Source: Fimbriimonas sp.
GTDB taxonomy: Bacteria > Armatimonadota > Fimbriimonadia > Fimbriimonadales > Fimbriimonadaceae
Direction: 5' to 3'
Length of the DNA: 64,000 nucleotides
NCBI GenBank assembly: GCA_965248555.1
Contig: CBDFJP010000002.1
Coordinates: 2,134,093-2,198,092 of the forward strand
In this document: in pieces, positions 1 to 64,000 of the stretch
Layout: each line of letters starts with the position of its first letter
How positions within the stretch are numbered: position 1 is the first letter of the stretch
Position numbers and translations under genes: made by a program
The notes under the pieces: generated by a model
What the model saw: the letters and a program-made list of their open reading frames with translations, nothing else
What the model was told of the DNA's origin: nothing
Database searches by the model: none

Positions 1-441
1 GTTGTCACGCCCCTGCTCGATGCGGCTGAGGCCGATCTCGGGATCGAGGTCGAATAGGAGGGTTAGGTCGGGCTTCAGCCCTTTCGTGGCAAAAGCGTTC
101 CCTCGCTTTAGGAATTCGATATCCACTCCGCGAGCGTAGCCCTGATACACCACCGACGAGTCTGCGTGTCGATCGCAGAGGACGATCATGCCTTGCGCCA
201 GCGCGGGGCGTATGATGGTCTCCACGTGGTTCGCTCGGTCGGCCAAGAAGAGGAGCAATTCGGCCTCGGGAACCACTTCGCCCTCTTCCAAAAGGAGGGC
301 GCGAATCTTTCGCCCAAGGCTCCCCGCCCCCGGCTCGCGGGTGACGAGCACTGAGTGCCCCAGAGCCTCCAGAGCCGTCGAAAGACCGCGAATCGCCGTC
401 GACTTCCCCGCCCCCTCTGGCCCCTCAAACGTCACGAACAT
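1..441 (-). CDS. tmk: thymidylate kinase; 3' end runs off the window (absent from ORF track)
   Basis: Manual minus-strand translation from the ATG at complement 439-441 gives [20 protein letters not shown]...[14 protein letters not shown]...[17 protein letters not shown]. It has the P-loop and DRxxxS motifs of dTMP kinase. The frame stays open to position 1. Confidence 0.85.
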
Positions 442-479
442 GGAACCAAAGCCTACCTGCCAAACGCTACAATACTTGG

Positions 480-2162
480 GTGCGAAAGTGGTGGTGGTTG
501 GTTGCGGTTCTTGGTTTGGCAGTTGCCGGATGTAAGAACTTGGCCACCGAAGACTCGCCCGCGAGCAAGGCAGATCCCATCGAGCAGGCCAATAAGGTCG
601 ACGAATACGCCGCTTTTCGGGGCGAAAAGCCGCTGGAAGAAGACATCTGTTTCGAGGCTCAGCGCCAACGCATCCCGGTTCTGATGTTCCACGATCTGGT
701 GCCGGAGCGCACCAAGGAGACCCTATGGTACGACTGCACCATCGAGGAATTCGAGACGATTCTCCAGGCCATCGACATTGAGGGTTTCACCGTCATCTCC
801 TCGCAAGACCTGTACGAACACCTCACCACCGGCAAGCTCGTGCCGGAAAAGTCCATTGTGCTGACCTTTGATGACAACTATCAGAGCTTCTACGACTACG
901 CCTGGCCGCTACTACAGCAGCACAATTACCCAGCGACGATGTTCGTTCACACCGGCTTCGTGGGGAGCCTTCAGGGTCGCCCGAAAATGACCTGGGAAAC
1001 GTTGCAGGAGTTGGTGAAAGACAAGAATTTCACGGTTGGCGGACACACCATCAATCACTTCCTCGACCTCAAAGATCGAGATATTACCGAGCAAACGACC
1101 GAACTGGTCGAATCTAAAAAGGATATCGAAACCCACCTGGGCGTGAAAGTAGACTTCCTGGCCTACCCGAACGGAAGCAACGGCGAGGACACCCAGCTTC
1201 TCACCCGCCAGGCCGGCTACAAGATGGCCTACACCATCGTCAACTCCCCCGCCGAGGAGTCGCCGAACATCTTGGCGGTCGGCCGGTACGTCCACACGCG
1301 CTACCAAGAAGCCCTTCGGGATCGGGATGGGGCGATTTATGGTCAGCCCGCCACCATCTTCCGAACAGCTTGGAACAAGAGCTCGAAGATCAAGTATGTG
1401 AACGAGAAGTTCGCGGGGATTCCGCTGAAAATGACCTTCGGTGGAATGCCCTCGACCCATATGAGCCTCACCGGGCGCGAGATGGTTTCGACCTTTGTAG
1501 AGCGCGAACAGGCTCAGGCGGGGATCAATGGCGGCTTCTTCGCGATGGCGGCGATTCAGTCAACAGACAACGCGATGGTGGGGCCGCTGAAAACTCCGGA
1601 AATGACCGAAGTCGCGCCTGATCAGGCATCCGAGAGGTGGGACAAGATCAACGGTCGTCCGCTGGTTATTTGGAGCGGCGAGGAGTTCGCCATCCTGCCT
1701 TACATCCCGGCTCAGATGCATAAAGAGGAGCAATTCCAGTGGTTCATGAAGGGCTACACGGATACGTTTATGGCGGGAGTTTGGCTCGTTCACAACGGCG
1801 TTCCGCAGCCCAAGGAGTTCCAGAATGTTGTGGGGGCAAAGGACATTCAAGACCTGCGTCGTCGGGCGTTCATCGGAGTCACAAAAGACGGCCAGTTTGT
1901 CGCCGGAGCGGCGGTGACATCGGTTTCTAGCGAAAAACTCGCCGGGGCGATCGCCGAAGCCGGAGTGGAAGAAGCCGTTTTGATCGATTCAGGCTTTTCG
2001 ACTTCGCTGGTGTTTGATGGGAAGATTAAAGCTTCGGGACACTCCTCCGCAAAGGACCCCTCCCGACCGGTTCCCCACGCCATTACGATCAAAGGAGTGG
2101 TCGACGAGACGACTCAGGACGATGAGGATTTGGCGGTCGCTCAGCCGAAGCGTGGACGATAG
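480..2162 (+). CDS. lipoprotein with a polysaccharide deacetylase (NodB) domain and a C-terminal phosphodiester-glycosidase-like domain
   Basis: GTG start. Lipobox LAVAGC. NodB motifs VLMFHDL and [18 protein letters not shown]. The C-terminal half has NGGFF and [10 protein letters not shown], resembling DUF2233. Confidence 0.7.
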
Positions 2163-2178
2163 CTCGTACAATAGTGGT

Positions 2179-2421
2179 ATGAGAGTTCCTGAGGGCCTTG
2201 AGTCCGTCCTAAGCATTGACCCTGAGATCATGCACGGCGAGTTGTGTTTCAAGGGCACGCGAGTGCCGATTTTGGTGTTTCTTGACAATCTTCAGGAGGG
2301 AATGGGTCCCGAGGAGTTTGTCAGCATTTACACTTCTGTAAAGCGAAGTCAGGTTGACGCCGTTGTCGCTTGGCAAAAGAGTCGGCTACTTTCCGAGTCC
2401 GAGTTCAGTTTGGCGAGCTAG
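2179..2421 (+). CDS. DUF433-family protein (antitoxin-like)
   Basis: Internal ATG of ORF 2014-2421. The protein MRVPEGLESVLSIDPEIMHGELCFKGTRVPILVFLDNLQEG matches the DUF433 pattern. The upstream part of the tracked ORF overlaps the previous gene. Confidence 0.7.
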   Translation: MRVPEGLESVLSIDPEIMHGELCFKGTRVPILVFLDNLQEGMGPEEFVSIYTSVKRSQVDAVVAWQKSRLLSESEFSLAS

Positions 2422-2750
2422 TGAAAGTTCTGCTTGACGAAAATGTCTTTCCCGGCTTCCGCCGATGGCTGGTCGGTCACGAGGTCGACACTGTGTTACA
2501 CATGGGCTGGGATGGCCTCAAGAACGGGGCTCTGCTTGTCAGGGCTATTTCGAGCGGCTTCGAGGTTCTGATTTCGCTTGATCAGTCGATTCCAGACCAG
2601 AACTACCTCGCGAACAAGCCAATCGCGATCTTGACTCTTAAGCTAGATACTCGTACCAAGACCACCTACCAACGAGCGGTTGAACCGGTTCTGGAAGTTC
2701 TTGGAGAAATCAAATCGGGGGAGATCAGGACCGTCGTGATCCCAACGTGA
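2421..2750 (+). CDS. DUF5615 / PIN-like protein (toxin-like partner of DUF433)
   Basis: The GTG at 2421 shares one base with the TAG of the DUF433 gene. VKVLLDENVFPGFRRWL... is the typical DUF5615 N-terminus. Confidence 0.65.
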   Translation: MKVLLDENVFPGFRRWLVGHEVDTVLHMGWDGLKNGALLVRAISSGFEVLISLDQSIPDQNYLANKPIAILTLKLDTRTKTTYQRAVEPVLEVLGEIKSGEIRTVVIPT

Positions 2751-3160
2751 TCTTCCAAACCCTCGAACTTGTCCTTGCTCTCGATCAGCCACGCCGAATC
2801 CTGATCATCGAGGACAAGGTCTCGTTTGCCATTCGACTTCGCACATTTCTGGAGAAGAAGGGGCATACCGTCCATGCCTATGCCGGAGTTGAGAGGCAAG
2901 GCTCGCGGCTACTCGGGATTGAGAGCTATCACCCACTCGATCCAGACCTCATCGAGCCGAGTCACTACGAAGTCTGCTTCCTTGACCACTACTTTGCGGG
3001 CGACGATTTCAACGGCTCCACCTTCCTCGGGGTGCTGGGCAACCACCCGATAAGGGTCTGCGGGATGTCTTCGGTGGATTCAGCTAACGAATCAATGCGC
3101 CGTTGCGGCGCGATCACTTCGATCCGAAAAGACAAGCTCGATCAGCTTTTGACTTTATAG
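2747..3160 (+). CDS. stand-alone receiver (CheY-like) domain protein, tentative
   Basis: GTGA overlap with the previous stop. RILIIEDKVSF (acidic pair), EVCFLDHYF (candidate phospho-Asp) and VCGMSS are arranged as in REC domains. Confidence 0.4.
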   Translation: MIFQTLELVLALDQPRRILIIEDKVSFAIRLRTFLEKKGHTVHAYAGVERQGSRLLGIESYHPLDPDLIEPSHYEVCFLDHYFAGDDFNGSTFLGVLGNHPIRVCGMSSVDSANESMRRCGAITSIRKDKLDQLLTL

Positions 3161-3699
3161 CGCAGCTGAACCAGACCGCTGTCGAACGCCTCGGCGTCGA
3201 TCAGCTTGAGCGAAGTCTGCGGGAATCCGCCGGGGAACAGCGGCACCCCTTTGCCGAGCAGAACGGGGTGAACCGAGACCACGACTTCTTCGACCAACTT
3301 CCCTTCCAAATACCCCTTCACCAGCTCTCCGCCGCCCACTAGCCACGACCGCTTCACGCCCTGCTCCTTGAGCATCTTTTCGAGGTCGACGAGTGAGCCG
3401 TTGAAAAAAGCGGTATCTGGAGTCGTGATCTCTAGCTTTGCCGAGCGGGTTACGACCAGAGTGCGCTTGCCCGAATACGGCCATCGGCCCATTCCACGAA
3501 CCACGTCATACGTTCCCCGGCCCATGATGAGGGTGTCGACCGACTTGTAGAATTCGTCGAATCCGTAGTCGTTGTCGGTGAACTGCCACGACAAATCATC
3601 ATCCGGCCCGGCGATGTAGCCGTCAAGACTGGTCGCGATGAAAAGAGTCGTGAGCACGCCCTCAAGATACCCTGGCACAACACCTTCTGCCGGAGGCAT
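3142..3699 (-). CDS. dihydrofolate reductase family protein (RibD C-terminal domain type)
   Basis: Internal ATG at 3699. Motifs LFIATSLDGYIAGPDDDLSW, TLIMGRGTY and WLVGGGELV. The 3' end overlaps the convergent receiver gene by 19 nt. Confidence 0.75.
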   Translation of the reverse strand: MPPAEGVVPGYLEGVLTTLFIATSLDGYIAGPDDDLSWQFTDNDYGFDEFYKSVDTLIMGRGTYDVVRGMGRWPYSGKRTLVVTRSAKLEITTPDTAFFNGSLVDLEKMLKEQGVKRSWLVGGGELVKGYLEGKLVEEVVVSVHPVLLGKGVPLFPGGFPQTSLKLIDAEAFDSGLVQLRYKVKS

Positions 3700-3708
3700 A
3701 CTCAGATC

Positions 3709-4143
3709 GTGGGTAGCAATCTGGATCCGTACGACTGGCCTAGGAGAAGGAAACTTGCCACGATCTTGGTAGGCAATTCTGCTCCGATTTTGTTTTTTGC
3801 AAGTCGGCTCTCTGCAGCTCCTCACCCTTACGACTTCAACTACCTTCCCTTGGCCTCAATCTACTGCCTCACGATTTTTTTAGGGATCATGCTTGCATCG
3901 CGAGTGCGAATGTCCTATCTAGACAGGATCGGTGCCGGCGCCGTGATTTTTTCAATAGCCTATGGTGTGGGTGTTTTGTGTTCACGGTTGCCGTTCCTCT
4001 TCCCTACCCGCTACTCCTATCTGGCACTCGAACGAAATTTATGGTTTTTGGGCATGGTGTTTCAGTTCATCCCGATTGTGTCTACGCTCTTCTGGCTTCA
4101 AGCGAGGGTTAAGATGATCGATCCTGAAGGACAGCGAAGTTGA
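3709..4143 (+). CDS. hypothetical small membrane protein; start uncertain (ATG 3889 possible)
   Basis: ORF with 3-4 hydrophobic segments. No recognisable family. Confidence 0.35.
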   Translation: MGSNLDPYDWPRRRKLATILVGNSAPILFFASRLSAAPHPYDFNYLPLASIYCLTIFLGIMLASRVRMSYLDRIGAGAVIFSIAYGVGVLCSRLPFLFPTRYSYLALERNLWFLGMVFQFIPIVSTLFWLQARVKMIDPEGQRS

Positions 4144-4188
4144 TGAGATGGTCCAACAATCTTGTCTTCAACTTGGTAAGATTCCCCC

Positions 4189-5190
4189 ATGGTTAAGCAG
4201 CTCATTGCCACCGCAGTCTTTGGGTGCATCCTTGTCGGATGCGGGTCGTCGTCTGGGTCCAACGTTGAGGTCTCGTCAGCACCGAGCCCAGCCCCCACAA
4301 GTGGCACCAAGTACAAGATCGCGTTCATCCCCAAAGGCTCGCTCCACGAGTTTTGGAAAACCATGCAAGCCGGAGCCGAAAAGGCTGCCTCCGAGACCGG
4401 AGTCGAGCTTGTGTGGAAAGCTCCAGTAAAAGAGGACGACCGAGCCGAACAGATCAAGGTTGTCGAGAACTTCACCAACGAAAAGGTTAGCGGAATCGTG
4501 CTCTGCCCGCTGGATAAAGACGCCCTTGCCGCACCCGCGAAAGAGGCCGTCGCCGCCGGAATTCCGGTTCTCGTGGTGGACAGCGCAATCAACGGGATGA
4601 AGCCGTCATCGTTCATCGCCACCGATAACTACGGTGCCGGCAAAACCTCTGCCCAAGAAATGGCAAAAGCCCTCGGCGGAAAGGGCAAAGTGATCGTTCT
4701 TCGCTATCAAGAAGGCTCGGCAAGCACCATGGACCGCGAGGCCGGCTTCATCGATGGTGCAACTGCCGCCGGACTCGAGGTCGTGAGCAAGGAGCAGTAC
4801 GGAGGGGCAACTCGAGAACTGGCCCAAACCGCTTCCGAGAATCTGATCCAGAGGTTCAAAACTGGCGACAAGCTTGGGATTGACGGAGTCTTCACCCCTA
4901 ACGAATCAACCACCTTCGGCATGATGCGCGCCCTTGATGCCGCAGGGCTTCTCGGCTCGGTGAAGTTGGTCGGGTTCGACTCATCGAAGGAGCTGATCGA
5001 GGCCGTCAAAGCCGGAAAGATCACCGGACTCCTGCTCCAAGACCCATTCAAAATGGGCTACCTCGGCGTGACCAAGATGGTGGCTCAACTCAAGGGCGAG
5101 AAGATCGAAGAGAAGATCGATTCGGGTGCAGTGTTCGTCACGAAAGACAACCTGGATTCCGAAGCCGTCAAGAATGTCTTGCCGAAGTAA
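4189..5190 (+). CDS. sugar ABC transporter substrate-binding lipoprotein (ribose/monosaccharide type)
   Basis: Lipobox ILVGCGS. Periplasmic-binding type I motifs KIAFIPKG, GIVLCPLD and VVDSAING. First gene of an SBP-ATPase-permease operon. Confidence 0.85.
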   Translation: MVKQLIATAVFGCILVGCGSSSGSNVEVSSAPSPAPTSGTKYKIAFIPKGSLHEFWKTMQAGAEKAASETGVELVWKAPVKEDDRAEQIKVVENFTNEKVSGIVLCPLDKDALAAPAKEAVAAGIPVLVVDSAINGMKPSSFIATDNYGAGKTSAQEMAKALGGKGKVIVLRYQEGSASTMDREAGFIDGATAAGLEVVSKEQYGGATRELAQTASENLIQRFKTGDKLGIDGVFTPNESTTFGMMRALDAAGLLGSVKLVGFDSSKELIEAVKAGKITGLLLQDPFKMGYLGVTKMVAQLKGEKIEEKIDSGAVFVTKDNLDSEAVKNVLPK

Positions 5191-5193
5191 AAC

Positions 5194-6582
5194 ATGCTGA
5201 AAGTCGAGGGTCTTTGCAAGGCGTTCGGCTCCACAAGGGCCGTCGACCAGGTTTCGCTCATTGCGAAACCTGGTCGCGTTTTGGCCCTCATCGGCGAAAA
5301 CGGAAGCGGTAAAAGCACCCTCATGAAGCTGATTTCGGGGGAAACCGAACCAGATTCTGGCTTAGTGGAAATCAAGCCGAGCGAGGTACATCTCGTCCAC
5401 CAAGAACTCCTCCTCTGCCCCCACCTCACTGCCGCCGAGAACCTCTTTTTGGGCACAGCGAAGGGTGTCCGATTCTCGCCCAAAGCTCTCGAAGCCAAAG
5501 CCCAGGCAATCCTCGACGACCTCGGATTCCCAGAGGTCAAGGCGGGTCGAACAACGAGCGACCTCCCGATCTCCCAACGGCAAGTCATCGAAATCGCCCG
5601 CGCAATCATCAAAAACTGCCCAGTGATCCTCCTTGATGAGCCAACCAGTAGCCTCACCGAAGCCGACAAAGAGAAGTTCTACGGCCTCGTCCAAAGGCTC
5701 AAACAAGCGGACAAAACCGTTATCTTCATCTCCCACTTCCTCGAAGAAGTGAGGGCCGTCTCCGACGACTGCGTCATCCTTCGCGACGGCCAAGTTGTGG
5801 CTGCGGGGCTACTTGAGGACTTCTCAGATCAAGAAATTGTCCGGCACATGGTGGGCCGCGAAGTCACCGACCTCTTCCCCCGCTCGGAGCGAACGCCGGG
5901 TGAAGTCGTGCTCAACGTCCAGAACTTGACCGGCGAGGCCGGAAAGCCGTGCGAAGTCTCGTTCGAGCTCAAAGCCGGCGAAGTCCTCGGTCTCGCAGGC
6001 CTCAACGGAGCCGGAAAAACCGAACTCCTCCGAACCGTTTTTGGCCTCAGACGCACCCTTTCTGGCTCAAACGGCGGGCGAAAGCAGTGGAGTGATGGCG
6101 TTGGCTTCGTCAGCGAAGAGCGCAAGCTCGACGGAATCACCCTCCCCCTCAGCGTCGCCGAAAACGCCACCATGCCCACCCGCCACGGCTTCCTCAGCAA
6201 GCCAAAACAAGTCTCGGCAAAGGGTGCCGAATGGATTTCCAAGGTAGGAATCGCCGCCCAATCCCCCGATCAGCCCGTCGGAAGCCTCAGCGGTGGAAAC
6301 CAACAAAAAGTCGCCTTCGCCCGCCTCCTGCACGCAGACTGTAAACTGCTCATCTTGGATGAACCAACGCGCGGAGTAGATGTGGGAAGCAAAGCCGAAA
6401 TTTATCGCCTCATCGACGAGGCGGCAAAAGGCGGCGCGGCGGTGCTGATGGCAAGCTCCTACCTGCCAGAACTCCTCGGAGTTTGCGACCGGATCGGAGT
6501 CATGAACCGGGGCAGGCTGGTGAGCATCCACGATGCCAAAACAGCGACCTCCGAAGAGCTGGTTGCAGAGTGTGTCCGATGA
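5194..6582 (+). CDS. sugar ABC transporter ATP-binding protein (tandem ABC domains)
   Basis: Walker A GENGSGKST. Signatures LSGGNQQKV and ILLDEPT / LILDEPTRGVD. Confidence 0.9.
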   Translation: MLKVEGLCKAFGSTRAVDQVSLIAKPGRVLALIGENGSGKSTLMKLISGETEPDSGLVEIKPSEVHLVHQELLLCPHLTAAENLFLGTAKGVRFSPKALEAKAQAILDDLGFPEVKAGRTTSDLPISQRQVIEIARAIIKNCPVILLDEPTSSLTEADKEKFYGLVQRLKQADKTVIFISHFLEEVRAVSDDCVILRDGQVVAAGLLEDFSDQEIVRHMVGREVTDLFPRSERTPGEVVLNVQNLTGEAGKPCEVSFELKAGEVLGLAGLNGAGKTELLRTVFGLRRTLSGSNGGRKQWSDGVGFVSEERKLDGITLPLSVAENATMPTRHGFLSKPKQVSAKGAEWISKVGIAAQSPDQPVGSLSGGNQQKVAFARLLHADCKLLILDEPTRGVDVGSKAEIYRLIDEAAKGGAAVLMASSYLPELLGVCDRIGVMNRGRLVSIHDAKTATSEELVAECVR

Positions 6583-7529
6583 AAAAGAAGCCGAATCAGA
6601 TCATCGGAGTCCTCATCGCGTGGTTCCTCATCTACGCCTTTTTCGCCTTCCAAAAACCCCAAACCTTCCTGGGCCTAGCCAACTTTGAACTCCTCCTCCG
6701 CCAATCCACCATGATCGGAATCGGGGCCGTAGGAATGACCTACGTCATCGTCGCTGGCGGAATCGACCTCAGTGCCGGAAGCGTCATCGCCCTCTCCTCC
6801 GTCGTCGGAGCCATTACCTTTAATCGAACCCAAAACCCACTCATGGCGGTCTTCGCCTGCGCCCTCACCGGCTTTGCCTGCGGCGCGCTAAACGGAGTTC
6901 TCACCTCAAAGCTCAAAGCCGGCCCCTTCATCGTCACCCTCGGCTCCATGCTCGCAATCCGGGGAATCGCCAAGGGCCTCGCCGACGAGAAAACCGTCTC
7001 CACCGGCGGCGAAGGCTGGCTCTTCGAGTTCATCTCAAAAACCAAATCCTGGTTCGTCTTTCCCGTCGGAACCTGGATGTGGATATTCTTCCTCGGCCTC
7101 ATGGCCTGGGCCATGATCTACACCAACTTCGGGCGAAACGTGGTCGCCGTTGGCTCTAACGAGAGTGCTGCAAAGCTCTGCGGAATTCCCGTCGACCGAG
7201 TAAAAATAGGCGCCTACGCCGTCGCCGGATTCTTCTTCGGCCTCGCCGGACTGATGTCCCTTTCCCGAACATCCCTCGGTGATCCCACCTCCGCAACCGG
7301 CGACGAACTCCGCATCATCGCTGCCGTTGTCATCGGCGGAGCCTCCCTCTCGGGCGGCGAAGGAAGCGTCATCGGCGCCGCCATCGGCGCCCTCATCATG
7401 GCCACTATCAGCATGGGCGGAACCCAAATGGGCGTCGCCAACTGGAAGCAAGAAATCTTCACCGGCATCATCATCCTCGCCGCCGTAGCCATCGACCGCT
7501 GGCGCATCGCGCGTCGGCAAACCAACTGA
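6579..7529 (+). CDS. sugar ABC transporter permease (RbsC/branched-chain family)
   Basis: The ATG at 6579 overlaps the ATPase stop (ATGA). It is multi-TM, with motifs IVAGGIDLS and AAVVIGGASLSGGEGS. Confidence 0.9.
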   Translation: MKKKPNQIIGVLIAWFLIYAFFAFQKPQTFLGLANFELLLRQSTMIGIGAVGMTYVIVAGGIDLSAGSVIALSSVVGAITFNRTQNPLMAVFACALTGFACGALNGVLTSKLKAGPFIVTLGSMLAIRGIAKGLADEKTVSTGGEGWLFEFISKTKSWFVFPVGTWMWIFFLGLMAWAMIYTNFGRNVVAVGSNESAAKLCGIPVDRVKIGAYAVAGFFFGLAGLMSLSRTSLGDPTSATGDELRIIAAVVIGGASLSGGEGSVIGAAIGALIMATISMGGTQMGVANWKQEIFTGIIILAAVAIDRWRIARRQTN

Positions 7530-7567
7530 GAGCTCAACCAATCGAAATCGAAACCTTCAAAAAATCG

Positions 7568-8725
7568 TTGCGATCTGGAAGTGGTCGGGCGGTTCTGGCG
7601 ATTAACGAAGGTGCGAGCAACGAGCAACGCCAGGCCATCTGGGATGCTTGTCTTACGGATCAGCGACTCGACCGACAAACCGAAGATATTCGGGGTCAGT
7701 ATCTGCTTGCCCTTGCAGCCAAAGCTGGACTCAGAGATCGTCTCCGCAATGGAGTTCTTGATCCGGCACAGCCGTTTGAGGATTCCCAACGACTCTCGTT
7801 CTGGGAGTTATTCGCCAAAGATGGCGATCACGCCTGCATAGCCGAACTCCAGGACAAAGCTCTCGACGGGGATTTTTCCGCGAGTGACGCGCTAGCCGAG
7901 ATCGGCGAACTCTCCTGGGTCATCTCGAATATCCTTCCTACCCTCTCGCCAGACGAAGCCTGGAGGGCAAAGATGTGGCTAAGCGAGAGTCCGGAGGTTT
8001 CAACGGAAGAGCAAGAAGCCCTTGAGAGGACGGCCGCCACGCATCAACCGACATACAAATTGAACCGCGAAGAACAGACCTTCGAGGAAGTCATTCAAAA
8101 GCTTCAGAACTCAAACCTTTACAATGCTTCGCTCAGCCGAATGGCCCCGTCGCTGACCGAAGAGCAAGTGCTCCTCGTCGCTAATCTATGGTTGGAGGAG
8201 CGGGAGCATCGAAAGGGTTTGAACTACGCGAAACTGTTCGACGCAAGGGAGTTTCCACTGCCGCCAGCAACAATTATCAAGCTGGTACGCGACGGTGATG
8301 CTCCTGTGCAGTTTCAAAATGTTTTGTCGTGGATTGATAGCCCCGAAGTGCGAGAATTTGCCTTGGAACTCATCAACTCTGGCGACTACCGAGGCTTCCT
8401 CTCCGGTGCGTGTTCCTGGACCGACGGAGACATCCAAGGTCTTTCGCACCACTTGACGAAATTCGGGGCGCTGACGCGGGGTGAACTCCATCGGCTCTGT
8501 ATGGAGCTACTGACAATGTGCAAAGAATGGAACCCCGACGAACGGATCGACATGCTCACGTGGGTGTACGAGCAAAGCCCTTGTTCAATGTGCCGTGGAG
8601 GCGCGACCAGGCGCCTAGTAGACGATCAGACTTTGCCCGCCGTGTACTGGCAAGAGCTTGAATTCGATGCCGAATCGGGCAACCGCGATCTATTCGCAAA
8701 ACGGTTCGAGCCGAAATCGCCCTAA
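7568..8725 (+). CDS. hypothetical protein
   Basis: 385-codon ORF. The only start option in roughly the first 140 codons is the TTG at 7568. No family recognised. C-terminal CSMCRGG motif. Confidence 0.45.
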   Translation: MRSGSGRAVLAINEGASNEQRQAIWDACLTDQRLDRQTEDIRGQYLLALAAKAGLRDRLRNGVLDPAQPFEDSQRLSFWELFAKDGDHACIAELQDKALDGDFSASDALAEIGELSWVISNILPTLSPDEAWRAKMWLSESPEVSTEEQEALERTAATHQPTYKLNREEQTFEEVIQKLQNSNLYNASLSRMAPSLTEEQVLLVANLWLEEREHRKGLNYAKLFDAREFPLPPATIIKLVRDGDAPVQFQNVLSWIDSPEVREFALELINSGDYRGFLSGACSWTDGDIQGLSHHLTKFGALTRGELHRLCMELLTMCKEWNPDERIDMLTWVYEQSPCSMCRGGATRRLVDDQTLPAVYWQELEFDAESGNRDLFAKRFEPKSP

Positions 8726-8743
8726 CGCACAATAACAGCAGGT

Positions 8744-9085
8744 TCAGAGCGCCTTCAGCTGAACATAAAGCTGCCTCGGCGCCGTCTCGAAATACTTGAA
8801 CAGAGCGGGACATAACCACCCATCCATCTCAAACGGCTCGCAGTAGTACACGTTTCCGCCCATATCTTCGCGCTGCCAGTCCAGCCGCAACTCGTATCCC
8901 GGAAACTCGCCAGCCGAAAAGACCAGCGCAAATCCGGTTTCCGCGTTCGGGATTCCCGCACTCGCAAGCTCGATCAGAGTGTCCGCGCCTGCCACAAACG
9001 GCTCTTGAACCAACCCCCGGGGCTCATCATCAAACACCCACATACCGAGGGCCTTGTAGGGTTTGATTACGAAGATGGAATTCAT
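8744..9085 (-). CDS. small conserved hypothetical protein
   Basis: 113-aa ORF, MNSIFVIKPYKALGMWVFDDEPRGL..., compact and acidic. Convergent with the previous gene. Confidence 0.55.
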   Translation of the reverse strand: MNSIFVIKPYKALGMWVFDDEPRGLVQEPFVAGADTLIELASAGIPNAETGFALVFSAGEFPGYELRLDWQREDMGGNVYYCEPFEMDGWLCPALFKYFETAPRQLYVQLKAL

Positions 9086-9103
9086 CCCAACAGTCTAACC
9101 AAA

Positions 9104-10606
9104 TCACGCTTTTTGCGGAGCGATTGCGAACAACTTCGCCTTCATTGCCTCCACTTTCTCGGGCATCGAAGCGGCGAGATCGGTCTTCTGCGACAAGTCC
9201 TTGGCGACGTCATACAGCTCCCATTTCTTTCCATTCGGAACCAGCACAAAGTCGCCCTCGCGGTAAGCAAGCGGAGAGTTAAAGCCGCCCAAATGGTGGA
9301 CCACGGACCCCCGCCCCTTTCGCGCCAGCTTGAAGAACGCATCATAAGTATCCACCCCGTCGGGACTCGCGCCCGGAGCCAGTGAAGTTCCCAGAACTCG
9401 GGCGAACGAGGCGAAAAAGTCGGTCTGAGTCACCATCGTCTGTGAAGTCTTCCCGCGAGCCATCTTCGCCGGCCAAGAGACCAGCATCGGAACCCGGTGA
9501 CCGCCCTCATAGAGCTGGTACTTGGTGCCGCGTAGAACCCCGTTCACCTTATGCCCATTCAAATTCTCACGAGGATCAGCGTAGCCATCCTGATCCACCG
9601 CTCCATTGTCCGAGCTAAAGATCACTATCGTGTTCTTGTCAATGTTTGCCTCTCTCAATGTCCGCAGAACTTCTCCCACCGACCAATCGAGCTCCGAGAT
9701 CGTATCGCCCCGTAGCCCGCACTGACTCTTCCCGTCAAAGCGCGAATTCGGTAGGAGCGGAGCATGTACGTCATGGGTGGCGAAATAAAGGAAGAACGGA
9801 CTTGATCTGTTCGATTTGATAAAATTCACCGCCTTCGAAGTGATCGTATCAGCGATGTCCTCATCAACCCACCGCGCCTTCTTCCCGCCTGTCATAAATC
9901 CGATCCGGCTCACGCCGTTAATAACCGTTCCAAGATGCCCCTGCACAGGCTGAATCTTCAGCAGTTCAGGTTTCTCCAGCCCAGCAGGCTCGTCTCCGAT
10001 TTTCTTTTGATAGCTCAGTTCAATCGGGTCAGAAGGGTCGTAACCGGCCACCCGGCCGTTCTCCACGAACACGCAAGGCACCCGGTCGCCCGTCGCCGGA
10101 ATCACAAAGCTCTCATCAAAGCCAACTTCTTTCGGCCCCAAAGTGATGAGCTTGTTGTAATCAGTTTTTCCCTCGCCAAGCCCCAGGTGCCACTTACCCA
10201 TCACCGCCGTGCGATAGCCCGCCGCCTGAAACATTTTCGGCATCGTCGGCTGATCCTTGGTGATCGACGACGGTGCCACCCCACTCAGAACTCCCGAACC
10301 GCCGGGCTTGCGGAACGAGTACTCGCCCGTCATCAACGAGTAGCGCGTCGGCGTACAAACCGTCGCCGCCGAGTGAGCATCCGTAAACCGAACACCATTC
10401 TTCGCGATGCTGTCCAGATTCGGAGTCTTCACCTTCGTCGCCCCATAACAACTCAGGTCGCCGTATCCAATGTCGTCGGCAAGGATGAAGACAACATTCG
10501 GTCGCTCCGACTGTATACTTGGCTGACCCGATGCCAGTCCGACTGCGAGCAAAGAAAGGAGCATTTGGAACGATCTTACTTGCTTCCGGCTGTTTGGGAC
10601 TAGCAC
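9104..10606 (-). CDS. arylsulfatase (formylglycine-dependent sulfatase)
   Basis: NVVFILADDIGYGDLSCYG and the CTPTRYSLMTGEY (CxPxR) motif, with an N-terminal signal peptide. An alternative ATG lies at 10564. Confidence 0.9.
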   Translation of the reverse strand: MLVPNSRKQVRSFQMLLSLLAVGLASGQPSIQSERPNVVFILADDIGYGDLSCYGATKVKTPNLDSIAKNGVRFTDAHSAATVCTPTRYSLMTGEYSFRKPGGSGVLSGVAPSSITKDQPTMPKMFQAAGYRTAVMGKWHLGLGEGKTDYNKLITLGPKEVGFDESFVIPATGDRVPCVFVENGRVAGYDPSDPIELSYQKKIGDEPAGLEKPELLKIQPVQGHLGTVINGVSRIGFMTGGKKARWVDEDIADTITSKAVNFIKSNRSSPFFLYFATHDVHAPLLPNSRFDGKSQCGLRGDTISELDWSVGEVLRTLREANIDKNTIVIFSSDNGAVDQDGYADPRENLNGHKVNGVLRGTKYQLYEGGHRVPMLVSWPAKMARGKTSQTMVTQTDFFASFARVLGTSLAPGASPDGVDTYDAFFKLARKGRGSVVHHLGGFNSPLAYREGDFVLVPNGKKWELYDVAKDLSQKTDLAASMPEKVEAMKAKLFAIAPQKA

Positions 10607-11532
10607 TCGGCTGTTCCAAGCCAGAAGTCGCGGCGAGCAAGCCGACAGCCGACGTGCTAAAAGAGATGATCTTGATCCAGGGAGGCAAGTTCCGGATGGG
10701 CTCTGACGCCGGCCTCATGGACGAGCAACCCATCCATGAAGTCACGATCTCCGCTTTCCTCATCGACGAACATGAAGTCAGCAACGCTCAGTTCTCCGAG
10801 TTTGTGAAGGCAACTGGGTACGTCACCACCGCCGAGATAAAGCCCGACCCCAAAGATTTCCCCGGCGTCCCCGCTGCAAATCTCGTCCCCGGTGCAGGCG
10901 TTTTTGTCGAAAGTAAGGGCTGGACCTACAAGCCCGGTGCCTCCTGGCGCAAGCCCGAAGGAGAGGGCTCTTCAATCCAGAAGAAGATGGATCACCCCGT
11001 CGTCCAAGTTAGCTGGGACGACGCCACTGCTTATGCAAAGTGGGCTGGAAAACGGCTCCCCACCGAGGCTGAATGGGAGTTCGTCGCCCGCTACAAGAAT
11101 GGTGACAAAGAGTTCCTTTGGGGAGACAACGACATCAGTGAGACCAAGCCTCAAGCCAACATCTGGCAAGGTGAGTTTCCGGTCAAGAACTCAAACGCGG
11201 ACGGTTTCCGCACCACCGCCCCCATTAAATCGTTCCCGCCCTCCCCCGCTGGCTCGTACGACATGGCAGGAAATGTGTGGGAATGGACCGACGACTGGTA
11301 CCGCCCAGATTCCCATGCCCAGTGCGAACCTACCAACCCGAAAGGTCCAAAGGACTCAGTTGACCCCGAAGAACCGGGCGTGATGAAGAAGGTGATCAGG
11401 GGCGGCTCCTTCCTCTGCTCGCTCACTGGATGCCGTGGCTACCGCCCAAGCGCCCGAATGAAATCCTCCCCCGACACCGGCCTCATGCACCTCGGCTTCC
11501 GGTGCGTCAAATCCCTACCTCCCAGAAACTGA
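10519..11532 (+). CDS. formylglycine-generating enzyme family protein (SUMF1/FGE), lipoprotein
   Basis: Lipobox LALGCS. Motifs HEVSNAQFSEFV, RLPTEAEWEF, GNVWEWTDDWY and RGGSF. TTG at 10519 or ATG at 10531. Divergent from the sulfatase. Confidence 0.9.
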   Translation: MADPMPVRLRAKKGAFGTILLASGCLGLALGCSKPEVAASKPTADVLKEMILIQGGKFRMGSDAGLMDEQPIHEVTISAFLIDEHEVSNAQFSEFVKATGYVTTAEIKPDPKDFPGVPAANLVPGAGVFVESKGWTYKPGASWRKPEGEGSSIQKKMDHPVVQVSWDDATAYAKWAGKRLPTEAEWEFVARYKNGDKEFLWGDNDISETKPQANIWQGEFPVKNSNADGFRTTAPIKSFPPSPAGSYDMAGNVWEWTDDWYRPDSHAQCEPTNPKGPKDSVDPEEPGVMKKVIRGGSFLCSLTGCRGYRPSARMKSSPDTGLMHLGFRCVKSLPPRN

Positions 11533-11533
11533 A

Positions 11534-12547
11534 ATGATTACGCCCCTGATCGTCGCCTCGCTTATGACCGCCAAGTCGGAGATGCAACGCATAGAATCTC
11601 TCTTCGTTAACCCAAAAACGGGCTTCTTCATTGAATCCACCACCGAGCGACATCCGGTCTATAACTGGGGAATCGGAGTCCTCATTTCTGCCCAAAACGC
11701 CATCACAAACCTAGATACTAACTACAAGCCCAAACTCGAACAGTCGCTCGAAAAAGCGATGCTCTATTGGAACCCAATCGGCTCCGTCCCCGGTTTCGAC
11801 GTCCAGCCAAACGTCCAGAATGACCAAGATCGATACTACGACGACAACGCCTGGATGGTCATGGCCCTCATCGAAAGCTACGAGATCACTGGCAATGAGA
11901 AGTGGTTAAAGCGTGCGGAAGAGTCTTTAAAGTATGTTCTCAGCGGCGAAGACGACAGGCTCGGCGGCGGAATCTACTGGAAGGAGCGAGAGAAGACCTC
12001 CAAAAACACTTGCTCAAATGCACCAGCCGCCGCCGCCTGCCTCGCCGTCTTCAAACACGTCCATGATCATAAACTCTTTGAGAAGGCCGTGACACTCTAT
12101 GATTGGACTAAAAGGAATCTCCAAGCACCCGACGGCCTCTATTGGGACAACGTCCAGCTCAACGGAACAATTGGCAAGACAAAGTGGAGCTACAACTCCG
12201 CGCTCATGCTTCGCACCGCAAAAAAGCTTGCCGCACAAACCCACGATGACAAGTACCACAAGGACGCGAACCGTCTCGAAGCCGCCTGCATCAAGAAATG
12301 GATAAAACCCGACGGGACGATCGATGATGAGCTTCAATTCGCCCACCTACTCTTCGAAAACCTCGACCCCAAAAAATTCGACGCCAAGAAATGCATCGAC
12401 AAAATGCTCGCCGGCCGAGACGCCGAAGGCTTCTTCGGCAAACGCTGGGGCATCCCCTCAACCGGCAAACACCAACTCATCCACCAAGTCTCAGCCGTTC
12501 GAGCGCTGGCGGTCTACGAACAAAATCTCCAGCAAAAGCTTTTCTAG
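11534..12547 (+). CDS. glycoside hydrolase family 76-like (alpha-1,6-mannanase type)
   Basis: RYYDDNAWMVMALIESYEITGNEKWL, GGGIYWKE, KNTCSNAPAA and LYDWTKRNL follow the GH76 pattern. Confidence 0.7.
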   Translation: MITPLIVASLMTAKSEMQRIESLFVNPKTGFFIESTTERHPVYNWGIGVLISAQNAITNLDTNYKPKLEQSLEKAMLYWNPIGSVPGFDVQPNVQNDQDRYYDDNAWMVMALIESYEITGNEKWLKRAEESLKYVLSGEDDRLGGGIYWKEREKTSKNTCSNAPAAAACLAVFKHVHDHKLFEKAVTLYDWTKRNLQAPDGLYWDNVQLNGTIGKTKWSYNSALMLRTAKKLAAQTHDDKYHKDANRLEAACIKKWIKPDGTIDDELQFAHLLFENLDPKKFDAKKCIDKMLAGRDAEGFFGKRWGIPSTGKHQLIHQVSAVRALAVYEQNLQQKLF

Positions 12548-14194
12548 GCCCTCTTCATCCCCAAAATCAAAGTGTCGCCCGTCCACCCCGACGCCCGGCG
12601 TACAGATGACAGGAATCCCAAGTGCGATCGCCTTCAATGCCACCGCTGGTCTGTTTACAAAAACGGAACCGAAATAGGCAACAGAAGCCGATTCCATCGG
12701 GTGTGAATCTCCATCGACAACAGTGACGCCGCTCCAAAAGTCGGTTCCCTCAAAATTGTTTCCCTCCACGGCCACAACCAAGCCCATTTTACGAGCGACA
12801 TTTCGAAGGGCATGTGCGCCCGTTCGCCCGAGCGTCGGTCCCCCGAACCACACGTATCTCATGGCCAGACTAACTGGGCCGGGCCGAGGAGAGGGCCGAT
12901 TCCACGCAATTAGTTCGGCGCCCCTTATGCCCTGCAAGCCCAGCCATTTTGCAACAAAAGGGTGCGCGGTAACGACGCGATCCGCCTCTCTCAAGAGCGC
13001 CATCTCTCGGCTCACCGCGTCGGGATCGGCGCGAAAATCGCGCAAGTTTTCGCACTCCGGGTAATGCGCGGAAGCAGAATCCAGAAGCTCATGCAGAAGA
13101 GCCAACGGTGGAGTTGTACACCACACCTCTACCCTCCGCCCGCCCAGAACCCCCTGCTTACTCAGCGTGTCCAAAAACTGTAGCTCAGTGACAATCGAGT
13201 CAGCTCGGTAGTCCACCCGGCGCGCATAAGCCGCCGCAAATCGCTCGGCATACTCAAGAGTCGTTCGTCTCCGATCAGGGGCCGTTTTTGCGCCACGCAG
13301 TGCCAGCGGCCGCTGGATGGTCAGTAACTTCAATTCCTCAGCGGAAACGTGCCAGTCGTATCTCGAGGCTCGTCGCCACGGAGTAAAAACTTGGGCGTTC
13401 TCGGCCTGAACAAGCTCCCGAAACTCCGGAAACACGGCGTCGAGAATATACGCTCGGCGCGATGTCACTGAACTAAGCGGCGTTGCCAGTTGATGCTCGA
13501 AACACCCCTCTTGCCCACACGTCATGCAGCTATTTGGCCTCAGACCCTGGTTTAGCACACGGAGCGGCATCAAGCTTTCTGGCACCTTTTTACTGACTTC
13601 TGCAGACCAGAACTCCACCACCAACTCGCTCCCCGTAATGCGGGCCTGAATCTGGGTTCGCCTCGGAACCGAGAACCGGAGGTCGATATAGTTCCAAAAC
13701 ACAGTCGCATCCCGGTCAAGCTCGGAGGCACTTCCCGGTAGCCGCGAAGTGTGCCGATGACGCTCAATGATCGTCGCCCCAGACTTGAGTGCCAAATCGT
13801 ACAGCGCATTTGAGAGTTGACAAAGCCCGCCACCAACCGAAGGAATGATGCACCCTTCGCGAAGCTCGCGCCCCTCAACAAACCCCCGCCGCCGGGTCGC
13901 GCGACCAATGATCTGCCAAAAGCTGAACTGATGGCCCGCCTCCAAAACCACCCCGTTCAGCGAAGCACAAGCGACTCGGAGATTCTGAATCTTCCCAAGC
14001 TCCAGCCCAAGCTCTCTTGCGTCGTCTTGTGTACGCAATGGCGAGTGATGTCTTGTCAGATGAGTTAATTCTGGGCAAGAAAGGTTTCGCTCAAACTTGG
14101 GCCGACGAGAATTCTTTAGAGCACGGCGAAGTTGGAGAAGCCTTGCTTTGAATAGAAAAAGCACTTGGCCGCGCAGTGAGTGCCTTTCCATCAT
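12491..14194 (-). CDS. VanW-domain protein with a C-terminal GT-B-like extension
   Basis: VanW core FSFWQIIGRATRRRGFVEG...GGGLCQLSNALY...HRHTS. The C-terminal part ends in a glycosyltransferase-like ALGIPVICTPGVG segment. Confidence 0.7.
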   Translation of the reverse strand: MMERHSLRGQVLFLFKARLLQLRRALKNSRRPKFERNLSCPELTHLTRHHSPLRTQDDARELGLELGKIQNLRVACASLNGVVLEAGHQFSFWQIIGRATRRRGFVEGRELREGCIIPSVGGGLCQLSNALYDLALKSGATIIERHRHTSRLPGSASELDRDATVFWNYIDLRFSVPRRTQIQARITGSELVVEFWSAEVSKKVPESLMPLRVLNQGLRPNSCMTCGQEGCFEHQLATPLSSVTSRRAYILDAVFPEFRELVQAENAQVFTPWRRASRYDWHVSAEELKLLTIQRPLALRGAKTAPDRRRTTLEYAERFAAAYARRVDYRADSIVTELQFLDTLSKQGVLGGRRVEVWCTTPPLALLHELLDSASAHYPECENLRDFRADPDAVSREMALLREADRVVTAHPFVAKWLGLQGIRGAELIAWNRPSPRPGPVSLAMRYVWFGGPTLGRTGAHALRNVARKMGLVVAVEGNNFEGTDFWSGVTVVDGDSHPMESASVAYFGSVFVNRPAVALKAIALGIPVICTPGVGVDGRHFDFGDEEGLEKLLLEILFVDRQRSNG

Positions 14195-14239
14195 TTCCTA
14201 AGGGTTTTGACGTGAAAGTAGGAGGTAACAGTTCGCACT

Positions 14240-15019
14240 TTAAGCGATCTTTCGCCGCCTTAGGAGCGCTGCCATCCCAAACGCAAGCCCCGCTAGCGTC
14301 GCCGGCTCTGGCACAACCGAAGGGTTGAGGGCCATGGCATAGACATCGCGGTGCGGGCCAACGCTGATGAAGCTCGTCGCGGCCGTTGTGGGGTTCACAG
14401 TGTAGAACTCGCGGTGGAAGAACGACACTGCATAGAGGGTTCCAGACTGGTCAAAGTCGATGTCTGCCACGTAGCTGAACGCGTCCGAAATCGGCATCGA
14501 TCCGATCAGATTCGCGGCGGACGAAGCAGAGGGAACTTGAAACAAGAAGTCATTGTTGAGACCCTGTCGGGCAGTGAGGAAAATCGACGAGTCGGTCGGC
14601 CGAAAAGCGACCCCCGTGACTGTCAAAGCCGAGAGCGAAGGAATCGAATAGCTTGCGGTAATCGCCGAGAGACCCAGGTCATAGAAAAACAACGACTGAT
14701 TAGCGTTACTAAAACCCCAAAGCCCATTGTTCGCCCAGTCGAGATCGCCGATTTGCCCAAGTCCTAATGAACCCGCCGGAATCGACCCGCTCGAAGTCGG
14801 CGTCCACAAGTTCCCAACTGGGTCAGCAAAGTACATCGTCCCGCCCGGAGCCATCGCTAGGCTCTCAGAAGGCAGGCCCGTGGTGAACAAAAGCGGCTCC
14901 GTCTGAGTCGCCATATCCACGTTCCGAATCTGCTGATTCGCCGTCAGCACCCTCGCCAACGGCCCCGCAAGCGCCACCGACCCAACCAAGCCAAACACTA
15001 CACAAAAAGCAAAACGCAT
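14240..15019 (-). CDS. PEP-CTERM sorting-domain protein
   Basis: Signal peptide. The C-terminus VPEPATLAGLAFGMAALLRRRK is a textbook PEP-CTERM anchor. Confidence 0.8.
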   Translation of the reverse strand: MRFAFCVVFGLVGSVALAGPLARVLTANQQIRNVDMATQTEPLLFTTGLPSESLAMAPGGTMYFADPVGNLWTPTSSGSIPAGSLGLGQIGDLDWANNGLWGFSNANQSLFFYDLGLSAITASYSIPSLSALTVTGVAFRPTDSSIFLTARQGLNNDFLFQVPSASSAANLIGSMPISDAFSYVADIDFDQSGTLYAVSFFHREFYTVNPTTAATSFISVGPHRDVYAMALNPSVVPEPATLAGLAFGMAALLRRRKIA

Positions 15020-15050
15020 CCTGCAGTTATACAGTGTTTGACTGACAGAG

Positions 15051-16409
15051 TCAAACCGGCTCGAACCAGGCGGTAAAGTGCCGCAAAATCGGGGCCTGTT
15101 TCGTGATCCTCAAGCCCTTCGCTTCATGACGTTTGAGAGCTAGGCGAGCGAATACCTCGCCGATGTAGTTGACATGAGCCTGGGTATACACGCGGCGCGG
15201 CATCGCGAGCCGAACAAGCTCCCGATCTGCCGGAATCTCGACGCCATCCACACACCGCCCAAACATCCCCGAGCCGATCTCGACGCCCCGTATTCCGCCT
15301 TCCTGGTACAGATCGCAGACCAGTGCCTGCGCCGGGAACTGACTCTGGGGAAGGTGGTCATAAAACGACCTTGCATCCACATAAACCGCATGCCCCCCCG
15401 GTGGCTGGACGATGTTCACCTCGCTCTCAGCCAGGCGCGAAGCCAGGTACCGAATCGTCGCCAGCCGATACTCCAAGTACGACTCATCCAGGACCTCGTT
15501 GAGGCCAATCGCCAGAGCCTCCAGGTCGCGCCCCGCAAGTCCGCCATACGTCGGAAATCCTTCTGTCAGGATCAAAAGATTCCGCGCCTGCTCCGCCATT
15601 GCGTCGTCGTTTAAGGCGAGGAAACCTCCGATATTCCCGAATCCATCCTTCTTCAGGCTCATCGTCGCGCCATCGGCGTAGCTGAAAATCTCTTTGGCAA
15701 TCTCTCGCGGAGTTTTGTCCTTGTAGCCTTCTTCGCGCTCCTTGATGAAGTAGGCGTTCTCCGCAAAACGGCAAGAGTCAATGATAAACGGCACCCCGTA
15801 CTTGCGATACAACCCCGAAACCGCGCGGATGTTTGCCATCGAAACCGGCTGTCCGCCGCCCGTATTGTTGGTGATCGTAATCATCCCGATAGGACACTTG
15901 CCCTCCTTCAAGGTGGCCTCAAGCGCATCAAGGTCGATGTCGCCCTTAAAGGGGTGCATCGAGGCCGGGTCGCGCCCCTCGGCGATGACCAAGTCTCGCG
16001 CCTCCGCGCCCGAAAACTCGACGTTGGCCCGAGTGGTGTCGAAGTGATTATTGTTCGGAATCACCTTCCCGGACCCGCCCACAATCGACATCAAAATCTT
16101 CTCAGCCGCCCGCCCCTGGTGGGTGGGAATCACGTGTTTGAACCCAAAAATCTCCTGAATCGTCGACTCAAACCGCTTGAACGACCGCGACCCCGCATAG
16201 CTCTCGTCGCCGATCATGATTCCGCCCCACTGAGCGGCCGACATCGCGCTCGTACCGCTGTCGGTCAGAAGGTCGATCAGCACGTCATCCGCGTCAATAA
16301 GAAACGTATTGTAGTGAGCCTTGCGCAAAATTTCCGCGCGCTCTTCGGGCGTGGTTCGACGAATGGGCTCGACGACCTTTATACGAAATGGCTCGATAAT
16401 TTCCGACAT
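15051..16409 (-). CDS. beta-eliminating lyase (tyrosine phenol-lyase / tryptophanase family)
   Basis: EPFRIKVVEP, DLLTDSGTSAMS, and PLP-lysine context SLKKDGFGNIGGFLAL. Confidence 0.9.
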   Translation of the reverse strand: MSEIIEPFRIKVVEPIRRTTPEERAEILRKAHYNTFLIDADDVLIDLLTDSGTSAMSAAQWGGIMIGDESYAGSRSFKRFESTIQEIFGFKHVIPTHQGRAAEKILMSIVGGSGKVIPNNNHFDTTRANVEFSGAEARDLVIAEGRDPASMHPFKGDIDLDALEATLKEGKCPIGMITITNNTGGGQPVSMANIRAVSGLYRKYGVPFIIDSCRFAENAYFIKEREEGYKDKTPREIAKEIFSYADGATMSLKKDGFGNIGGFLALNDDAMAEQARNLLILTEGFPTYGGLAGRDLEALAIGLNEVLDESYLEYRLATIRYLASRLAESEVNIVQPPGGHAVYVDARSFYDHLPQSQFPAQALVCDLYQEGGIRGVEIGSGMFGRCVDGVEIPADRELVRLAMPRRVYTQAHVNYIGEVFARLALKRHEAKGLRITKQAPILRHFTAWFEPV

Positions 16410-16447
16410 GGTGTGGGTAAAGGACGGACTGCCTTACTCCAAAGCGT

Positions 16448-17191
16448 CTACTTCATTGCCAGCTCGGCTGCGGTAGGCAGCCATTTCATCGTGCGGCCGT
16501 ATTTCGCCGCAATCGGAACTAGGTACCGAGCGGTCTTGTACAGCCGAGCATGTTCTTCGATGGAGTCGATATGGGCGGCAATATCGTCCCGCTTTGAGCC
16601 GAGGTGAAAGTGTTCGCATCCCATCTTCCGAAGCTGATCCCCCTCTGCGAGCAGGAATTCATACTCGGCTGAGTCATCTATATGGTGCTTAGTCTTCACC
16701 GCATCCGGGTAGCGGACATTAGCTACGTTCTGGATGGCCTCGCTAGTCGACAGCGTGGTTAAGTAGTCCCAGCGAAAAGCCACTTGTGAGCCAAACACTT
16801 TGAAGCCAGTTCGCGCAGTCATAGGCATGATGAACATGCCAAAAATCCTCTGTCCGTCTGGAGACCTAGAGCCCAGCGAAATGGAGTAGTGATCGAGGTA
16901 ACTCACTTCACTGGAAAAACTAGTGACGTCAACATCCCCAAAATCGGCGTTCGGCTCGATGTACTTCTTTGCGAAATCAACAAACGTCTTCTCCGACCAC
17001 GCCGTCGAGAATCGCCACGCAGTCTGGCTCTTGTAGACACCCGCCCAGTCGCGCTTGCGAATCAGCTCGGCGATTGACCTGGCCTGTCTCTCCGGAGCAC
17101 CAAGGATAAAAACATATCCCGATGCCACAACTAACAAACCGGCGACAAACACTAAAAGAGGAAGTTTAAATCGAGGACGCATTCTCCTCAT
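16448..17191 (-). CDS. membrane-anchored hypothetical protein, paralog family A (copy 1 of 3)
   Basis: N-terminal TM helix. Shares RKRDWAGVYK, EKTFVDFAKKYIEP and YEFLLAEGDQLRKMG blocks with 21426-22136 and 22172-22834. Confidence 0.6.
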   Translation of the reverse strand: MRRMRPRFKLPLLVFVAGLLVVASGYVFILGAPERQARSIAELIRKRDWAGVYKSQTAWRFSTAWSEKTFVDFAKKYIEPNADFGDVDVTSFSSEVSYLDHYSISLGSRSPDGQRIFGMFIMPMTARTGFKVFGSQVAFRWDYLTTLSTSEAIQNVANVRYPDAVKTKHHIDDSAEYEFLLAEGDQLRKMGCEHFHLGSKRDDIAAHIDSIEEHARLYKTARYLVPIAAKYGRTMKWLPTAAELAMK

Positions 17192-17207
17192 TGACGGAAT
17201 TCAGTGA

Positions 17208-17966
17208 CTAATCGTTCACCGAACTTCGCCGCGAATGATGATTAAAGCCCCGCAAAGCCCACCGCTCATAGGGGTGCGAAACCCCATCCTCATGCACATC
17301 GTCTCCAGCATGAAGCTGAACGAGCACAGTCTTCCGTGTCTCGTTCGACCGATTTGGCAGCGAGCCGTGGATCGTGAAGTAGTGAAAGAACAGAACATCG
17401 CCCGGCTCCGCCTCAAGCGGAACCGCGTTCTCAATGGGGTACTTCGCCAAAATCTCGCTGTCCTGGCTCCGGTAAGAAATCGGCAACCGACCCAACTTGT
17501 GAGTGCCGGGATACACCCGCAAACACCCCATTTCGTCCGTCGCTCGCGACACATGGATAATCCCCGCGATCATCGAATCCTTAATCGTCGGAAAATGATC
17601 CCAGTCCTGGTGCATCGGGAAAGGCGCGCCGTTCTCAGCTGGCTTCTGAAACAGCTTCGAGTGATGAAGCACAATATCCGGCCCCAAAATCGCCTCGGCA
17701 ACATCCAAAAACCGCTCGTTGAACATCGCCCGAGCCCACACCGCCGAGTATTTCTGGACATTATGCGTATGGGTTACAACCGTGTTCTGAACCCCCATCC
17801 GCTCCATCTCCGGCCCGCCCCATTTGGCGTTCGTCTCCTCGCCACTTGCAACGATCTGTGCAACAATCCGATCAAAATCTTGCTCTAAGTCAGCAACTTC
17901 CGAAGGCGAGAACACCCCCCTCGCCAAGTAGTACCCATCCCGCTCAAACGCCTCTCGAATCGACAT
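17208..17966 (-). CDS. phytanoyl-CoA dioxygenase (PhyH) family Fe(II)/2-oxoglutarate oxygenase
   Basis: FERDGYYLARGVF, HQDWDHFP (HxD) and HGSLPNRS motifs. Confidence 0.8.
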   Translation of the reverse strand: MSIREAFERDGYYLARGVFSPSEVADLEQDFDRIVAQIVASGEETNAKWGGPEMERMGVQNTVVTHTHNVQKYSAVWARAMFNERFLDVAEAILGPDIVLHHSKLFQKPAENGAPFPMHQDWDHFPTIKDSMIAGIIHVSRATDEMGCLRVYPGTHKLGRLPISYRSQDSEILAKYPIENAVPLEAEPGDVLFFHYFTIHGSLPNRSNETRKTVLVQLHAGDDVHEDGVSHPYERWALRGFNHHSRRSSVND

Positions 17967-17996
17967 CCCTCAATTCTAACCGAGGCGGAACAAACT

Positions 17997-18072
17997 TGGC
18001 GCGCCCGACTGGACTCGAACCAGCGACCAACGGCTTAGAAGGCAGTTGCTCTATCCACTGAGCTACGGGCGC
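17997..18072 (-). tRNA. tRNA-Arg (anticodon TCT)
   Basis: The reverse complement folds as GCGCCCG-TA-GCTC-AGTGGATA-GAGC-A-ACTGC-CTTCTAA-GCCGT-TGGTC-GCTGG-TTCGAGT-CCAGT-CGGGCGC-G-CCA. It is 76 nt with an encoded CCA and one mismatch in the anticodon stem. Confidence 0.9.
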
Positions 18073-18114
18073 GGACAGACGTATTTTACCTTTTGGCCAA
18101 ATCAGTCCCCCAAA

Positions 18115-18861
18115 TCAGTCACTTATATGCCGGTGGAACATCCGCCAGCCGCCCTCGATGGTCCTCACATACCGCGTGTCCAATTCAGAGATTTTGTCGA
18201 GGCTCCGTCCTGCCGGAAGCTCCACCTCGTATTCCCCCAGCGGAAGCTGATACAGCAAGCCCCGCCGAGTAAAGTCGAACCAGCCGTCGGTGGTCGTCGA
18301 AAGCGTCAGTTCGATCTCAAACTGCGGGCTACGAATGCTCGAAACTTCATCAACACGGGGTAATCGGTCGGCGAGCGCAATTGCCTTTCCAATATTTGTC
18401 GAACCCCCATCGGAGGCTCCCCAGGTTCCGTGGGTTTTATAGAGCGTCAGATTTGGGTCAGTCTGGTGAAGCCGAACTAGCTCATTCAGCTCAGCCCTGT
18501 GCTCTCGAAAATACGCAACCATCTCGGCTTCCGAAATGTCCGGTATATTCGCAATCCGGTTGCACCCTACCGGTAGTGCAACGCACAACCCAAAGGCGAT
18601 CCAAATCCGCCGCCGGAGCGCACGAAGGGGCAGCCGAAACAGGCCGTCATAGTTCACCAAACATCCGCCGACGAACCCAAAGACAAAGGCGAGCAGGGCC
18701 GAACCCAATGCCTCAATCTCGCGGTTGAACGGGTCTCGACTCAAGAGACAAACGATCAAGGCCACCCCGGTTGCCCCAATCCATCCGAATGCAAAAGGGG
18801 TCAAAAACTTCAGCGAAAACCGCGAGGCCGCATTGTAATCCGGAATGTCATCGATTCTCAA
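18115..18861 (-). CDS. hypothetical membrane protein
   Basis: 248-aa ORF with 3-4 TM segments followed by a soluble C-terminal domain. No family recognised. Confidence 0.5.
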   Translation of the reverse strand: MRIDDIPDYNAASRFSLKFLTPFAFGWIGATGVALIVCLLSRDPFNREIEALGSALLAFVFGFVGGCLVNYDGLFRLPLRALRRRIWIAFGLCVALPVGCNRIANIPDISEAEMVAYFREHRAELNELVRLHQTDPNLTLYKTHGTWGASDGGSTNIGKAIALADRLPRVDEVSSIRSPQFEIELTLSTTTDGWFDFTRRGLLYQLPLGEYEVELPAGRSLDKISELDTRYVRTIEGGWRMFHRHISD

Positions 18862-18867
18862 AGAAAC

Positions 18868-19599
18868 TCACTTCGGCCCGTCCGACCACTCAAACTCTAA
18901 CGCCCCCACCGAGAATTTGATTCCGGGCCAGGGCATCGAGCGTTCGTCGTCGAACGAATCCAGCCCAAGGCGGCTCAGCCCGTTATTGCCAAAATCCCTC
19001 AATTCCCAGATCCCCTCGGCGTTCACCGAGATTCGGATCTGGTTCACATCCACCTCCGGGACCAGCCCAGAAATGTCGAGGGACCGAGCGTAGGGGTTCA
19101 CTCGCCCGATCATCAAGCCCTTGGCATCCACGCGGATGCAGTCGGTCGGCTCGCCTTCAAATTCCAACTTGGCTCCGCCCAAGACGTGGATGTAGATCTG
19201 CCCAAGGTGGTCATAGTTACCCACTGGAGAAGCTTTCAGGTCGTACTCCAACCGCCCGATGTACGTCAGAGAGAGGTTCTCTGCTTGTACGGAGACAGGA
19301 TTTGAGAAGTCTTCCGAGAACGAGGCAACCGATAAATTGAAGTTAAACGACTCGACCTTGGCACGCACTTCATCCGCAAAGGAGCCGCTGTATGACATCC
19401 CCTTTAGAGCATCATCCACGCTTTCAAACTTTTCGTTGAACTGAACCTCAAGAAAGTCGTGATCGTAAAACGTCTCCCCCTGACTCGCGGCAAAAGGAGA
19501 GATCGGCCCGTCGTCATCAGCGTAACTCTCGGCAAAAAAAGTGGCGCAAGCCAAGTTGTCGGCAGCTTTTCCGAACCAAATGTCAACGTGCTTAGCCAT
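18868..19599 (-). CDS. hypothetical protein with an Imm22-like N-terminus (tentative)
   Basis: KHVDIWFGK...FFAESYADDDGPISPFAASQGETFYDHDFLEV resembles immunity protein 22. The C-terminal segment MIGRVNP...IRISVNAEGIWELRDFGNNGLSRLG is weakly FHA-like. Confidence 0.5.
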   Translation of the reverse strand: MAKHVDIWFGKAADNLACATFFAESYADDDGPISPFAASQGETFYDHDFLEVQFNEKFESVDDALKGMSYSGSFADEVRAKVESFNFNLSVASFSEDFSNPVSVQAENLSLTYIGRLEYDLKASPVGNYDHLGQIYIHVLGGAKLEFEGEPTDCIRVDAKGLMIGRVNPYARSLDISGLVPEVDVNQIRISVNAEGIWELRDFGNNGLSRLGLDSFDDERSMPWPGIKFSVGALEFEWSDGPK

Positions 19600-19636
19600 A
19601 TCGGGATTTTACGAGATTTGGCTTACAATTAAGTGA

Positions 19637-20482
19637 ATGTTGGCGTCGATCATCTTAGGCCTTCAGGGATTGCCGGCTAACGAGCTGAAACGCGAAATCG
19701 CCTACGTCATCCGCAGGTACAAGCCGGGTAAGGCACGAAGTCGATTCCAAATCGAAATTTGTCAAGTTAACGGCGAGAGACTTCGACGCCTAAGTGTCCC
19801 TTCCGAGCCAGGACGCGTTATGTGGCGAGATAGGGGCCACCTAGTCTGGGACGATGGATCGACTATTTTCGAGACAACTCTTAGGGGTGGAAAAACTCGA
19901 CGCCTCGCGACTGGAATTCTGGATTCGGAAGTAGTGCGGTTAGCGTTTGGGAAGCCGAGTTTCACTAACTGGAATGAAGATCGTGCCCGAAGCTACTTGG
20001 TCGGCGATAGAGTGAGGCAAGCACCGTTTTCGTGGTTCTATGATTTTCCCGAAGATGGGAATCTCCAGTTCATAGGAAGTAAGGGTGAACCCCGCGAACT
20101 TGATGGCGAAGCAGACGACTCCGCTGTCAACAAGTCGATACGCGGACTGCTCAATTTTGTTTCGTCGAAGGTTCTGAATGGTCATAAGGGTGCCTGGATC
20201 GCAACCGACTCAAGCATGGTCGGAGGTCGTACTTTGCTCGGTCTTACATACGAAGAGATCTCGGGGAAACAACGGCTCCTACTGAGCGAAGCGGGATCTT
20301 TTTCCGGGGATCCCTACGGCTCCGTGCTTACCAGCACCACCCGCTCAAACACTAGAAAACTGGGTTCGCTTCGAGTTTTCATGAATGAACTCGTGGTGAT
20401 GAACTGGCGCACTGGGAAGTCACGATTGCTACGATCCGGTGACATCCTCGTCACGAGCGTCTCGATGAGGCCACTTAAGTGA
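19637..20482 (+). CDS. hypothetical protein, paralog family B (copy 1)
   Basis: Shares the N-terminal EIAYVIRRYKPGKA and C-terminal LGSL...W.TG..R.L.SG blocks with the next gene. Confidence 0.6.
   Translation: MLASIILGLQGLPANELKREIAYVIRRYKPGKARSRFQIEICQVNGERLRRLSVPSEPGRVMWRDRGHLVWDDGSTIFETTLRGGKTRRLATGILDSEVVRLAFGKPSFTNWNEDRARSYLVGDRVRQAPFSWFYDFPEDGNLQFIGSKGEPRELDGEADDSAVNKSIRGLLNFVSSKVLNGHKGAWIATDSSMVGGRTLLGLTYEEISGKQRLLLSEAGSFSGDPYGSVLTSTTRSNTRKLGSLRVFMNELVVMNWRTGKSRLLRSGDILVTSVSMRPLK
19698..19734 (+). repeat. 37-nt patch, 36/37 identical to 20543-20579
   Basis: tcgcctacgtcatccgcaggtacaagccgggtaaggc versus tcgcctacgtcatccgccggtacaagccgggtaaggc. The flanking paralog sequence is much more diverged. 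Confidence 0.9.
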
Positions 20483-21354
20483 GTCTGGTAGCGGCCTGCC
20501 TCCTACTGTCCGGCTTACCACCCGCTGAGGAGCGGCGCGAAGTCGCCTACGTCATCCGCCGGTACAAGCCGGGTAAGGCGCCGAGCCACTATCAAATTGA
20601 AGCGAGTCGAGCGGACGGGAGCCACCGCCAAGTCCTCCGCACGGCAACCGAACCTCGAAACGTTTTTTGGCTCAGTAAGAGCGAACTCTGGTGGTCTGAC
20701 TGGAAAGGAACCGAATGGGCCTCCAGCTATCCCCGCTGGAATCCCAAGAAGCTCAAATCCCCGATCTTCGTCTGTGACGGTCCCGATCCAAGCCTCGAGA
20801 ACTTGATATCGATCAAATTTGGGCGTCGACTGCTCTCCGCATACCGTTCTGAGGGTCAAGACTTCTTCGAGTACAAGAACCGGCGTCTGTTCAAAATCGC
20901 GCGGCCAGTGCCGGAACACTACATCGAAGATGCCTACAACATAGAGGGGCTTGGAGGAGCTAAGCGGGTCCTGTTTGAACCCAAAGGAGCGGATGCCGTG
21001 GTTGAGCAATCAATGACTGGTGCCCCGCTGTACTACACCACTCGAGAACTTCCCAATCGGGAAGGACTCTGGATACTTGCCGAAGGAGCAATGTCCTCAA
21101 GGGGCTACATGATGGGGCTAGTCTACGAAAACCCCTCGGGCCAGCAAGTCCTCGTATGCCGTGATGCTTCAGCTATAGAAGCCGACCCATCGCGCCGGAC
21201 CGTCATTTACGTCGTTTCACAAGAAATCAAAATGCTCGGCTCCCTCAGTCTGTGGATGAATTCGATCAAAGTCGCCGACTGGCGCACCGGCCAGCAGAGA
21301 ACCATTTTGAGCGGCAATATCCATGTCGGAGACTTGGCGCTGCGGCCTAACTAG
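20479..21354 (+). CDS. hypothetical protein, paralog family B (copy 2)
   Basis: GTGA overlap with the previous gene. EVAYVIRRYKPGKA...LGSLSLWMNSIKVADWRTGQQRTILSG. Confidence 0.6.
   Translation: MSLVAACLLLSGLPPAEERREVAYVIRRYKPGKAPSHYQIEASRADGSHRQVLRTATEPRNVFWLSKSELWWSDWKGTEWASSYPRWNPKKLKSPIFVCDGPDPSLENLISIKFGRRLLSAYRSEGQDFFEYKNRRLFKIARPVPEHYIEDAYNIEGLGGAKRVLFEPKGADAVVEQSMTGAPLYYTTRELPNREGLWILAEGAMSSRGYMMGLVYENPSGQQVLVCRDASAIEADPSRRTVIYVVSQEIKMLGSLSLWMNSIKVADWRTGQQRTILSGNIHVGDLALRPN
20543..20579 (+). repeat. second copy of the 37-nt patch
   Basis: See 19698-19734. Confidence 0.9.
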
Positions 21355-21425
21355 CCATTAAGTCACAGCAGTTTCCCAACTTGGTCTGAACAAAACGCCG
21401 TGCTGGCCACGTCAAGAAGTTCGAA

Positions 21426-22136
21426 GTGAAACTCTCAAGGAATGGCATTCTGCTTGTGATCTCGGTTGGGTCGGTGCTCGGCATTATCTGGCAAACCGGC
21501 TGGCGAAGGCCAGCCGCCAAGTGCCAGCAAATCGCCGACGCGATGCGCGCCGAAGATTGGGGCAAGGCGTATGACCTTCTCGACACCGGAGGGCAAGTGC
21601 CCTATGGCGACGACCGCGAGAGCTTCATCAAGTTCGTCAAGAAGTACGTCGCACCCAAATCCGCAAAACACGACGTCCGGGTCGACCGCATCGAGTCGCC
21701 CGTCTACGCGGCCCCGGCCTGGAGGATCAGCCTAAGATCAGACGCCGTACCCAAACGCGAACTCCTCGGGTTCGTGTTCCAGCCGATTGGCACAGTTTCA
21801 ATCGGGCAATTCGGCGGAACCCCGGTGGCCGCTGGCTGGACCTACCAAGGAAAACCCGCAAACGGGTTTGCGCTCGAAAAAGTCGCCACCGAGTGGTACC
21901 CACCACCAACCTGGATGGCCCAGTATGGTGCCGATGGCTACGAAATCTCCATCTACCGCTTCCTCACCCGCGAGTCCGAAGCCTTTGCGAAAATGGGAGT
22001 CAAGACCGTGATGCAGCCCGACGCAAGCGCATATTCAGTCACGAGGAGCAAATTCGTGCTTGTCAAGGACCTGAAGGACGAGATGGAGCTCTACCTGCGC
22101 CGCGCTAGACAACTAGAAATTGCCCAGAAGCCGTGA
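21426..22136 (+). CDS. membrane-anchored hypothetical protein, paralog family A (copy 2)
   Basis: N-terminal TM helix; RAEDWGKAYD, RESFIKFVKKYVAP and IYRFLTRESEAFAKMG blocks. Confidence 0.6.
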   Translation: MKLSRNGILLVISVGSVLGIIWQTGWRRPAAKCQQIADAMRAEDWGKAYDLLDTGGQVPYGDDRESFIKFVKKYVAPKSAKHDVRVDRIESPVYAAPAWRISLRSDAVPKRELLGFVFQPIGTVSIGQFGGTPVAAGWTYQGKPANGFALEKVATEWYPPPTWMAQYGADGYEISIYRFLTRESEAFAKMGVKTVMQPDASAYSVTRSKFVLVKDLKDEMELYLRRARQLEIAQKP

Positions 22137-22171
22137 ACGAATGCCGCCGCAGGCCACGTCTGGGTTCATAA

Positions 22172-22834
22172 GTGAAAATCTCTCGCGTATTCGTCGTGGC
22201 GACTGTCGTCGTCGGCTGCATCTTTGGGCTCGGCTGGTCAGCGGTGACCGCCCCCGACCGGCTTGCGATGCGAACCAAAGACGCCATCGACCATCAGCGT
22301 TGGGACGAACTCTACGAAATCACCAAAAACCCCCGAGGCATGACCTCCCCATGGGACAAAGCAACCTTCGTCAAGTTCTGTAACCGCTATCTAGGACGAA
22401 GTGTCCATGCTGAACTAAAACAAGATCTCAGCCAAGGGACTGTCAATTTCAGCAAGATTTGGGTGGTCTTACTCTCAACAAAAACCAGCACCCGTGACCA
22501 GGAAATCCTTGTCTTCAACGACCCCGTCGGCGGCCGATGGAATAGCGGAATGAGCTTCTTTACAACCCGGTGCAACTTAGAAGCAGCATTTGCCCAGGAG
22601 CACCTACTGAACCTGGCGGCAAATCTCAAGTTTCCGAATGCCAGCGACGAATATGTCGGCACTTATGAGTTTCTGCTGTCCGAACGCGAAACGCTCAAGG
22701 GAATGGGAATGCGCTCCATCCGCACCGATAACCCGAAAATGACCTTCGAGGATGCGATCAAAGCAAAAAGATCTGATCTAATCAGCCTCGGACGGCAGGA
22801 GGAAGTGGCGCAGATTGAAACACGGCACCCATAA
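22172..22834 (+). CDS. membrane-anchored hypothetical protein, paralog family A (copy 3)
   Basis: N-terminal TM helix; DHQRWDELYE, KATFVKFCNRYLG and YEFLLSERETLKGMG blocks. Confidence 0.6.
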   Translation: MKISRVFVVATVVVGCIFGLGWSAVTAPDRLAMRTKDAIDHQRWDELYEITKNPRGMTSPWDKATFVKFCNRYLGRSVHAELKQDLSQGTVNFSKIWVVLLSTKTSTRDQEILVFNDPVGGRWNSGMSFFTTRCNLEAAFAQEHLLNLAANLKFPNASDEYVGTYEFLLSERETLKGMGMRSIRTDNPKMTFEDAIKAKRSDLISLGRQEEVAQIETRHP

Positions 22835-22921
22835 CGGCTGTAATTGAGGCACCCGCAAAAGATTCAAGACGGGTGGTTTGAAGCTAAGGATTCTCTTTTT
22901 TCGACTTTTTTCGGTTAAGGC

Positions 22922-22951
22922 TTGCATATCGAACCTTAACCAGGGAATAAT
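22922..22951 (+). promoter_or_regulatory. candidate sigma70-type promoter of the 16S rRNA gene
   Basis: TTGCAT-N18-AATAAT lies about 225 nt upstream of the mature 5' end. A boxA-like gaactttgaaag follows near 22978. Confidence 0.3.
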
Positions 22952-23175
22952 ATCTCTTGTGCTCAGCAATGAGCGCAGAACTTTGAAAGCGGAATATTGA
23001 GGAAGAACAGTCAGATTTGACGGTTGAAATTCGTAAACACGAATCCAATCCGTTTTTCACTCTTCCCCTTCTGCAGAGCGATCTGGTGAAGAGGATACCA
23101 GCAACAACTGGGATAAGAGTGGTTCAAATGAGTAGATTAAGTTCCGAACTTTAAATCGGAAACTGATCAACACTT

Positions 23176-24685
<1,510 letters not shown>

Positions 24686-24762
24686 AAGGATAAGAACTGT
24701 TCCTTGCAAGTCAAGTGAACACATATCCAGGTCGAGACTTTCTTTCTCAATCCGCTTTTCAA

Positions 24763-24794
24763 GGGGACTCCATTTTGGAGTCCTTTTTTGTTTT
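24763..24794 (+). terminator. rho-independent terminator 78 nt after the 16S 3' end
   Basis: Stem ggactcc (24765-24771) / ggagtcc (24777-24783), loop atttt, then ttttttgtttt. Confidence 0.7.
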
Positions 24795-24825
24795 GTCAAG
24801 GTCGAAATCTCTGTACAATGTGTAC

Positions 24826-26253
24826 ATGAATCGATTTCTCGGTGCCTTCTTTCTTCTGACCTTTGGCGCTGCCACCCAAGCTCAGTCAGTCCGAGCACTC
24901 ATGGTCGGAGCCGCATTCAGCCAACCGGCCCCCGAAGGACATCTTCGATTCGTCCAAGTCGAATTCTGGAGCGGAGCATCCAAAACCGCACAACTGAAAA
25001 CACAACTGGCCCCCATCGACCTCGGCACCGAGGGACGAGATTTCAGAGATATCAAATCGGTCAAGTTCATCGACGGACCAGGTAGTCCTTCAGACCTTGA
25101 ACTCACCGAATTTGCATTGTTTGGAATCCCCAATGATGGCCCAGCAGGCATCGGCCCAGGCTCCGGCACCCTTGACGTGACCAAAATAAAAGGAGACTTC
25201 GAACCTGCTCGCGACAGACCGCAAACCAGCACCGTTGTCTCTCTTAGCGGCCTTCACCAGAGATTCGACTCAGAAAAGAAGATCGTGTTCAATCTCAGCC
25301 GCGAAGGAATGGCTGATGAACCCAAAATGTACTCCAAACTCGATGTTCACCTCCGGGTGAACGACGGCTGCCGCCGCGAAAGTCGCCTCAAGTTCTTTAT
25401 CGAGACGATCGATAGCCAACTCATTGAATTGCCTAATCAATGGTTAAGAGATGGCGAGAATAGAGACTTTCCGATCACCCTCAGCGTGCCAATCCCCGAA
25501 AACGGCATCCGCCGAATCCACGCCTGGTTCAGCAATAGAGAGTGGACTGATAACCGATCACAAGGAGTAGGCGACATCTTTCAAGATGACGACGACGCTA
25601 ATGTTACGATCTCCATCACCGGCCAAGGCAAAAAGGGCAGCGGTCCCTTAGCTCGAACCATCCTCGCAATGGTCGACTGGCGAAATAACAAAACCCGAGA
25701 ACTCTCTACCCTTCCTCAGACTTATCCAGACATGTACATCACAAACCTGGATTTCCTTCTTCAAACCGGAGCCAACAAACTCCATTACGATCCCAACAGC
25801 CTGCCCAGCGCCAAGTGCTATATCGAAATGAACCGTGGTGTTGAACTCATTCGGCACACCACCGGAACGTTTGTCCAGCAGGCGGCAGGAGGCGCATTTA
25901 GAGGCAGTTTCGAAGACCGAGGCATCGCAAGAGCCTTTACTCAACATCCACTGCGCGAAGGTTTCCGCCTCTCGGATATCAACGAGCTTAAAATCGGCAT
26001 GGACTTCGGCATCCCGTTCCCCCGAGACTACCGAGGCTCCTTCACCGAGACCTGGGACCTAGCCGCCCTCCTCGTCCGGGCGGTACCCCGAGGCCCATCC
26101 TCTCTCGATCGCCCGGTCGTCTTCTGCGACTTTGCCTACAACCAGCAAATGAAGCTCAACCTAAACGTCAGCGGCGGAGGCAGCAGCTACCGAACAATCC
26201 GCCTCAATGGAACCCCAATCAAGTACCGAGCAACCGTAGCACCTGGAAGATGA
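24826..26253 (+). CDS. secreted hypothetical protein
   Basis: Internal ATG at 24826 gives the signal peptide MNRFLGAFFLLTFGAATQAQS. The upstream part of ORF 24715-26253 covers the rRNA terminator. No family recognised. Confidence 0.6.
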   Translation: MNRFLGAFFLLTFGAATQAQSVRALMVGAAFSQPAPEGHLRFVQVEFWSGASKTAQLKTQLAPIDLGTEGRDFRDIKSVKFIDGPGSPSDLELTEFALFGIPNDGPAGIGPGSGTLDVTKIKGDFEPARDRPQTSTVVSLSGLHQRFDSEKKIVFNLSREGMADEPKMYSKLDVHLRVNDGCRRESRLKFFIETIDSQLIELPNQWLRDGENRDFPITLSVPIPENGIRRIHAWFSNREWTDNRSQGVGDIFQDDDDANVTISITGQGKKGSGPLARTILAMVDWRNNKTRELSTLPQTYPDMYITNLDFLLQTGANKLHYDPNSLPSAKCYIEMNRGVELIRHTTGTFVQQAAGGAFRGSFEDRGIARAFTQHPLREGFRLSDINELKIGMDFGIPFPRDYRGSFTETWDLAALLVRAVPRGPSSLDRPVVFCDFAYNQQMKLNLNVSGGGSSYRTIRLNGTPIKYRATVAPGR

Positions 26254-27077
26254 GCTACCGATCTTGGCTGAAGGACGTCAAACACGTCTGTGACCTGGGT
26301 CAGCATCTGTTCCAGACCCGCTGGAAGGATCCGAATTACGATAAGCGTGAAGATTTGCGAGACGACCGCTGGCTCGCGGCGATACGGCAAGAAACTCCGG
26401 TCGCTCCAGAGTTTAAGCAGTACTTTGGATCAAGAATGCACGACTCATGGGTGATTGGCGTTCATCGCACCAATGACCAAATCCGAATCGAACTAGACTC
26501 GATTGAAGGCAATGTCTTCTGCACCCAATACGGCCTATGGCTCGACGTCGAGTTTCCCGAGCCGCAAATGCCCGTCGAGCTGTACTGCAATGAAGTCTGC
26601 TATGCCCGATGGGCAAGGCATGACAAAGACGGTTGGCTCAAATACGCGGAACCGACATTCCGAAAGATTGACCCGAGCAGAACCCAATCTGACTCGTTCG
26701 GATACGACTTCTTCCACGAGCAAGCCGGACGAATCCAATGGATTGCAATATTTCGAGCTTGGCCAGGTTGGAAAGGTGGTTTACGGTCAGATTTGTACCT
26801 CATGGCTGACTGCGGTTCAGTAACGGCAGTCGACAGGCGCAGCCAAACCCTTGATCTACACTTCGGATCGCGAGTGGCCTTATTGTGGCGGGAATTCTTC
26901 AACCAAACTGAATTCGACGTCTGGGACCAACCCCAGCTCTTCGCCCTCTTCGAATCCGTCTCCAAGCGAAAAGGTTGGACCAAAAGCAATCTCCGCCAGG
27001 AACTTCTCCAAGTTCCTGGTGCCTTCATCCTAGAAGCCTATCGTGCAAACGTCGAGGCAGAAGGCGTCGCCACATGA
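26250..27077 (+). CDS. hypothetical cytoplasmic protein
   Basis: ATGA overlap with the previous gene. 275 aa, Trp/Asp-rich, no family recognised. Confidence 0.55.
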   Translation: MSYRSWLKDVKHVCDLGQHLFQTRWKDPNYDKREDLRDDRWLAAIRQETPVAPEFKQYFGSRMHDSWVIGVHRTNDQIRIELDSIEGNVFCTQYGLWLDVEFPEPQMPVELYCNEVCYARWARHDKDGWLKYAEPTFRKIDPSRTQSDSFGYDFFHEQAGRIQWIAIFRAWPGWKGGLRSDLYLMADCGSVTAVDRRSQTLDLHFGSRVALLWREFFNQTEFDVWDQPQLFALFESVSKRKGWTKSNLRQELLQVPGAFILEAYRANVEAEGVAT

Positions 27078-27613
27078 AACTAAATCTGAAAGCCTTTACT
27101 GTTAGCACGCTGCTAGTCCTGGGAGTGACTGCAAACCACTATTGGCCCCGCCGAGACCTACGAGTATCAACCGACCCTAAGTGGCTACAAGTCACCGAGT
27201 TCATCCGCTCTGCCGACGAGGTCAATACATACGCCACAACGGAAGACATCGAGTCCGAAGCTCAACTCGCGGCCGCTATCCAAGCAAATCCCAACCGTGG
27301 TGAACTGGTCAAGATCACTGAAAGGTCAGAGCTTTTGGATCACCTGGCGGTCTTGCCTCAACTACCCGGCGACGAATTCGCCGTTGCTGCCTGCTTCTGC
27401 CCGCACCACTTCGTGCTTGCCAAAAAGGACAATACCACGCTCAGAATCGACATCTGTTATGGATGCGGCTCATCTCGAGTCAAATCAACGAAAAAAGAGC
27501 TGACGGGAAACTTCCCCATTAAGCCCGACGCCAAGCAAGACTCCGGGATAGTATTTGGAATCCAAGCTGGAGGACACGAAGAGGGATTTGGATGTCGCTA
27601 TTTCGGTGACTGA
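27074..27613 (+). CDS. membrane-anchored Cys-motif protein, paralog family C (copy 1)
   Basis: The ATG at 27074 overlaps the previous stop (ATGA). It has an N-terminal TM helix. AVAACFCPHHFVLAKKDNTTLRIDICYGCG matches LAAMCFSPRNFIYAKKGKDWTKISICYECS of 29248-29808. Confidence 0.55.
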   Translation: MKLNLKAFTVSTLLVLGVTANHYWPRRDLRVSTDPKWLQVTEFIRSADEVNTYATTEDIESEAQLAAAIQANPNRGELVKITERSELLDHLAVLPQLPGDEFAVAACFCPHHFVLAKKDNTTLRIDICYGCGSSRVKSTKKELTGNFPIKPDAKQDSGIVFGIQAGGHEEGFGCRYFGD

Positions 27614-28187
27614 GTATTCCTATTGGAGCAGGCTCTCTCGCAACTTCCCCGAGAAGTACACTCCTGACACCTTGAACCGCCTAACGCGAAAAATCCACTA
27701 CTGGCTCGGAGCACTCATCGCCCTCCCGCTCCTCATTGTGGTCGCCAGCGGAATCTTGCTCCAGCTAAAAAAGCAACTCACGTGGGTCCAACCCGCCGAG
27801 CAAAAGCCACTCGTCAAAGAACTCAAAATCGGCCCCGAGCAAATGCTCCAAGCCCTTCAACAAGACCCCGAGCTCCGCATCCAAAACTGGAGCCAAGTCG
27901 AACGAATCGACATCCGCCCCTCCAAAGGCCTCGCAAAGCTCACCCTCGAAACCGGAGTGGAAGTCCAAATCGACACCTCCAACGGCAAAATCCTCCAAAA
28001 AGCCCCCAGGCGATCCGACCTCATCGAAGCCCTCCACGACGGATCCTTTTTCGCCGGAGACTACACAAAACTCGGCCTCTTCCTCCCTTCGGGAATAGCC
28101 CTCTTCCTGATGCTCCTCACCGGCCTTTGGCTCTGGTGGCTACCCATAAAAGTGAGGCGGGCTAAGCGCCGGAACCGATCTGATTAA
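27555..28187 (+). CDS. PepSY-associated TM helix protein
   Basis: LTRKIHYWLGALIALPLLIVVASGILL and ALHDGSFFAG...LLTGLWLWWLP are typical of the family. Start uncertain: TTG 27555 or GTG 27606. Confidence 0.65.
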   Translation: MESKLEDTKRDLDVAISVTEYSYWSRLSRNFPEKYTPDTLNRLTRKIHYWLGALIALPLLIVVASGILLQLKKQLTWVQPAEQKPLVKELKIGPEQMLQALQQDPELRIQNWSQVERIDIRPSKGLAKLTLETGVEVQIDTSNGKILQKAPRRSDLIEALHDGSFFAGDYTKLGLFLPSGIALFLMLLTGLWLWWLPIKVRRAKRRNRSD

Positions 28188-28206
28188 ATCCGTCGTACAA
28201 TAGGTT

Positions 28207-28389
28207 ATGCAGAAGCTTACTCCGACCCAACTGGGAACAATGTTTTTGATCCCGGGCCTCTTGGTGAGTATCCCCGCGCTGCTCACTGGCAATTTCCAGG
28301 GCTTCGCAATGGGCTTCGGTTTCTATGCAACGGTCTTTGGTGGTCTTATGTGCTTGATCGGTATTGGCTACAAACCAGAGAAGCGCTAA
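28207..28389 (+). CDS. small two-TM hypothetical protein
   Basis: 60-aa ORF with two hydrophobic helices and no obvious SD. Confidence 0.35.
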   Translation: MQKLTPTQLGTMFLIPGLLVSIPALLTGNFQGFAMGFGFYATVFGGLMCLIGIGYKPEKR

Positions 28390-29183
28390 GGCTTGACCAG
28401 CATCCCCTGCCCGCTCGGCAGGTTCAAAATCTTAACGCCGCGCTCTTCGGCAAACTTGTCAAAAGCCGTCTTCTGGTGGATGTGGTGAACCCAGTTATAG
28501 TCATCGAGGCACATAATCGCGCCCGAAACCATTTTTGGCCAGAAGTATTCTGCCGCCGCAATCTCCGGAACAACCGCGTTCATGTCGATCATGATGTACG
28601 CCACCTTCTCGATCTCCACCGTCGCCAGCGACTCCGGAACTCTTCCCTTCACCAGCTTAGCCCGCGACCAAGGCGAAAAATTCCGCTTCGCAAGTTCATA
28701 GCAATCGAAGTAGCTGTTCTCATGAACCTTGTCGATTCCAATCTCCACCTCGTCCTGCGTAAACTGCTCCGCCGGACAACCCTCATAGGTATCAAACAGC
28801 CAGAAATCCTTGTCGATCGAGTTCCAATCCAGATACTTCATGATCGCAAGCGAGAAGATTCCCGTGTTCACGCCGCACTCAACAAAATCGCCCTCCAACT
28901 GCTTGCAGTGCCAGGCCGCCCAGATGTACTGGTGAACCCGCCACTCCACATGCAACTGCTGCCCCGGCGGCAAAAGCGTATGCCCCGAATTCGCCCCCAA
29001 CTGATAAGCCTCCTGAAACTTCGGCTCCAAAAGGCAAGCCGCATTGTGATGCGTCGCAAACCCATCCGCCGCATAGGTGTAAGGCGGCCGAGTCAACTGC
29101 TGCCCGTCATGGGTAATCAGCAACGTGCTCCCATCATCCATCGGAAACTCAATCGTATAAGGCCGTCCAGCTAGGTCTAGCAT
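28386..29183 (-). CDS. TylF/MycF-family class I SAM-dependent O-methyltransferase
   Basis: GDFVECGVNTGIFS, FDTYEG, and IMIDMNAV...CLDDY resemble macrocin-O-methyltransferase-like proteins. Confidence 0.75.
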   Translation of the reverse strand: MLDLAGRPYTIEFPMDDGSTLLITHDGQQLTRPPYTYAADGFATHHNAACLLEPKFQEAYQLGANSGHTLLPPGQQLHVEWRVHQYIWAAWHCKQLEGDFVECGVNTGIFSLAIMKYLDWNSIDKDFWLFDTYEGCPAEQFTQDEVEIGIDKVHENSYFDCYELAKRNFSPWSRAKLVKGRVPESLATVEIEKVAYIMIDMNAVVPEIAAAEYFWPKMVSGAIMCLDDYNWVHHIHQKTAFDKFAEERGVKILNLPSGQGMLVKP

Positions 29184-29247
29184 ATTTACTAGGAATTGTC
29201 GGCACGAATTTCGGTTGAATTAGGCGAAAAAATCCGTACCATAATAG

Positions 29248-29808
29248 TTGGTGATGATCGTCTCCGGAATGGTCGTTGTCGCCTTGGGGCTCCAAGGCCA
29301 CAACAAAAGGAAGGGAACCAGTTCCGAACTGGTGAAGATACTCTTAAACTTGCCCAAGGCTCAAGCGAAAGAGTATCGACAGAATCTGCCCGCGCTGAAA
29401 GACCTCTTGCGAGAATCTGAAGCTGTTTGGACAATTGCCACCAAAGACTCACCCATCGGGGAGGGTGCGAAGTTTGAGAAACTCCTGGGAGACGAGCAAC
29501 GAATCAGTGAACTCAATTCGACTGGATCGTTCCGGTTTCAGAAAGTCTCGAAACAGGATCTACCGGTTATCATAAACTATCTCCGCAACCTCCCGGCCGA
29601 AGAAGGACTCGCTGCGATGTGCTTTTCTCCCCGAAACTTCATTTACGCTAAGAAGGGCAAGGATTGGACGAAAATATCAATTTGCTACGAGTGCAGTCAG
29701 TTCGTTGTGGACATGGGTGCCAAAAAGCTCCACGGAACTCCAAATCGTGAGAGCATTTCAAAGTTAGAAACTATGTTCGGAATGCCTTATCAATCCCCAA
29801 AGTCTTAA
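29248..29808 (+). CDS. membrane-anchored Cys-motif protein, paralog family C (copy 2)
   Basis: See 27074-27613. N-terminal TM helix plus the same C..P..F..AKK...I.ICY.C block. Confidence 0.55.
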   Translation: MVMIVSGMVVVALGLQGHNKRKGTSSELVKILLNLPKAQAKEYRQNLPALKDLLRESEAVWTIATKDSPIGEGAKFEKLLGDEQRISELNSTGSFRFQKVSKQDLPVIINYLRNLPAEEGLAAMCFSPRNFIYAKKGKDWTKISICYECSQFVVDMGAKKLHGTPNRESISKLETMFGMPYQSPKS

Positions 29809-30873
29809 CTACAGCAAAGCCAACAACTTCTGATGCTCTTCCGCCGTGTGCATCGGGAAGTTGGCGACTCGGAAGTTGTGGGCCTTAAGCTCACCGTAGC
29901 AAGCACCCACATAGATGCCGTGCTCCTTCTCCCACACCGGGCGGACCGCGTCGACATCATCCGGAATATTCACTGCGAACAGCGTCGGCGACTTGTACCG
30001 ATCACTCACAACCATCCTTTTTGCCCGAGTTTCCGACAGGGCCGAATAGAAAGCCGCCGCCCGCTCATCAATCCCCGCCCGAAGCGCATCTAGCCCAATT
30101 GACTGGTACTTCGCCGCGCACTTATTGAGCAAGTACAAAGCCAAAACGTTCGGCGTCTCGGCCGTCATCGACTTCTCCGCAAACGTCTGAACCCGAGAAA
30201 AAGCACGGAAGGAGCCGATGCTCTGCGATTTTTCGAGCTGCCGCGATCGCTCCATCGCCCGCTCGCTCACCACTACAACGCTGAGTCCGGCGGTCGAATG
30301 AAAACCCTTCTGGACCGAAAACATACACACGTCCACCAGACCCCAATCCAACTGGCAATGCGGCATCGCGCTCACCACGTCCACCATCAACAGCTTCTCT
30401 GGATACTGGCGCCCCAAAGCGTGAATCTGCTCCTCCGGAATCCAAAGCCCAATGCTCGTCTCGTTATTCACAACGCAAATCGCCTCGGCGCTATCCGGAA
30501 CTGAAACCGCCGAAAAATCGCCGTCAAAGGTATGGTCATAGTCCCACCGAACCGCATTCCGACCCAGCCAGCCCGTGTACTGATGCCATCGCATCGCAAA
30601 CTCGCCGCCGACCATATGGAACGATTCCTTCGCCGTCAAGCACTCCATCCCCCGCTCCCAAGCCTCATTGCTCGAGTTCATGAAGATAATGTGGTGAGTC
30701 GAAGGCAACTTCAAAAGGTCCCGAACCCGCTCCCGAACCTCATCAAAAAGTGAGAAGAACCACTTCGACCGGTGACTCTGCCAAACCGCCCCATCCGCAA
30801 CCGCCTCCTGTAACCACTGCCCCATTTCAGGGTGAACTTTTGTCGGGCCGGGTGCGAGAACGGTGGGCGTCAT
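29809..30873 (-). CDS. serC: phosphoserine aminotransferase-like class V aminotransferase
   Basis: Class V fold motifs and the candidate PLP lysine in FSVQKGF. Sits immediately downstream of the SerB-SerA fusion gene. Confidence 0.75.
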   Translation of the reverse strand: MTPTVLAPGPTKVHPEMGQWLQEAVADGAVWQSHRSKWFFSLFDEVRERVRDLLKLPSTHHIIFMNSSNEAWERGMECLTAKESFHMVGGEFAMRWHQYTGWLGRNAVRWDYDHTFDGDFSAVSVPDSAEAICVVNNETSIGLWIPEEQIHALGRQYPEKLLMVDVVSAMPHCQLDWGLVDVCMFSVQKGFHSTAGLSVVVVSERAMERSRQLEKSQSIGSFRAFSRVQTFAEKSMTAETPNVLALYLLNKCAAKYQSIGLDALRAGIDERAAAFYSALSETRAKRMVVSDRYKSPTLFAVNIPDDVDAVRPVWEKEHGIYVGACYGELKAHNFRVANFPMHTAEEHQKLLALL

Positions 30874-30911
30874 AGTTGCTAGTTTACAGTTCTCGGTTCT
30901 CAGATTTCAGT

Positions 30912-32843
30912 TTACGGATTCAAAACCCTCAATTTGATCGTCTCTGGAACCTCGCGGATTTCCGCCAGAAGCTCGTCTGAAACCTTATCGGCGATATCCG
31001 TCACCAAGTAACCAATCAGATCCCGAGTCTTCAGGTTCTGACCCACGATGTTCACCCCGTGTCGCGCAAAAATCGCTGACACCGAAGCCACAATCCCCGG
31101 CACGTTCCGGTGAATATGCAAAATCCGCATCCCCTTCTGAATCGGCGGCAGGTACAAATCTGGCAAAGAAACTGAACCCAGCGTCTCGCCCTGCGCCACA
31201 AACTTCCGCAGCCGCTCCGAAACATAAGCTGCAATATTCCGCTGAGCCTCCTCCGTGCTCCCCGCAATATGCGGAGTAAGGATCACGTTTGGCAATCCGC
31301 GCAAAACCGACTCAAAAGGCTCGTCATTCGACTTCGGCTCCGAAGGGAAAACATCGATCCCCGCCCCGCCAACCTTGCCCGACAAAACAGCATCCCGTAA
31401 TGCCCCATAATCCACGACGGAGCCCCGAGACAAGTTCAAAAAGATGACCCCGTCCTTCATCATCTCAAACTCCTTCTTCGAGATCAAGTTCTTGTTCGAA
31501 GCCCGCCCATCAAAGTGGACGCTGATCACATCCGACTGCTTCAACAAGTCATGTAGCGACTGAATCCGCTGAGCCTTCCCATGCGACAGCTTCTCCGCGA
31601 TGTCGTAATACAGAACCTCCAGCCCCACGCTCTCCGCCAAAACGCTGAGCTGAGACCCGATATTCCCGTATCCAATAATCCCGAGCTTCTTCCCCCGAAT
31701 CTCGTGCGCCCCTGCCGCCGACTTCGTCCATCGCCCCTCGTGCAAGGCCGTCGAGTGTGCAAACACGCGCCGCATCAACACCATTGCCTCTCCCAAAGCG
31801 AGTTCAACCACGCTCCGCGTATTGCTAAAAGGAGCATTGAAAACCGCTACCCCGCGAGAAGCTGCGCAAGAAGAATCCACATGATCCGTCCCCACGCTAA
31901 AAACCCCAATCGCCATCAACCGCTTCCCAGCCTGAATCACCCGCGCCGGAATCTTTGTCCGAGTCCGAACCCCGATAATCGAAACGTCCTTGATTCGCCG
32001 GACCAACTCATCTTCCGAAAGCTTCTCCTTAACCTGCTCAACCCGGTACCCCTCCGCCACCAGGCTGTCCGCCGCATCAGAGTCGATGGAATCAAGAAGC
32101 AATATGTTTATCTTTGAGCGGGGAAAGCTGTACCGTGTAGGCAAGTCCGACTCCGCCAAGACCTCATCAATCCCATAAACCACCGAGTCCGCCTTCGCCG
32201 CAACCGCCTCGCGATACACCGTCTCGGCGTAACAGAAAAACCTCGAGGCCGCCCCGGCTTCCCGGATCTGATAGTCGGTAAACCCATCGCCAACCACCCA
32301 TTTCGGCCCTTCGTAAGCGATCGACTCGACAACCGGAATCTTTCCTCCTACCTGCGAAAGTGGGTTCTGATCGTCAAATCCGATTATCTTCCCTTCCTCA
32401 TCAAACAAGAAAGAATTAGCGTAGACGCGGGAATTCGGAATATCCAGCAACGCCGCAATCGGAGCCACAAACTCCGCAAACCCACCCGTCACCACATAAA
32501 GTCGATCCGCAACCGCCTTCAGCTGCTTCTTATGCGCCGCGAAGCTCGGCGACAGCGACTTCTTGAGCTTCTTGGCCAGTGTCTCCAAATGCCCTTGGTT
32601 CGCATCCAAAAGCCGAACACGCTCGGCCAAAGACTCACGGAAGCCTAACTTCCCTTCCATGCCGAGCTTTGTCAGTTCCTCGATTCGAGCCAGCCGCTCA
32701 TCCCGCTCCGGATGCTTCGCTAAGGAAATTTCCGCGAGAGCATCGAGTGACTCAACGGTGACAATCGTGCTGTCAAAATCCAAAATGAGGATGGGCTTCA
32801 TGGACATACGCGACGCCGAGCCCCATTGCTTCTTGTCTCGCAA
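30912..32843 (-). CDS. serA: fusion protein: HAD phosphoserine phosphatase (N) + D-3-phosphoglycerate dehydrogenase + ACT domain (C)
   Basis: HAD motifs DFDSTIV and VGDGFTD. Dehydrogenase motifs GIIGYGNIGSQ and TPHIAGST. C-terminal ACT segment ILHIHRNVPGIVA. Likely start is the ATG at 32807 (MSMKPIL). Confidence 0.85.
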   Translation of the reverse strand: MRDKKQWGSASRMSMKPILILDFDSTIVTVESLDALAEISLAKHPERDERLARIEELTKLGMEGKLGFRESLAERVRLLDANQGHLETLAKKLKKSLSPSFAAHKKQLKAVADRLYVVTGGFAEFVAPIAALLDIPNSRVYANSFLFDEEGKIIGFDDQNPLSQVGGKIPVVESIAYEGPKWVVGDGFTDYQIREAGAASRFFCYAETVYREAVAAKADSVVYGIDEVLAESDLPTRYSFPRSKINILLLDSIDSDAADSLVAEGYRVEQVKEKLSEDELVRRIKDVSIIGVRTRTKIPARVIQAGKRLMAIGVFSVGTDHVDSSCAASRGVAVFNAPFSNTRSVVELALGEAMVLMRRVFAHSTALHEGRWTKSAAGAHEIRGKKLGIIGYGNIGSQLSVLAESVGLEVLYYDIAEKLSHGKAQRIQSLHDLLKQSDVISVHFDGRASNKNLISKKEFEMMKDGVIFLNLSRGSVVDYGALRDAVLSGKVGGAGIDVFPSEPKSNDEPFESVLRGLPNVILTPHIAGSTEEAQRNIAAYVSERLRKFVAQGETLGSVSLPDLYLPPIQKGMRILHIHRNVPGIVASVSAIFARHGVNIVGQNLKTRDLIGYLVTDIADKVSDELLAEIREVPETIKLRVLNP

Positions 32844-32890
32844 ACAGATTACCGGAACCTAGCCCAACCGGCATGGGTTAGCATAGAGGA

Positions 32891-33697
32891 ATGAAGCGCA
32901 AGGTGCCCATCTGGAAAAGGATCGCCAGATCCTTCCTTATGATGTTAGGCATCATCGGCGCAATCTATCTGTGGAACCCCCAACGCCTCCACTACTTCGC
33001 AAAACCAGTCGCCCTCCCAAAACTTAATCCTGATGCCTCAAGCCTGTTCGCAAAAGGCACCCGAGTTACCGCCGTCGTCGGCCACCCCGATGACGCCGAG
33101 TTCTACATCTCCGGAACCCTGCTCAAGCTCCACCAATCCGGAGTCGCCATCACCCTCATCGTCGTCACCGACGGCGACAAAAGTTTCTACCCCTGGTTCC
33201 TCACCAACGCCGAAGAGAACCGAAAAGTAAGGCGACAAGAGCAAGAAGAAGCCTCAAAATCCTACGGCGCAAAAGTCGTCTTCCTCGGCGGCCCCGACGG
33301 TCGCTACGACCCCGACGAAAAGGCCCTCCGCGCCAAACTCCTCACCGCGATCCAAGACTCCAAACCCGACTACCTCCTCTCCTTCGACGACGAATACGTC
33401 ATCAAAGTCCAACACCGCGACCACGAAAACTCCGGCCGCGCCACCCGCGAACTCGCCCCCCAAACCACCGCCAAATGGCTCCTCCTTTTCGCAACCATGG
33501 CCCCCAACTATTGGGTCGACACCACCGGAACCTGGGACAAACGCGCCGACCTCCTCGCCGTCCACAAAAGCCAGTTCTATGGCGGAAAGCTCCAACTGAT
33601 CCAAGGCACAATCTTCGACAAAACCACCACCGAAGGCGAGAAGATTGGAACAGAGACGGCTGAGAGCTTTCGGGCGATTCGAGTCGCGCTACAATAG
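32891..33697 (+). CDS. PIG-L/LmbE-family deacetylase
   Basis: N-terminal TM helix; VVGHPDDAEFYISGTL and VVTDGD motifs. Confidence 0.8.
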   Translation: MKRKVPIWKRIARSFLMMLGIIGAIYLWNPQRLHYFAKPVALPKLNPDASSLFAKGTRVTAVVGHPDDAEFYISGTLLKLHQSGVAITLIVVTDGDKSFYPWFLTNAEENRKVRRQEQEEASKSYGAKVVFLGGPDGRYDPDEKALRAKLLTAIQDSKPDYLLSFDDEYVIKVQHRDHENSGRATRELAPQTTAKWLLLFATMAPNYWVDTTGTWDKRADLLAVHKSQFYGGKLQLIQGTIFDKTTTEGEKIGTETAESFRAIRVALQ

Positions 33698-33704
33698 ATT
33701 AGAG

Positions 33705-33941
33705 ATGCGAGATAGGCTGCCGGAGGACATGAAATGGGTGGTCAGTCGCGGACACATCGTGTTCTATTTCTTAGCGGTCAGCTTGGTGGTTGGACTTGCA
33801 ATCACCCGGCTCCTTTCTCCAGAGTTTTCTAGACAGGCGTTTGCGCTTCAGATCATCTCCAAGTTGATCCTCCTTGCAACTTTCGGTTACATGCAAACCA
33901 GAATTGTGATGGTGGTAGCGCGCCGCCCCAAAACACAATAG
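33705..33941 (+). CDS. small hypothetical membrane protein
   Basis: Internal ATG of ORF 33645-33941. Two hydrophobic helices. Confidence 0.3.
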   Translation: MRDRLPEDMKWVVSRGHIVFYFLAVSLVVGLAITRLLSPEFSRQAFALQIISKLILLATFGYMQTRIVMVVARRPKTQ

Positions 33942-34008
33942 CTGAGCCCGCCCCACCTGGAACGCGGGCGCCCCGCCCGCACAGCGAGCGCAGCGAGGCC
34001 ACAGAAAC

Positions 34009-35322
34009 CTACCGCTTAACGCCCCGCCAAGTATCCAGCCGCTCCCCGCCCATATAGCTCCCGATATCAAAGGCGTGGTCATCCGCCCCCTCAACAAAGA
34101 GCTCAACCTTCTGAAAAGCGATCCGCTCCTCTGCCGAATGCCGCCCCTGGCCCATTCCGCCCACAAACACCGAATGCTTCCCGAACCGGTGGTTCATCTT
34201 ATCCACCGCATGGCTAAACTCCGCCCGCTCCGGAGTCTGGTCGAACAGCGACGGCGTCACAAACTCCGGCCGCAATAGCCCCGTAAACACAATCCCCACC
34301 TGCAACGGCCGCTCAAAATCCGCCTCAGACCACGCCGAAGCGATCAACGAAGTCACCGTCACCGAATCCTGGCAGGGCGGCAAAGCCAAAGTCGCCTTCC
34401 AAGACCGCCGCATCCCTTTCACATAAATCCCCATGTGCGTCGCCCAAAGCTTGTTCGCCCGAAGCCGCGCCGTCGCCTTATGCGCCAGCCGCATCATCAC
34501 CTCGCGAGCCCCCTCTTCCGTCCGCAAATCCGGCGGCAAAACGTGCGAGTGCGACAACGACTGATCCTGCCGAGTCTCGTAATCCACCTCGTACCCGTGC
34601 AAATTGAACCAGTACCGCTCGCCCATCACCGACCCAAACGCCCTTCGCATCTCTTCCGGCGATAACGCCAAAAGTTGCCTTGAAGAGAACACCCCCGCCG
34701 CATTCAGCCGCGCCTTCATCCGCTTGTTGATTCCGCAAAAATCCGTCAGCTTCAGCTCATACAGCCGCGAAGGAATATCGTCGGCGGTCAGAATCACCAA
34801 CCCGTCCGGCTTCATCATGTCCGTCGCCGTCTTCGCCAAAAAGTGGTTCGTCGCAATCCCAAACGAAGCCGTCATACACTCGCCAACGTTCTCCCGAATC
34901 GCCTTCTTCATCTTCAGCGCAAGCTCCCGCGCCACCGCCGGCGGAGCCTCGGTCTCCAGCAACCGAAACCGCATCTCATCAATCGAACACACCTTGTCAA
35001 CCGGAAGAACCGACTCGCAAACCTCAACAATCCGCTTGTGAAACGCCGTATAAGCCGCGTGATTCCCCTTCACAATCACCACGTCCGGACAAAGCTGCTT
35101 CGCCAGCCCAATGTTGGTGCCGGTCTTGATTCCAAACCGCTTCGCCTCGTAAGAAGCCGCAATCGCCGAAGTGTTATCCCCCGCCGTCGGAGCCACAATC
35201 AAAGGCCGCCCCCTCAACGAAGGATCCAACTGCTGCTCGCACGAGGCAAAGTAAGCATTCAGGTCCATAAACATCGACTTAAGCCGACTAGGAGGCGATA
35301 TAGGTAGATATTGTTCTACCAT
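34009..35322 (-). CDS. Y-family DNA polymerase (DinB/Pol IV-like)
   Basis: FMDLNAYFASCEQ, RGRPLIV, AASYEAKRFGIKTG and SIDEMRF motifs. Confidence 0.85.
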   Translation of the reverse strand: MVEQYLPISPPSRLKSMFMDLNAYFASCEQQLDPSLRGRPLIVAPTAGDNTSAIAASYEAKRFGIKTGTNIGLAKQLCPDVVIVKGNHAAYTAFHKRIVEVCESVLPVDKVCSIDEMRFRLLETEAPPAVARELALKMKKAIRENVGECMTASFGIATNHFLAKTATDMMKPDGLVILTADDIPSRLYELKLTDFCGINKRMKARLNAAGVFSSRQLLALSPEEMRRAFGSVMGERYWFNLHGYEVDYETRQDQSLSHSHVLPPDLRTEEGAREVMMRLAHKATARLRANKLWATHMGIYVKGMRRSWKATLALPPCQDSVTVTSLIASAWSEADFERPLQVGIVFTGLLRPEFVTPSLFDQTPERAEFSHAVDKMNHRFGKHSVFVGGMGQGRHSAEERIAFQKVELFVEGADDHAFDIGSYMGGERLDTWRGVKR

Positions 35323-35386
35323 AAATTGATTATACGCTATTACTTGGGAAATCTAGATGTCGAAGTTTGAGTCCTCTCGAGGAGGG

Positions 35387-35833
35387 TCATTCGTGTTGCG
35401 TGCCCTTCTTGGTAACCCTCACACCTGAGAGACGAGCGCACTCGTAAAGAAACCAACGAGCCTCTTCGCCTTCTCCTAGCAGAATCGTCGGCCGGCCGCG
35501 GAGCTTGACTATATAGTATGTGTTTTCTCCGCCTGCATCCTCTGTCAATCGTTCAATCTCATCCCATCCAAGCCTGGTTTGTTGCTTTTTCGACCAAACA
35601 ACAAGGTGGTCCGGAGTTGTGATGAGCTCATCCGTGATCCAGTAGTAACGATAGCTGTACAAGGAGGCTACAAGAACCACCAGCCCAAATCCGGAAACCA
35701 AAATTCTTCCCAGTAAAAGAAAAGTGGTTTCGGGTCCCGAAATCAGCATCCCTCCGAGCACGAACGCTAAGCCAAATCCAGCCACGATACACCCGGAAAA
35801 GTTCTGAAGTTCGCTTTGGGGGCGGAACCTCAT
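35387..35833 (-). CDS. two-TM + PH-like domain protein, tandem paralog 3 of 3
   Basis: MRFRPQSE N-terminus, two TM helices and a ~70-aa soluble tail. 4-nt overlap with the upstream paralog. Confidence 0.6.
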   Translation of the reverse strand: MRFRPQSELQNFSGCIVAGFGLAFVLGGMLISGPETTFLLLGRILVSGFGLVVLVASLYSYRYYWITDELITTPDHLVVWSKKQQTRLGWDEIERLTEDAGGENTYYIVKLRGRPTILLGEGEEARWFLYECARLSGVRVTKKGTQHE

Positions 35834-36261
35834 GCGCCACTTCTCTTAATAAAGATTCCAGACGCTTTTGACAGCGCAGAAACAAATGCCTGAGCCGACT
35901 GAGAGTCGTTAAACTTGATCACAGGTTCCCCATCAATTCTTAGATTGATCATCATTAAGTCATCCTCGTAGGGTGACTCTTCGATTGCTCGAATTTTGGT
36001 CAACTCAACAAGCCTTTCCCCTGACTTTGCTCGCATGACCAGTTGGTCTCCGCGAATCTCAAGCTCTCTATAAAAACCGACTCGAGTAAGATGCCACCGG
36101 CCATAGATGATCAAGCCCGTACCAGCTAGAAAGTGACCCAACGTCGTCCACTGCCCCCGAGCCATTCCCACAAGTCCAGCGATAGCAAAGCCAACTCCCA
36201 CAATCACGCCTAGCCATGCTTTTGTGCGAACCCCTCGCTGCTCAGGTCGAAAGATCATCAC
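35830..36261 (-). CDS. two-TM + PH-like domain protein, tandem paralog 2 of 3
   Basis: MMIFRPEQRG N-terminus with the same architecture (YRELEIRGDQLVMR). 4-nt overlaps on both sides. Confidence 0.6.
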   Translation of the reverse strand: MMIFRPEQRGVRTKAWLGVIVGVGFAIAGLVGMARGQWTTLGHFLAGTGLIIYGRWHLTRVGFYRELEIRGDQLVMRAKSGERLVELTKIRAIEESPYEDDLMMINLRIDGEPVIKFNDSQSAQAFVSALSKASGIFIKRSGA

Positions 36262-36683
36262 TTCACCCTCTTAATCCGGACTCCTGCCGCATCAGACAGA
36301 CCACTCATGAATACGCGAGCCTCGTGCGAAGGCTCAAACCGAATAGGATATTCGTCGCGAAACCTCAACTCCATGAACTTCCAACCCTCCCCATCAAGCT
36401 CCTCTCCAAGCTTCTCGAGCTTATTGATTTGAACCTGCTTTTCGGTTCCATCTTTGCGTAACAGCACCCACTCCCCACGAATCTCCATCTCGTCGTAATA
36501 GCCATGCCGGTTCAAAACATACCAACCCATGTAGACAAACCCGATTCCAAGTGCAATAGGTGCCAGTCCCGCCAAGCCATCATGAATAACGCCCCCAATA
36601 CCACCGGCTACAAACACTAGTCCACCTATCCCTGCAGTCCAGCCCCCGACACGATAAATTCCCTGCTCTGGGCGAAAGACCAT
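36258..36683 (-). CDS. two-TM + PH-like domain protein, tandem paralog 1 of 3
   Basis: MVFRPEQGI N-terminus with the same architecture (YDEMEIRGEWVLLR). Confidence 0.6.
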   Translation of the reverse strand: MVFRPEQGIYRVGGWTAGIGGLVFVAGGIGGVIHDGLAGLAPIALGIGFVYMGWYVLNRHGYYDEMEIRGEWVLLRKDGTEKQVQINKLEKLGEELDGEGWKFMELRFRDEYPIRFEPSHEARVFMSGLSDAAGVRIKRVK

Positions 36684-36823
36684 GCATCTTCATTGTACAA
36701 AACTCTGGAAAAAATGATGCCCCAGGGTTGCCAGCTCGGCCAACAGAAATCTTTCCTGCTTGCAGACCACTTTGGGTAACGTTGAACCATGCCAACCGTA
36801 ACCCAGGTCAGCGAGGAGAGCCC

Positions 36824-38437
36824 ATGTGCGTCACCAGTCTGCTAACCATCCTCCTGACATCGGATTCCCAGTCCGCGAAGCCACAATCACCCGTGACTTC
36901 CCACAGCCAGGGACTCCACGGCTACATCAGCTTCCAGCACGAACCCCTGCCCCCCAAAGGCGGATTCACCGCCGGAATGGGGTTCTACGCCGCCGTTTGG
37001 CCCCTCACCGATAAGCCGCTCGCCGGATTCCAGATCGGCCTCCCCGGATCATGGATTCAGCCCGACAACCGTGATAACAAAGACAAACCCCTCGCCCCCG
37101 TCGGCACTCTGGCGCGCCAGTGGAAGGAGCGCGGTCCAACCTGGGATACCGTGTTCCAAACCGTCGAAGGCGGCCTCGGCTACTGGGCGGGCAACCACTT
37201 CCGATATGGCCCACCAAAGTTCAGCATGAACGCCACTCCGCAATGTTACGACTACGAAGTCGGCTCCCCCGGCTGGTCGTTCTTCTACAGCAACACCGCC
37301 CTGCCCGATAACCAGCTCGGCATCGCGCAGCTCAGCAACCGAATGCTCATCCCGCCCGACGGACTGCCGTTCCAAGGCAAGCCAAACGGCGAGTTCCTCG
37401 GCTACAGCTGGATGGCCCTCCCCTTCACCGACGCCACCGCCGGTGCACCGCCAACCGGCGACCAAAGCTGGACCTGCTTCCTCTCCGCCCAAAACTTCCG
37501 AGGACCCATCGCCTACTACATCCCCGAGACCTGGAGCAAAATCGGCAAGCTGTTCAACGAGCCATTCCTCTACGGCCGAGGACTAGACTCCCGCCCCGGA
37601 ATCATGGGCGGAGGAGCCATGGAGATCAACACCGTTCCCCGGCTCGACAGCAAGGACTCCGCCGGAACGGTCTACACAAAATTGCCTAACCTCGAGTTCC
37701 CCGTCGATGCCCAAGGACGGTCCATCCTAGTCCAAGACGTCACCTACTACTCCAAGTCCGCCCTGTTCAATCAGTTCAAGGCGTGGAAAAACGGTGGACC
37801 CGCATGTCGAGGACTCTTTGACCTAACCAGCGCCTTCCGACCCAAGCTCACCACCCGAACAACCCGTTACGACCAAGCCGGCCAGCGCCTCGAGGGCGTC
37901 GAAAAGGCGTTCGATACCAAGGTCTTCGAAGGCAATGTCTGGGGTCTCCAGTGGTCCAACTCCCAGGTCGCCCAGCGCGGCAAATTCCCCCAGTACTACA
38001 AGCAAGTCGGCGATAAGCGTGTAGCCGTTCCCGAAAACGAGGTCCCCAGAGAAACCGAACTCCACTCCGCCGAGTTTCGCCTCGCCAAGCCCGGCGCCGC
38101 CTACACATCCCCAACCAAAGGAGCCTGGACAGAACCCGGATCCAAAGCCGGACCCTACAAAGTAAAGCTTGTCGATGGCTCCGTCGTGACCTATTCGTGG
38201 TACCGATTCGTCGACCAGCCCTCCTTCCAGCAGTACAACTGGAGCGTCGCGAAGAAGCAACAACTCCAGGCTCTGGTCGAGAAAATCCACGCCCAATGGA
38301 CCCCGAACCAAACCTTCATGCCGCCCCCATCCCAAGGCAAACTTGTCTCCCTCGACCCCGCCCTCCTCGTCACCCCGCCTAAAGGCCTCGAGCGAGGCTA
38401 CGTCCCCATCGTGACTGCACAGTCGGTTAAGAGCTGA
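36824..38437 (+). CDS. hypothetical protein
   Basis: The ATG at 36824 is preceded by AGGAGAG. 537 aa, Trp/Pro/Gly-rich, no family recognised. ORF track start is 36728. Confidence 0.55.
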   Translation: MCVTSLLTILLTSDSQSAKPQSPVTSHSQGLHGYISFQHEPLPPKGGFTAGMGFYAAVWPLTDKPLAGFQIGLPGSWIQPDNRDNKDKPLAPVGTLARQWKERGPTWDTVFQTVEGGLGYWAGNHFRYGPPKFSMNATPQCYDYEVGSPGWSFFYSNTALPDNQLGIAQLSNRMLIPPDGLPFQGKPNGEFLGYSWMALPFTDATAGAPPTGDQSWTCFLSAQNFRGPIAYYIPETWSKIGKLFNEPFLYGRGLDSRPGIMGGGAMEINTVPRLDSKDSAGTVYTKLPNLEFPVDAQGRSILVQDVTYYSKSALFNQFKAWKNGGPACRGLFDLTSAFRPKLTTRTTRYDQAGQRLEGVEKAFDTKVFEGNVWGLQWSNSQVAQRGKFPQYYKQVGDKRVAVPENEVPRETELHSAEFRLAKPGAAYTSPTKGAWTEPGSKAGPYKVKLVDGSVVTYSWYRFVDQPSFQQYNWSVAKKQQLQALVEKIHAQWTPNQTFMPPPSQGKLVSLDPALLVTPPKGLERGYVPIVTAQSVKS

Positions 38438-38455
38438 GGGCTAAAGTGCCATGAT

Positions 38456-38480
38456 GCCTCGGGATCCGAAATCCCGAGGC
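38456..38480 (+). terminator. stem-loop after the 36824-38437 gene (no T-tract)
   Basis: gcctcggga-tccgaaa-tcccgaggc, a 9-bp perfect stem 19 nt after the stop. Confidence 0.4.
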
Positions 38481-38928
38481 TAAAGACCAACTTTCGCGGA
38501 AACCAGGTTGACGAATCCCCTGAAACTTCGCCTAGTAAGTGATGATCAAATCACAACAAATACTCAAGCGTCCCCCACCAAGCCCCCGTGAACAAAAAGC
38601 CGCGCCCCTTCGCGCCCTACTTTGTTCGAACTCTGCACGCCCGTTGAACCTATCGCGCCCCATCTACTCTACGCACGGGCTGCCGTCATCCACTTCCGCC
38701 ATGACCGCCGAAATCCACCCCAAAACCAAACCCCCATGAACCCAAAACCTCCAAAGCCGCCGTCCGTGCACATGCACCCTTCACGTTCAAAAACACGCAC
38801 CGACTGCACCGAACTTTTCCCGAAATCTGGACCCCGTCGAACCTAGATGCACCGACTTCACCAACTCACATCTTCGCCGGCCCACGAAAAACCAATATCG
38901 AAAAGCCAAAAGCCACGTTAAACTAAGA

Positions 38929-39891
38929 GTGATGCGACGGTTCCTCTGGCTCCCGATAGTTGCTCTAGCCGGTTGCGGCGGAACAAACACCAACGACGGT
39001 GCCCAGGCATACAACCGCTCGAACTCGTACGCCGAGACTCCTATTGCGCCCGGAGTCTCAGGCTACGCAAACGAAATCCTCGCCGTCAGCGCCTTCGTCA
39101 ACGCCGCTGAGCAGAAGGATCAAGCCGGAGTCAACCGAGTCATCACCGGGCTCAAAAAGCTCCCGATCATCCCGAAAAGGGTCTTCCTCCTCGGAGCAAC
39201 CGCCACCAACGCGGAATGGTGGAAGAAGCCCCTAGAAGACGCCAAAATTTCCGTCGTCCCTGTGGTCGGAACCACCTCCGAAGGCTGGGAAAAAGTCGTC
39301 AAAACCCTCGGCGTCAGCAAGCTCCTGAGCAACGGACCTAAAGACGGAGGCGTGAACGCCGACGGCATCGCTTCAGACCAGACGAAGCTCTCCTCGCAGT
39401 TCGTCGCCGAAGGTATCCGGTTCGTGCTGATCAACACCGACACTCCGCTCAAAGCTGAAAAACCGGGCTCCGTCCCGAGCCTTTGGCTCAAAGGCGCCGT
39501 CGAATCCGCCAAGGAAAACACCGTCGTCGTCGGCTGGCGATCGCTCACCGCTCTCGGCGAGAAAGACGAAACTCCCGTCATCGCCGAACCCGGCGCCCTC
39601 GGAAAAGCGACCAAAGTCGTCGCCTGGGTTTCGTCATCAGCAATGGCACCGTCAGCCAAAAAGCTAACCGACAAGGGCCCAGTATCCCTCGCCGTCGGCG
39701 GAGGAATCGGGGAAGACAAACTCCCCCACGTCGGTCTGATCGAAGTCAAAAAAGATGGAACGCTGACCGCCCGAGTCGCGAAGCTCAGCGACACCTCGCT
39801 AGCGACAACAGTTCTCGAAGCAAGCCTCTGGGCTCCGGCTCCTAAGGTGGCACAACCGGTAGCAAAGCCCGCCGCGCCGATCAAAAAGTGA
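38929..39891 (+). CDS. hypothetical lipoprotein
   Basis: Lipobox VALAGCGG. No family recognised with confidence. Confidence 0.6.
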   Translation: MMRRFLWLPIVALAGCGGTNTNDGAQAYNRSNSYAETPIAPGVSGYANEILAVSAFVNAAEQKDQAGVNRVITGLKKLPIIPKRVFLLGATATNAEWWKKPLEDAKISVVPVVGTTSEGWEKVVKTLGVSKLLSNGPKDGGVNADGIASDQTKLSSQFVAEGIRFVLINTDTPLKAEKPGSVPSLWLKGAVESAKENTVVVGWRSLTALGEKDETPVIAEPGALGKATKVVAWVSSSAMAPSAKKLTDKGPVSLAVGGGIGEDKLPHVGLIEVKKDGTLTARVAKLSDTSLATTVLEASLWAPAPKVAQPVAKPAAPIKK

Positions 39892-40928
39892 AGATCCTCG
39901 TCGCACCAAATGCGTTCAAAGGAACCCATTCCTCGGTCGAAGTCGCCCAAACCTGGGCCGGAGTCCTGAGCGAGAAACACGAAGTCCAAACCCTCGCCCT
40001 CAGCGACGGCGGCGACGGCTTCCTCGATGCCATCCACTTCCTGATCCCAGAGCTCTCGCGGCGAACCAGCCTCGTCACCGGCCCCTACCCCGAGCAACGA
40101 GTCAACGCCGACTGGCTCTGGGACGCCAGCAACAGCATCGCCTACATCGAAGCCGCCCAAGCCTGCGGCCTCGCCCGAGCCACCCAACCCCTGCGCCCTC
40201 TCGAATCGACAACCTACGGCGTCGGCGAGCTCATCATTGCCGCCCAGAACGCCGGAGCCGAGGACATCTACCTCGGCCTAGGCGGCACCGCCTCGACCGA
40301 CGCCGGCACCGGCGCCCTCCGAGCATTGGGTTGGACTTTTGTTGACGAATCAGGACGAGACATCGGCCACGACCTCACCCGTCTCAACCGAATGGTCGTC
40401 GGCGGCGCAAAGCCGCCCGAGCTGAACCTCATGGCCGACGTCAACAATCCGCTTCTTGGTGACCAAGGCGCGGCCATTATCTTCGGCCCGCAGAAAGGCG
40501 CAACGCCGCGGGATATCGAGATGCTCGAAGCCCGCCTCGCCGCCTTCTGGCTGATCGCCCGAGACCAGTTCAACATGAACATCTCCTTCCCCGGAAGCGG
40601 AGCCGCGGGTGGACTCGGAGCCGGACTCTCGCTCACTGGCCAAGCCCACCTCGGCTCCGGCTTCGACCTCATCGCCGACCTCGGCGACCTAGAGGACAAA
40701 ATGCGCTGGGCCGATTTGGTTGTTACCGGAGAGGGAGCTTTTGATTCCCAGTCGATGATGGGAAAAGCCACCGGAAGAATTCTCTCGTTGGCGCAGGCGC
40801 AGCGCAAACAAACCGCCGTCATCGCCGGAAGCATTGCTCCAGGGTCTCTGCCGCTTGTAGACCACGCCTTCGCATTGGATTCCAAAGCAATCCGAGAAGG
40901 TGCGCTAGAACTTCTGAGCCGCCTCTGA
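39888..40928 (+). CDS. glycerate kinase
   Basis: GTGA overlap with the previous gene. MKILVAPNAFKGT, ALSDGGDGFLDA and VVTGEGAFDSQS motifs. Confidence 0.85.
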   Translation: MKILVAPNAFKGTHSSVEVAQTWAGVLSEKHEVQTLALSDGGDGFLDAIHFLIPELSRRTSLVTGPYPEQRVNADWLWDASNSIAYIEAAQACGLARATQPLRPLESTTYGVGELIIAAQNAGAEDIYLGLGGTASTDAGTGALRALGWTFVDESGRDIGHDLTRLNRMVVGGAKPPELNLMADVNNPLLGDQGAAIIFGPQKGATPRDIEMLEARLAAFWLIARDQFNMNISFPGSGAAGGLGAGLSLTGQAHLGSGFDLIADLGDLEDKMRWADLVVTGEGAFDSQSMMGKATGRILSLAQAQRKQTAVIAGSIAPGSLPLVDHAFALDSKAIREGALELLSRL

Positions 40929-42074
40929 GTCCGAAGACGTTCCCTTGGCCTTTGCCAAGAACGGGAGCGTCGGCAACAACAGCATCGCCGCCACAAAAAT
41001 CGCATCCTTCGCCACCCGAAGTTTGCCGATGGAACCCACCAGCGGTCCCCCCGCAATCTCGCCGAGGCTGTGCGCCTGACCGCCAAAACTAAGCAGAGTC
41101 GCCCGGTTCTCGCTTGGAGCATTGAGGTTAATCCAGGTCTTCAACAGTGGCTCAATCCCTCGCCGCAGAGCCCGGCTGACTACAAACAAAGCCGCCCCAA
41201 CCCAGATCGATTGAGAAAGCGCAAAGCCTGCAATTGTGCAAATCAGCACCCCCGTCATCGCCATGAGCGCACTCGCAATCGAAGAACAGTTATCCGTTCT
41301 AACCCGCAGCCGAACTTGCTTGTTCACATACATCCCGCCCAAAATAGCCGCCGTCGAGAACACCGGCCACCAGAAGTCGGTGCCAAACGAACCTACCGCC
41401 GGAAGCTGATTCAGGTCCATAATCGCCTTGTTCCAAAGTCGATCAAATCCTTCGGATGCAAGACCGTAGAAGACGGAAACGGCAAGAATCAGAAGCAGAA
41501 TCTTGGATTTCTGAACCAGCTTGTAACCCTCTCGGAACGTCGCCCAGAAATGTCGCTGCTCGTCAGACTTGTGAAAGCCCTTCTCGCTCATAGTAGCAAA
41601 TGCTACGAATGCGAAGCACATGAACCCCAACCCGCTCGCGATCATCACGGCCGGGAGCGAGACCAAAGTGAATAGCACCGCAATCCAGGCCCCCAAGATT
41701 CGACCAAGAAATGACGACTGCTGGCCCTTCAGAAATGCCGTTCCTGAATCCACGCCAGGATCGGAATGTGGCAGTTCATCCGCCACCCAAGCATCGTGCG
41801 CGCCCGAAACAAACGTCTCTCCAAAGCCTAGGAGAAGCTGCGCGCAAATCACAACCCAAGCGACCGGAAAAAGCCCTTCGACAAAGAAGCCCAGCCCAAG
41901 AATAAACCATCCAACCGAAGCACTCAGCCTTCGACTGACGAGGTCCGCCACAACCCCCGTTGGAACCTCGAAGCACATGATCGAGACCTCGTAGAGAGTG
42001 CCCATGAACACGACCATGAAGTTATCAAAACCGACGGTCTTGATATGAAAAACCACGTGCATCGTCCAAGCCAT
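40905..42074 (-). CDS. MFS transporter
   Basis: About 12 hydrophobic segments; VADLVSRR-type loop motif. Confidence 0.8.
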   Translation of the reverse strand: MAWTMHVVFHIKTVGFDNFMVVFMGTLYEVSIMCFEVPTGVVADLVSRRLSASVGWFILGLGFFVEGLFPVAWVVICAQLLLGFGETFVSGAHDAWVADELPHSDPGVDSGTAFLKGQQSSFLGRILGAWIAVLFTLVSLPAVMIASGLGFMCFAFVAFATMSEKGFHKSDEQRHFWATFREGYKLVQKSKILLLILAVSVFYGLASEGFDRLWNKAIMDLNQLPAVGSFGTDFWWPVFSTAAILGGMYVNKQVRLRVRTDNCSSIASALMAMTGVLICTIAGFALSQSIWVGAALFVVSRALRRGIEPLLKTWINLNAPSENRATLLSFGGQAHSLGEIAGGPLVGSIGKLRVAKDAIFVAAMLLLPTLPFLAKAKGTSSDSEAAQKF

Positions 42075-42156
42075 GCTAAAGAGCAGGCCCTCGATAAAGC
42101 AGTTTCGTTGATAGGTTTTGAGGGCAGATATGATGAGACAAGGCTACCCGGACGGC

Positions 42157-42182
42157 AAAATGGGCTGAGTCTCCTCAGCCCA
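42157..42182 (-). terminator. rho-independent terminator after the pilin-like/Pro-rich gene pair
   Basis: gggctgag-tctc-ctcagccc, an 8-bp stem followed on the minus strand by ATTTTG. Confidence 0.55.
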
Positions 42183-42194
42183 TCGATTACCTGA

Positions 42195-42518
42195 CTACTT
42201 GTTGCCTAGAGTAGGAGCCGACATCCCAGGAGGAGCAACCGCTGTTCCGTTTGGAGCCGTCGGAGGCGCAGCGGAAGGTGCACCGGCGGGCGGGCCCCCG
42301 GGAGCAGTGGGACCGCCAGATTGAACTCCGGGCGAAGTTCCAGGACCCTTCTTCGAAGGGTCGGTTTCTTCCCATGGTGGCTTGCCAGGCGTGTATTGCA
42401 CTTGACCCTGATCCAGGTTCCCTGCCCCCCCAATAGTTTTGAGGAGGAAGTAGCCTAGGACCACAATCGCAAGGATGGCGACCGCAACGATGACCGGAGT
42501 TTTTACCTCGGATTTCAT
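42195..42518 (-). CDS. small membrane-anchored Pro/Gly-rich protein
   Basis: The internal ATG at 42518 shares one base with the upstream stop (TAATG). One TM helix, then a PG-rich tail. Confidence 0.5.
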   Translation of the reverse strand: MKSEVKTPVIVAVAILAIVVLGYFLLKTIGGAGNLDQGQVQYTPGKPPWEETDPSKKGPGTSPGVQSGGPTAPGGPPAGAPSAAPPTAPNGTAVAPPGMSAPTLGNK

Positions 42519-43315
42519 TATTGGCGTTTGTCCCACATTCCGGCGGGCCATGGCCAGTTGACCGGATCGCTGGGCCAGTTGGTCGGCTTGGCCTGTCCAG
42601 CTTGGCTACCTTGGGCGGCTAGTGTTTGGCTCTTTACGAAGTACTTTGCATGTCCATCGGCAAATCCGTAGTTGGTGCCTTTTGTAAACATCGTTGCACC
42701 TCCGCCGACCATATTGAACTCTCCATAGTTGAAGAAGACTTCGGTTGCCCAACCTTGGCAATACTGGTGGTACCAGTTCGGTCGTGGGGCAATTGCAATA
42801 GTCGTTGCAACAGATGGAACCGCAGTTTGGCTCGACCCTCCAGAATCGCACGTGACCGACATCTGGCACTGTTCCGAACTGGATCCCCACCAGTCGCCGC
42901 TCAGGCTCGGGAAAGCCGGCCATGTGTAGTTCATGCTGTACGTCACGCCTCGCGTCTGCCGGCCAGGAATGCACTCGCCGCCAGTTCCCTCAGTGCCACG
43001 ACCCCAGTTGTCCACTGGCGATTTCCACATATCGATGTTTTTAAGATATGGGTTTATCTGTTGGTGCCAGGGCTTCCATTCTGTATCCCATCCCCAGCAG
43101 AAGGGATAAGTGTCATCCGCGTCGGAGCCATACATATAGACTCCGAGGCTGGTCTGCTTAACGTTCGAGAGGTCAGCGGTCTTCTTAGCCGCCAGCTTCG
43201 CTTGAGCAAACACTGGGAAGAGAATTGCTGCCAATATCGCGATAATCGCGATGACGACGAGTAACTCGATAAGCGTGAACGCTTTGAGTTGATGAGGGCG
43301 ATTGGTGTACTTCAT
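42518..43315 (-). CDS. prepilin-type N-terminal cleavage/methylation domain protein (DUF1559 / H-X9-DG type)
   Basis: AFTLIELLVVIAIIAILAAILFPVFAQAK N-terminus and C-terminal GFADGHAKYF motif. Confidence 0.85.
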   Translation of the reverse strand: MKYTNRPHQLKAFTLIELLVVIAIIAILAAILFPVFAQAKLAAKKTADLSNVKQTSLGVYMYGSDADDTYPFCWGWDTEWKPWHQQINPYLKNIDMWKSPVDNWGRGTEGTGGECIPGRQTRGVTYSMNYTWPAFPSLSGDWWGSSSEQCQMSVTCDSGGSSQTAVPSVATTIAIAPRPNWYHQYCQGWATEVFFNYGEFNMVGGGATMFTKGTNYGFADGHAKYFVKSQTLAAQGSQAGQAKPTNWPSDPVNWPWPAGMWDKRQ

Positions 43316-43317
43316 TG

Positions 43318-44397
43318 TTATTCCAAGTTTATGATTGACGATGATTTTGAGATAGAAATCGGCGCTGGTCCAAGGGTGGTTCCGGGCACAAAGTCGGTAC
43401 GGACCCGGAGTATTTGGTCAGGAGGTGGCGTTCCATCCACCAGCTGATTGATGAGCTGAAACGTCGTTTTTGCCAGCTCTTCAACATCAACAACGACCGA
43501 GGCCGCTTCGTGCGGAGTCGTTGCAGGCCAATGAATTCCGTCGTAGCCGACGACAGAGAACTTCTCGGGAATGGCCCATCCGAGCTCGTTGCTGGCTTCC
43601 AAAACCTCGTAGGCAAGGAAATCCCTCCAGCAAAAAAGGGCGGTTGGCGAACCAGCATCCTCCATTAGCTGCGGCAAATCTTCAGTCAGTTTTGTAGCAC
43701 TAGCCTCGACAGCCGCAGGCTCAAGGAGTGTAACTCCAAGATCCGAAAGAGCCTTCCGAAGCGCCTGTAGCCTTATTTCCGCGTCTCGAACTGCGGGTCC
43801 AGTCTCGATTAACGGAAGGATTCGTTTGTGCCCGAGTTGTACCAAGTTTGCGGCCACGGTTCCGAGGCCGTTTATTGGGTCGTCCGAAACTGAAGGTAGA
43901 ACGCCTACGGGATCTGTCGAGAAAATGAGCACTGTCGGTAGTCTCGAGCCTCGCAAAAGCTGTAGCAACGGGTCGTCGGCAAACGGGGCAAACAGGATCA
44001 CTGCGTCAGCGGTGCCACCGTTTAAGAACTGATACGTTTCCTCCGGCGAGCGAGCAAAGTTGGTGTTAACCAGAACGTCGTAGCCTGCCTCACCAGCGGC
44101 AACCTCGATCATTGCCGCCAATCGATCCATGAAAAGATCCCCAAGGGTTCGGGTTCGGAACGCATTAAAGAACGAGATGACGTTCGTTCGCCCGCTTTTC
44201 AGAGATTTGACAAGCAAGTTAGGCGTGTAATCCAACTCAATTGCCGCACTCGTCACCCGAAGGCGAGTTTCATCGGCTATTCGTAGCTCGGTGCTACGAC
44301 CGTTGAGAATGGAGGAGGCAGTCGAAACCGACACACCGGCGAGTTCCGCCACGTGTGCCAATGTTGTTCGTTTTCGACCTTGAGTACTACTTGCCAC
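43318..44397 (-). CDS. LacI-family transcriptional regulator
   Basis: HTH TLAHVAELAGVSVSTASSILNG plus a periplasmic-binding-like core. Confidence 0.9.
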   Translation of the reverse strand: MASSTQGRKRTTLAHVAELAGVSVSTASSILNGRSTELRIADETRLRVTSAAIELDYTPNLLVKSLKSGRTNVISFFNAFRTRTLGDLFMDRLAAMIEVAAGEAGYDVLVNTNFARSPEETYQFLNGGTADAVILFAPFADDPLLQLLRGSRLPTVLIFSTDPVGVLPSVSDDPINGLGTVAANLVQLGHKRILPLIETGPAVRDAEIRLQALRKALSDLGVTLLEPAAVEASATKLTEDLPQLMEDAGSPTALFCWRDFLAYEVLEASNELGWAIPEKFSVVGYDGIHWPATTPHEAASVVVDVEELAKTTFQLINQLVDGTPPPDQILRVRTDFVPGTTLGPAPISISKSSSIINLE

Positions 44398-44410
44398 AGA
44401 CCACCTCGTC

Positions 44411-44430
44411 TTGCTAAAATATTATAGCAA
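44411..44430. promoter_or_regulatory. candidate LacI-family operator (20-bp near-palindrome)
   Basis: In ttgctaaaat|attatagcaa, 9 of 10 positions per half-site are symmetric. It lies in the divergent lacI/GH30 intergenic region. Confidence 0.4.
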
Positions 44431-44505
44431 CGGTTTTTTGACTTGGCAACTAGTTTTTCAAAATTCTTTTCTGAAGTTTTCGCTTATTACTCCCGCAATA
44501 GACCA

Positions 44506-45936
44506 ATGCTGACTTCCTTCATCATGTACGCCCTCCAAACTTCCGAAGTGGTGCTCGCCGCGGATCGCCTTGGGGCGCCGTGGCAGGGCTGGGGTACGTC
44601 ACTGTGCTGGATGGGAAAAGTATTTGGGCAACGGGAAGACCTTGCCGACGCGCTTTTCACAACAAAGGTTGTCGAAATCGGCTCTGACGTGCTTCCCGGG
44701 TTAGGCATGAACATCGTTCGTTACAATGCCGGCGCCTGCACTTGGAACTTGGTCGGCGATAGAAAGATGCAGAAGTCAAAGATCATTCTTCCGTATCGCC
44801 AAATAGAAGCCTTCTGGAACGATCCATCAAAGCCCGATCCAGAATCTGACGGATGGGACTGGAGTAGGGACATCAATCAACGAGAAATGATGCTCAAGGC
44901 CAAACGCCGGGGCGCTGATCGATTTGAACTATTCTCGAACGCGCCAGTGTGGTGGATGTGCAAGAACGATAATCCTTCCGGCGCGGCCGTCGCATCGGCG
45001 GATAATCTTCGTCCAGATCAATACCAAGCCTTTGCGACCTACCTTGCCGAAATCGCCAAACGATCAAAGAAGCACTGGGGGGTGACGTTCACCTCAGTCG
45101 ATCCCTTTAACGAACCTCTCTCTTGGTGGTGGGATGCTAACTGCAAACAGGAAGGGTGTCACTTTTCGGTTGCGGCCCAGAATCAGCTACTGCCGCTCCT
45201 CAGGGAAGCTCTCGACCATCGGGGTCTCAAGTCCTTGCCGCTCGCCGTCTCCGACGAAACACATGTCTCGCACGCCATTCAGGCATGGAAAGGGCTCTCT
45301 CAAAACGTCAAGAACCTCGTATCCCAGATCAACGTCCACGGTTACGAAGGGGTGGAGAGTCCACGAAAGCAGCTTCGAAAAGCCGTCGGCCATCTGCCGA
45401 TCTGGCTTTCGGAACATGGTGAGAATGATGTCTCAGGGATCACCATGGCCAAGAGCCTTATACGCGATTTGAACGACCTGAAGCCCGTGGCCTGGTGTTA
45501 CTGGCAACCTCTGGACGGAAGCGGTTGGGGGCTAATTGAAGCTGATATGCCAGCGGGCAAAATCCATGGAGCGAGCCCGAAATACTTCGTCCTTGCCCAA
45601 TTTAGCCGCCATATTCGGAAAGGGATGCGCTTATTGCCGAGCGAGAGCCATGACACCGTCGCCGCCTACGACCCAAAGGCGAAAAAACTCGTGCTCGTGC
45701 TTCTCAACTCTTCAACTTCGGCGGTGGCCAAGAGTATTGATCTGTCGGCTTTCGCCGTTCGCACAAAGTCTCTCAAAGCTTGGGTAACAGCGCCCAAAAA
45801 TGGAGCTCTTTACCAGCCCTCCGGGAGACCAACCGTTTCTGGGACGCAGTTGACCACCGAAATCCCCGCAGAGGCAGTGATGACACTTGAACTCAAAGCG
45901 GAGAGTCTCGGTGGGAAGAGTAGCGGCCTACTCTAA
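44506..45936 (+). CDS. glycoside hydrolase family 30-like
   Basis: WQGWGTSLCWMG, GLGMNIVRYNAGA, DPFNEP and LSEHGE motifs. Start uncertain; the ORF track begins at TTG 44443. Confidence 0.7.
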   Translation: MLTSFIMYALQTSEVVLAADRLGAPWQGWGTSLCWMGKVFGQREDLADALFTTKVVEIGSDVLPGLGMNIVRYNAGACTWNLVGDRKMQKSKIILPYRQIEAFWNDPSKPDPESDGWDWSRDINQREMMLKAKRRGADRFELFSNAPVWWMCKNDNPSGAAVASADNLRPDQYQAFATYLAEIAKRSKKHWGVTFTSVDPFNEPLSWWWDANCKQEGCHFSVAAQNQLLPLLREALDHRGLKSLPLAVSDETHVSHAIQAWKGLSQNVKNLVSQINVHGYEGVESPRKQLRKAVGHLPIWLSEHGENDVSGITMAKSLIRDLNDLKPVAWCYWQPLDGSGWGLIEADMPAGKIHGASPKYFVLAQFSRHIRKGMRLLPSESHDTVAAYDPKAKKLVLVLLNSSTSAVAKSIDLSAFAVRTKSLKAWVTAPKNGALYQPSGRPTVSGTQLTTEIPAEAVMTLELKAESLGGKSSGLL

Positions 45937-48390
45937 AGGCGACCGGGTCATCCTGGCGACGTGATCGCCCGCAAGCGACCTCGCTTCGAAATGAGACACC
46001 GCCCCATTCACCCGCACATAGTAAACCCCCGCCTCCGGGAAGGTAAGGAAGTTGTCCATAAACGGCTCGGTGTCGCCATCGACCGATAGCATCAGATCCA
46101 CAACCGGCTGGTCGATCCGAAGGGCAAGAAGGTAGTCATCCTTCGCGTTTTCGGTCGGAGTATTGTTGCTGCCAACAATCGCCACCGGCGAGGCAAAGCG
46201 TGTCTCCTTCGGCTCAGCACAAAGGTGCCAAACCGCTCCGCCATAGCCGCCCCACCCGTGGAACAACGTCTCTGGGCAGGGAAGACCCGTCAGATCAAAT
46301 TCTCCAATGACCTGCCGCTGACCAGGCTCAGAAACGAACTTAAATTCGGCGCCTCGAACCACCTCGCCACTCGCAAGATTCGTCGCCGAAGCAAAGAACA
46401 TATTGCGAATCGGTTCGCCTTCCAGGCGATCATCCACGGCGTGGATGCGAATTTTCTCCTTCACCCGTTCGAGCGAGAAAATCGACTGGTCGTAGAGCCG
46501 TCTAAGCTCGTGAGCCGCCGCCTTGTATCGCCCGCTTGAATCGATGACCGCCCAGCTCTGAACCGGCCAGATGTCATTCAGTTGCCAAATCAGAGACCCT
46601 CGGCAGAACGCCGAACGGCGGAAGTGCTCAACCCCCATCCGAATCGCATCGCGCTGGTTGAGCTGAGAGTAATAAGTCCAATCCTCAAGCGACTGGCTCT
46701 TGGGATAGTGCAACTCGACGAATCCGACAAAGGTCTCCGTCCCCTTCCGAGTCTTGTCGTGCCAGCGAACAACCGGGCTCAAATGGTCCCAATCTTCCTC
46801 ACCAATCGTCTCCTCCCAAAGAGCCAGCGAGCAGGACGAAGCGAACCCATACTCCGAGCTAAATCGAGCCTCGGAATCCAGGTAGTACTTCCAATCCCCC
46901 CGCCCATGCCAGGCGTCCCAGTAGTGCGAGTCGCCAATCTTTCCGCCGTTGGCGTCGGGTTGCGAGTCGCCACAGGGTGAGGTGTGAATATAGCTCGTTT
47001 CCGGGTTCAACTCGGCTACAACGGCCGGGAACAGCTTGTCATATAGGTTCTCACCATAGAATCGAGGAGGGTGCTCGCCGCCCTTCCAGTTCCACTTCTG
47101 CTGCCACATTTGCAGGTTTTCGTTGTTCCCACACCACAACGCCAAAGAGGCATGGTGGCGCAGGCGCTTGACGTTAAACTCCGCTTCCGGACGAATCTGA
47201 TCCTGCCACTCCTGAGTGTCTGGATAGTAAGCACAAGCCTGCGGGAAGTCCTGCCAGACCATGATCCCAAGCTCGTCGCAGATGTCGTAGAACTCGTCCA
47301 TCTCATACATCCCCCCACCCCAAATGCGGAGCATGTTTGAGCCAAGGTCAACGGCCTGAAGCAGCCTCTCGTCGTACCGAGCCTTCGTAATCGCCGACGG
47401 GAACGAGAAATCAGGAATCCAGTTGAAGCCCTTTGCGTAAATCTTCTTGCCGTTCACCTCAAACTCGAACGACTCGCCAATCTCGTCTTTCTCTCGCAGC
47501 AGCTTGATGTTGCGGAGACCGATCTTGATGCTCTTGTAGTCATCCGCAAACTCTTCGTTGGTCGATAGATGCGCGGTGAGCTGGTGCAGAACCTGGTCGC
47601 CAGCCCCGACTGGCCACCAGAGCTCCGGATTCTGAACGTGGAAAACGCCGTCCTCGGAGTACTCCTCGGCGTCGCCAGTCATAAGAGCGTATCTCAGCTC
47701 GCCTGGACCTTCCTTTTCCGCGTAAGCTCGCAGGGTCACAGACCCATCTTCGTGCCACTCCTGAGTCGCGCTCAGGTGCGAGACACGATTGCTAAACTCG
47801 ACCAGCCGCACCGGCCGCCAGACCCCACAACTGACCAGCCTCGGGCCCCAATCCCAGCCGTACATGCACTGGATCTTGCGCACAAATGACCGCTCTTCAA
47901 ACCGCTCGACATACTCCGGCAATCCCTCTTTCTTGAAGAACTCCGCCTGCCGCTCTAGCCCAACTCGTACAGCCGATGAGAAGTCGATCCGAAGCTCATT
48001 TTCCCCTTCAACCAGAAGTGAACTAACATCCAGCTCAAGCGCAACAAACATGTTGTCGTGCGAAGCAACCTGCTTCCCGTTCAAAGAGATTGTGCAGACC
48101 GTATCCAGCCCCTCAAAAATCAGCTTGCGAATCGGAGCCTCCTCTTTCGGCTCCCAATAAAACGTCGTTCGATAGCTCCAATCCGTCTCGTCCACCCACT
48201 GAGCGCCGTACTCGTTCATCCGCTCGTGCGGGTGCGGAATGATGCCGTGCTGCATCAGGTCAAGGTGAATATGCCCCGGTACAATCGCCTCCAGCCACTC
48301 CGGATTGCTGTAGCCCAAGGTCGCCCCCGGCTTGTCGTGCTTGGTTTCTATGAACTCCCAGCCTTCGTGCAGATATGTCTCAACGAGCAT
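45928..48390 (-). CDS. beta-mannosidase (GH2)
   Basis: WLEAIVPGHIHLDL, WDWGPR, IRIWGGGMYE and WCGNNE motifs. Confidence 0.85.
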   Translation of the reverse strand: MLVETYLHEGWEFIETKHDKPGATLGYSNPEWLEAIVPGHIHLDLMQHGIIPHPHERMNEYGAQWVDETDWSYRTTFYWEPKEEAPIRKLIFEGLDTVCTISLNGKQVASHDNMFVALELDVSSLLVEGENELRIDFSSAVRVGLERQAEFFKKEGLPEYVERFEERSFVRKIQCMYGWDWGPRLVSCGVWRPVRLVEFSNRVSHLSATQEWHEDGSVTLRAYAEKEGPGELRYALMTGDAEEYSEDGVFHVQNPELWWPVGAGDQVLHQLTAHLSTNEEFADDYKSIKIGLRNIKLLREKDEIGESFEFEVNGKKIYAKGFNWIPDFSFPSAITKARYDERLLQAVDLGSNMLRIWGGGMYEMDEFYDICDELGIMVWQDFPQACAYYPDTQEWQDQIRPEAEFNVKRLRHHASLALWCGNNENLQMWQQKWNWKGGEHPPRFYGENLYDKLFPAVVAELNPETSYIHTSPCGDSQPDANGGKIGDSHYWDAWHGRGDWKYYLDSEARFSSEYGFASSCSLALWEETIGEEDWDHLSPVVRWHDKTRKGTETFVGFVELHYPKSQSLEDWTYYSQLNQRDAIRMGVEHFRRSAFCRGSLIWQLNDIWPVQSWAVIDSSGRYKAAAHELRRLYDQSIFSLERVKEKIRIHAVDDRLEGEPIRNMFFASATNLASGEVVRGAEFKFVSEPGQRQVIGEFDLTGLPCPETLFHGWGGYGGAVWHLCAEPKETRFASPVAIVGSNNTPTENAKDDYLLALRIDQPVVDLMLSVDGDTEPFMDNFLTFPEAGVYYVRVNGAVSHFEARSLAGDHVARMTRSPLE

Positions 48391-48474
48391 TGGTGCCTAG
48401 TGTACCGAGTGATGTATGCGTATATTGTCCAGAAAATTCACTCTGCTAACGTGGCAGAATGTAAAGTTAAACAG

Positions 48475-49272
48475 ATGCTCACTGCCGCTCTAGTGCTCCT
48501 CTCCGCTCGACTTGCTCCTGTCACCCTCGACACTTTGGCAACCGAAGCTGCATCCGCCAAAATTTACAAACAACCCATTGGCAAGCGGATAGAGTTTTTC
48601 GCCCGAAAGTTCATCGACACCCCCTACGTCGGAGCAACCCTTGACCAAAACCCTACGGAAGAAAAGTGCACCGTACTCCTCAGCGGCCTCGATTGCGTCA
48701 CGTTCATGGAGACCGTCTTCGCCCTCGCCCGAACTCCCGATCCTACCGAGGAAAAGCTCAAAGCTGCGGTGACAAAAACCCGATATTGGGGCGGTCGCGT
48801 TAACGGCTACCTGTCACGCCTCCACTACACCACCGACTGGTTCTTCGATAACGCCCGAAAAGGCACGATCACCGACCTCAGTGCAAATCTCCCCGGCGCG
48901 GTCCCTTTCACTCGGAAAGTCAGCTTTATGTCTGAGCACCCCGGCAACTACGCCGCCCTCCGCGCGAATCCCGAACTACTTCCCAAGTGCCGCGAACTAG
49001 AAGTTGCGAGCAACGCCCGGAAGAAGTGGTACATCCCCGTCTCCGCACTTTCTCAAGCGGAAAAGCAACTCAAGACCGGCGACATCATCGGCCTCGTCGG
49101 TGGCGCAAAGGGCATCGACATCAGCCACGTCGGGCTGATCATCGTCGAAAAAAACACCCCCCACTTCGTCCACGCCAGCAGCACCAAGCACAAAGTCACT
49201 TTCGACCGCTCCCTCTCCGACTACCTCGCCGGCTCAAAAACGGAGGGGATTATTGTGGCAAGACCGCGCTGA
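48475..49272 (+). CDS. DUF1460 / amidase-like domain protein
   Basis: Internal ATG at 48475. FIDTPYVGATLDQ...LSGLDCVTFMETVFALAR. The first 139 codons of ORF 48058-49272 are antisense to the GH2 gene. Confidence 0.7.
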   Translation: MLTAALVLLSARLAPVTLDTLATEAASAKIYKQPIGKRIEFFARKFIDTPYVGATLDQNPTEEKCTVLLSGLDCVTFMETVFALARTPDPTEEKLKAAVTKTRYWGGRVNGYLSRLHYTTDWFFDNARKGTITDLSANLPGAVPFTRKVSFMSEHPGNYAALRANPELLPKCRELEVASNARKKWYIPVSALSQAEKQLKTGDIIGLVGGAKGIDISHVGLIIVEKNTPHFVHASSTKHKVTFDRSLSDYLAGSKTEGIIVARPR

Positions 49273-50506
49273 CCTTTGCCATGTGGGTCACTGGGTCGTA
49301 GCTCACAAACCTAACAGTTACGGGCTTCCCGTCCTTCATCTTGATCGTCCCGCTTTGACCAGGCGCGAGCCCTTTCCCCACCATCTGCTCTCGTCGCTTA
49401 CCCGCCGGGGCTGGTTTCAGATCAAGGCTCACCGTCGTAAACGCCTTCCCCGCACCCTTAGCGGGGGGCACCAGCGAGGACAGGTGCGCCAACAAAAGCG
49501 GTCTGGGCAAATCGGCCATCGCTCCCTTCTGCAGATTCCCCCGCGAAATCACGCTGAACCAAAGCCGTTGGGGGCCCGGAGCTTCAGCCGACTGCACATC
49601 CCCGCCGTTATCCGCCCCATCCCGCTTCGAAACCAACTCCTTCAGCTCCACTCCAAAATCACCCTGCAAATACCCGCCCACGCACCCCTTGGCGTCCGGT
49701 CGGTCATACGCCATAAGGCTCATCTCGCCCGGCTCAAACTTCGTGATGAACCGCGAGTCCGTCGCAGAAGAGCCGATCCAGCCCATCCGGTATCTCTCGA
49801 TCAGCGAGTAAGAATTGCTCCCCTTGCCCATCGGAGTCGTGGGGTCGCCATATTCAATGAAGTTCCGATCCGACGACAGCGTCTCCTCGCCCTTCTTGTC
49901 CAAAACCGACCAAGCGTGGGGAAAGCCCATGTTGTGCCCAATCTCATGCGCATAAACCCGCCATTGGTGCTTCGCGCCGAAAAAGATCGAAGTCTGCGGT
50001 CCGGTCGCAAGCGCCGCAACCCCCTGCGGAGCCAGCTTTCCGCCTGTTGGTGATGCGTTCAGCATCACGCAAATCATGTCGAACTCCTTCTTCAAGTCCC
50101 TTCCGAGCTGCTTCTGCGCCGCCGCAACCGCGTCCCCAATCGCGGGCCTTCGCTCCTTCGCCGGAATCTCCTTTCCGTCCTTCGTCATTCGCTCATAGAG
50201 GTTGCTCTTGCCGATCTTCACCACCGGCGACACCTCAAACTTCCCAACGCTCATCTGCCCATAAGACTGAATCTTGAAAAAGCTCGTCAGCGCATCGCCA
50301 ATCTCGTGCATCTCCGCCTCCGAGTGCCGAGAGACCGCCGGATCGGCGTCATTCTCGAACGAAGTCCGCAGAAAAACGATCCGCATCTTAACGTCCCCCG
50401 CCACCCGGTTCCGAGGGCGCTGGTACCCTTGCTCCGGCACGAAAAGCCCGCTTGGGGTCTGTGGCACTTGACAAAGCACCGAAGCGAGAATAACGGAAGA
50501 CAACAT
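49250..50506 (-). CDS. secreted zinc metalloprotease with a metzincin motif
   Basis: N-terminal signal-like segment and HEIGHNMGFPH (HExxHxxGxxH). Convergent 23-nt overlap with the previous gene. Confidence 0.7.
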   Translation of the reverse strand: MLSSVILASVLCQVPQTPSGLFVPEQGYQRPRNRVAGDVKMRIVFLRTSFENDADPAVSRHSEAEMHEIGDALTSFFKIQSYGQMSVGKFEVSPVVKIGKSNLYERMTKDGKEIPAKERRPAIGDAVAAAQKQLGRDLKKEFDMICVMLNASPTGGKLAPQGVAALATGPQTSIFFGAKHQWRVYAHEIGHNMGFPHAWSVLDKKGEETLSSDRNFIEYGDPTTPMGKGSNSYSLIERYRMGWIGSSATDSRFITKFEPGEMSLMAYDRPDAKGCVGGYLQGDFGVELKELVSKRDGADNGGDVQSAEAPGPQRLWFSVISRGNLQKGAMADLPRPLLLAHLSSLVPPAKGAGKAFTTVSLDLKPAPAGKRREQMVGKGLAPGQSGTIKMKDGKPVTVRFVSYDPVTHMAKVSAVLPQ

Positions 50507-50593
50507 GTATCAATCTTAACGCCCCGGGCCATCGTTTGTTTACTTTTCGTTCCGTTTTGCTCGTTCCTAATCAGCTTCCCGGTAACCTAAACG

Positions 50594-52948
50594 ATGCCCG
50601 TGGAAGGCCAACCTAACCGACTGGAATCGCTCCGCACGCTGCGTGCGGCGAACCTTGATGGTGCCTTCGCAACCGCCTTCATCACCCTCGTCGGCGGAAG
50701 CTTCATCGTCGGCTACCTCAAGGAGATTCATGCCGCCGACATTTGGCTCGGACTTCTCACCGCAATCCCCGCCATCTGCGGCCTCGCCCAAATCCCCGGC
50801 TCCGTTTGGGGTCGGAGCTTTGTCAGCTTCAAAAAGTACGTTGCGCCCGGCGGTCTCATCTGGCGGCTCCTCCACATCCCCCTTTGCATCCTCCCTCTCA
50901 TAGACTGGAGCGCCAACGCAAAGCTCACCATCATCCTGATCTTCAGCGGAATCGCCTCGCTGGTAGTCAACATGGTCAACCCGATTTACGGAGACTGGCT
51001 AGCCCGCCTCGTCCCCGACTCCCAGCGCGGAGCCTTTTATGGCAAACGAAACTCCCTCAACGCCGCCATCGGAACCGGAACCGGTCTCCTCGGCGGACTC
51101 CTTGTCGACACTCTCAAGCGAGCCAATCTCGGCGAAAAAAGCTATTCTGCCGTCTTCGTCCTTGGCCTCATCCTCAGCTTCGTCAGCATGCACTTCTTCA
51201 TGCAAATGTCCGATGTGCAGCGCGAGGAGCCGATCAAGGCGAATGTCCAAGAAACCGTCCACGCTCTCGTCTCGCCGTTTAAAAACAAGCAGTTCGTCCG
51301 CGTCATCCTCTTCCTTTTCGTGTTCATTGCTGGCCAATCCTTCGCCGGAAATCTCTGGGCGGCCTACGCCTTCGAGAGCCTGAAATTCGACCAAACCCAC
51401 GTCCAATTTCTTGGCCTTTTCCATGCCGCCGGGAACATCTCGATGTCCAAGTTCTGGGGCTTCCTCTCTGACAAGTACGGCAACAAGCCGATCCTCGGCC
51501 TGGTCGGAATGGGGATGCTCCTCACCCCCACCGCTTGGCTTTTCACCCAGCCCGGCGCGGACCACATGACCTTCAATATGGTGCTTCTCTACAGTTGTCA
51601 TATCATGATGGGAATGGTGTTCAGCGGCGTCGCCCTCTGCCAGTACAACATCATATTCTCGACCTCCCCGCCCGAAGAGCGATCGACCTACTTGGGCTCC
51701 GCAATGGCAATTCAGTCGATCGCCGGTGCAGTTCCGCCGCTCCTGGGTGCGGCAATGCTCAGCTTTTTCCGCACCGGACACCAAGCCGACGTAGCCTACA
51801 AACTGACCTTCATCTGCGCAGTCGCAATCCGCTTCATCGCCCTCCTGCTGTTGGTGCCGGTTAAAGAAGACGGTAGCCGCTCCTTCCGCGAAACGGTCGA
51901 AAACCTTAAGAGCGTCACCCCCAAGGGCCTCCGGGCAATGAAAACCTTTACCCAAAGCGGCGACGCCGAAGAGCGCGAGCATGCGATCCAAAAAATCGCC
52001 GGTCAAGGTTTCGCCCTCGCCTCCGACGAACTCATCAAAGCCCTCCATGATCCGTCGCCAAGGGTGCGCCGTCAGGCGGCCTCAGCGTTGGGTCGATTAG
52101 GCGATCAGTCCGCGGTTCAAGAACTCATCCACCAACTTCGCGAGCATCCTGATTTGGTCGAAGAAGAAACCGTTGAGGCTCTGGGCGACCTCGGCGACCC
52201 CGCCGCCATTCCCGAGCTCATCAAAGTCCTTGACGCCCCCCGCTCCGTGCTCCGCCGCGCCGCTGCTCGCTCCATCGCCCAACTACCCGGCGCGGGCGAG
52301 AACCGCGCTGCCGTGGACGCCCTCATCCAAGCCGCCGAAAATCCCTCCGACCCCGATCTCAGACGCTCCGCTCTCCAAGCTCTAAGAAACCTCGAAGCCC
52401 CCGGCATCGCTGCGACCATCGGCCACGCCCTCACCGACAAACACCCCTCCGTCCGCATCGCCGCCGCCGAAGCTGCTGGTGAACTTGAGCTCAAAGAAAC
52501 TGCTGATGCCTGCCGCGCCTCGCTGGTTCTGTACGACGACGAAGGCTGCGCCGAAGTCGCCTACGCCCTCGGCGTCAACGGGACTCTGGAGGATGTCCCG
52601 AGGATTCTGGAGGTCGCCAAAAGCTGCGTTTCCATGACCACCCGCCGCCGCTGCCTCCTCGGTGTCGCCCGAATCTATGGCGTCGAAAGCCAGTGCTACC
52701 GCGCCCTGATGAGCACCGGAATGGAGCGCGACCAGCTCATGATCACCCTCCTCACCGTCAGCGGAAAACGCTCCAAGCACGCAAACACCGCCCTCGAAGC
52801 CCACGCCAACGGACATGAATCCATGGCGATCAAAGCCCTCTCCCTAGGCAAAGACGCCGCAATCCTCGCCGACTTTGACCTTCCCGAACTGTTCGTGGTC
52901 GCCGCAGTGGTGTACTCGGAGCGGATGTCCACTAGAACCGGACGCTAG
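50594..52948 (+). CDS. MFS transporter fused to a C-terminal HEAT-repeat domain
   Basis: About 12 TM segments in the first ~420 aa, then repeated DPSPRVRRQAASALGRLGD / DPDLRRSALQAL / HPSVRIAAAEA units. Confidence 0.8.
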   Translation: MPVEGQPNRLESLRTLRAANLDGAFATAFITLVGGSFIVGYLKEIHAADIWLGLLTAIPAICGLAQIPGSVWGRSFVSFKKYVAPGGLIWRLLHIPLCILPLIDWSANAKLTIILIFSGIASLVVNMVNPIYGDWLARLVPDSQRGAFYGKRNSLNAAIGTGTGLLGGLLVDTLKRANLGEKSYSAVFVLGLILSFVSMHFFMQMSDVQREEPIKANVQETVHALVSPFKNKQFVRVILFLFVFIAGQSFAGNLWAAYAFESLKFDQTHVQFLGLFHAAGNISMSKFWGFLSDKYGNKPILGLVGMGMLLTPTAWLFTQPGADHMTFNMVLLYSCHIMMGMVFSGVALCQYNIIFSTSPPEERSTYLGSAMAIQSIAGAVPPLLGAAMLSFFRTGHQADVAYKLTFICAVAIRFIALLLLVPVKEDGSRSFRETVENLKSVTPKGLRAMKTFTQSGDAEEREHAIQKIAGQGFALASDELIKALHDPSPRVRRQAASALGRLGDQSAVQELIHQLREHPDLVEEETVEALGDLGDPAAIPELIKVLDAPRSVLRRAAARSIAQLPGAGENRAAVDALIQAAENPSDPDLRRSALQALRNLEAPGIAATIGHALTDKHPSVRIAAAEAAGELELKETADACRASLVLYDDEGCAEVAYALGVNGTLEDVPRILEVAKSCVSMTTRRRCLLGVARIYGVESQCYRALMSTGMERDQLMITLLTVSGKRSKHANTALEAHANGHESMAIKALSLGKDAAILADFDLPELFVVAAVVYSERMSTRTGR

Positions 52949-53027
52949 CCTCCATTCGCGAGAAAGCAGGGATGAGCCATCGTCCAATCAGTCTGTTTAC
53001 TGCTATATAATAAGTCTTGTACGTACT

Positions 53028-53564
53028 ATGAAGCCCGAACCATTCAAGGATCGTATTGGCTTATCCCATGCGAATAAGTTTGCAATGTGGGGTTGGTACT
53101 ACTGTTTTCTGGCAGAGTTTTGGGCGGGCTATTTCGCACGACCTTGGGATTTTGTTGTCGCGGGGCTTCCCACTCTGTTTTTGAGTTACCTCGGTGCGCG
53201 TGCCTCCCAAGATATGGAGAGTATCGAGACGACCCGATTCTTGTTTCGAACAAGCCGCCACGTTCAGACCGTACTTGTGGTCGGCGCCGTTGGGTTGGTT
53301 TTGGCAGGCATTTGGTGGTCAAACTGGCAAATCAAGGGCAACGATTTTGGCTACATAAACTACTTATTGGTTAGCGTCACTGGCAGCATCGCTGGTCTGG
53401 TCTTAGCGACCTTCGGTGCTCTGGTTGACCCCAGGCCGAGCACGATTCCGCTGGATGACCGGCCAACTGATCCAACAGAACCCAAAGGCCGCCCAGCCCC
53501 GATCATTCCGAAGTTGCCAACCATGGACGCCTCCGGAACGATGACCCTTCCGCGAGAGGAATGA
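53028..53564 (+). CDS. hypothetical membrane protein
   Basis: Internal ATG at 53028. Four hydrophobic segments and a Pro-rich tail. Confidence 0.5.
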   Translation: MKPEPFKDRIGLSHANKFAMWGWYYCFLAEFWAGYFARPWDFVVAGLPTLFLSYLGARASQDMESIETTRFLFRTSRHVQTVLVVGAVGLVLAGIWWSNWQIKGNDFGYINYLLVSVTGSIAGLVLATFGALVDPRPSTIPLDDRPTDPTEPKGRPAPIIPKLPTMDASGTMTLPREE

Positions 53565-53881
53565 CCTACGACGATTTCGCCGCCATCGCTTTAGCCCTTC
53601 CTGATGTGGAGGAAAAAGTAGGACGTCACGAGATTGACCTGCACCGAAATGGCCGCCACATCGCCCGGCTCCGAGACAAAGGCACCACCCTCGCCATCCG
53701 TGTCCCCTGGGAACTTCACGACGAACTACTCGGCACCGAAGGAACCAAGTTCTTCAAGACCGATCATTACAAGCGCTATCCGTATGTACTGATCAAAGTG
53801 GAAGATCTCACCTTGGCTGAGGCAATGCCCCTCATCGAGCAATCATACAAAGTTGCTCCGAACCCTCTACCACTTCGATAG
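53561..53881 (+). CDS. MmcQ/YjbR-like small protein (tentative)
   Basis: ATGA overlap with the previous gene. FAAIALALPDVEEKV...IARLRDKGTTLAIRV resembles the YjbR family. Confidence 0.5.
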   Translation: MTYDDFAAIALALPDVEEKVGRHEIDLHRNGRHIARLRDKGTTLAIRVPWELHDELLGTEGTKFFKTDHYKRYPYVLIKVEDLTLAEAMPLIEQSYKVAPNPLPLR

Positions 53882-53885
53882 CCTG

Positions 53886-54524
53886 ATGTTTTTTCGTAAG
53901 CCCAGAACCGTCAAGGTAGCAGTGACTCCGATCTTCTGCGATCACGGTTTTGCCCAGATTTTCGGCAGGTCGGCAGAGGTTTTCGAACTCTCGCCAGAAG
54001 AATGGGAACGGATTTGCTTGTCTCCAGATGCACCACTACGCCCTGAAGTCATGTGTTCGTTGCGAGAACTCAAGTCAGGAACCGAGCGACTTGTAGGAGA
54101 AGAAGATGTGAAAGTCCTGTTTCCCCAATACATCCGAGAGCATCGAAAGCGCATTCGGGAGCAGGAGCTAGGAGAAGTCAGGGTCGATTCGCTTAGCCCT
54201 ACTCGGTGGCAGGTCAGTATATACGAAGCACAAGGCGAAGCTCGGTTTAGGAAAGCGCACGGCGAATCAGTTCGTGGACGACGATGTGTCGGAGCAACTA
54301 TTCGGCAAGAAAGAATTCTCTGGGGAGTGATCAACCTAGAACAAGAAAGCCCTTTCTTATCAGAACTTGTAGATTTTTTGGACTATCGGAGGCCAACAAA
54401 TAACTCTACACCAGTTTGCATCGAACTGAAATTTGAGCATGGAGCAACGTTCTGCATAGAAGTCGACTTCAGCGACTTTGAGCGAGAGAAACCCGGCCTT
54501 CTCGGTCGAATCCTCGCTTACTAG
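53886..54524 (+). CDS. hypothetical protein
   Basis: Internal ATG at 53886. No family recognised. Confidence 0.5.
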   Translation: MFFRKPRTVKVAVTPIFCDHGFAQIFGRSAEVFELSPEEWERICLSPDAPLRPEVMCSLRELKSGTERLVGEEDVKVLFPQYIREHRKRIREQELGEVRVDSLSPTRWQVSIYEAQGEARFRKAHGESVRGRRCVGATIRQERILWGVINLEQESPFLSELVDFLDYRRPTNNSTPVCIELKFEHGATFCIEVDFSDFEREKPGLLGRILAY

Positions 54525-54539
54525 CTCGAAACAGAATCG

Positions 54540-54827
54540 TCAGCTCTCTTCAGCACGTAACCGCCGCTCGAACCAGAACGCACCGAACGGCACGTTCCCC
54601 GCAACAAATCCGAGGATCACCTTGCTCAGTGGCCACTTATCGGCCATCCAAACCCGAAGCAGACAGATGAGAAAAACCAGGAAAAGAAGACCGTGCAAAG
54701 TGCCGACAACCCGGACCGCCTCCGGAATATGGGCGATGTACTTCAATGGCATCGCCACAAAGTAAAGCAGAATCGCCGAAATTCCCTCGACAATCGAAAT
54801 CTTGCGAAATGCGTCCAACGCGCTCAT
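54540..54827 (-). CDS. DUF3817-family membrane protein
   Basis: FRKISIVEGISAILLYFVAMPLKY...LHGLLFLVF...GNVPFGAFWFE. Confidence 0.75.
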   Translation of the reverse strand: MSALDAFRKISIVEGISAILLYFVAMPLKYIAHIPEAVRVVGTLHGLLFLVFLICLLRVWMADKWPLSKVILGFVAGNVPFGAFWFERRLRAEES

Positions 54828-54905
54828 TCAAACGAGTTTACTGAACCGAAAACCGTAAACCGAGAACTGCAAACCCAATTCCAGCGTCATACTAAATGTA
54901 TAACT

Positions 54906-55259
54906 GGGGGCGTCAGGGTTCGACAGGACTGAAGCGACTCACCGTTGCGAGCCGTGGATTCTCGTTGGCCACGTAAAAAACGAGAAAAAAATAACTGCAA
55001 ACAACAACTTTGCATTCGCAGCCTAAGTAGCCGCGCATGAGCCAGTTCTGAGCCAGTAAGAACTGATCCTCGTGTAGCCAAATCTGGATCGCTAGGGCGA
55101 GCTTCTGTTCGTAGCAGACCCGGCTAAACAAAACCGAACTAAGGGTGCGCTAGGCGGTCTCGGCAGAGGCGCACTTCGAAAATCCAAACTGAGAAGACGC
55201 TCGTGGTAACGCTGGGAAGGCGGTTTTGGAAGGGAGTTCAATTCTCCCCGCCTCCACCA
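54906..55259 (+). ncRNA. ssrA: tmRNA (SsrA), tag ANNNFAFAA
   Basis: 5' GGGGGCGTCAGGGTTCGACAGG and 3' GGAGTTCAATTCTCCCCGCCTCCACCA. The acceptor stem has G3-U70. The tag reading frame gca aac aac aac ttt gca ttc gca gcc taa is at 54997-55026. Confidence 0.95.
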
Positions 55260-55556
55260 GTTTATGTTGTTTAGGTCTTTCGCCAATTCACGAACTTCCC
55301 ACCCCCATCCGGCGTTCAAATAAGTGTGAAGCAAACTGCCAAGCGAGTTCGGGTGTCGTTGGATTCTCCCACGACGAAAAAGGAGATGATTCTGCCGTTC
55401 TTCGTAGTGCCCGAAGCTGGCGACGACATTGTCCTCTTCGGCTCCCACTGGGATGTGCAGGCCCACAAAGTCAGCCAAAAACCCGATGATCAAGGCTGCA
55501 ACCACTCCGTCCAACTCCGCCTTGCGAGCTAGGCCTTTTCAGCGCAATTCAGCGAC

Positions 55557-55572
55557 TGTGACCCAAGTCACA
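55557..55572 (+). promoter_or_regulatory. perfect CRP-type box TGTGA-cccaag-TCACA upstream of gene 55633
   Basis: Seen directly. Its centre at 55564.5 is about 42 nt upstream of the TSS implied by the -10-like TACAGT at 55595-55600. Confidence 0.6.
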
Positions 55573-55598
55573 TCCCCCCGCTAGACCCCGCCTGTACA

Positions 55599-55632
55599 GT
55601 GTTTCCAATACCCTCGCCGGTATAGGAAACAC
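55599..55632 (+). promoter_or_regulatory. 34-nt palindrome / stem-loop abutting the start codon of gene 55633
   Basis: gtgtttcc-a-atacc-ctcgcc-ggtat-a-ggaaacac forms 13 bp with one A-A mismatch. The 3' arm contains the AGGA Shine-Dalgarno-like element and ends at the base before the ATG. Confidence 0.5.
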
Positions 55633-56538
55633 ATGAAACTCAAACAGACAAAATCGTCCATCCCAGCAGTTGGCCTAGCTCTCGCTTTCGCTCTTTCCGC
55701 TGGAGTCCTCGCCCAGAACTCTGGTCAAGCCAAACCGAGCCAAGAGCAGGGCTACACCAGAGAAAATCCATTTGAATTCTCCGCTTTGGCGAGCAAGAAC
55801 ATTACGTTCAACGGTAAGCCTGCGATCCGAACCGACAGCCAGGACGCGGCGATGCAGAGCCAATTTGAAGTTGCCGACAAGGCATTCGCTAACGCAAAGA
55901 GTTCTGCCGCTCCACCCTACTTCAAGACGGTTTTTTACGCCGGCTACGGCGATAAGAACCAGCGTCCAAACCAAGCAGAGGACGTTGCCACTAACCACGG
56001 GCCCTGGCCAAGTTCGCCCACGATTAACCCTTCGTTCGAAGCCCAATCCGACTCAATATGGCCAAATTCGACAGTGATGGCCGTCAGGATGAACCTCACG
56101 GGATATCCGGTGTTTAACCCGGCAAAGGTGCGGGAAGCAAGTCTCAAGATCGACATATTCTTCGACCCGACTCGCGCACAGGGTTCTAGCGCCCTCTACG
56201 CATGGGATGATCAGACGAGTAATCCCATTCCCTTAATGCTACCAACGCAATGGAATTTGTTCCGGAACCGAGCCGCGTCCATGTTTGGTGGTCAAGCCCG
56301 ATGGATATCGGTAGTACTCGACTTGACACCCTCGAATCCGCTCCCCGTTGCCTATATGTATGACATTAATAGCTTTGGAAACCCCATTGCGAATCGCTGG
56401 ATGGGGCCCTTTACGAGCTTCCCAGCCGCATCTCGGAGCAGCCTTTTGCAGGCAGCGGCGAACGGCAACTTACAACTATATGCGCTCCCCCATCTCCCTG
56501 TCAGCCATGCAGAACTGGTCATCAAAGAATCGTTCTGA
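55633..56538 (+). CDS. secreted hypothetical protein
   Basis: Signal peptide MKLKQTKSSIPAVGLALAFALSAGVLAQ. No family recognised. Confidence 0.6.
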   Translation: MKLKQTKSSIPAVGLALAFALSAGVLAQNSGQAKPSQEQGYTRENPFEFSALASKNITFNGKPAIRTDSQDAAMQSQFEVADKAFANAKSSAAPPYFKTVFYAGYGDKNQRPNQAEDVATNHGPWPSSPTINPSFEAQSDSIWPNSTVMAVRMNLTGYPVFNPAKVREASLKIDIFFDPTRAQGSSALYAWDDQTSNPIPLMLPTQWNLFRNRAASMFGGQARWISVVLDLTPSNPLPVAYMYDINSFGNPIANRWMGPFTSFPAASRSSLLQAAANGNLQLYALPHLPVSHAELVIKESF

Positions 56539-56558
56539 CCTGAGCGAACTTACAACCT

Positions 56559-57632
56559 ATGGCTCAGGTCCCACCTGAGCCAAGAGTCACCTTCCCGGAG
56601 CAAACAATGTTGTCCGCATCAACGATCCTCTTCACCCTCCTCGTAACAAAGTCACAGAAAGGTCAGCCAAAGCCACCTAAATCCCAACCGCCGCCCATCC
56701 AAGTCCCTTGGCAAGGCCCCAAACGGCTCATCCAAATGGGGGCCTTCGAGCTAAAAACAACCCGAATCACCAGCGGACAAGGCGGCGTCTCCTTCTCTGC
56801 CTCCTCCGGAAATGTCTCGGGCGGTGGAGCCTCTTCTGGCCCGCAATCTCTCGATATCGCCGACCCAATGGTGTTCAGCGCCGGAGTGGCAGACATTGCC
56901 AAAACCGAGTTCGCCGCGTTCCGAGGATTCGATCTCATCGAACCCGCCCCACCTGGCCAAGATGGCACCAACTCAACTCCGCCCGAACGCCTCCCTAGGC
57001 CCCAATTCATCCTCAACGCCACGATCTCGGACATTACAGTCCGAACAAAGTCAGGCGGAATTCGAATCGGCCCCATCGGCGGCGGCAAAGAGAGATTTTC
57101 CAACAAGGTCGTCATCGAAATGCGCTTCATCGACCCCGAAACCCGAGTGATCATGGTCGGATGCAAGGCAACTGGCGAGAAATTTTCGGAAGCAAACACA
57201 ATGGCAGTCTTGGCAGACAGCGCCTTCGGCGAAGTCCCCGTTGCCAGCTTCGGCGAGTTTCAGGAGAGTCCCCTCGGCGAAGCCACCCGAGCCGCCCTTC
57301 AAGACGGACTCAAGCAGCTCTGCGCCGAACTGATGAAACTCGGCTGGACCAGCGAAGTGATCGACATTCAAGAAGCCGACGGAGTCAAAACGGCACTCTT
57401 CGAAGTCGTCGAAGGCCTAAAAGTCGGCGACATCATCGAATCCATCACGCCCGGACGCATCATTAGAGACCCCAAATCGGGACGTAGGCTCGGCGAGACA
57501 AAAGCCCAAATCCTCGGTCAGCTCAAAGTGACGGCGATCAACGGAAGCCTGGTCGAAGCCATCGGCATTGACGGATTCGTCCCTGAAGTCGGACACATCA
57601 TCCGACCCAAGCCAACAGTAAAACAAAAATGA
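56559..57632 (+). CDS. possible CsgG/HfaB-like envelope protein (low-confidence family call)
   Basis: N-terminal hydrophobic segment. FILNATISDITVRT...VVIEMRFIDPETRVIM...SPLGEATRAALQDGLKQL resembles the CsgG core. A likely start is the ATG at 56607. Confidence 0.45.
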   Translation: MAQVPPEPRVTFPEQTMLSASTILFTLLVTKSQKGQPKPPKSQPPPIQVPWQGPKRLIQMGAFELKTTRITSGQGGVSFSASSGNVSGGGASSGPQSLDIADPMVFSAGVADIAKTEFAAFRGFDLIEPAPPGQDGTNSTPPERLPRPQFILNATISDITVRTKSGGIRIGPIGGGKERFSNKVVIEMRFIDPETRVIMVGCKATGEKFSEANTMAVLADSAFGEVPVASFGEFQESPLGEATRAALQDGLKQLCAELMKLGWTSEVIDIQEADGVKTALFEVVEGLKVGDIIESITPGRIIRDPKSGRRLGETKAQILGQLKVTAINGSLVEAIGIDGFVPEVGHIIRPKPTVKQK

Positions 57633-57641
57633 CGATCGTAG

Positions 57642-60191
57642 GTACAATCGCGCCTATATACCTTCCTGCACACCGACCTCGAAGGCAGTAGTGCCGCGTG
57701 GGATATTGACCCCCAAAAGGCGAAGTCCGAAATCGCCCGCCTGTTCCAGCGCACCGAAACCGCAACCTTCAAGGCGGGCGGACGAGTCTACAAAAAGCGG
57801 GGCGATGGTCAAGCCGCCGTCTTCCAAAACAGCGACGATGCCCTCAACGCGATCCACGACCTTGCCAACGACCCAAACGCCGTCGAACTGCTCCCTCGGC
57901 TCCGACTCGTTCTCCACTGCGGCGAGGCCGAAGACCTCGGCGACGAGTTCTTAGGTGCCTGCCTCAATGTCGTTGGCCGACTGCTCGACGCCGCTCACCC
58001 CGGCCAAATCCTCGCCACCGACGAGTTTTTGCGTACGTGCAAAAATCCACCGGGTTCTGCTGAGCTCGATAAGCTAAGGCTCCGAGGCATCGCCTCGCCA
58101 ATTCGAGTCTTCCAACTCAATCTCGGCGGATCGCAAACGGAGTTCCCGCCCCTGAGGGGTTCCGCCCCGCCGACCAATCTTCCCCGGCTCCCCGCCGACT
58201 TCTTCGGGCGCAAGTCCGAACTCAACGACTTGACCAAGCTGATTATCGAAAAAAAGCTTCCCCTAGTCACCGTGCGCGGGTTCGGTGGAGTCGGCAAAAC
58301 CACCCTCGCCACTCAGTTCGCCCACAACGTATCAGACCACTTCCAAAACCGGATCTGGTGGGTCAGAGCCGATCACGCATTTTCCGCCGAACACCTCCTT
58401 GAGCAAATCTGTCACGCCCTCCGGTTCGAGCAAAACGCGACGGAACTCCTCGGTGCCCTCCCCGACATCTGCCAAAAACCAAGTCTCCTCGTCTTCGATT
58501 GCTTTGAATCAGCCGTAGAATTCGGAAGTGTAGTCACCGAAATACTGGAAGCCGCGCCCCAACTTCAGGCCGTCGTCACCAGCCGAAGACGGCTAGAACT
58601 CGACCAAGAATACGTCCTCGAACTTGGCGGAATCGTCAACACCACCAGCCTAAGACCCAACTGGGAGCCGGGCTTCTCCCTCTTCGAGCGCGCAGCCAAC
58701 CGAGCAAGTACTGGATTCAAACTCGGCGTGGCAGATCGCCCCCAGATCAAGTCCATCATCACCCGTGTCGACGCAATCCCCCTTGCGATCCAGCTCTGCG
58801 CGGGGAGGGTCAACCACATGACCCTCGCGCAAATCGATTCACAACTCGCCAAGAACCTTCTCGCAACCCTCAACCGAACCACCACAACCACCGACCGCCA
58901 CGGAAGCATGTCCACCGTCATTCAGGCATCCTTCGACCTGCTCAGCGAAGGCGAACGGGAACTCCTCGCAATGCTCGCGGCATTCCGCAAAGGCTTCGAT
59001 CTCGAAATTGCCAAACAAGTCACCCAGTACCGCAACTTCTTCGACACCTTCGGAGCACTCACAAACGCCTCCATGATCTCGCGGCAGACGGATGGCACGA
59101 CCCAACGCTTCCGCCTCCTCGACCCCGTCATCGAGTTCATCCGCGGGGTCGTCGCCCTCCTCCCAAGCCACCATTTTCAGCGGAGATTTTGCCATCACTA
59201 CGAGGCGTGGGCAATCAAAATGTCCAGTACAACCGACCGACAGGACTCGCTCACCAACGAAGTCGGAAACCTCGTCTCAGCCATCGAGTGGATGTGGTCA
59301 ACCCCAGAACTGACCCCGAACGACGAGTTCGTCAACCGAGTCCCACGGTTCCTCTACGACAACGGCTTCCTCTTCGAGTTCGACCTGCTTGTCGAAAGGA
59401 TTCTCGGATTCCACCACTTCACAGGCGTTGAGGCAAAAGCGGACGTGTACTCACTGGTCGCTGTTCGACACCGAACAGGCAAAAACTTGGAAGAAATGCG
59501 AACCGCGCTGAAACAGCGGTGGGAGTTGTTAAGGCCCCTACCGATTACAGGCCGAACCATTGATGCTCTTGGAGAAATCTGCGTCGCCGCCTGCGAGCAT
59601 CAGCACTCAGACTCAATAGACCTAGACCGTCTGTTGGATGAGTTTACGCTCACGCGCTCACAGTCGAGCGACGGCGAACTGCCCAGAAACTTGGATTGGG
59701 ATGCCGTTGAGCTGAACCTCCTTTTCAACTGCCGACGTACCGCCGACGCTCTCATGCTGGCCTCTGAGCTCATCACACGACTCAAAACACTGGAGCCTAA
59801 ATACTTCGGCTTTGCCTCCCGAATCACTGCCGAAATCTCACTACAAAGCGGCCAATTCCAAAACTCCGTCGCCATGTACACACGGCTCGCTCATAGCACC
59901 CAACCCCACTCACAGGCCGTCGGAATCTATGGCCTAGGGAAGTGTTCTGTAGCAATGGAAAAGTGGGAAGTTGCTACATTGTGCGTCGCGAGCCTCTACT
60001 CCTTCGAGCGCTCCGAAGCCCCCCGAGCCCATGCCTTCGCCGCAGACCTGAATAGGCTACTGCCACACTCTCCTAGTCGCGCCGAACCCATCCAAGACCC
60101 GGAAGATCGCGCAATGATCGTCTCCACAATTTTGGACTGTTTGCAGAATTGTGATCACGATCACACACAGGAATATACCAATCCCTTATAG
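57642..60191 (+). CDS. class III nucleotidyl cyclase domain + STAND/NB-ARC-like P-loop NTPase + helical-repeat protein; start codon unresolved, possibly frameshifted
   Basis: The open frame starts after TAG 57639-57641. Cyclase motifs FLHTDLEGSS, KKRGDGQAAVF, LRLVLHCGEAE and NVVGRLLDAAHPGQIL lie upstream of the first canonical start (TTG 58029, ORF-track start). Walker A is GFGGVGKTTLA and Walker B-like is LLVFDCFE. The C-terminal ~400 aa are helical-repeat-like. Confidence 0.7.
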   Translation, partial: VQSRLYTFLHTDLEGSSAAWDIDPQKAKSEIARLFQRTETATFKAGGRVYKKRGDGQAAVFQNSDDALNAIHDLANDPNAVELLPRLRLVLHCGEAEDLGDEFLGACLNVVGRLLDAAHPGQILATDEFLRTCKNPPGSAELDKLRLRGIASPIRVFQLNLGGSQTEFPPLRGSAPPTNLPRLPADFFGRKSELNDLTKLIIEKKLPLVTVRGFGGVGKTTLATQFAHNVSDHFQNRIWWVRADHAFSAEHLLEQICHALRFEQNATELLGALPDICQKPSLLVFDCFESAVEFGSVVTEILEAAPQLQAVVTSRRRLELDQEYVLELGGIVNTTSLRPNWEPGFSLFERAANRASTGFKLGVADRPQIKSIITRVDAIPLAIQLCAGRVNHMTLAQIDSQLAKNLLATLNRTTTTTDRHGSMSTVIQASFDLLSEGERELLAMLAAFRKGFDLEIAKQVTQYRNFFDTFGALTNASMISRQTDGTTQRFRLLDPVIEFIRGVVALLPSHHFQRRFCHHYEAWAIKMSSTTDRQDSLTNEVGNLVSAIEWMWSTPELTPNDEFVNRVPRFLYDNGFLFEFDLLVERILGFHHFTGVEAKADVYSLVAVRHRTGKNLEEMRTALKQRWELLRPLPITGRTIDALGEICVAACEHQHSDSIDLDRLLDEFTLTRSQSSDGELPRNLDWDAVELNLLFNCRRTADALMLASELITRLKTLEPKYFGFASRITAEISLQSGQFQNSVAMYTRLAHSTQPHSQAVGIYGLGKCSVAMEKWEVATLCVASLYSFERSEAPRAHAFAADLNRLLPHSPSRAEPIQDPEDRAMIVSTILDCLQNCDHDHTQEYTNPL
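60150..60165 (+). promoter_or_regulatory. second perfect CRP-type box TGTGA-tcacga-TCACA, inside the 3' end of the STAND gene
   Basis: Seen directly. The centre is at 60157.5 and a -10-like TATAGT lies at 60187-60192. The implied TSS near 60199 puts the box at -41.5 and coincides with the in-frame ATG at 60200. Confidence 0.55.
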
Positions 60192-60193
60192 TT

Positions 60194-61414
60194 ATGAGCA
60201 TGGGAAGAAACAATCCAATCAAACGCAAAGAGATCAAACCAGGACCACGGCCTCGCCGAATCGTGGAGCCCCTCGGAATCGGCACATTCGTCACTCTCGA
60301 TTACGGCGTTAACGTGCAGAGTCGCAACGAGTACGCCGTCATGCTACTCTCCGACAACTGGGCCTCCCTCCGGGACCTCCTCTACGATCCCCAGGCGTTC
60401 GTCGACGCCTGGAGACAGCGCTACACATGGACGCCAACGATGACATTCGAGTCGGGTACTTCCACGAAGTCAATGCCAGACTGGAAGCTAGTCGGACCAA
60501 TCACGATTCAAATCGAACCTCTCACTGTTCCCACTCCTTCAAACCTTCTCCTTCTCAGTGGGCTAACTTCGATGTATCCCGAGCTCAAAACTGTGATTGC
60601 TGCCGGCGCACTAGGTAATCAGGACTTCGCCGCTAAACTGACCAAAGCGCTTGTTCCCGCAGCTCCCTCTGCCCCTCGAGTCCGAAGGAGCAATCCAATG
60701 AACCTCGCACCAATGAGGGCTGCAAACCCAGTCACGCTCGATTCGTGCACGACCGAACCGCCGCCAAAGCCGCTCGCGTACATTGTCGAGTTTGCCGTGC
60801 TTACCCGGATCATGACAATCAAGTATGTTCCTCAGCCCGAAACTTCGCCACGCTGGTTCGAAGCCATCGGAACGTTCGAGCAGCAACGAGGCAATCCTTC
60901 TGCGAAGACCAAAGATGATTTCACTGGAATCAATTTGAACAATGTCGCAGGAACGGACCTCACGTTCATGCACTTCGACATCGCGTTCGACGAGCTAGTA
61001 CGGCCCCATACCCATGACGATGTATCAAGACGACGGGCAGATTTTGTCATGAGCTATCTTGAGAAGTTCGACTTCTTTATGGCGATGAAGCGCCCCTCTG
61101 ACGTAGCAACTCTCGCAACCCTCAAACCCGATGACAACAACCACGTTTTGGACCAACCGGGCTACACAAATCCGTATCCGATTACGAAGCTCAAAATGAT
61201 TGGTAATCAAAGAGGCCCCAGTGTCACCATTGACTCGGTTTACTCGCCTACAGACCCGCAACTTCAGAAAGTAGCACCTCCCTTCATTTGTGTTCTCGGC
61301 GTTACGGTGCCGGTCACGGATGCAAATGGAAATGTCATCTATGATTCGAACGGTAATGTGAATGAGTGGACAACTAATGGGGTGATCGTCAAGTCTTACC
61401 AGGCCCCCGCCTAA
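60194..61414 (+). CDS. orphan hypothetical protein (406 aa)
   Basis: ORF 2 nt after the STAND gene stop, with a basic N-terminus MSMGRNNPIKRKEIKPGPRPRR. There is no SD and no family recognised. The alternative ATG at 60200 may be a leaderless start. Confidence 0.6.
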   Translation: MSMGRNNPIKRKEIKPGPRPRRIVEPLGIGTFVTLDYGVNVQSRNEYAVMLLSDNWASLRDLLYDPQAFVDAWRQRYTWTPTMTFESGTSTKSMPDWKLVGPITIQIEPLTVPTPSNLLLLSGLTSMYPELKTVIAAGALGNQDFAAKLTKALVPAAPSAPRVRRSNPMNLAPMRAANPVTLDSCTTEPPPKPLAYIVEFAVLTRIMTIKYVPQPETSPRWFEAIGTFEQQRGNPSAKTKDDFTGINLNNVAGTDLTFMHFDIAFDELVRPHTHDDVSRRRADFVMSYLEKFDFFMAMKRPSDVATLATLKPDDNNHVLDQPGYTNPYPITKLKMIGNQRGPSVTIDSVYSPTDPQLQKVAPPFICVLGVTVPVTDANGNVIYDSNGNVNEWTTNGVIVKSYQAPA

Positions 61415-61418
61415 CCCA

Positions 61419-62060
61419 ATGGCTGAAAACGCACAGTACCTCGCCAAAGTTGATCTATTCGCGAGCCTCCCGGCGGAGCGATTAGATCAACTTGGCGCTC
61501 TCTGCACCCGGACCAAACTCGCCCCCCAAGAGATTCTCTTGCGTGAAGGCGACCCGGGAAGCACCCTCTATTTCATTATCGGCGGAGTCCTGAGGGTCGA
61601 GCGATACACCGCCCGAGGCGGTGTGGTCCACCTAGCCATGCGCAGTGCCGGGGACACCATCGGCGAACTCTCGATCCTCACCGACGGCTACCGCTCAGCC
61701 TACGTCGTCGCCCACACCTCCGCCAAACTCCTCGTCATGGAGCGCGCCGCGTTCCTAAAGTACGCTCTGACTGAACCCGAGGTCACCCTCGCCCTCCTCG
61801 CCCGCCTCGCCGAGCGCGTCAAAGAAGCCTCGGAACTGGTCGTCTCCCGATCCGCCGCTTCCGTGGAGGACCGAATCCTCCAACTCATGCTCTCCATGGT
61901 CGACTCTGAAGGCGAAATCACCCTCAAAGAGTCCCAAGCCGAACTCGCAAACCGAATCGGCTGTTCCCGAGAAGCCCTCAGCCGCGCCATCGCAAAACTC
62001 GTCGACGACCGCCGCCTAGACCGCCTCAGCCCAAAAACCTACCGATGGACTGCAGTCTAG
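61419..62060 (+). CDS. CRP/FNR-family cNMP-binding transcriptional regulator (CRP-like recognition helix)
   Basis: cNMP pocket IGELSILTDGYRSAYVVA. The HTH GCSREALSRAIAKL compares with E. coli CRP GCSRETVGRILKML. Confidence 0.85.
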   Translation: MAENAQYLAKVDLFASLPAERLDQLGALCTRTKLAPQEILLREGDPGSTLYFIIGGVLRVERYTARGGVVHLAMRSAGDTIGELSILTDGYRSAYVVAHTSAKLLVMERAAFLKYALTEPEVTLALLARLAERVKEASELVVSRSAASVEDRILQLMLSMVDSEGEITLKESQAELANRIGCSREALSRAIAKLVDDRRLDRLSPKTYRWTAV

Positions 62061-62105
62061 GAAGAGACTTGAGATATTCACCGGTATCCGTTCGCACGAG
62101 TGAGC

Positions 62106-62288
62106 ATGGATTCGGTATTGACAAACAATTACTGTGGCGCCTCCGAAGACCCTCAAACCCCCGACGCCCTCCTTTACCAGTCTGGAGATCGTTGGTGCCT
62201 CGTAAAAGGTTGAGCCATATGGCTCAGCGACTCGGTGGCCGAGATCGTTCAAGAGAATCACGACGACGTTTGGCGGCAGCTTTGGGTC
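62106..62288 (-). pseudogene. sulfatase N-terminal remnant
   Basis: Minus-strand ORF 62016-62360 encodes KLPPNVVVILLNDLGHRVAEPYGSTFYEAPTISRLVKEGV...ATVIVCQYR. The sulfatase N-terminal pattern is present, but DD is changed to ND and CxPxR is degraded. It has no signal peptide and is cut off after about 85 codons. Confidence 0.5.
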
Positions 62289-62334
62289 GCGTGGAAGAAT
62301 GCCAAGTGGCGTGCGTAAGGGCGGAGAGAAGTGA

Positions 62335-63471
62335 TCAATTTGGTTTCTCGTTGGGAACATTGATGACGCACCGGAATCCGGTGTGGCAGAGTCCGGTATC
62401 GGGAGAACTTTTCATTCGGGCAGACACCCGGTAGCCAGAGCAGTAGCACTCGGCGCACAGGAACGAACCACCTCGTACCACTCGCTTGACCATGCCGGGC
62501 TCGTCGGGATCGAACGAATCTTGTGGACCAGCGGGGTTGATTTTCGAGGCGGTTTTGTATGCGTCAGGGCGGTAGAAGTCAAGGCACCATTCCCACACGT
62601 TTCCGCTCATGTCGGACAGTCCGTAGCCGTTTTTGGGAAACGAACCGACGGGCGATGTGGTGGCGAACCCATCGGTGTTGTCATTTTTGGTCGGAAATGC
62701 CCCCTGCCAGAAGTTTGCTCTCGGCTTCCCTTCCTCGACAGGTGTGTCGCCCCAGGCGTACCGATTCGAGTCCTTACCGCCTTTGGCGGCTCGCTCGAAC
62801 TGAGCTTCGGTGGGGAGAGATTTCTTTGCCCACTTAGCATATGCCATCGCATCATCCCAACAGACTTGGACGACAGGGTGATTCATCCGTTTTTCGATGT
62901 TTGAATCGGGTCCCTCAGGATGCAGCCAACTGGCTCCAGGGACATACTTCCACCCTTCACCTTCGGCGAAAACGAGGGAACCGGGAACGAGGCTAGCGGC
63001 GGGGACTCCGGGGAAGTCTTTGGCGTCGGGCGTCTTTTCGGCGACTGTTTTGTACCCGGTGACATCAACAAACTCCTTGAACTGTTGATTTGTGACTTCG
63101 TGGATGTCGATCCAGAAGGGGTCGAGTTGAATCGTTTGGACGGGCTCTTCGTCTGCTCGTCCAGCTTCGGAGCCGAGGGTGAACCCGCCAGCCGGAATGA
63201 GGACCATCCCTTCAGGGCTCGGGCTTGGGCCGGCAGCTACTGGCTTCGGTTGGCAACCAGCCACGAACAACCTGCAAACGCAGGCCAAGGAAATAGCTCC
63301 AAGCGCGAGGAGTCGGTTGCTCAACGTCGGAATTCTGACACTTCCAGCGGAGATTGAGGGTGAATACATAAGAAATATTCGTTGTTGCTGCTGAGTGCCC
63401 AGGTGAGAATTCGTCCGAGATCGACTGAGAAGGTCCGGCAATTTGTCTCGCAACAGCCAGGTTCTTCTCAA
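62335..63471 (-). CDS. formylglycine-generating enzyme family protein (paralog of 10519-11532), lipoprotein
   Basis: HEVTNQQFKEFV, LPTEAQFE, GNVWEWCLDFY and RGGSF; lipobox FVAGCQ. The likely start is the ATG at 63369. Confidence 0.9.
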   Translation of the reverse strand: MRRTWLLRDKLPDLLSRSRTNSHLGTQQQQRIFLMYSPSISAGSVRIPTLSNRLLALGAISLACVCRLFVAGCQPKPVAAGPSPSPEGMVLIPAGGFTLGSEAGRADEEPVQTIQLDPFWIDIHEVTNQQFKEFVDVTGYKTVAEKTPDAKDFPGVPAASLVPGSLVFAEGEGWKYVPGASWLHPEGPDSNIEKRMNHPVVQVCWDDAMAYAKWAKKSLPTEAQFERAAKGGKDSNRYAWGDTPVEEGKPRANFWQGAFPTKNDNTDGFATTSPVGSFPKNGYGLSDMSGNVWEWCLDFYRPDAYKTASKINPAGPQDSFDPDEPGMVKRVVRGGSFLCAECYCSGYRVSARMKSSPDTGLCHTGFRCVINVPNEKPN

Positions 63472-63585
63472 GGTTTAGTTTGTTCCAGGTACCAGCAAAA
63501 TTGCATCTCGAATGTCATCCTCAACCACTTCAAATTGCAGCACAAAGGTGCTTCACCCCTCTGCCTCAAAGTAGGATACAAACCA

Positions 63586-64000
63586 ATGCTCACTTCGTTT
63601 CTCGTTTTCGGCTCCTGCTTTCTGGCGGTTCCCCGGGGCAAGGAAACCCCCAATGTTGTTTTCATCATGGCGGATGATATTGGCTATGGTGACTTGAGCT
63701 GTTACGGCTCAAAGGCGATCAAGACGCCAAACATTGACCGACTTGCCAAGGCTGGCATTCGCTTTACCGATGCACACTCGGCGGCGACGGTATGCACTCC
63801 CTCGCGATATTCGCTGCTATCTGGCGAATACTCCTTTCGAAACAAAGGAAGCGCAAGCATCCTGAACTCGGATGCACCACTGGCGTTTCGTCCGGGGCAA
63901 TCGACTTGGCCGAAAATGATGCAAATAGCTGGTTACCGAACCGCAGTCGTAGGCAAATGGCACCTTGGCTTAGGAGAATCTGCGCCAGATTTCAGCCAGC
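63586..64000 (+). CDS. arylsulfatase (paralog of 9104-10606); 3' end runs off the window (absent from ORF track)
   Basis: Manual translation gives MLTSFLVFGSCFLAVPRGKETPNVVFIMADDIGYGDLSCYGSKAIKTPNIDRLAKAGIRFTDAHSAATVCTPSRYSLLSGEY...GKWHLGLGE. Confidence 0.9.
   Translation, partial: MLTSFLVFGSCFLAVPRGKETPNVVFIMADDIGYGDLSCYGSKAIKTPNIDRLAKAGIRFTDAHSAATVCTPSRYSLLSGEYSFRNKGSASILNSDAPLAFRPGQSTWPKMMQIAGYRTAVVGKWHLGLGESAPDFSQ

Follow-up and report, generated by a model that had tools for sequence, protein, structure and literature searches.

The window, by which we mean the whole 64-kb stretch of DNA that was analysed, contains five open reading frames on the + strand, here called g1 to g5, which lie where an earlier note on this DNA had placed them, with the spacers of 20, 2 and 4 nt that it gave. 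The first, g1 (55633..56538), encodes a 301-aa secreted-type protein with a hydrophobic, signal-like segment at its N-terminus. Its description as a signal-peptide protein of unknown fold stands, as it gave no match in Pfam, NCBIfam or PADLOC. A search of 5.8 billion proteins recovered only 4 relatives, and the gene is present only in the window and in the two lineages L001 and L002. A 5′-UTR hairpin is predicted on the + strand at 55600..55631, its 3′ end 1 nt before the ATG of g1 (minimum free energy −14.2 kcal/mol, z-score −5.4); the g1 leaders of L001 and L002 have a similar predicted fold built from a different stem sequence. The second frame, g2 (56559..57632), encodes a 357-aa CsgG-like protein. 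Its suggested kinship with CsgG/HfaB is supported by a partial match to Pfam CsgG (E 1.3e-5, 25.1 bits) that exceeds the gathering cut-off of 20.8, and g2-like genes are found in four lineages (L001, L002, L003 and L014). Judged by this distribution, g1 and g2 are accessories of a sub-clade.

The third frame, g3, is open on the + strand from 57642 to 60191 and counts 849 codons, against the ~850 estimated before. The P-loop STAND/NB-ARC-like module claimed for it is borne out by a Pfam NB-ARC match at 58200..58937 (E 1.3e-11, residues 198-432), by an AAA_16 match (residues 187-293) and by the Walker A sequence GFGGVGKTT in the translation. The class III cyclase-homology domain occupies codons 1-165 (57642..58136), which begin without a canonical start codon. 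Pfam Guanylate_cyc did not match g3 at E <= 0.1; over their whole length, however, the N-terminal 163 residues can be aligned with 3mr7, a class III cyclase of solved structure (E 2.6e-5), as well as with Rv1264 and Ma1120, and all the D/D/K/E/N/R motif positions are present. The cyclase motifs noticed earlier are thus supported, although the domain stays below the Pfam threshold. The motifs FxxD, KxxGDG and (D/E)FxGxxxNxxxR are conserved in every cyclase-bearing g3 homologue, which argues against a domain decayed throughout the family; in the sub-clade of the window, Glu takes the place of Asp as the acidic residue that specifies the substrate. The C-terminal ~400 residues (58992..60191), presumed to be the sensor arm, are the most divergent part of g3, with 22-35% identity between lineages, and gave no match in Pfam, TPR included, or among PDB sequences; these searches lent no support to the helical repeats proposed earlier for this arm.

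The fourth gene, g4 (60194..61414, + strand), encodes a 406-aa orphan protein, with an alternative start at ATG 60200 if its mRNA is leaderless. A profile search of 1.84 billion representatives recovered 45 relatives. There was no match to g4 in Pfam, NCBIfam, PADLOC, PHROG or PDB sequences, and its confident AF2 model (pLDDT 85, pTM 0.88) had no Foldseek match in PDB or BFVD; the protein thus remains, as first described, one of no recognisable motif, and the possibility that it belongs to a well-known housekeeping family was not borne out by any of these searches. Since it is soluble and has invariant His, Asp, Cys, Lys and Tyr residues, g4 is probably an enzyme. The last gene, g5 (61419..62060, + strand), encodes a 213-aa CRP-family regulator (cNMP_binding 1.2e-16, HTH_Crp_2 6.3e-8), whose best matches in the PDB are E. 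coli CAP (E 2e-16). Alignment with CAP, in which the GE...RSA and GCSRE...R motifs coincide and the recognition helix R-E-x-x-x-R is identical, confirms the CRP-type regulator, RSA motif and CRP-like helix proposed before. Across 8 g5 orthologues the ribose-phosphate cassette and the recognition helix are kept, whereas the equivalents of T127 and S128, which make base contacts, are not. The CRP equivalog model has a cut-off of 266 bits and g5 scores 66, so that it was rejected as an orthologue of CRP itself.

Two perfect copies of the E. coli-type box consensus, TGTGA-N6-TCACA, accompany these genes, as had been claimed. Box 1 (TGTGACCCAAGTCACA, 55557..55572), a perfect palindromic match, lies upstream of g1, and box 2 (TGTGATCACGATCACA, 60150..60165) lies upstream of g4, within the final 42 nt of the g3 coding frame, where its half-sites encode CD..DH, the only residues kept in the otherwise unconserved tail of g3. 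They are the only sites in the window with 0 or 1 mismatch; the chance expectation is 0.04 perfect boxes per 64-kb window, and two boxes arose in 0 of 100 shuffles. L001 and L002 have a one-mismatch box before g1 in the same position as in the window. The position of box 2 holds a perfect box in L001, L002, L012 and L013, and L004 and L007 have one at the g3/g4 junction. Altogether, 13 perfect boxes were found in ~224 kb of non-redundant sequence, against ~0.15 expected by scaling from 0.04 per 64 kb. Save for one in L016, these lie directly upstream of g1, g3, g4 or g5, the exception in L006 being that the boxed gene is a DUF4394 gene, two genes upstream of g3. The putatively co-regulated genes are of envelope or secreted type and encode a signal-peptide protein, CsgG-like proteins, PEP-CTERM proteins and a DUF4394 protein.

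Each box of the window is followed on the + strand by a predicted −10 hexamer. For g1 this is TACAGT (55595..55600), starting 30.5 nt from the centre of box 1 and at an identical offset in L001 and L002; for g4-g5 it is TATAGT (60187..60192; 5/6 match), starting 29.5 nt from the centre of box 2. Eight lineages have a box close to g4, and in 7 of them (the window, the L001 lineage, L004, L006, L007, L016 and L017) the box is followed at class II spacing, 29.5 nt (+0 or +1) from its centre, by a −10-like hexamer that has A2 and T6, against a background of 1.1% (0.011); the three g1 boxes have the same spacing. Class II CRP-dependent promoters are therefore predicted before g1 and g4.

Only about a dozen independent lineages exist for comparison; 12 g4 lineages were examined, and wherever the source is named it is an Armatimonadota MAG. 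A STAND gene adjoins g4 in 11 of the 12, the contig of the twelfth being too short to judge, and the loci with a g3 homologue beside g4 are L001, L003-L008, L012-L014, L016 and L018. A CRP gene is adjacent in 8 lineages; L006 has no adjacent CRP gene. Co-occurrence in relatives, a check set beforehand, revealed g3, g4 and g5 linked at 25-35% identity, and their linkage as a whole spans lineages at 25-40% identity in which all flanking genes differ. By this synteny the conserved unit, kept in at least ten lineages, is three genes, encoding the NB-ARC STAND NTPase g3, the ~400-aa g4 and the CRP-family g5; the five-gene cluster first described holds for these three and fails for g1 and g2, which occur in few lineages and lie outside the unit. 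In two lineages the partner of g4 has a different output domain. L005 has BTAD, AAA_35 and STAND domains (SARP type), with TCAC[AG] direct repeats 11 nt apart before g4, and L018 has a CHAT plus NB-ARC protein followed by two g4 paralogues. These two lineages have neither boxes nor CRP; perfect boxes occur in 10 of the 10 with cyclase or CRP evidence. The NB-ARC part of L018 resembles g3 no more closely than generic actinobacterial cyclase-STAND proteins do, so g4 may be partnered by more than one STAND clade. The L014 locus has a Macro-domain gene and a CHAT-TPR gene as neighbours.

We consider it somewhat probable, at roughly 60%, that g3, g5 and g4 form a dedicated, self-contained relay running from STAND cyclase through cyclic nucleotide and CRP to g4. 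The steps of sensing and cyclization, CRP loading and g4 output draw on knowledge of the families; the promoter geometry is read from the sequence and its function is inferred. Class III cyclase domains are active only as dimers. The C-terminal arm of g3 would sense a signal, and NTP-dependent oligomerization would pair the N-terminal cyclase domains, which could then make a 3′,5′-cyclic nucleotide. The product would most likely be cAMP, as Lys paired with Asp or Glu specifies the substrate. The nucleotide would load g5, which should bind TGTGA-N6-TCACA since its recognition helix is identical to that of E. coli CAP, and boxes whose centres lie ~41.5 bp ahead of the predicted start of transcription would serve as class II sites for activation. 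As one activator box precedes g4-g5 and another g1-g2(-g3) in the window, induction would raise g4, two envelope or secreted proteins and, in positive feedback, the CRP itself. In other lineages, boxes over the g3 core promoter or 7-11 nt ahead of the start codon of crp look like sites of repression and may represent alternative feedback wiring. On this reading g4 would be the conserved output under the control of the STAND sensor; it stays when a SARP DNA-binding domain fused to STAND, or a CHAT protease, replaces cyclase and CRP in relatives. The closed circuit envisaged earlier is strongly supported by synteny, boxes, promoter geometry, cyclase residues and the CRP recognition helix, and weakened by the missing start codon of the cyclase in the window's g3. 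If the relay exists, it would route STAND/cNMP signalling through a transcription factor to an orphan output protein.

A different biological role, compatible with this circuit, is possible though rather unlikely: the module might be an anti-phage or cell-death conflict system, whose STAND protein senses an invader and whose toxic effector g4 is switched on by transcription (cAMP-CRP or SARP) or by CHAT proteolysis. The swapping of cyclase, SARP and CHAT at the STAND N-terminus while g4 stays would fit, and a STAND NTPase whose N-terminal output domain varies is also what NTP-dependent conflict systems and the STAND defence proteins of the Avs/bNACHT type share with the g4 loci. A paper on such conflict systems (Kaur, Burroughs, Iyer and Aravind 2020, PMC7159879) describes effector swapping and predicts displacement of caspase-like by cNMP cyclase domains and occasional linkage of NTPase systems to CRP-like cNMP-sensing transcription factors, two predictions that also favour the relay proposed above. 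A term search of the paper showed no g4-like protein family, and here, in distinction, the effector-like partner is encoded by an orphan gene of its own, behind predicted CRP-dependent promoters. The fast evolution of the g3 C-terminus, the patchy and rare spread (45 representatives in 1.84 billion) amid varying flanking genes, and the Macro-domain and CHAT-TPR neighbours in L014 point the same way. On the other hand, PADLOC models match none of g1-g4 and give no system-level match for the module, g4 has no copy in viral contigs any more than a PHROG match, and the window locus has no integrase and no att repeat beside the tmRNA. The co-regulated genes being of envelope or secreted type, surface remodelling fits better than suicide, and a relay through transcription is slow by the standards of abortive infection. 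The resemblance to Pycsar/CBASS pointed out earlier holds as an analogy of logic: as in Pycsar, CBASS and Pucsar, a cyclase product would be received by a protein with a cNMP-binding domain, and that of g5 matches the PycTIR effector models (E 2e-12). It goes no further than this generic domain, as the PycC model does not match g3 and the receptor is a transcription factor instead of a TIR or transmembrane effector.

Alternatively, g4 might work with the STAND protein as its partner, co-sensor or regulator instead of being its output, the boxes serving only sensor feedback and the true outputs being the envelope genes (g1, g2 and those for PEP-CTERM proteins) or genes elsewhere. MalT, too, has protein partners. 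A subunit of the sensing machine would be expected to accompany the STAND gene irrespective of the output domain, as g4 does; the g3-g4 gap is only 2 nt in the window and the two frames overlap in L008, and in L003, L008 and L014 there is a box at crp and none ahead of g4. However, g4 has its own class II-type predicted promoter in 7 lineages and lies on the strand opposite to g3 in L016; at most loci 26-135 nt lie between the two genes, and L018 has two copies of g4. Promoter, strand, spacing and duplication make a regulated target likelier than a stoichiometric subunit, and we regard the partner role as unlikely.

A further doubt concerns the window alone, where the circuit could be a broken relic that lost the start of g3 and its box with the g2-g3 intergenic region; only a 720-aa STAND protein without cyclase would then be made, and g5 would answer, if at all, to other cyclases. 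From the in-frame TAG at 57639, which bounds the g3 frame upstream, to TTG 58029 there is no ATG, GTG or TTG, and the public annotation starts at this TTG, giving 720 aa with the cyclase left out. The ATG at 57629, part of the ATGA overlap, was rejected as a start since it lies in another frame that stops after 20 codons. In L001 and L002, g3 starts at a GTG preceded by TAGAAT and a perfect box, and because the 12 nt that include this GTG are missing from the window, the cyclase domain may not be made here. Yet the 129 codons upstream of TTG 58029 stay open, every catalytic motif residue is retained, and the cyclase domain equals the NB-ARC part in conservation (identity to L001 is 56.6% for the former and 55.8% for the latter) and is 40.3% identical to that of L003, to which L001 has 38.0%. 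Open and conserved upstream codons argue that the domain is still translated, was lost very recently or suffers from an assembly error. The frame may also use a rare start at CTG 57666, or be joined to ATG 57629 through a one-base indel. A relic therefore seems improbable to us.

It is very improbable that g5 is a global CRP whose boxes exert catabolite-type control over unrelated neighbours, their adjacency being meaningless: the E. coli-type helix and box are indeed generic, and E. coli, too, autoregulates crp and represses cyaA, but the g3-g4-g5 linkage outlasts divergence to 25-40% identity while the flanks change, the rest of the 64-kb window has no 0- or 1-mismatch box, and boxes vanish exactly where SARP or CHAT replaces cyclase and CRP. 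The g5 circuit shares with E. coli CAP the box consensus, the ribose-phosphate contacts of GE...RSA, the DNA contacts R180, E181 and R185, and the −41.5 geometry, and in both, boxes at regulator and cyclase genes suggest feedback. It differs in that g5 has no conserved T127 and S128 equivalents, in that the E. coli cyclase is of class I and PTS-controlled whereas g3 is of class III and apparently STAND-gated, and in that the g5 circuit looks local and E. coli cAMP-CRP is global.

The earlier note regarded the composition of the cluster as undescribed. The g4 family is absent from PADLOC. The cyclase-NB-ARC fusion as such, however, belongs to a very large known family, which includes the actinobacterial cyclase-ATPase-TPR proteins: hundreds of such cyclase-STAND proteins match g3 at ~30% identity (E 1e-52 to 1e-41) and carry PF00211 plus PF00931 or PF13191. 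Like the mycobacterial STAND cyclases of the Rv0386, Rv1358 and Rv2488c type, g3 has a class III cyclase followed by NB-ARC/AAA_16. Rv0386-type proteins have TPR and a C-terminal LuxR HTH; g3 has no detectable TPR and no such HTH, and its cyclase domain, unlike the PF00211-carrying ones, falls below the Pfam threshold. Its genetic tie to g4 and to a CRP gene with cognate boxes has, to our knowledge, not been described for mycobacterial STAND cyclases. The term 'STAND adenylyl cyclases' is already in use (Zaveri et al. 2021, as cited in PMC11090507). With SARP-STAND proteins of the AfsR type the module is connected through the BTAD, AAA and STAND partner in L005, and g3 itself is weakly similar to the AfsR model in the P-loop region. 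Where AfsR has a DNA-binding domain, g3 of the window has a cyclase, so its output would reach DNA via a diffusible nucleotide and CRP. An additional Trans_reg_C/TPR gene (862 aa) is present in L001 and L002.

The five + strand genes proposed in the earlier note, together with their junctions, agree in position with a re-reading of the window: g1 (55633-56538), g2 (56559-57632), g4 (60194-61414) and g5 (61419-62060) are ORFs, and g3 (57642-60191) is an open frame. What had been described as a five-gene cluster proved conserved among relatives as a three-gene core, with g1 and g2 only as accessories. The comparison covered the DNA of 12 non-redundant lineages carrying the g4 family (loci L001-L019, several of them redundant), with all ORFs analysed by BLAST and profile searches; in the six lineages whose source is named, it is an Armatimonadota MAG (Fimbriimonadaceae or Chthonomonas), so that the window probably belongs to this phylum too. 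A 12-sequence g4 alignment worked for the genome scan, a scan of GTDB representatives with a 3-sequence alignment gave no match, and the only hits of a metagenome scan were duplicates of L003, L005 and L006. An NB-ARC STAND gene adjoins g4 at every locus whose contig is long enough, and an adjacent g5 orthologue (34-63% identity) is present in the window, L001/L013, L003/L014, L004, L007, L008, L016 and L017, whereas g1 is confined to the window, L001 and L002, and CsgG-like g2 genes occur in four lineages. By this distribution, g3-g4-g5, which do co-occur across relatives, form the conserved core, and g1, g2 and the PEP-CTERM, DUF4394, DinB_2 and Macro genes are its accessories. The architectures, synteny, sites and spacing of the module can be read directly in these sequences.

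The first core gene, g3, had been taken to join a class III cyclase to a STAND NTPase. Its N-terminal 163 residues align end to end with the class III cyclase 3mr7 (E 2.6e-5, residues 4-158 against 6-169), and the Rv1264, Ma1120 and trypanosome GRESAG4 cyclases also align with this part. By alignment, the cyclase motifs of the window protein are HTD, KKRGDG and DEFLGACLNVVGR, the last of which reads (D)FxGxxxNRxxR in other lineages. All class III motif positions are filled: both Asp that bind metal, the Lys and the acidic residue that specify the substrate, and the Asn and Arg of the transition state, roles that we assume from established knowledge of class III cyclases. Most class III adenylyl cyclases carry Asp at the substrate-specifying acidic position; the sub-clade of the window has Glu in its place. 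The cyclase assignment is supported by homology to solved cyclases across the entire catalytic domain and by the motif residues, but not by the Pfam Guanylate_cyc profile (PF00211), which gave no match at E <= 0.1 on the window protein; the sole match is a precomputed 'weak' one in the L014 orthologue. The P-loop STAND/NB-ARC module was confirmed by a match to NB-ARC (PF00931, E 1.3e-11, 44.7 bits against a cut-off of 23.5), with AAA_16 also matched, as well as by Walker A (GFGGVGKTT) and Walker B (LLVFDCFE) motifs read in the translation. Sequence searches with residues 451-849 found no TPR or other repeat family in Pfam and no match in the PDB. Unlike an Rv0386-type STAND adenylyl cyclase, for which a C-terminal LuxR-type HTH behind the TPR is a criterion, g3 shows neither an HTH nor a TPR family by Pfam.

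Downstream of the in-frame TAG at 57639-57641, the g3 frame of the window has no ATG, GTG or TTG until the TTG at 58029, which is why its public record (P0001) is a 720-aa product that lacks the cyclase. As for the 'ATGA overlap' with g2, one of the two junctions suggested earlier, its ATG lies in a different frame that terminates after 20 codons. The L001 and L002 orthologues begin with a GTG situated in a 12-nt stretch that is absent from the window, with TAGAAT and a perfect CRP box in front of this GTG; a -10-like TACAAT at 57643-57648 of the window corresponds to the TAGAAT of L001. The 129 'orphaned' codons upstream of TTG 58029 are open and 56.6% identical to L001, as against 55.8% for the NB-ARC part, and their divergence from L003 is no greater than that of L001 itself. 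Because these codons are both open and conserved, the cyclase segment probably either continues to be translated in some way or its loss is very recent, or else the assembly contains an error.

The regulator g5 is of the CRP type, as had been read from its RSA pocket motif and E. coli-like recognition helix. It matches cNMP_binding (PF00027, 60.9 bits against 27.5) and HTH_Crp_2 (PF13545, 32.9 bits against 27), and its best PDB matches are to E. coli CAP (E 2e-16). The segment IGEL...RSA aligns with the ribose-phosphate contacts G71, E72, R82, S83 and A84 of CAP, and GCSRE...SR with the DNA contacts R180, E181 and R185; the contact positions are invariant or nearly so among eight orthologues (G, E, R, A and G-C-x-R...R being invariant). 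The protein falls far below the NCBIfam equivalog of enterobacterial CRP (NF008732, 66.3 bits, cut-off 266) and is not an orthologue by that standard. In CAP the adenine is read by T127 and S128, whose equivalents are not conserved here: A-S in the window and S-G, A-A, A-T or A-D in other lineages. Given these unconserved positions and the Glu that replaces Asp in the cyclase of the window sub-clade, cAMP would be the default but only tentative expectation for the nucleotide of the circuit.

Two perfect TGTGA-N6-TCACA sites, at 55557 before g1 and at 60150 in the 3' end of g3, were confirmed as the only sites of the window with zero or one mismatch, where 0.04 perfect boxes would be expected by chance. 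The non-redundant loci together contain 13 perfect boxes in ~224 kb, against ~0.15 expected. A perfect box lies in the 3' end of g3 or at the g3/g4 junction in the window, L001, L002, L012, L013, L004 and L007, and between crp (g5) and g4 in L016 and L017. Boxes are also found 7-11 nt before the crp start codon (perfect in L003, L008, L014 and L016, with one mismatch in L004 and L007), before g3 (perfect in L001 and L002), before g1 (perfect in the window, with one mismatch in L001 and L002) and, at class II distance, before the DUF4394 gene of L006 (perfect). Neither L005 nor L018/L019, where the STAND partner has no cyclase, has a CRP gene or a box at <=1 mismatch. When the tail of g3 is compared between the window and L001, conservation is limited to the residues that the half-sites encode, CD(H/P)DH, which points to a constraint on the second box that acts on the DNA.

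In a class II CRP promoter the site is centred at -41.5, the -10 hexamer starts 29.5 nt downstream of that centre and a -35 element is lacking. Hexamers were scored at an offset of 0 or +1 from this -10 position; at a given position such a hexamer has a background frequency of 0.011 in these sequences. The predicted -10 hexamer of g4 is TATAGT in the window, TAAGAT in L001, L002, L013 and L017, TATGGT in L004, CACAAT in L007, TAAATT in L016 and TAGCAT in L006, the last after a box with two mismatches; that of g1 is TACAGT in the window, L001 and L002. A consensus scan of the + strand of the window for sigma-70 promoters found no canonical -35/-10 pair, as expected of class II promoters. The implied start of g4 transcription falls on an ATG or within a few nucleotides of one in the window, L004, L006 and L007 (in the window at ATG 60200, the second Met codon of g4), so that the g4 mRNA may be leaderless. 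In L001 and L002 a mere 8 nt separate the g3 box from the TAGAAT that follows it; this box and the crp-proximal ones overlap the core promoter or the 5' end, which suggests that CRP represses g3 in these two loci and crp wherever its box is proximal. Similarly, the regulation of E. coli crp and cyaA by CRP is an established parallel. In the window, g5 begins 4 nt after g4 and has no box of its own, and would therefore be co-induced with g4 in a positive feedback.

The orphan protein g4, in which no motif had been recognised, still matches nothing in sequence-profile searches, nor in structural searches of PDB and BFVD. A word-indexed search of 5.8 billion proteins yielded four members of the g1 family and three of the g4 family, counting the window's own proteins, and a full profile search of 1.84 billion representatives yielded 45 proteins of the g4 family, about 350-450 aa long. 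Among 37 aligned members, A201, T204, Y211, T244, H260, D262, C366, K400 and Y402 are invariant and several acidic residues nearly so; no segment of g4 reaches the hydrophobicity of a transmembrane helix. The AlphaFold2 model built from these 37 sequences (pLDDT 85.3, pTM 0.88), which replaced one from three sequences (pLDDT 32), predicts two alpha/beta regions and, between them, a linker (about residues 155-195) that is variable and modelled with low confidence. None of the 37 members matched Pfam, PADLOC or PHROG profiles, NCBIfam gave no match for the window protein, a PDB profile search with the alignment found none, and a viral-contig scan revealed no copy. The best Foldseek E value was 0.46 against PDB and 0.067 against BFVD, TM-scores being <= 0.12, and relative to these two databases g4 is provisionally a new fold. 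The invariant His, Asp, Cys, Lys and Tyr suggest an enzyme, which is only a guess.

The strongest clue to the place of g4 in the circuit comes from the domain swaps in its STAND neighbour. In L005 (6207-9806; L009 is the same locus) the sensor beside g4 is fused to a DNA-binding domain of the SARP type in place of the cyclase (BTAD + AAA_35 + STAND), and the g3-g4 spacer (9815-9890) contains TCAC[AG] direct repeats (9822 and 9833; 9853 and 9864) with an 11-nt spacing within each pair; they look like SARP-type sites, weakly so because they come from a single locus. In L018 (2360-8028; L019 is the same locus) the sensor is fused to a CHAT protease domain, and this 1043-aa CHAT + NB-ARC STAND protein is followed by two tandem g4 paralogues; an ECF-sigma-like 365-aa gene lies upstream of it. 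Three different outputs beside the same gene would be most simply explained if g4 were their common target. The main alternative makes g4 a partner or co-sensor.

With g4 taken as the target, we infer the following chain of biochemical steps. A signal would act on the C-terminal arm of g3, its most divergent part (22-35% identity), and g3 would oligomerise; its cyclase domains would then dimerise and make a cyclic nucleotide, which would activate the CRP protein g5, and this in turn would switch on the class II promoters at g4-g5 and g1-g2. The boldest reading, to which we give roughly one chance in four, goes further: g4 would be the founder of a new family of STAND-controlled effectors with an unseen fold, armed by a cAMP-CRP relay, by a sensor-fused SARP or by a CHAT caspase-like protease, in a conflict or cell-fate system whose messenger receptor is a transcription factor instead of a toxin. 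A role of the module as a whole in conflict, defence or cell fate is given about the same odds. It would account for the effector swapping at the STAND N-terminus, the fast-evolving sensor arm, the rarity and variable genomic context of the module and the Macro and CHAT-TPR neighbours in L014. However, no known defence model fits, phage or mobile-element signatures are absent (att/integrase, PHROG and viral-contig checks), and the co-regulated genes encode envelope or secreted proteins, which suggests surface remodelling. The likeness to Pycsar and CBASS drawn at first does not extend to membership of either, as by PADLOC g3 lacks a PycC match, g4 lacks any, and g5 matches by its cNMP domain alone and carries an HTH, not the toxic TIR or transmembrane domain fused to the sensor in Pycsar effectors.

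The cAMP-CRP logic and class II promoters are textbook knowledge, and cyclase-NB-ARC(-TPR) proteins are abundant, especially in actinobacteria. Such proteins have been named STAND adenylyl cyclases, according to a reference in PMC11090507. In its passages on NTPase conflict systems, Kaur et al. 2020 (PMC7159879) states that cNMP cyclases displace caspase domains and that CRP-like regulators are occasionally linked to these systems. Our literature searches gave no description of the module, in line with the initial impression that no system of this composition had been described. The fixed association with the g4 family appears to be new, as do the explicit conserved cis-regulatory wiring and the alternation of cyclase + CRP, SARP and CHAT around one orphan gene.

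The NLR and Apaf-1 switches of immunity and cell death have bacterial relatives in the STAND NTPases, and to our knowledge the conversion of STAND activation into a cellular response is understood for a few output domains only. The module offers a compact natural circuit, with a single STAND sensor, messenger and transcription factor and with two or three promoters; reconstructed in a heterologous host, it could be used to study the gating of a STAND-linked cyclase. It is also a natural swap experiment, in which cyclase + CRP, SARP and CHAT beside the same partner gene argue that the outputs converge on one target. The g4 family, with its confident yet unmatched predicted fold, is a candidate new enzyme or effector. 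Armatimonadota is, as far as we know, a phylum with almost no genetics, and this would be its first concrete cis-regulatory model. If g4 were only a housekeeping accessory, the finding would shrink to a well-documented local cAMP-CRP regulon.

As for the accessory genes, g1 has no match in Pfam, NCBIfam, PADLOC or PHROGs, and it is unrelated to a 347-aa gene beside the CsgG-like gene of L003. Its leader has a predicted hairpin (55600-55631; -14.2 kcal/mol, z-score -5.4) that spans approximately from the transcription start to just before the ATG, over the likely ribosome-binding site; the L001 (7953-7990) and L002 (2523-2557) leaders have a like fold with a different stem (UGAACC/GGUUCA against UGUUUCC/GGAAACA), and the hairpin may be a translational control element. 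The suggestion that g2 is CsgG/HfaB-like is borne out by a partial CsgG match (PF03783, 25.1 bits against 20.8, profile positions 91-207 of 210 only; 37.3 bits for the L003 homologue), to which NCBIfam and PADLOC added nothing. No lipobox Cys was found in the N-terminal 60 residues of g2 or its L001 homologue, neither of which is a lipoprotein by that criterion. The first 16 residues of g2 as annotated from ATG 56559 (56559-56606) are not matched in L001, and translation may in fact begin at the internal Met at 56607, where a hydrophobic signal-like segment starts. The clusters most closely related to that of the window carry two additional genes before g1 (L001 4305-7803, L002 2-2396), both missing in the window; one encodes an 862-aa Trans_reg_C/TPR (SARP-like STAND) regulator, and the other a 277-aa protein rich in Gly, Ser and Thr whose N-terminus resembles that of a lipoprotein. 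The small genes that precede g3 in L007 show no relationship to those in L008. In L014 g3 is immediately preceded, on its own strand, by a Macro-domain gene (4839-5390), and genes for a subtilisin-like S8 peptidase and an 851-aa CHAT-TPR protein (13174-17182) follow crp at a distance of 1-3 kb. Further neighbours were noted at L004 12141-12824 and at L006 5547-6380 and 11350-11994: in both lineages the module is followed by PEP-CTERM proteins, with DUF4082 also present in that of L006, and L006 has in addition the DUF4394 gene with its perfect box; on these grounds the CRP regulon may include exosortase-sorted surface proteins.

Elsewhere in the window, a tmRNA gene (54906-55259, +; tag peptide ANNNFAFAA) ends 298 nt upstream of the first CRP box. 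A genomic island at this ssrA gene was considered for the cluster and rejected, as there is no att-like 3'-end repeat, integrase or GC anomaly. Since no 23S or 5S gene was found anywhere in the 64 kb, the rRNA genes appear unlinked; the 16S rRNA gene is complete at 23176-24685 (+), and a 512-aa ORF begins 30 nt after it.

Follow-up and report, generated by a model that had tools for sequence, protein, structure and literature searches.

The locus raises the question of whether two CRP-type palindromes, which lie in one cluster with the gene for a Crp/Fnr-family protein (Table 1), are operators for that protein, and whether it would act from them as an activator or as a repressor. In the window, by which we mean the whole 64-kb stretch of DNA analysed, each box consists of two perfect inverted TGTGA half-sites 6 bp apart. 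Box 1 and the hexamer TACAGT were read exactly where the first-pass annotation had placed them, and the second perfect box that it had reported 4.6 kb downstream in the same cluster is box 2. We consider it likely that both boxes are operators for the Crp homologue encoded at 61419-62060, and that this protein, bound to a cyclic nucleotide, would activate both promoters, P1 and P2, by the class II mechanism.

Table 1. Coordinates of boxes, promoter elements and genes of the cluster in the window
Feature	Position	Strand	Remarks
CRP-type box 1, TGTGAcccaagTCACA = TGTGACCCAAGTCACA	55557..55572	.	predicted activator site of promoter P1
-10-like hexamer TACAGT of P1	55595..55600	+	22 nt after box 1
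Two-tier inverted repeat	55599..55632	+	outer arms 55599-55606/55625-55632; inner arms 55608-55612/55619-55623
301-aa protein, signal-peptide-like N-terminal segment, no Pfam family	55633..56538	+	first gene of predicted P1 operon; ATG 55633
CsgG-like protein, partial PF03783 match	56559..57632	+	25.1 bits, cut-off 20.8
Class III cyclase + NB-ARC/STAND NTPase + long C-terminal region	57642..60191	+	profile and Pfam matches
CRP-type box 2, TGTGATCacGATCACA = TGTGATCACGATCACA	60150..60165	.	predicted activator site of promoter P2
-10-like hexamer TATAGT of P2	60187..60192	+	21 nt after box 2; overlaps STAND stop codon
Orphan protein, '406-aa family'	60200..61414 (ORF listed from ATG 60194)	+	likely leaderless start ATG 60200
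Crp/Fnr-family regulator (cNMP_binding + HTH_Crp_2)	61419..62060	+	probably co-transcribed from P2

The cluster comprises five co-directional genes over about 6.5 kb, directly 3' of the tmRNA gene (54906-55259), and ends at a convergent gene for an FGE-sulfatase (62335-63471, minus strand). Its first gene encodes a 301-aa protein for whose family three relatives were found; the AlphaFold2 model of this protein (pLDDT 56) has no PDB match at E <= 0.001. The CsgG-like match covers only positions 91-207 of the 210 in the profile, and the protein is 58% identical to its orthologue in L001, one of the related lineages described below. The 406-aa family counts 45 representatives in 1.84 billion proteins, a genome-collection scan with this family gave no match, and the AlphaFold2 model of the window protein is unusable (pLDDT 30). 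Exact look-ups returned no record of the window Crp or of an identical 406-aa protein (P0001). Comparison of the cluster proteins with the PADLOC defence-system models gave no meaningful match, the hits being a generic similarity of the cNMP-binding domain to Pycsar effectors and a 14-bit match for the STAND protein. The literature search on this combination of genes gave no specific result, and Pfam scans of ten further genes of the window yielded no marker of a phylum. We also considered, and rejected, that the cluster is a genomic island inserted at the tmRNA gene: the tmRNA 3' end is not repeated, the 2-kb bins that make up the cluster (56001-62000) carry window-typical GC, and the cassette is located elsewhere in other genomes.

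An exhaustive scan of both strands shows that the 64-kb window has two perfect TGTGA-N6-TCACA sites and no more, in agreement with the annotation, which had inspected intergenic regions and gene starts by eye. Dinucleotide-preserving shuffles give a mean of 0.04 perfect sites, close to its estimate of about 0.06 per window, and none of 100 shuffles contained at least two. When mismatches were allowed, as it had suggested, the window yielded no one-mismatch site, and 14 two-mismatch copies were seen against 20.3 expected, a figure that counts all matches up to two mismatches, so the degenerate copies are at chance level. A weight matrix trained solely on sites from other loci, with none from the window, scores box 2 at 23.7 bits and box 1 at 18.9 bits. 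The third-ranked position in the window reaches 13.5 bits, which is the mean maximum of random windows (13.3 bits, sd 2.1, maximum 19.1). For background we used 1.03 Mb of unrelated loci (L006-L073), which are distant Crp-family genes in unrelated contexts taken from a genome-collection scan with the Crp alignment; these hold one perfect and nine one-mismatch sites. Both boxes lie 35-76 nt upstream of start codons. A two-mismatch site at 61357, 5' of crp, was rejected as a candidate, as the orthologues are without it.

We compared the cluster with relatives on metagenome contigs from seven further lineages, whose Crp proteins are 40-77% identical to that of the window. The L001 group (sub-lineages L001, L083 and L085; Crp 63% identical) has the same gene order, and L074 (Crp 77% identical) carries two paralogues of the 406-aa family. 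L088 and L089 are short contigs with relatives of this family, and L005 has a family member that is 28% identical and no adjacent crp gene. In L090-92 (Crp 40% identical) the cluster is rearranged, such that the genes for a 303-aa protein and for CsgG are inverted and divergent from crp. The box is found in every lineage. Orthologues of box 1 lie 5' of the first gene in L001, L083-87, L005 and L090, the last of which has a single box in the divergent spacer, 22 nt from a TAnnnT hexamer. Orthologues of box 2 occur in L001, L004, L083, L085, L074, L088 and L089, and L005 has a two-mismatch box.

Box 2 lies within the 3'-terminal part of the STAND ORF, which allows a comparison of its coding contexts. 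In the window and in L001 the box is translated as C-D-x-D-H, and in L074, L088 and L089 its TGA terminates the reading frame of the upstream gene. Because the box is kept whether it is translated or used as a stop, the constraint lies on the DNA rather than on the protein. This bears on the possibility that the palindromes have no regulatory role and arose by chance, as a by-product of coding, or as the relic of an element integrated by the tmRNA gene. The location of box 2 within an ORF would fit such an origin, as would that of box 1, which sits 298 nt downstream of the tmRNA gene, a classical integration site. However, shuffling leads one to expect 0.04 sites, the box is conserved in contexts without a tmRNA gene, and box 2 is maintained in two reading frames and outside ORFs. 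The unrepeated tmRNA 3' end and the window-typical GC of the cluster also speak against a relic, and Crp identities of 40-77% rule out that the related loci are assembly duplicates of a single sequence. We regard an absence of regulatory role as very improbable.

A recurring feature of these promoters is the distance from the box to a -10-like hexamer. At P1, the hexamer follows after 22 nt in the window, L001, L083 and L085 (TACAGT) and on the minus strand of L090 (TAGCTT), and after 21 nt in L005 (GATCAT). At P2, the gap is 21 nt in the window (TATAGT), in L001 and L004 (TAAGAT), and after the two-mismatch box of L005 (TAGCAT), and it is 22 nt in L074 (TAGAAT), L088 (TAGGGT) and L089 (TAGTAT). 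A TAnnnT hexamer 21 or 22 nt after the box is present in 12 of these 13 promoters, which correspond to nine of ten lineage-independent cases; from base composition, the chance of TAnnnT at either offset is about 0.02 per site. The DNA around the P1 box and hexamer shows no conservation between the window and L001. The sites are non-random, and their fixed spacing to a -10-like hexamer is conserved across the diverged cassettes.

This spacing resembles that of E. coli class II promoters, in which 21 nt separate the end of the 16-bp core from the -10 hexamer; P2 reproduces the distance exactly and P1 with one additional base, although an important caveat is that the rule is that of E. coli and may not be the host's. 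Measured to position 2 in the -10 hexamer, the box is 22 bp away at P2 and 23 bp away at P1, which places both within class II spacing. A distance of 22 bp between the CRP site and the second -10 position is exclusive to class II promoters (PMC10187061). The predicted start of P1, the A at 55607, is 7 nt after the hexamer and would put the box centre (55564.5) at -42.5. For P2, with a start predicted at about 60199-60200, the box centre computed from the hexamer position would be at -41.5 or -42.5. The class-II-like distance proposed in the first-pass annotation is supported by the 21-22 nt spacing that recurs in relatives, with the correction that P1 lies 1 bp beyond the canonical value. Read from the window, the sequences 17 nt upstream of the -10 hexamers are ATCCCC at P1 and CACACA at P2. 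Neither is -35-like, which fits activator dependence.

These observations also help to judge whether the boxes are instead repressor operators, at which the Crp homologue, ligand-bound or not, would sit on the -35 region and block RNA polymerase. Occlusion would be possible from a site that overlaps -35, and some boxes in relatives occupy typical repressing positions, 8 nt before TAGAAT and 5' of the cyclase gene in L001, L085 and L087, or 11 nt ahead of the start codon of crp in L074 and L090. Such positions suggest additional negative feedback in those relatives; the window has neither placement. They indicate that the protein may also repress. However, the promoters look activator-dependent, as neither -10 in the window has a -35-like hexamer 17 nt away, and the strict spacing of 21-22 nt is a class II signature (PMC10187061), whereas occlusion would tolerate variable placement. 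We consider it unlikely that the boxes are repressor operators, and we retain class II activation as the preferred reading.

Two other promoters that might use box 1 were considered and rejected. For a divergent promoter on the minus strand, a -10-like hexamer at a suitable distance is missing, and the ORF at 55092-55514 on that strand, which runs into the tmRNA gene, counts against it as well. A class I arrangement via TATAGG (55619-55624) would centre the box at -66.5 and on the wrong face of the helix; this hexamer is not conserved.

In five of six lineages (the window, L074, L005, L088 and L089), the P2 start codon follows the hexamer at 6-9 nt. With transcription starting at the usual distance of 7 nt from the hexamer, such mRNAs would be leaderless, and the P2 mRNA of the window is probably of this type, with the box centre near -42. 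Here ATG 60200 stands 7 nt after the hexamer; ATG 60194 is upstream of the predicted start, so ATG 60200 is the likelier start codon. Leaderless starts would give an independent distance of 41.5-43.5 nt to the box centre for the window, L074, L005 and L089. In L088, whose start codon follows the hexamer at 9 nt, the box centre would be at -45.5 if the mRNA is fully leaderless, or else there would be a short leader. The L001 group has instead a 75-nt leader with AAGGAG.

The DNA between the P1 hexamer and the first gene contains a two-tier inverted repeat. Its outer 5' arm, GUGUUUCC (55599-55606), starts at the fifth base of the hexamer and spans the discriminator, and its 3' arm, GGAAACAC (55625-55632), covers the Shine-Dalgarno-like AGGAAA. 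The folding energy in the window is -17.9 kcal/mol (z = -5.8), and across lineages the folding z-scores lie between -2.3 and -5.8. L001, L083, L085, L005 and L090 have this architecture too, built from other arm sequences, which makes four independent lineages when the window is included. The arms remain complementary: they are GUGAACC and GGUUCAC in L001, GUUCC and GGAAC in L005, and UUACCG and UGGUGA, with G-U pairs, in L090. No terminator of the tmRNA gene was detected. With a start at 55607, the 5' arm would be absent from the P1 transcript, so that the ribosome-binding site would be sequestered in read-through transcripts alone, for example those from the tmRNA gene. Alternatively, the true start may lie further upstream and TACAGT may not be the -10 element, but this is less likely because of the P2 data and because in L090 the region upstream of the box is crp coding sequence. 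If the hairpin is real, it could be a natural example of promoter-specific translational competence.

Which protein would read the boxes? The regulator encoded at the end of the cluster matches PF00027 (60.9 bits) and PF13545 (32.9 bits), both over the cut-offs, and its closest solved structures are those of E. coli CAP. Aligned to CAP, its E83, R92, S93, A137/S138, R184, E185 and R189 retain the equivalents of E72, R82/S83, S128 and R180/E181/R185, and T127 alone differs (Ala). Across the orthologues all of these contact residues are invariant save S93 and A137, both of which are Thr in L001 and L004. In CAP, R180, E181 and R185 read the G, G and C of TGTGA (PMC10187061), and the DNA-reading helix R-E-x-x-x-R is exact in the regulator. 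The phosphate-binding motif for the cyclic nucleotide is RS in the window protein, as in CAP, and RT in the L001 group; CgrA, which prefers cGMP, has the RT motif (PMC10187061). The regulator scores 66.3 bits against NF008732, the NCBIfam equivalog model of E. coli CRP, whose cut-off is 266. It is a member of the CRP-FNR superfamily and not an orthologue of E. coli CRP.

The comparative evidence and the conserved CAP residues support the earlier proposal that a CRP-type site, paired with a second one, is served by the Crp homologue at 61419-62060. A different arrangement would have genuine boxes served by a global CRP paralogue encoded elsewhere, with the Crp of the cluster acting on some other target. 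L005 has boxes without an adjacent crp gene, and TGTGA-N6-TCACA is read by many CRP proteins across phyla (PMC10187061). Against this, the box and this Crp subfamily occur together in six of seven lineages, even when the cluster is rearranged, and the regulator has the exact R-E-x-x-x-R helix. Moreover, the other 57 kb of the window contain no above-chance site, which points to a local regulon. Service by a global paralogue is in our judgement quite improbable. The preferred reading, in which the cluster's own Crp binds the boxes, would make the regulon, with two sites in 64 kb, dedicated and local rather than global.

The cluster also encodes a candidate source of the ligand. The N-terminal 160 residues of the protein encoded at 57642-60191 are a class III nucleotidyl cyclase: a profile built from three orthologues matches 3mr7 with E = 2.8e-16, and the orthologues of L005 and L090 match Pfam Guanylate_cyc directly. 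D12, K51, D55, N109 and R113 are invariant, which are the metal-binding Asp pair, the substrate Lys and the Asn/Arg pair. The NB-ARC domain scores 45 bits against a Pfam cut-off of 23.5. The frame is open from 57642, and its first canonical in-frame start is TTG 58029, with no earlier ATG, GTG or TTG; ATG 57629 is in another frame. As the gene has no canonical in-frame start for the cyclase, the local nucleotide source may be impaired in the window. The L001-type orthologue begins with a proper GTG start.

We propose that the STAND protein senses a signal and thereby controls its cyclase domain, and that the cyclic nucleotide, probably made by this class III domain, would load the Crp homologue. 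The loaded protein would occupy both boxes, which cover the -35 regions of promoters with a usable -10 and lacking a -35, and would recruit RNA polymerase in the class II manner. The genes for the secreted 301-aa protein and the CsgG-like protein, and probably that for the cyclase-STAND protein, would be transcribed from P1; P2 would serve the gene for the orphan 406-aa protein, probably as a leaderless mRNA, together with crp. As crp begins 5 nt downstream of the 406-aa gene and has no conserved site of its own upstream, activation of P2 should feed back positively on crp.

A broader reading would make the cluster a self-contained, portable sense-and-respond cassette. The STAND NTPase would oligomerise on its ligand and so pair the class III cyclase domains into active dimers; the cNMP would load the dedicated Crp, which would fire two class II promoters, one of them leaderless, and feed back positively on crp, so that a CsgG-like channel is made along with orphan proteins that are secreted or surface-located; and the anti-Shine-Dalgarno arm embedded in the discriminator would tie translation of the first operon to the promoter of origin and silence read-through from the tmRNA gene. 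Taken as a whole, this reading is speculative, and we think it rather doubtful that all of it holds. The locus is of interest for its rare cyclase-STAND/Crp cassette, which is self-contained, for the unusually clean conservation of the promoters and for a hairpin that may insulate, and not for the box itself. Two very rare orphan families and a CsgG-like protein gain a predicted inducing signal, and the cyclase-STAND sensor, the Crp reader and the promoters in one 6.5-kb unit would offer a compact system for reconstitution.

Class II promoters of E. coli, of the galP1 and melR type, provide the first comparison. The ideal E. coli CRP core is TGTGATCTAGATCACA, which box 2, TGTGATCacGATCACA, matches at 14 of 16 positions. 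The promoters are alike in the 16-bp TGTGA-N6-TCACA core, its overlap with -35, the 21-22 nt to TAnnnT and the lack of a -35 hexamer, and the regulators are alike in joining a cNMP-binding domain to an HTH with R-E-x-x-x-R. However, the window regulator is distant from CAP, P2 seems to be leaderless, and the regulon appears to be local, whereas that of E. coli is global. The predicted promoters would extend a textbook class II CRP architecture to an uncharacterised lineage, with the spacing conserved to the base pair.

The hairpin at P1 recalls fold-back inhibition in IS10, where the upstream sequence of read-through transcripts pairs with the ribosome-binding site, which restricts translation to transcripts made from the proper promoter. 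At P1 the hairpin appears to have this layout, as its 5' arm lies upstream of the predicted start, although the window element is not a transposon.

For the sensor, the nearest counterparts are Rv0386, Rv1358 and Rv2488c of M. tuberculosis, in which a class III cyclase is followed by NB-ARC/ATPase and TPR regions and a fused LuxR-type HTH at the end. The window protein is alike in having an N-terminal class III cyclase, then a STAND-type NTPase and helical repeats. By analogy, this suggests that the cyclase may be gated by nucleotide-dependent oligomerisation. A survey is available for the comparison with the actinobacterial cyclase-NB-ARC proteins (PMC2447327). In contrast to the Rv0386 type, the output in the window would be a separate Crp-family protein rather than a fused LuxR HTH.

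The closest analogue of the cluster is the gcyB-gcyC-cgrA operon of Rhodospirillum centenum, which joins cyclase genes to a CRP-family regulator in an autoregulated second-messenger module. There, cGMP and CgrA control encystment, and the operon promoter has a perfect CAP-type box, TGTGAactgctTCACA (PMC10187061). The L001-group orthologues share CgrA's RT variant of the RS motif. Orthology to gcyB, gcyC or cgrA does not appear to extend past the level of the family. Relative to this operon, the window cyclase is fused to a STAND NTPase, and the cluster has in addition a CsgG-like protein, two orphan families and two promoters with boxes.

The start codon of the 406-aa family gene lies 6-9 nt past a TAnnnT hexamer in six lineages, namely the window and the related-cluster loci L074, L005, L088, L089 and L090, a spacing which implies that the corresponding mRNAs would be leaderless. 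The L001 group of related clusters instead has a 75-nt leader carrying AAGGAG, and the hexamer of L090 is present without a CRP box (TGTGA-N6-TCACA). L074 encodes two paralogues of the family, one of which has a twin-arginine-type signal (RRTFLGNTVATAAGIGLAS), and this signal hints at a role of the family outside the cytoplasm. The family is rare, with 45 representatives among 1.84 billion proteins.

Coordinates of features in the window and in loci with related clusters
Feature	Location	Remarks
TAnnnT hexamer and 406-aa family start	window 60187-60202; L074 1007-1021; L005 9908-9922; L088 222-239; L089 964-979; L090 9989-10003	
406-aa family paralogues	L074 2546-3763 and 1019-2392	
Two-tier hairpin	window 55599-55632; L001 5356-5394; L005 5510-5540; L090 near 13200-13236	L090: minus strand
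Extra CRP boxes	L001 7366-7381; L085 4535-4550; L087 2096-2111; L083 2741-2756; L074 3918-3933; L090 13264-13279	
tmRNA gene	window 54906-55259	same direction as cluster; tag peptide ANNNFAFAA
140-codon ORF	window 55092-55514	minus strand; opposite spacer between tmRNA gene and first CRP box
Inverted repeat, 16-nt arms	window 61447-61493	AAGTTGATCTATTCGC / GCGATTAGATCAACTT; 15-nt loop; within 5' end of crp gene
Crp genes compared	L001 11183-11824; L004 1907-2548; window 61419-62060	

At the predicted promoter of the 301-aa gene, a two-tier hairpin between the hexamer and the start codon is kept across the window, L001, L005 and L090. Its outer 5' arm falls within the discriminator of the promoter, and the Shine-Dalgarno region is covered by the 3' arm; the arms remain complementary, although their sequences vary by lineage. 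Such a structure could silence the translation of read-through transcripts alone, or it could mean that transcription starts further upstream.

The relatives have further CRP boxes that the window lacks. One is followed, 8 nt further on, by a TAGAAT hexamer ahead of the cyclase-STAND gene, and in L074 and L090, which are unrelated lineages, the end of another lies exactly 11 nt upstream of the start codon of crp. These positions suggest negative feedback on the expression of the cyclase and of crp.

In the window, the cyclase-STAND gene lacks a canonical start codon in its frame at 57629-57668. Its frame is open from 57642, immediately 3' of a TAG (57639-57641), and the earliest in-frame ATG, GTG or TTG, at 58029, is already past the cyclase domain. 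The ATG at 57629 belongs to a different frame and shares bases with the stop codon (TGA) of the CsgG-like gene. The L001 orthologue has a GTG start just ahead of the same YxFLxTDLxGSS motif as in the window. The missing start could reflect a frameshift or an error in sequencing, the use of a non-canonical start codon, or decay of the gene.

Directly upstream of the cluster is a tmRNA gene. We found no second copy of its 3' end and detected no intrinsic terminator 3' of it, and the GC content of the cluster's own 2-kb bins is typical for the window; nothing thus indicates that an island was recently inserted at this gene. The minus-strand ORF extends into the tmRNA gene and is probably either not a real gene or the remnant of one. 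No -10-like hexamer was present for it on the minus strand at class II distance from the first CRP box.

The inverted repeat within crp is probably incidental, since L001, L004 and L074 have not conserved it. The phosphate-binding cassette has Arg-Thr in the L001-group Crp orthologues, whereas E. coli CRP and the window Crp have Arg-Ser. Judged from these residues, lineages may differ in their signalling nucleotide, because the same Arg-Thr substitution is found in CgrA of R. centenum, a CRP-family regulator that prefers cGMP.

What the first reader, a model, noticed from the sequence alone, without database searches (positions are those of the whole stretch)
57629..58031. Cyclase domain encoded in an open frame with no canonical start codon; an ATGA-coupled ATG sits one frame away
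The upstream gene ends at TGA 57630-57632 and an in-frame TAG follows at 57639-57641. After that come 129 sense codons (57642-58028) with no ATG, GTG or TTG. They nevertheless encode the core of a class III cyclase: VQSRLYTFLHTDLEGSSAAWD...AGGRVYKKRGDGQAAVFQNSDDALNAIHDL...LRLVLHCGEAEDLGDEFLGACLNVVGRLLDAAHPGQILATDEF. Both metal-binding Asp positions fall in this stretch. The first canonical start, TTG 58029 (the ORF-track start), would decapitate the domain. An ATG at 57629-57631 overlaps the upstream stop as ATGA, the coupling style used elsewhere in this window (6579, 26250, 27074). It opens MTIVGTIAPIY... in the frame one base behind and stops after 20 codons. Skipping one base near 57653 would join MTIVGTIA to LYTFLHTDLEGSS, a natural-looking N-terminus. 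There are four possibilities: a sequencing indel, a recent inactivating frameshift, a programmed +1 shift, or non-canonical initiation (CTG at 57666).
Basis: seen in the sequence. Interest (0 to 1): 0.7.

Follow-up and report, generated by a model that had tools for sequence, protein, structure and literature searches.

The report
Cyclase gene missing its start codon
A cAMP-signalling gene in an Armatimonadetes genome has an intact 849-codon reading frame but no usable start codon, most likely because of a tiny local mutation or base error and not an exotic decoding mechanism, so the database protein is 129 residues too short.

Summary
After TGA 57630-32 and TAG 57639-41, frame 0 is open from 57642 to 60191, and TTG 58029 is its first ATG/GTG/TTG. 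The start-less 129 codons encode most of a real class III cyclase domain (AlphaFold pLDDT 92; Foldseek top hits Ma1120 and Rv1900c). This stretch is better conserved than the rest of the protein (57% vs 44% identity to orthologs).

Relatives start M-x(1-5)-R-x-Y-T-F-L from ATG or GTG. The window keeps that register in frame 0 (V-Q-S-R-L-Y-T-F-L-H-T-D). GTA 57642-44 aligns with the initiator Met of two relatives.

The best reading is a start-codon lesion in frame 0: either GTG to GTA, or the 13-nt loss seen against the closest orthologs. Whether it is a real mutation or an assembly error cannot be decided without reads. ATG 57629 aligns with GTGA inside a CRP-box half-site of the orthologs and is probably fortuitous. 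A 1-nt insertion at 57639-42 remains a live rival. Programmed +1 recoding has no support.

The gene sits in a CRP-box-controlled operon of a genome rich in leaderless genes. Interest is low to moderate.

The parts
56559..57632 (+). Upstream CsgG-like gene (357 aa), ending at TGA 57630-32.
   Evidence: Pfam CsgG 25.1 bits. Orthologs P0123 and P0124 are 54-58% identical and sit in the same position.
57629..57691 (+). ATG overlapping the upstream stop (ATGA), opening a 20-codon ORF one frame behind the cyclase frame (MTIVGTIAPIYLPAHRPRRQ*).
   Evidence: It aligns with GTGA inside the CRP half-site TGTGA of the orthologs.
57639..57641 (+). In-frame TAG that bounds the cyclase frame on its 5' side.
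57642..57644 (+). GTA, the first sense codon of the frame. It lies in the alignment column of the initiator Met of L011/P0251 and P0264. This is the proposed position of the lost start codon.
57641..57651 (+). GGTACAATCGC, a -10-like element (TACAAT 57643-48). It matches 10 of 11 bases of the orthologs' GGTAGAATCGC, which lies 9 nt before their GTG start. In the window no start codon follows 5-9 nt downstream.
57642..60191 (+). Full reading frame of the cyclase-STAND gene (849 codons plus stop).
   Evidence: It is 46-47% identical over 95-99% of its length to P0002 and P0003.
57642..58136 (+). Class III nucleotidyl cyclase homology domain (residues 1-165; D12, K51, D55, N109, R113).
58029..58031 (+). 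TTG, the first canonical start codon and the annotated start. It lies inside the cyclase domain (L130) and is a gene-caller fallback.
58233..58937 (+). NB-ARC / STAND NTPase domain (residues 198-432; Walker A GFGGVGKTT).
   Evidence: Pfam NB-ARC 44.7 bits against a cut-off of 23.5; sequence.
60150..60165 (+). Perfect CRP-type box TGTGATCACGATCACA inside the 3' end of the gene (it encodes C-D-H-D-H). Its centre is 29.5 nt before the -10 TATAGT 60187-92, with ATG 60200 seven nt after that hexamer.
   Evidence: The same geometry is seen in L001 (box 8479-94, TAAGAT 8516-21).
55557..55572 (+). Perfect CRP-type box TGTGACCCAAGTCACA upstream of the first gene of the cluster (ATG 55633).
61419..62060 (+). 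Crp-family regulator with a cNMP-binding domain (213 aa), the last gene of the cluster.
   Evidence: Pfam cNMP_binding 60.9 bits and HTH_Crp_2; NCBIfam CRP E 2.5e-18. It is syntenic in L001.

Best explanation
Frame 57642-60191 is one gene. It encodes a cytoplasmic signalling protein with an N-terminal class III nucleotidyl cyclase domain, an NB-ARC/STAND ATPase and a helical C-terminal region. The gene lies in an operon that carries CRP-type operator boxes and ends with a Crp-family regulator.

Relatives begin M-x(1-5)-R-x-Y-T-F-L from ATG or GTG. In the window that register is intact in frame 0 immediately after the in-frame TAG (V-Q-S-R-L-Y-T-F-L-H-T-D), and the codon in the initiator's column is GTA.

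The initiation codon has therefore been lost, or is misreported by the assembly, through a very small local change in frame 0. There are two candidate changes:
- a G-to-A change of a GTG start at 57644; or
- the 13-nt loss seen against the closest orthologs, which removes their GTG and joins the -10 box to codon 3.

No frameshift is needed. ATG 57629 is a by-product of a decayed CRP half-site. TTG 58029 is only the gene caller's fallback. As sequenced, the full-length protein cannot be initiated canonically. The locus is either a very recent start-loss allele (an incipient pseudogene) or a base-level assembly error.

Shown: the domain identity, the coding frame at R4, the position of relatives' start codons and the absence of any start codon in the window. 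Inferred: which lesion occurred, and whether it is biological.
For: 1. The frame-0 N-terminus matches relatives. They read MSRLYTFLFTD (P0267), MEPRRYTFLHSD (P0251), MAQRAYTFLHTD (P0250 from its internal ATG), MAARTYTFLFTD (P0264) and MARTYAFLQTD (P0002). The window reads VQSRLYTFLHTD, and its V1 falls in the Met column of P0251 and P0264.
2. The DNA of these relatives shows canonical starts: GTG 6001 in L001, which is the only possible start because an in-frame TAG lies 4 codons upstream; GTG 4574 in L002; GTG 3001 in L010; ATG 3001 in L011; ATG 457 in L012.
3. MAFFT aligns the window's GGTACAATCG with the orthologs' GGTAGAATCG. It places a 13-nt gap in the window exactly over the orthologs' CCGAACCGTGGCC, which contains their start codon. 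The alignment is ungapped from the Arg codon onward.
4. The start-less 129 codons are 57% identical to the orthologs, against 44% for the annotated 720 aa. D12, K51, D55, N109 and R113 are invariant among the three orthologs, so any inactivation is recent.
5. The cyclase fold is confirmed, and strand beta-1 spans residues 3-13.
6. There is no unusual RNA structure (z = 0.04).
7. The other genes checked in the window look intact, so the assembly is not riddled with indels.
Against: - No close relative of this locus exists in any searchable collection. The clusters of P0001, P0121 and P0122 are singletons at 90% identity, and the best orthologs are 46-58% identical. The ancestral state in this lineage is therefore inferred across a large distance.
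- The two lesion variants conflict with each other. If GGTACAATCGC is homologous to the orthologs' -10 box, then the A of GTA is ancestral and not a mutated G.
- The ATGA overlap is the coupling style of this genome, and a single extra base at 57639-42 would explain the data equally simply.
- An intact 849-codon frame with all catalytic residues is also what a functional gene with an unusual initiation mechanism would look like.
- No reads are available, so error and mutation cannot be separated.
Confidence: 0.5

Rival explanations
1. A single extra base, either a real insertion or an assembly error, lies at 57639-57642 (for example one G of the GG at 57641-42). Without it, ATG 57629, coupled to the upstream stop as ATGA, would read MTIV(V)QSRLYTFLHTD... 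straight into the cyclase. The gene would be normal, or a recent frameshift allele.
For: - ATGA overlaps are used elsewhere in this window (6579, 26250, 27074), and the operon is tightly packed with gaps of 2-20 nt.
- The ATG frame stays open across the TAG.
- Removing one base of 57639-42 gives an uninterrupted 853-codon ORF that keeps the conserved R-x-Y-T-F-L (sequence).
- Some relatives have 4-5 residues before the Arg.
Against: - Only 3-4 positions can carry the indel, because the TAG must be broken and R4 kept in frame.
- GGTACAATCGC matches the orthologs' GGTAGAATCGC without any gap, GG included.
- An A before TGA is expected about one time in four by chance.
- This ATG aligns with GTGA inside the orthologs' CRP half-site, which is non-coding there.
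- Relatives start 1-5 residues before the Arg, not 6.
- No other frameshifted gene was found in the window.
Confidence: 0.2
2. The gene is functional as sequenced and is initiated at a non-canonical codon. One option is GUA 57642, at the family's initiator position, perhaps by re-initiation of ribosomes that terminate 10 nt upstream. The other is CUG 57666, on a short-leadered transcript from the TACAAT box.
For: - The 849-codon frame is intact and all catalytic residues are present.
- The cyclase domain is the best-conserved part of the protein.
- GTA sits exactly at the initiator column.
- A -10-like box is present.
- Weak starts are known for cyclase genes: E. coli cyaA uses UUG, which gives about one sixth of the AUG output (PMC5499595).
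- The orthologs themselves use GTG with no Shine-Dalgarno sequence.
Against: - GUA differs from AUG at two positions and is not a near-cognate start.
- In reporter tests, even near-cognate codons drastically lower initiation on leaderless mRNA (PMC8459731).
- CUG 57666 would delete residues 1-8 of strand beta-1 (residues 3-13 in the model). It would give a shorter N-terminus than any of the 120 listed family members, whose shortest form is M-T-F-L-F-T-D.
- Every relative examined has ATG or GTG.
Confidence: 0.12
3. A programmed +1 recoding event. Ribosomes start at ATG 57629 and shift, or hop, from GUA 57638-40 to GUA 57642-44 (GUA-G-GUA), bypassing the overlapping UAG.
For: - The two frames overlap in the required order.
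- A repeated GTA 4 nt apart offers matching take-off and landing codons.
- ATGA coupling would deliver ribosomes to the ATG.
Against: - The arrangement is not conserved. The orthologs have a plain GTG start, and their equivalent upstream GTG is in a different frame relation, needing -1 and not +1.
- There is no slow codon or stop in the A site of the ATG frame at the proposed site (the next codon is GGU).
- There is no Shine-Dalgarno-like stimulator.
- There is no RNA structure (z = 0.04).
Confidence: 0.03
4. The annotation is right. The protein starts at TTG 58029 as a cyclase-less STAND ATPase, and the upstream 129 codons are a decaying remnant.
For: TTG 58029 is the first canonical start and the one in public records (P0001).
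Against: - TTG 58029 is L130, inside the cyclase fold, which would orphan the last strands.
- No -10 box or Shine-Dalgarno sequence precedes it.
- The upstream stretch has no stop in 129 codons, is 57% identical to the orthologs and keeps every catalytic residue.
- All relatives of this architecture carry the full domain.
Confidence: 0.05

Closest known systems
Multidomain class III adenylyl cyclases fused to a STAND/NB-ARC-type ATPase and helical repeats. From my own knowledge, the Mycobacterium tuberculosis proteins Rv0386, Rv1358 and Rv2488c are of this type. The hits P0004-P0120 are annotated 'predicted ATPase/class 3 adenylate cyclase'.
   Same: The domain order is the same: N-terminal cyclase, then a P-loop STAND ATPase, then a helical C-terminal region. 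Homology runs from the first residues (E 1e-24 to 1e-28 for the cyclase domain alone). The metal-binding Asp pair, Lys, Asn and Arg are conserved. Many members begin right at strand beta-1.
   Different: Identity is only about 30%. PF00211 does not reach any threshold on the window protein. There is no LuxR or TPR Pfam match in the C-terminal part. The gene belongs to a small Armatimonadetes-type subfamily linked to CsgG-like and Crp genes. Uniquely among the members examined, it has no start codon.
E. coli cyaA: a cyclase gene with a deliberately weak UUG start and, from my own knowledge, negative control by cAMP-CRP.
   Same: It is a cyclase gene with weak translation initiation. cyaA output for UUG:GUG:AUG is 1:2:6 (PMC5499595). 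The orthologs L001 and L002 carry a perfect CRP-type box 8 nt upstream of the -10 box, overlapping the usual -35 position, which is consistent with repression.
   Different: cyaA is a class I cyclase with a canonical, if weak, start codon. The window gene has no near-cognate codon at the N-terminus, and its CRP box is destroyed.
Start-codon loss or 5'-lesion pseudogenes, and N-terminally truncated gene calls in automated annotation.
   Same: The ORF is intact and homologous upstream of the first canonical start, and the gene caller falls back to an internal TTG. The same caller behaviour appears in L002, where the GTG is present but TTG 4667 was chosen.
   Different: Here no canonical start exists at all in the correct region, so re-annotation alone cannot fix the model.
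Programmed +1 frameshifting of prfB (RF2) and short translational hops.
   Same: An upstream ATG frame overlaps a downstream frame that is displaced by +1.
   Different: There is no conserved shift site, no in-frame stop or hungry codon at the site, no Shine-Dalgarno stimulator and no conservation in orthologs.
Leaderless genes, with a -10 box 6-8 nt before ATG or GTG. From my own knowledge, they are abundant in Actinobacteria and Deinococcus-Thermus.
   Same: The genome uses this layout for 15 of 47 starts, against 0.9% of internal ATG/GTG codons (p = 1e-19). The relative L011 has TAAACT, 8 nt, then ATG. The window gene carries a matching GGTACAAT box.
   Different: In the window the triplets 5-9 nt after the box fall in TATATACC, with no ATG, GTG or TTG.

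Membership tests
Class III nucleotidyl cyclase (cyclase homology domain) | A beta-alpha-beta-beta-alpha-beta catalytic fold that superposes on solved class III cyclases. | tested here: met
   The AlphaFold2 model has pLDDT 92.3. The Foldseek top 50 are all class III cyclases (Ma1120, Rv1900c, CyaC, Rv1264), with E down to 5e-12 and TM 0.77/0.88.
Class III nucleotidyl cyclase (cyclase homology domain) | Two metal-binding Asp residues (end of beta-1, and the GD motif of the beta-2/beta-3 turn). | tested here: met
   D12 (HTDLEG) and D55 (KKRGDG) align with the D and GD of 3mr7. D55 is invariant and D12 at least 90% conserved across 47 family members.
Class III nucleotidyl cyclase (cyclase homology domain) | Transition-state Asn and Arg (the N-x-x-x-R motif of helix alpha-4). 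| tested here: met
   N109 and R113 (LNVVGR) align with VNVAAR of 3mr7. R113 is invariant and N109 at least 90% conserved.
Class III nucleotidyl cyclase (cyclase homology domain) | The substrate-specifying pair (Lys and Asp for ATP). | tested here: inconclusive
   K51 is present four residues before D55. At the Asp position (D of the family's DYFG motif) the window and its orthologs have E102, with D101 adjacent. Nucleotide specificity cannot be assigned.
Class III nucleotidyl cyclase (cyclase homology domain) | A match to Pfam PF00211 above the gathering score. | tested here: not met
   There is no PF00211 hit even at E <= 10 for residues 1-183. Homology is only seen through family members and structure.
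Class III nucleotidyl cyclase (cyclase homology domain) | Cyclase activity of the protein. | not testable with these tools
   This needs an enzyme assay. Whether the protein is made at all is also unknown.
STAND / NB-ARC NTPase | NB-ARC profile match with Walker A and Walker B motifs. | tested here: met
   Pfam NB-ARC scores 44.7 bits (cut-off 23.5) over residues 198-432. The sequence shows GFGGVGKTT and LLVFDCFE.
Programmed +1 ribosomal frameshift (prfB type) | A shift site and frame arrangement conserved in orthologs. | tested here: not met
   L001, L002, L010, L011 and L012 all have an uninterrupted ATG- or GTG-initiated frame.
Programmed +1 ribosomal frameshift (prfB type) | A slippery P-site codon followed by a stop or rare codon, with an upstream Shine-Dalgarno-like or structural stimulator. 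| tested here: not met
   There is no stop or evident slow codon in the ATG frame within the permitted window 57639-57650. The RNA fold z-score is 0.04.
Leaderless gene (-10 box directly before the start codon) | A TAnnnT hexamer 6-8 nt upstream of ATG or GTG. | tested here: not met
   TACAAT 57643-48 is present, but the bases 5-9 nt downstream give no start codon. Half of the TACAAT hexamers in the window are not at gene starts.
ATGA-coupled operon gene | An ATG overlapping the upstream stop and continuous with the gene body. | tested here: not met
   The ATGA is present, but the ATG frame stops after 20 codons and is one base out of register with the gene body.
cAMP-CRP-type regulated operon | Palindromic TGTGA-N6-TCACA boxes at promoters, together with a Crp-family regulator. 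| tested here: met
   There are two perfect boxes in the 64-kb window, both in this cluster. By my estimate about 0.06 perfect matches are expected by chance. L001 has four matches at <=1 mismatch, two of them perfect; none of 200 shuffles reaches four. L002 has two perfect boxes. A Crp-family gene lies at 61419-62060. Binding and regulation were not tested.

The most novel reading that the evidence does not exclude
The gene is functional exactly as sequenced. The full-length cyclase-STAND protein would be made by non-standard decoding of the 57629-57666 region. One route is initiation at GUA 57642, the family's initiator position, by ribosomes re-initiating after the upstream UGA. The other is a +1 shift or 4-nt hop (GUA-G-GUA) from the ATGA-coupled ATG. 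Either route would keep this cAMP-producing regulator at very low levels after its CRP operator was lost.
Probability: 0.12. Interest if true: 0.6.

Novelty: new member of a known kind. Interest (0 to 1): 0.3.

Why it matters
Practically, the public protein model (720 aa from TTG 58029) is wrong. It hides a complete cyclase domain and would mislead any census of cAMP signalling in Armatimonadetes. The locus should be annotated either as an 849-codon gene with an unresolved or defective start, or as a pseudogene.

Biologically, the gene lies at the centre of a compact cAMP module: CRP-type boxes, a cyclase-STAND sensor and a Crp regulator, next to CsgG-like and unknown envelope proteins. In this lineage the cyclase's own operator and start codon are both gone. 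That suggests the module is being rewired or dismantled.

If the protein were nevertheless produced, this would be a rare bacterial case of initiation at a non-near-cognate codon, or of +1 recoding. Nothing found here favours that.

Tried and rejected
- **Closer relatives.** I looked for them to settle error against mutation, and found none.
  - The protein search found nothing above 47% identity except the window itself.
  - The clusters of three locus proteins are singletons at 90% identity.
  - P0001 is not on record in the contig index.
  - The genome contigs and metagenome-contig scans returned only distant cyclases.
  - A housekeeping gene does have relatives at 97% and 90% identity, so the locus may be accessory or simply unassembled in those samples.
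- **(TA)3 versus (TA)4 slippage at 57655-60.** I considered this, and a CUU-to-UUC +1 slip at 57662. Both are rejected because they would put the conserved Arg (57651-53) out of frame.
- **A leaderless start after TACAAT.** The bases 5-9 nt downstream (TATATACC) hold no ATG, GTG or TTG. The AUA triplets there (57656, 57658) are out of frame.
- **A -35 partner for the box.** The promoter scan finds no plus-strand sigma-70 pair here.
- **The exact 11-mer GGTACAATCGC also occurs at 48278.** There is no extended similarity, and the match is probably chance.
- **RNA structure as a recoding stimulator.** None was found (z = 0.04).
- **Other broken genes, as a sign of an error-prone assembly.** None was found among the genes checked.
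- **The 129-codon start-free run as a signal in itself.** It is not unusual here.

Full report
**1. The observation**

- The CsgG-like ORF 56559..57632 ends at TGA 57630-32.
- TAG 57639-41 follows in the same frame.
- Frame 0 is then open from 57642 to TAG 60189-91, which is 849 codons.
- The first ATG, GTG or TTG in that frame is TTG 58029. This is the start used in the public protein P0001 (720 aa).
- ATG 57629 overlaps the upstream stop as ATGA and reads MTIVGTIAPIYLPAHRPRRQ* in the frame one base behind.
- The ATGA overlaps at 6579, 26250 and 27074 are real and open ORFs of 316, 275 and 179 codons.

A start-type-codon-free run of 129 codons is not remarkable in this window. Runs of 184, 167, 152 and 134 codons occur inside other genes, one of them later in this same gene. 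What is anomalous is that homology continues to the very first codons of the frame and no start is available there.

**2. Is the start-less stretch a cyclase domain?**

Pfam finds only NB-ARC (residues 198-432, 44.7 bits) and no PF00211, even when the N-terminus is scanned alone at E <= 10. Other evidence is decisive.
- phmmer of residues 1-185 against the family hits gives 1.6e-62 to the ortholog P0002. It gives 1e-24 to 1e-28 to many proteins that carry PF00211, with alignments starting at query residues 3-7.
- The PDB sequence search hits the class III cyclase 3mr7 (E 2.4e-5). D12, K-x-x-G-D55 and N109-x3-R113 align to the catalytic motifs.
- An AlphaFold2 model built on 47 family sequences has pLDDT 92.3, with strand beta-1 at residues 3-13.
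- The best Foldseek matches are the adenylyl cyclases Ma1120 and Rv1900c (TM 0.77/0.88).

The adenine-specifying Asp position carries Glu (E102, with D101 adjacent), so nucleotide specificity is open.

Codons 1-129 are 57% identical to the orthologs, against 44% for the annotated 720 residues. The N-terminus has therefore been under selection for essentially the whole divergence.

**3. What relatives do at their 5' ends**

The closest orthologs are P0002 (840 aa) and P0003, at 46-47% identity and in conserved synteny. The gene order is a 300-aa protein, a CsgG-like protein, the cyclase-STAND protein, a 400-aa protein and a Crp-family regulator.
- In L001 the only possible start is GTG 6001 (MARTYAFLQTD), because an in-frame TAG lies four codons upstream.
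- L002 has the same GTG at 4574, although its gene caller chose a downstream TTG.

An exhaustive HMMER search added more same-architecture proteins of 820-860 aa. Their N-termini are MSRLYTFLFTD, MEPRRYTFLHSD, (M)AQRAYTFLHTD, MAARTYTFLFTD, MAVEGRTYTFLFTD and so on. The pattern is M-x(1-5)-R-x-Y-T-F-L. Their DNA shows canonical starts:
- GTG preceded by a GGAGG Shine-Dalgarno sequence in L010;
- TAAACT, 8 nt, then ATG in L011 (a leaderless layout);
- ATG 457 in L012.

The window's frame 0 reads V-Q-S-R-L-Y-T-F-L-H-T-D. The conserved Arg and Tyr are in frame 0, and the alignment puts V1 (GTA 57642-44) in the column of the initiator Met of L011/P0251 and P0264.

Two consequences follow.
- Frame 0 is already the coding frame at 57651.
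- A join with the ATG-57629 frame is only possible at 57639-42, where it must also destroy the TAG.

**4. Genomic context**

The best named relative of a housekeeping gene is an Armatimonadetes MAG (77% identity).

The genome makes heavy use of leaderless starts. Fifteen of 47 gene starts have a TAnnnT hexamer 6-8 nt upstream, against 0.9% of internal in-frame ATG/GTG codons (p = 1e-19). The 16S rRNA nevertheless keeps a normal anti-Shine-Dalgarno tail.

The orthologs have GGTAGAAT, 9 nt, then GTG. The window has GGTACAATCGC at 57641-51, a 10-of-11 match. MAFFT places a 13-nt gap in the window precisely over the orthologs' CCGAACCGTGGCC, which contains their start codon. The alignment is ungapped from the Arg codon onward.

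Upstream of their -10 box the orthologs carry a perfect CRP-type box, TGTGACGGTCATCACA. In the window only AATGACGATCGT remains. The CsgG-like ORF now terminates at the TGA of the old half-site, and the window's ATGA corresponds to the orthologs' GTGA.

Perfect boxes survive at 55557-72 and 60150-65, and they are the only two in the 64-kb window. The centre of the second box is 29.5 nt before the -10 TATAGT, as in L001. That is class II geometry by my knowledge of E. coli CRP promoters.

So the cluster looks like a cAMP-CRP-controlled module, and the cyclase gene's own operator and start codon have both been lost in this lineage.

**5. Weighing the explanations**

(a) A frame-0 start lesion. 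GTG to GTA is a single transition at the exact initiator position. The 13-nt loss is a single event that explains both the -10 similarity and the missing start. These two variants are mutually awkward: if the box is homologous, the A of GTA is ancestral. I cannot separate them. Together I give them about 0.5.

(b) One extra base at 57639-42, with ATG 57629 as the true start. This is as simple as (a) and fits the ATGA style. However, the target is 3-4 nt, the GG is shared with the orthologs, an A before TGA is expected one time in four, and the N-terminal tail would be longer than in the relatives examined. About 0.2.

(c) Functional non-canonical initiation at GUA or CUG. The intact frame and conserved catalytic residues allow it. 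But GUA is not near-cognate, leaderless and short-leader mRNAs tolerate non-AUG codons poorly (PMC8459731), and CUG 57666 would remove most of beta-1. About 0.12.

(d) Programmed +1 shift or hop. There is no conservation, no pause codon, no stimulator and no structure. About 0.03.

(e) The annotated TTG start is genuine. It lies inside the fold and has no initiation signals. About 0.05.

Whether (a) or (b) reflects a real mutation or an assembly error cannot be decided here. The other genes checked in the window look intact, so the assembly is not generally error-prone. No reads or close relatives are available.

**6. Comparison with known systems, and verdict**

The protein is a new, divergent member of the known class III cyclase-STAND ATPase family. 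It passes the fold and catalytic-residue tests, fails the Pfam threshold, and passes NB-ARC.

The start problem belongs to the ordinary category of start-loss alleles, assembly errors and truncated gene calls. It fails every test for prfB-type frameshifting, for a leaderless start and for an intact ATGA-coupled start.

The finding is real and worth a correction of the gene model, but it is most likely mundane (interest 0.3). The unexcluded exciting reading is that a functional protein is made by non-standard decoding. It has roughly a 12% chance.

Noticed in passing
window 55557-55572 and 60150-60165; L001 3910-3925, 5962-5977, 8479-8494; L002 4535-4550, 7052-7067: Perfect CRP-type palindromes (TGTGA-N6-TCACA) occur only inside this gene cluster. 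One is embedded in the coding 3' end of the cyclase-STAND gene, where it encodes the conserved peptide C-D-(H/P)-D-H. Its centre is 29.5 nt before a -10 box in both lineages. The box in front of the cyclase gene is present in the orthologs but destroyed in the window.
   Followed up: partly
whole window (e.g. starts at 480, 4189, 9085-, 17966-, 19599-, 19637, 24826, 32891, 35322-, 36683-, 48390-, 50506-): About a third of gene starts (15 of 47) have a TAnnnT -10 hexamer 6-8 nt upstream of ATG or GTG and no Shine-Dalgarno sequence. This implies widespread leaderless mRNAs in this Armatimonadetes genome, although the 16S rRNA keeps a CACCTCCTT tail. The same layout appears in the related loci L001, L007 and L011.
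   Followed up: partly
window 23176-24685: A complete 16S rRNA gene has no 23S or 5S gene anywhere in the 64-kb window. A leaderless protein gene (ATG 24826) follows it directly, so the rRNA genes appear to be unlinked.
   Followed up: no
window 54906-55259: A tmRNA gene with tag peptide ANNNFAFAA. The ORFs listed across it (54478-55514, both strands) are spurious.
   Followed up: no
L002 4574 vs 4667: The ortholog P0003 (809 aa) is also annotated too short. The GTG start at 4574 is present, but the gene caller chose TTG 4667 and cut off 31 residues, including the first metal-binding Asp.
   Followed up: yes
window 30912-32843 (- strand): A fused phosphoserine phosphatase (SerB-like HAD) and phosphoglycerate dehydrogenase (SerA) protein of about 629 aa. 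Relatives at 97% and 90% identity exist in public assemblies, whereas the cyclase cluster has no relative above 58% identity. The cluster may be accessory.
   Followed up: no
window 7283-8725 (+): Another frame with 95 start-less codons before its first canonical start (TTG 7568). It overlaps the 3' end of the permease gene 6579-7529. There is no Pfam match, and it is unclear whether the true start lies upstream.
   Followed up: partly
window 48278-48288 and 57641-57651: The exact 11-mer GGTACAATCGC occurs twice in the window. The flanks are unrelated, so this is probably chance.
   Followed up: yes
L011 (contig of P0251): A more distant cyclase-STAND relative (32% identity) is again next to a 402-aa unknown protein, a CsgG-like gene and a 300-aa protein, in a different orientation. 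The link between this cyclase family and a CsgG-like envelope module is therefore conserved beyond the close orthologs.
   Followed up: no
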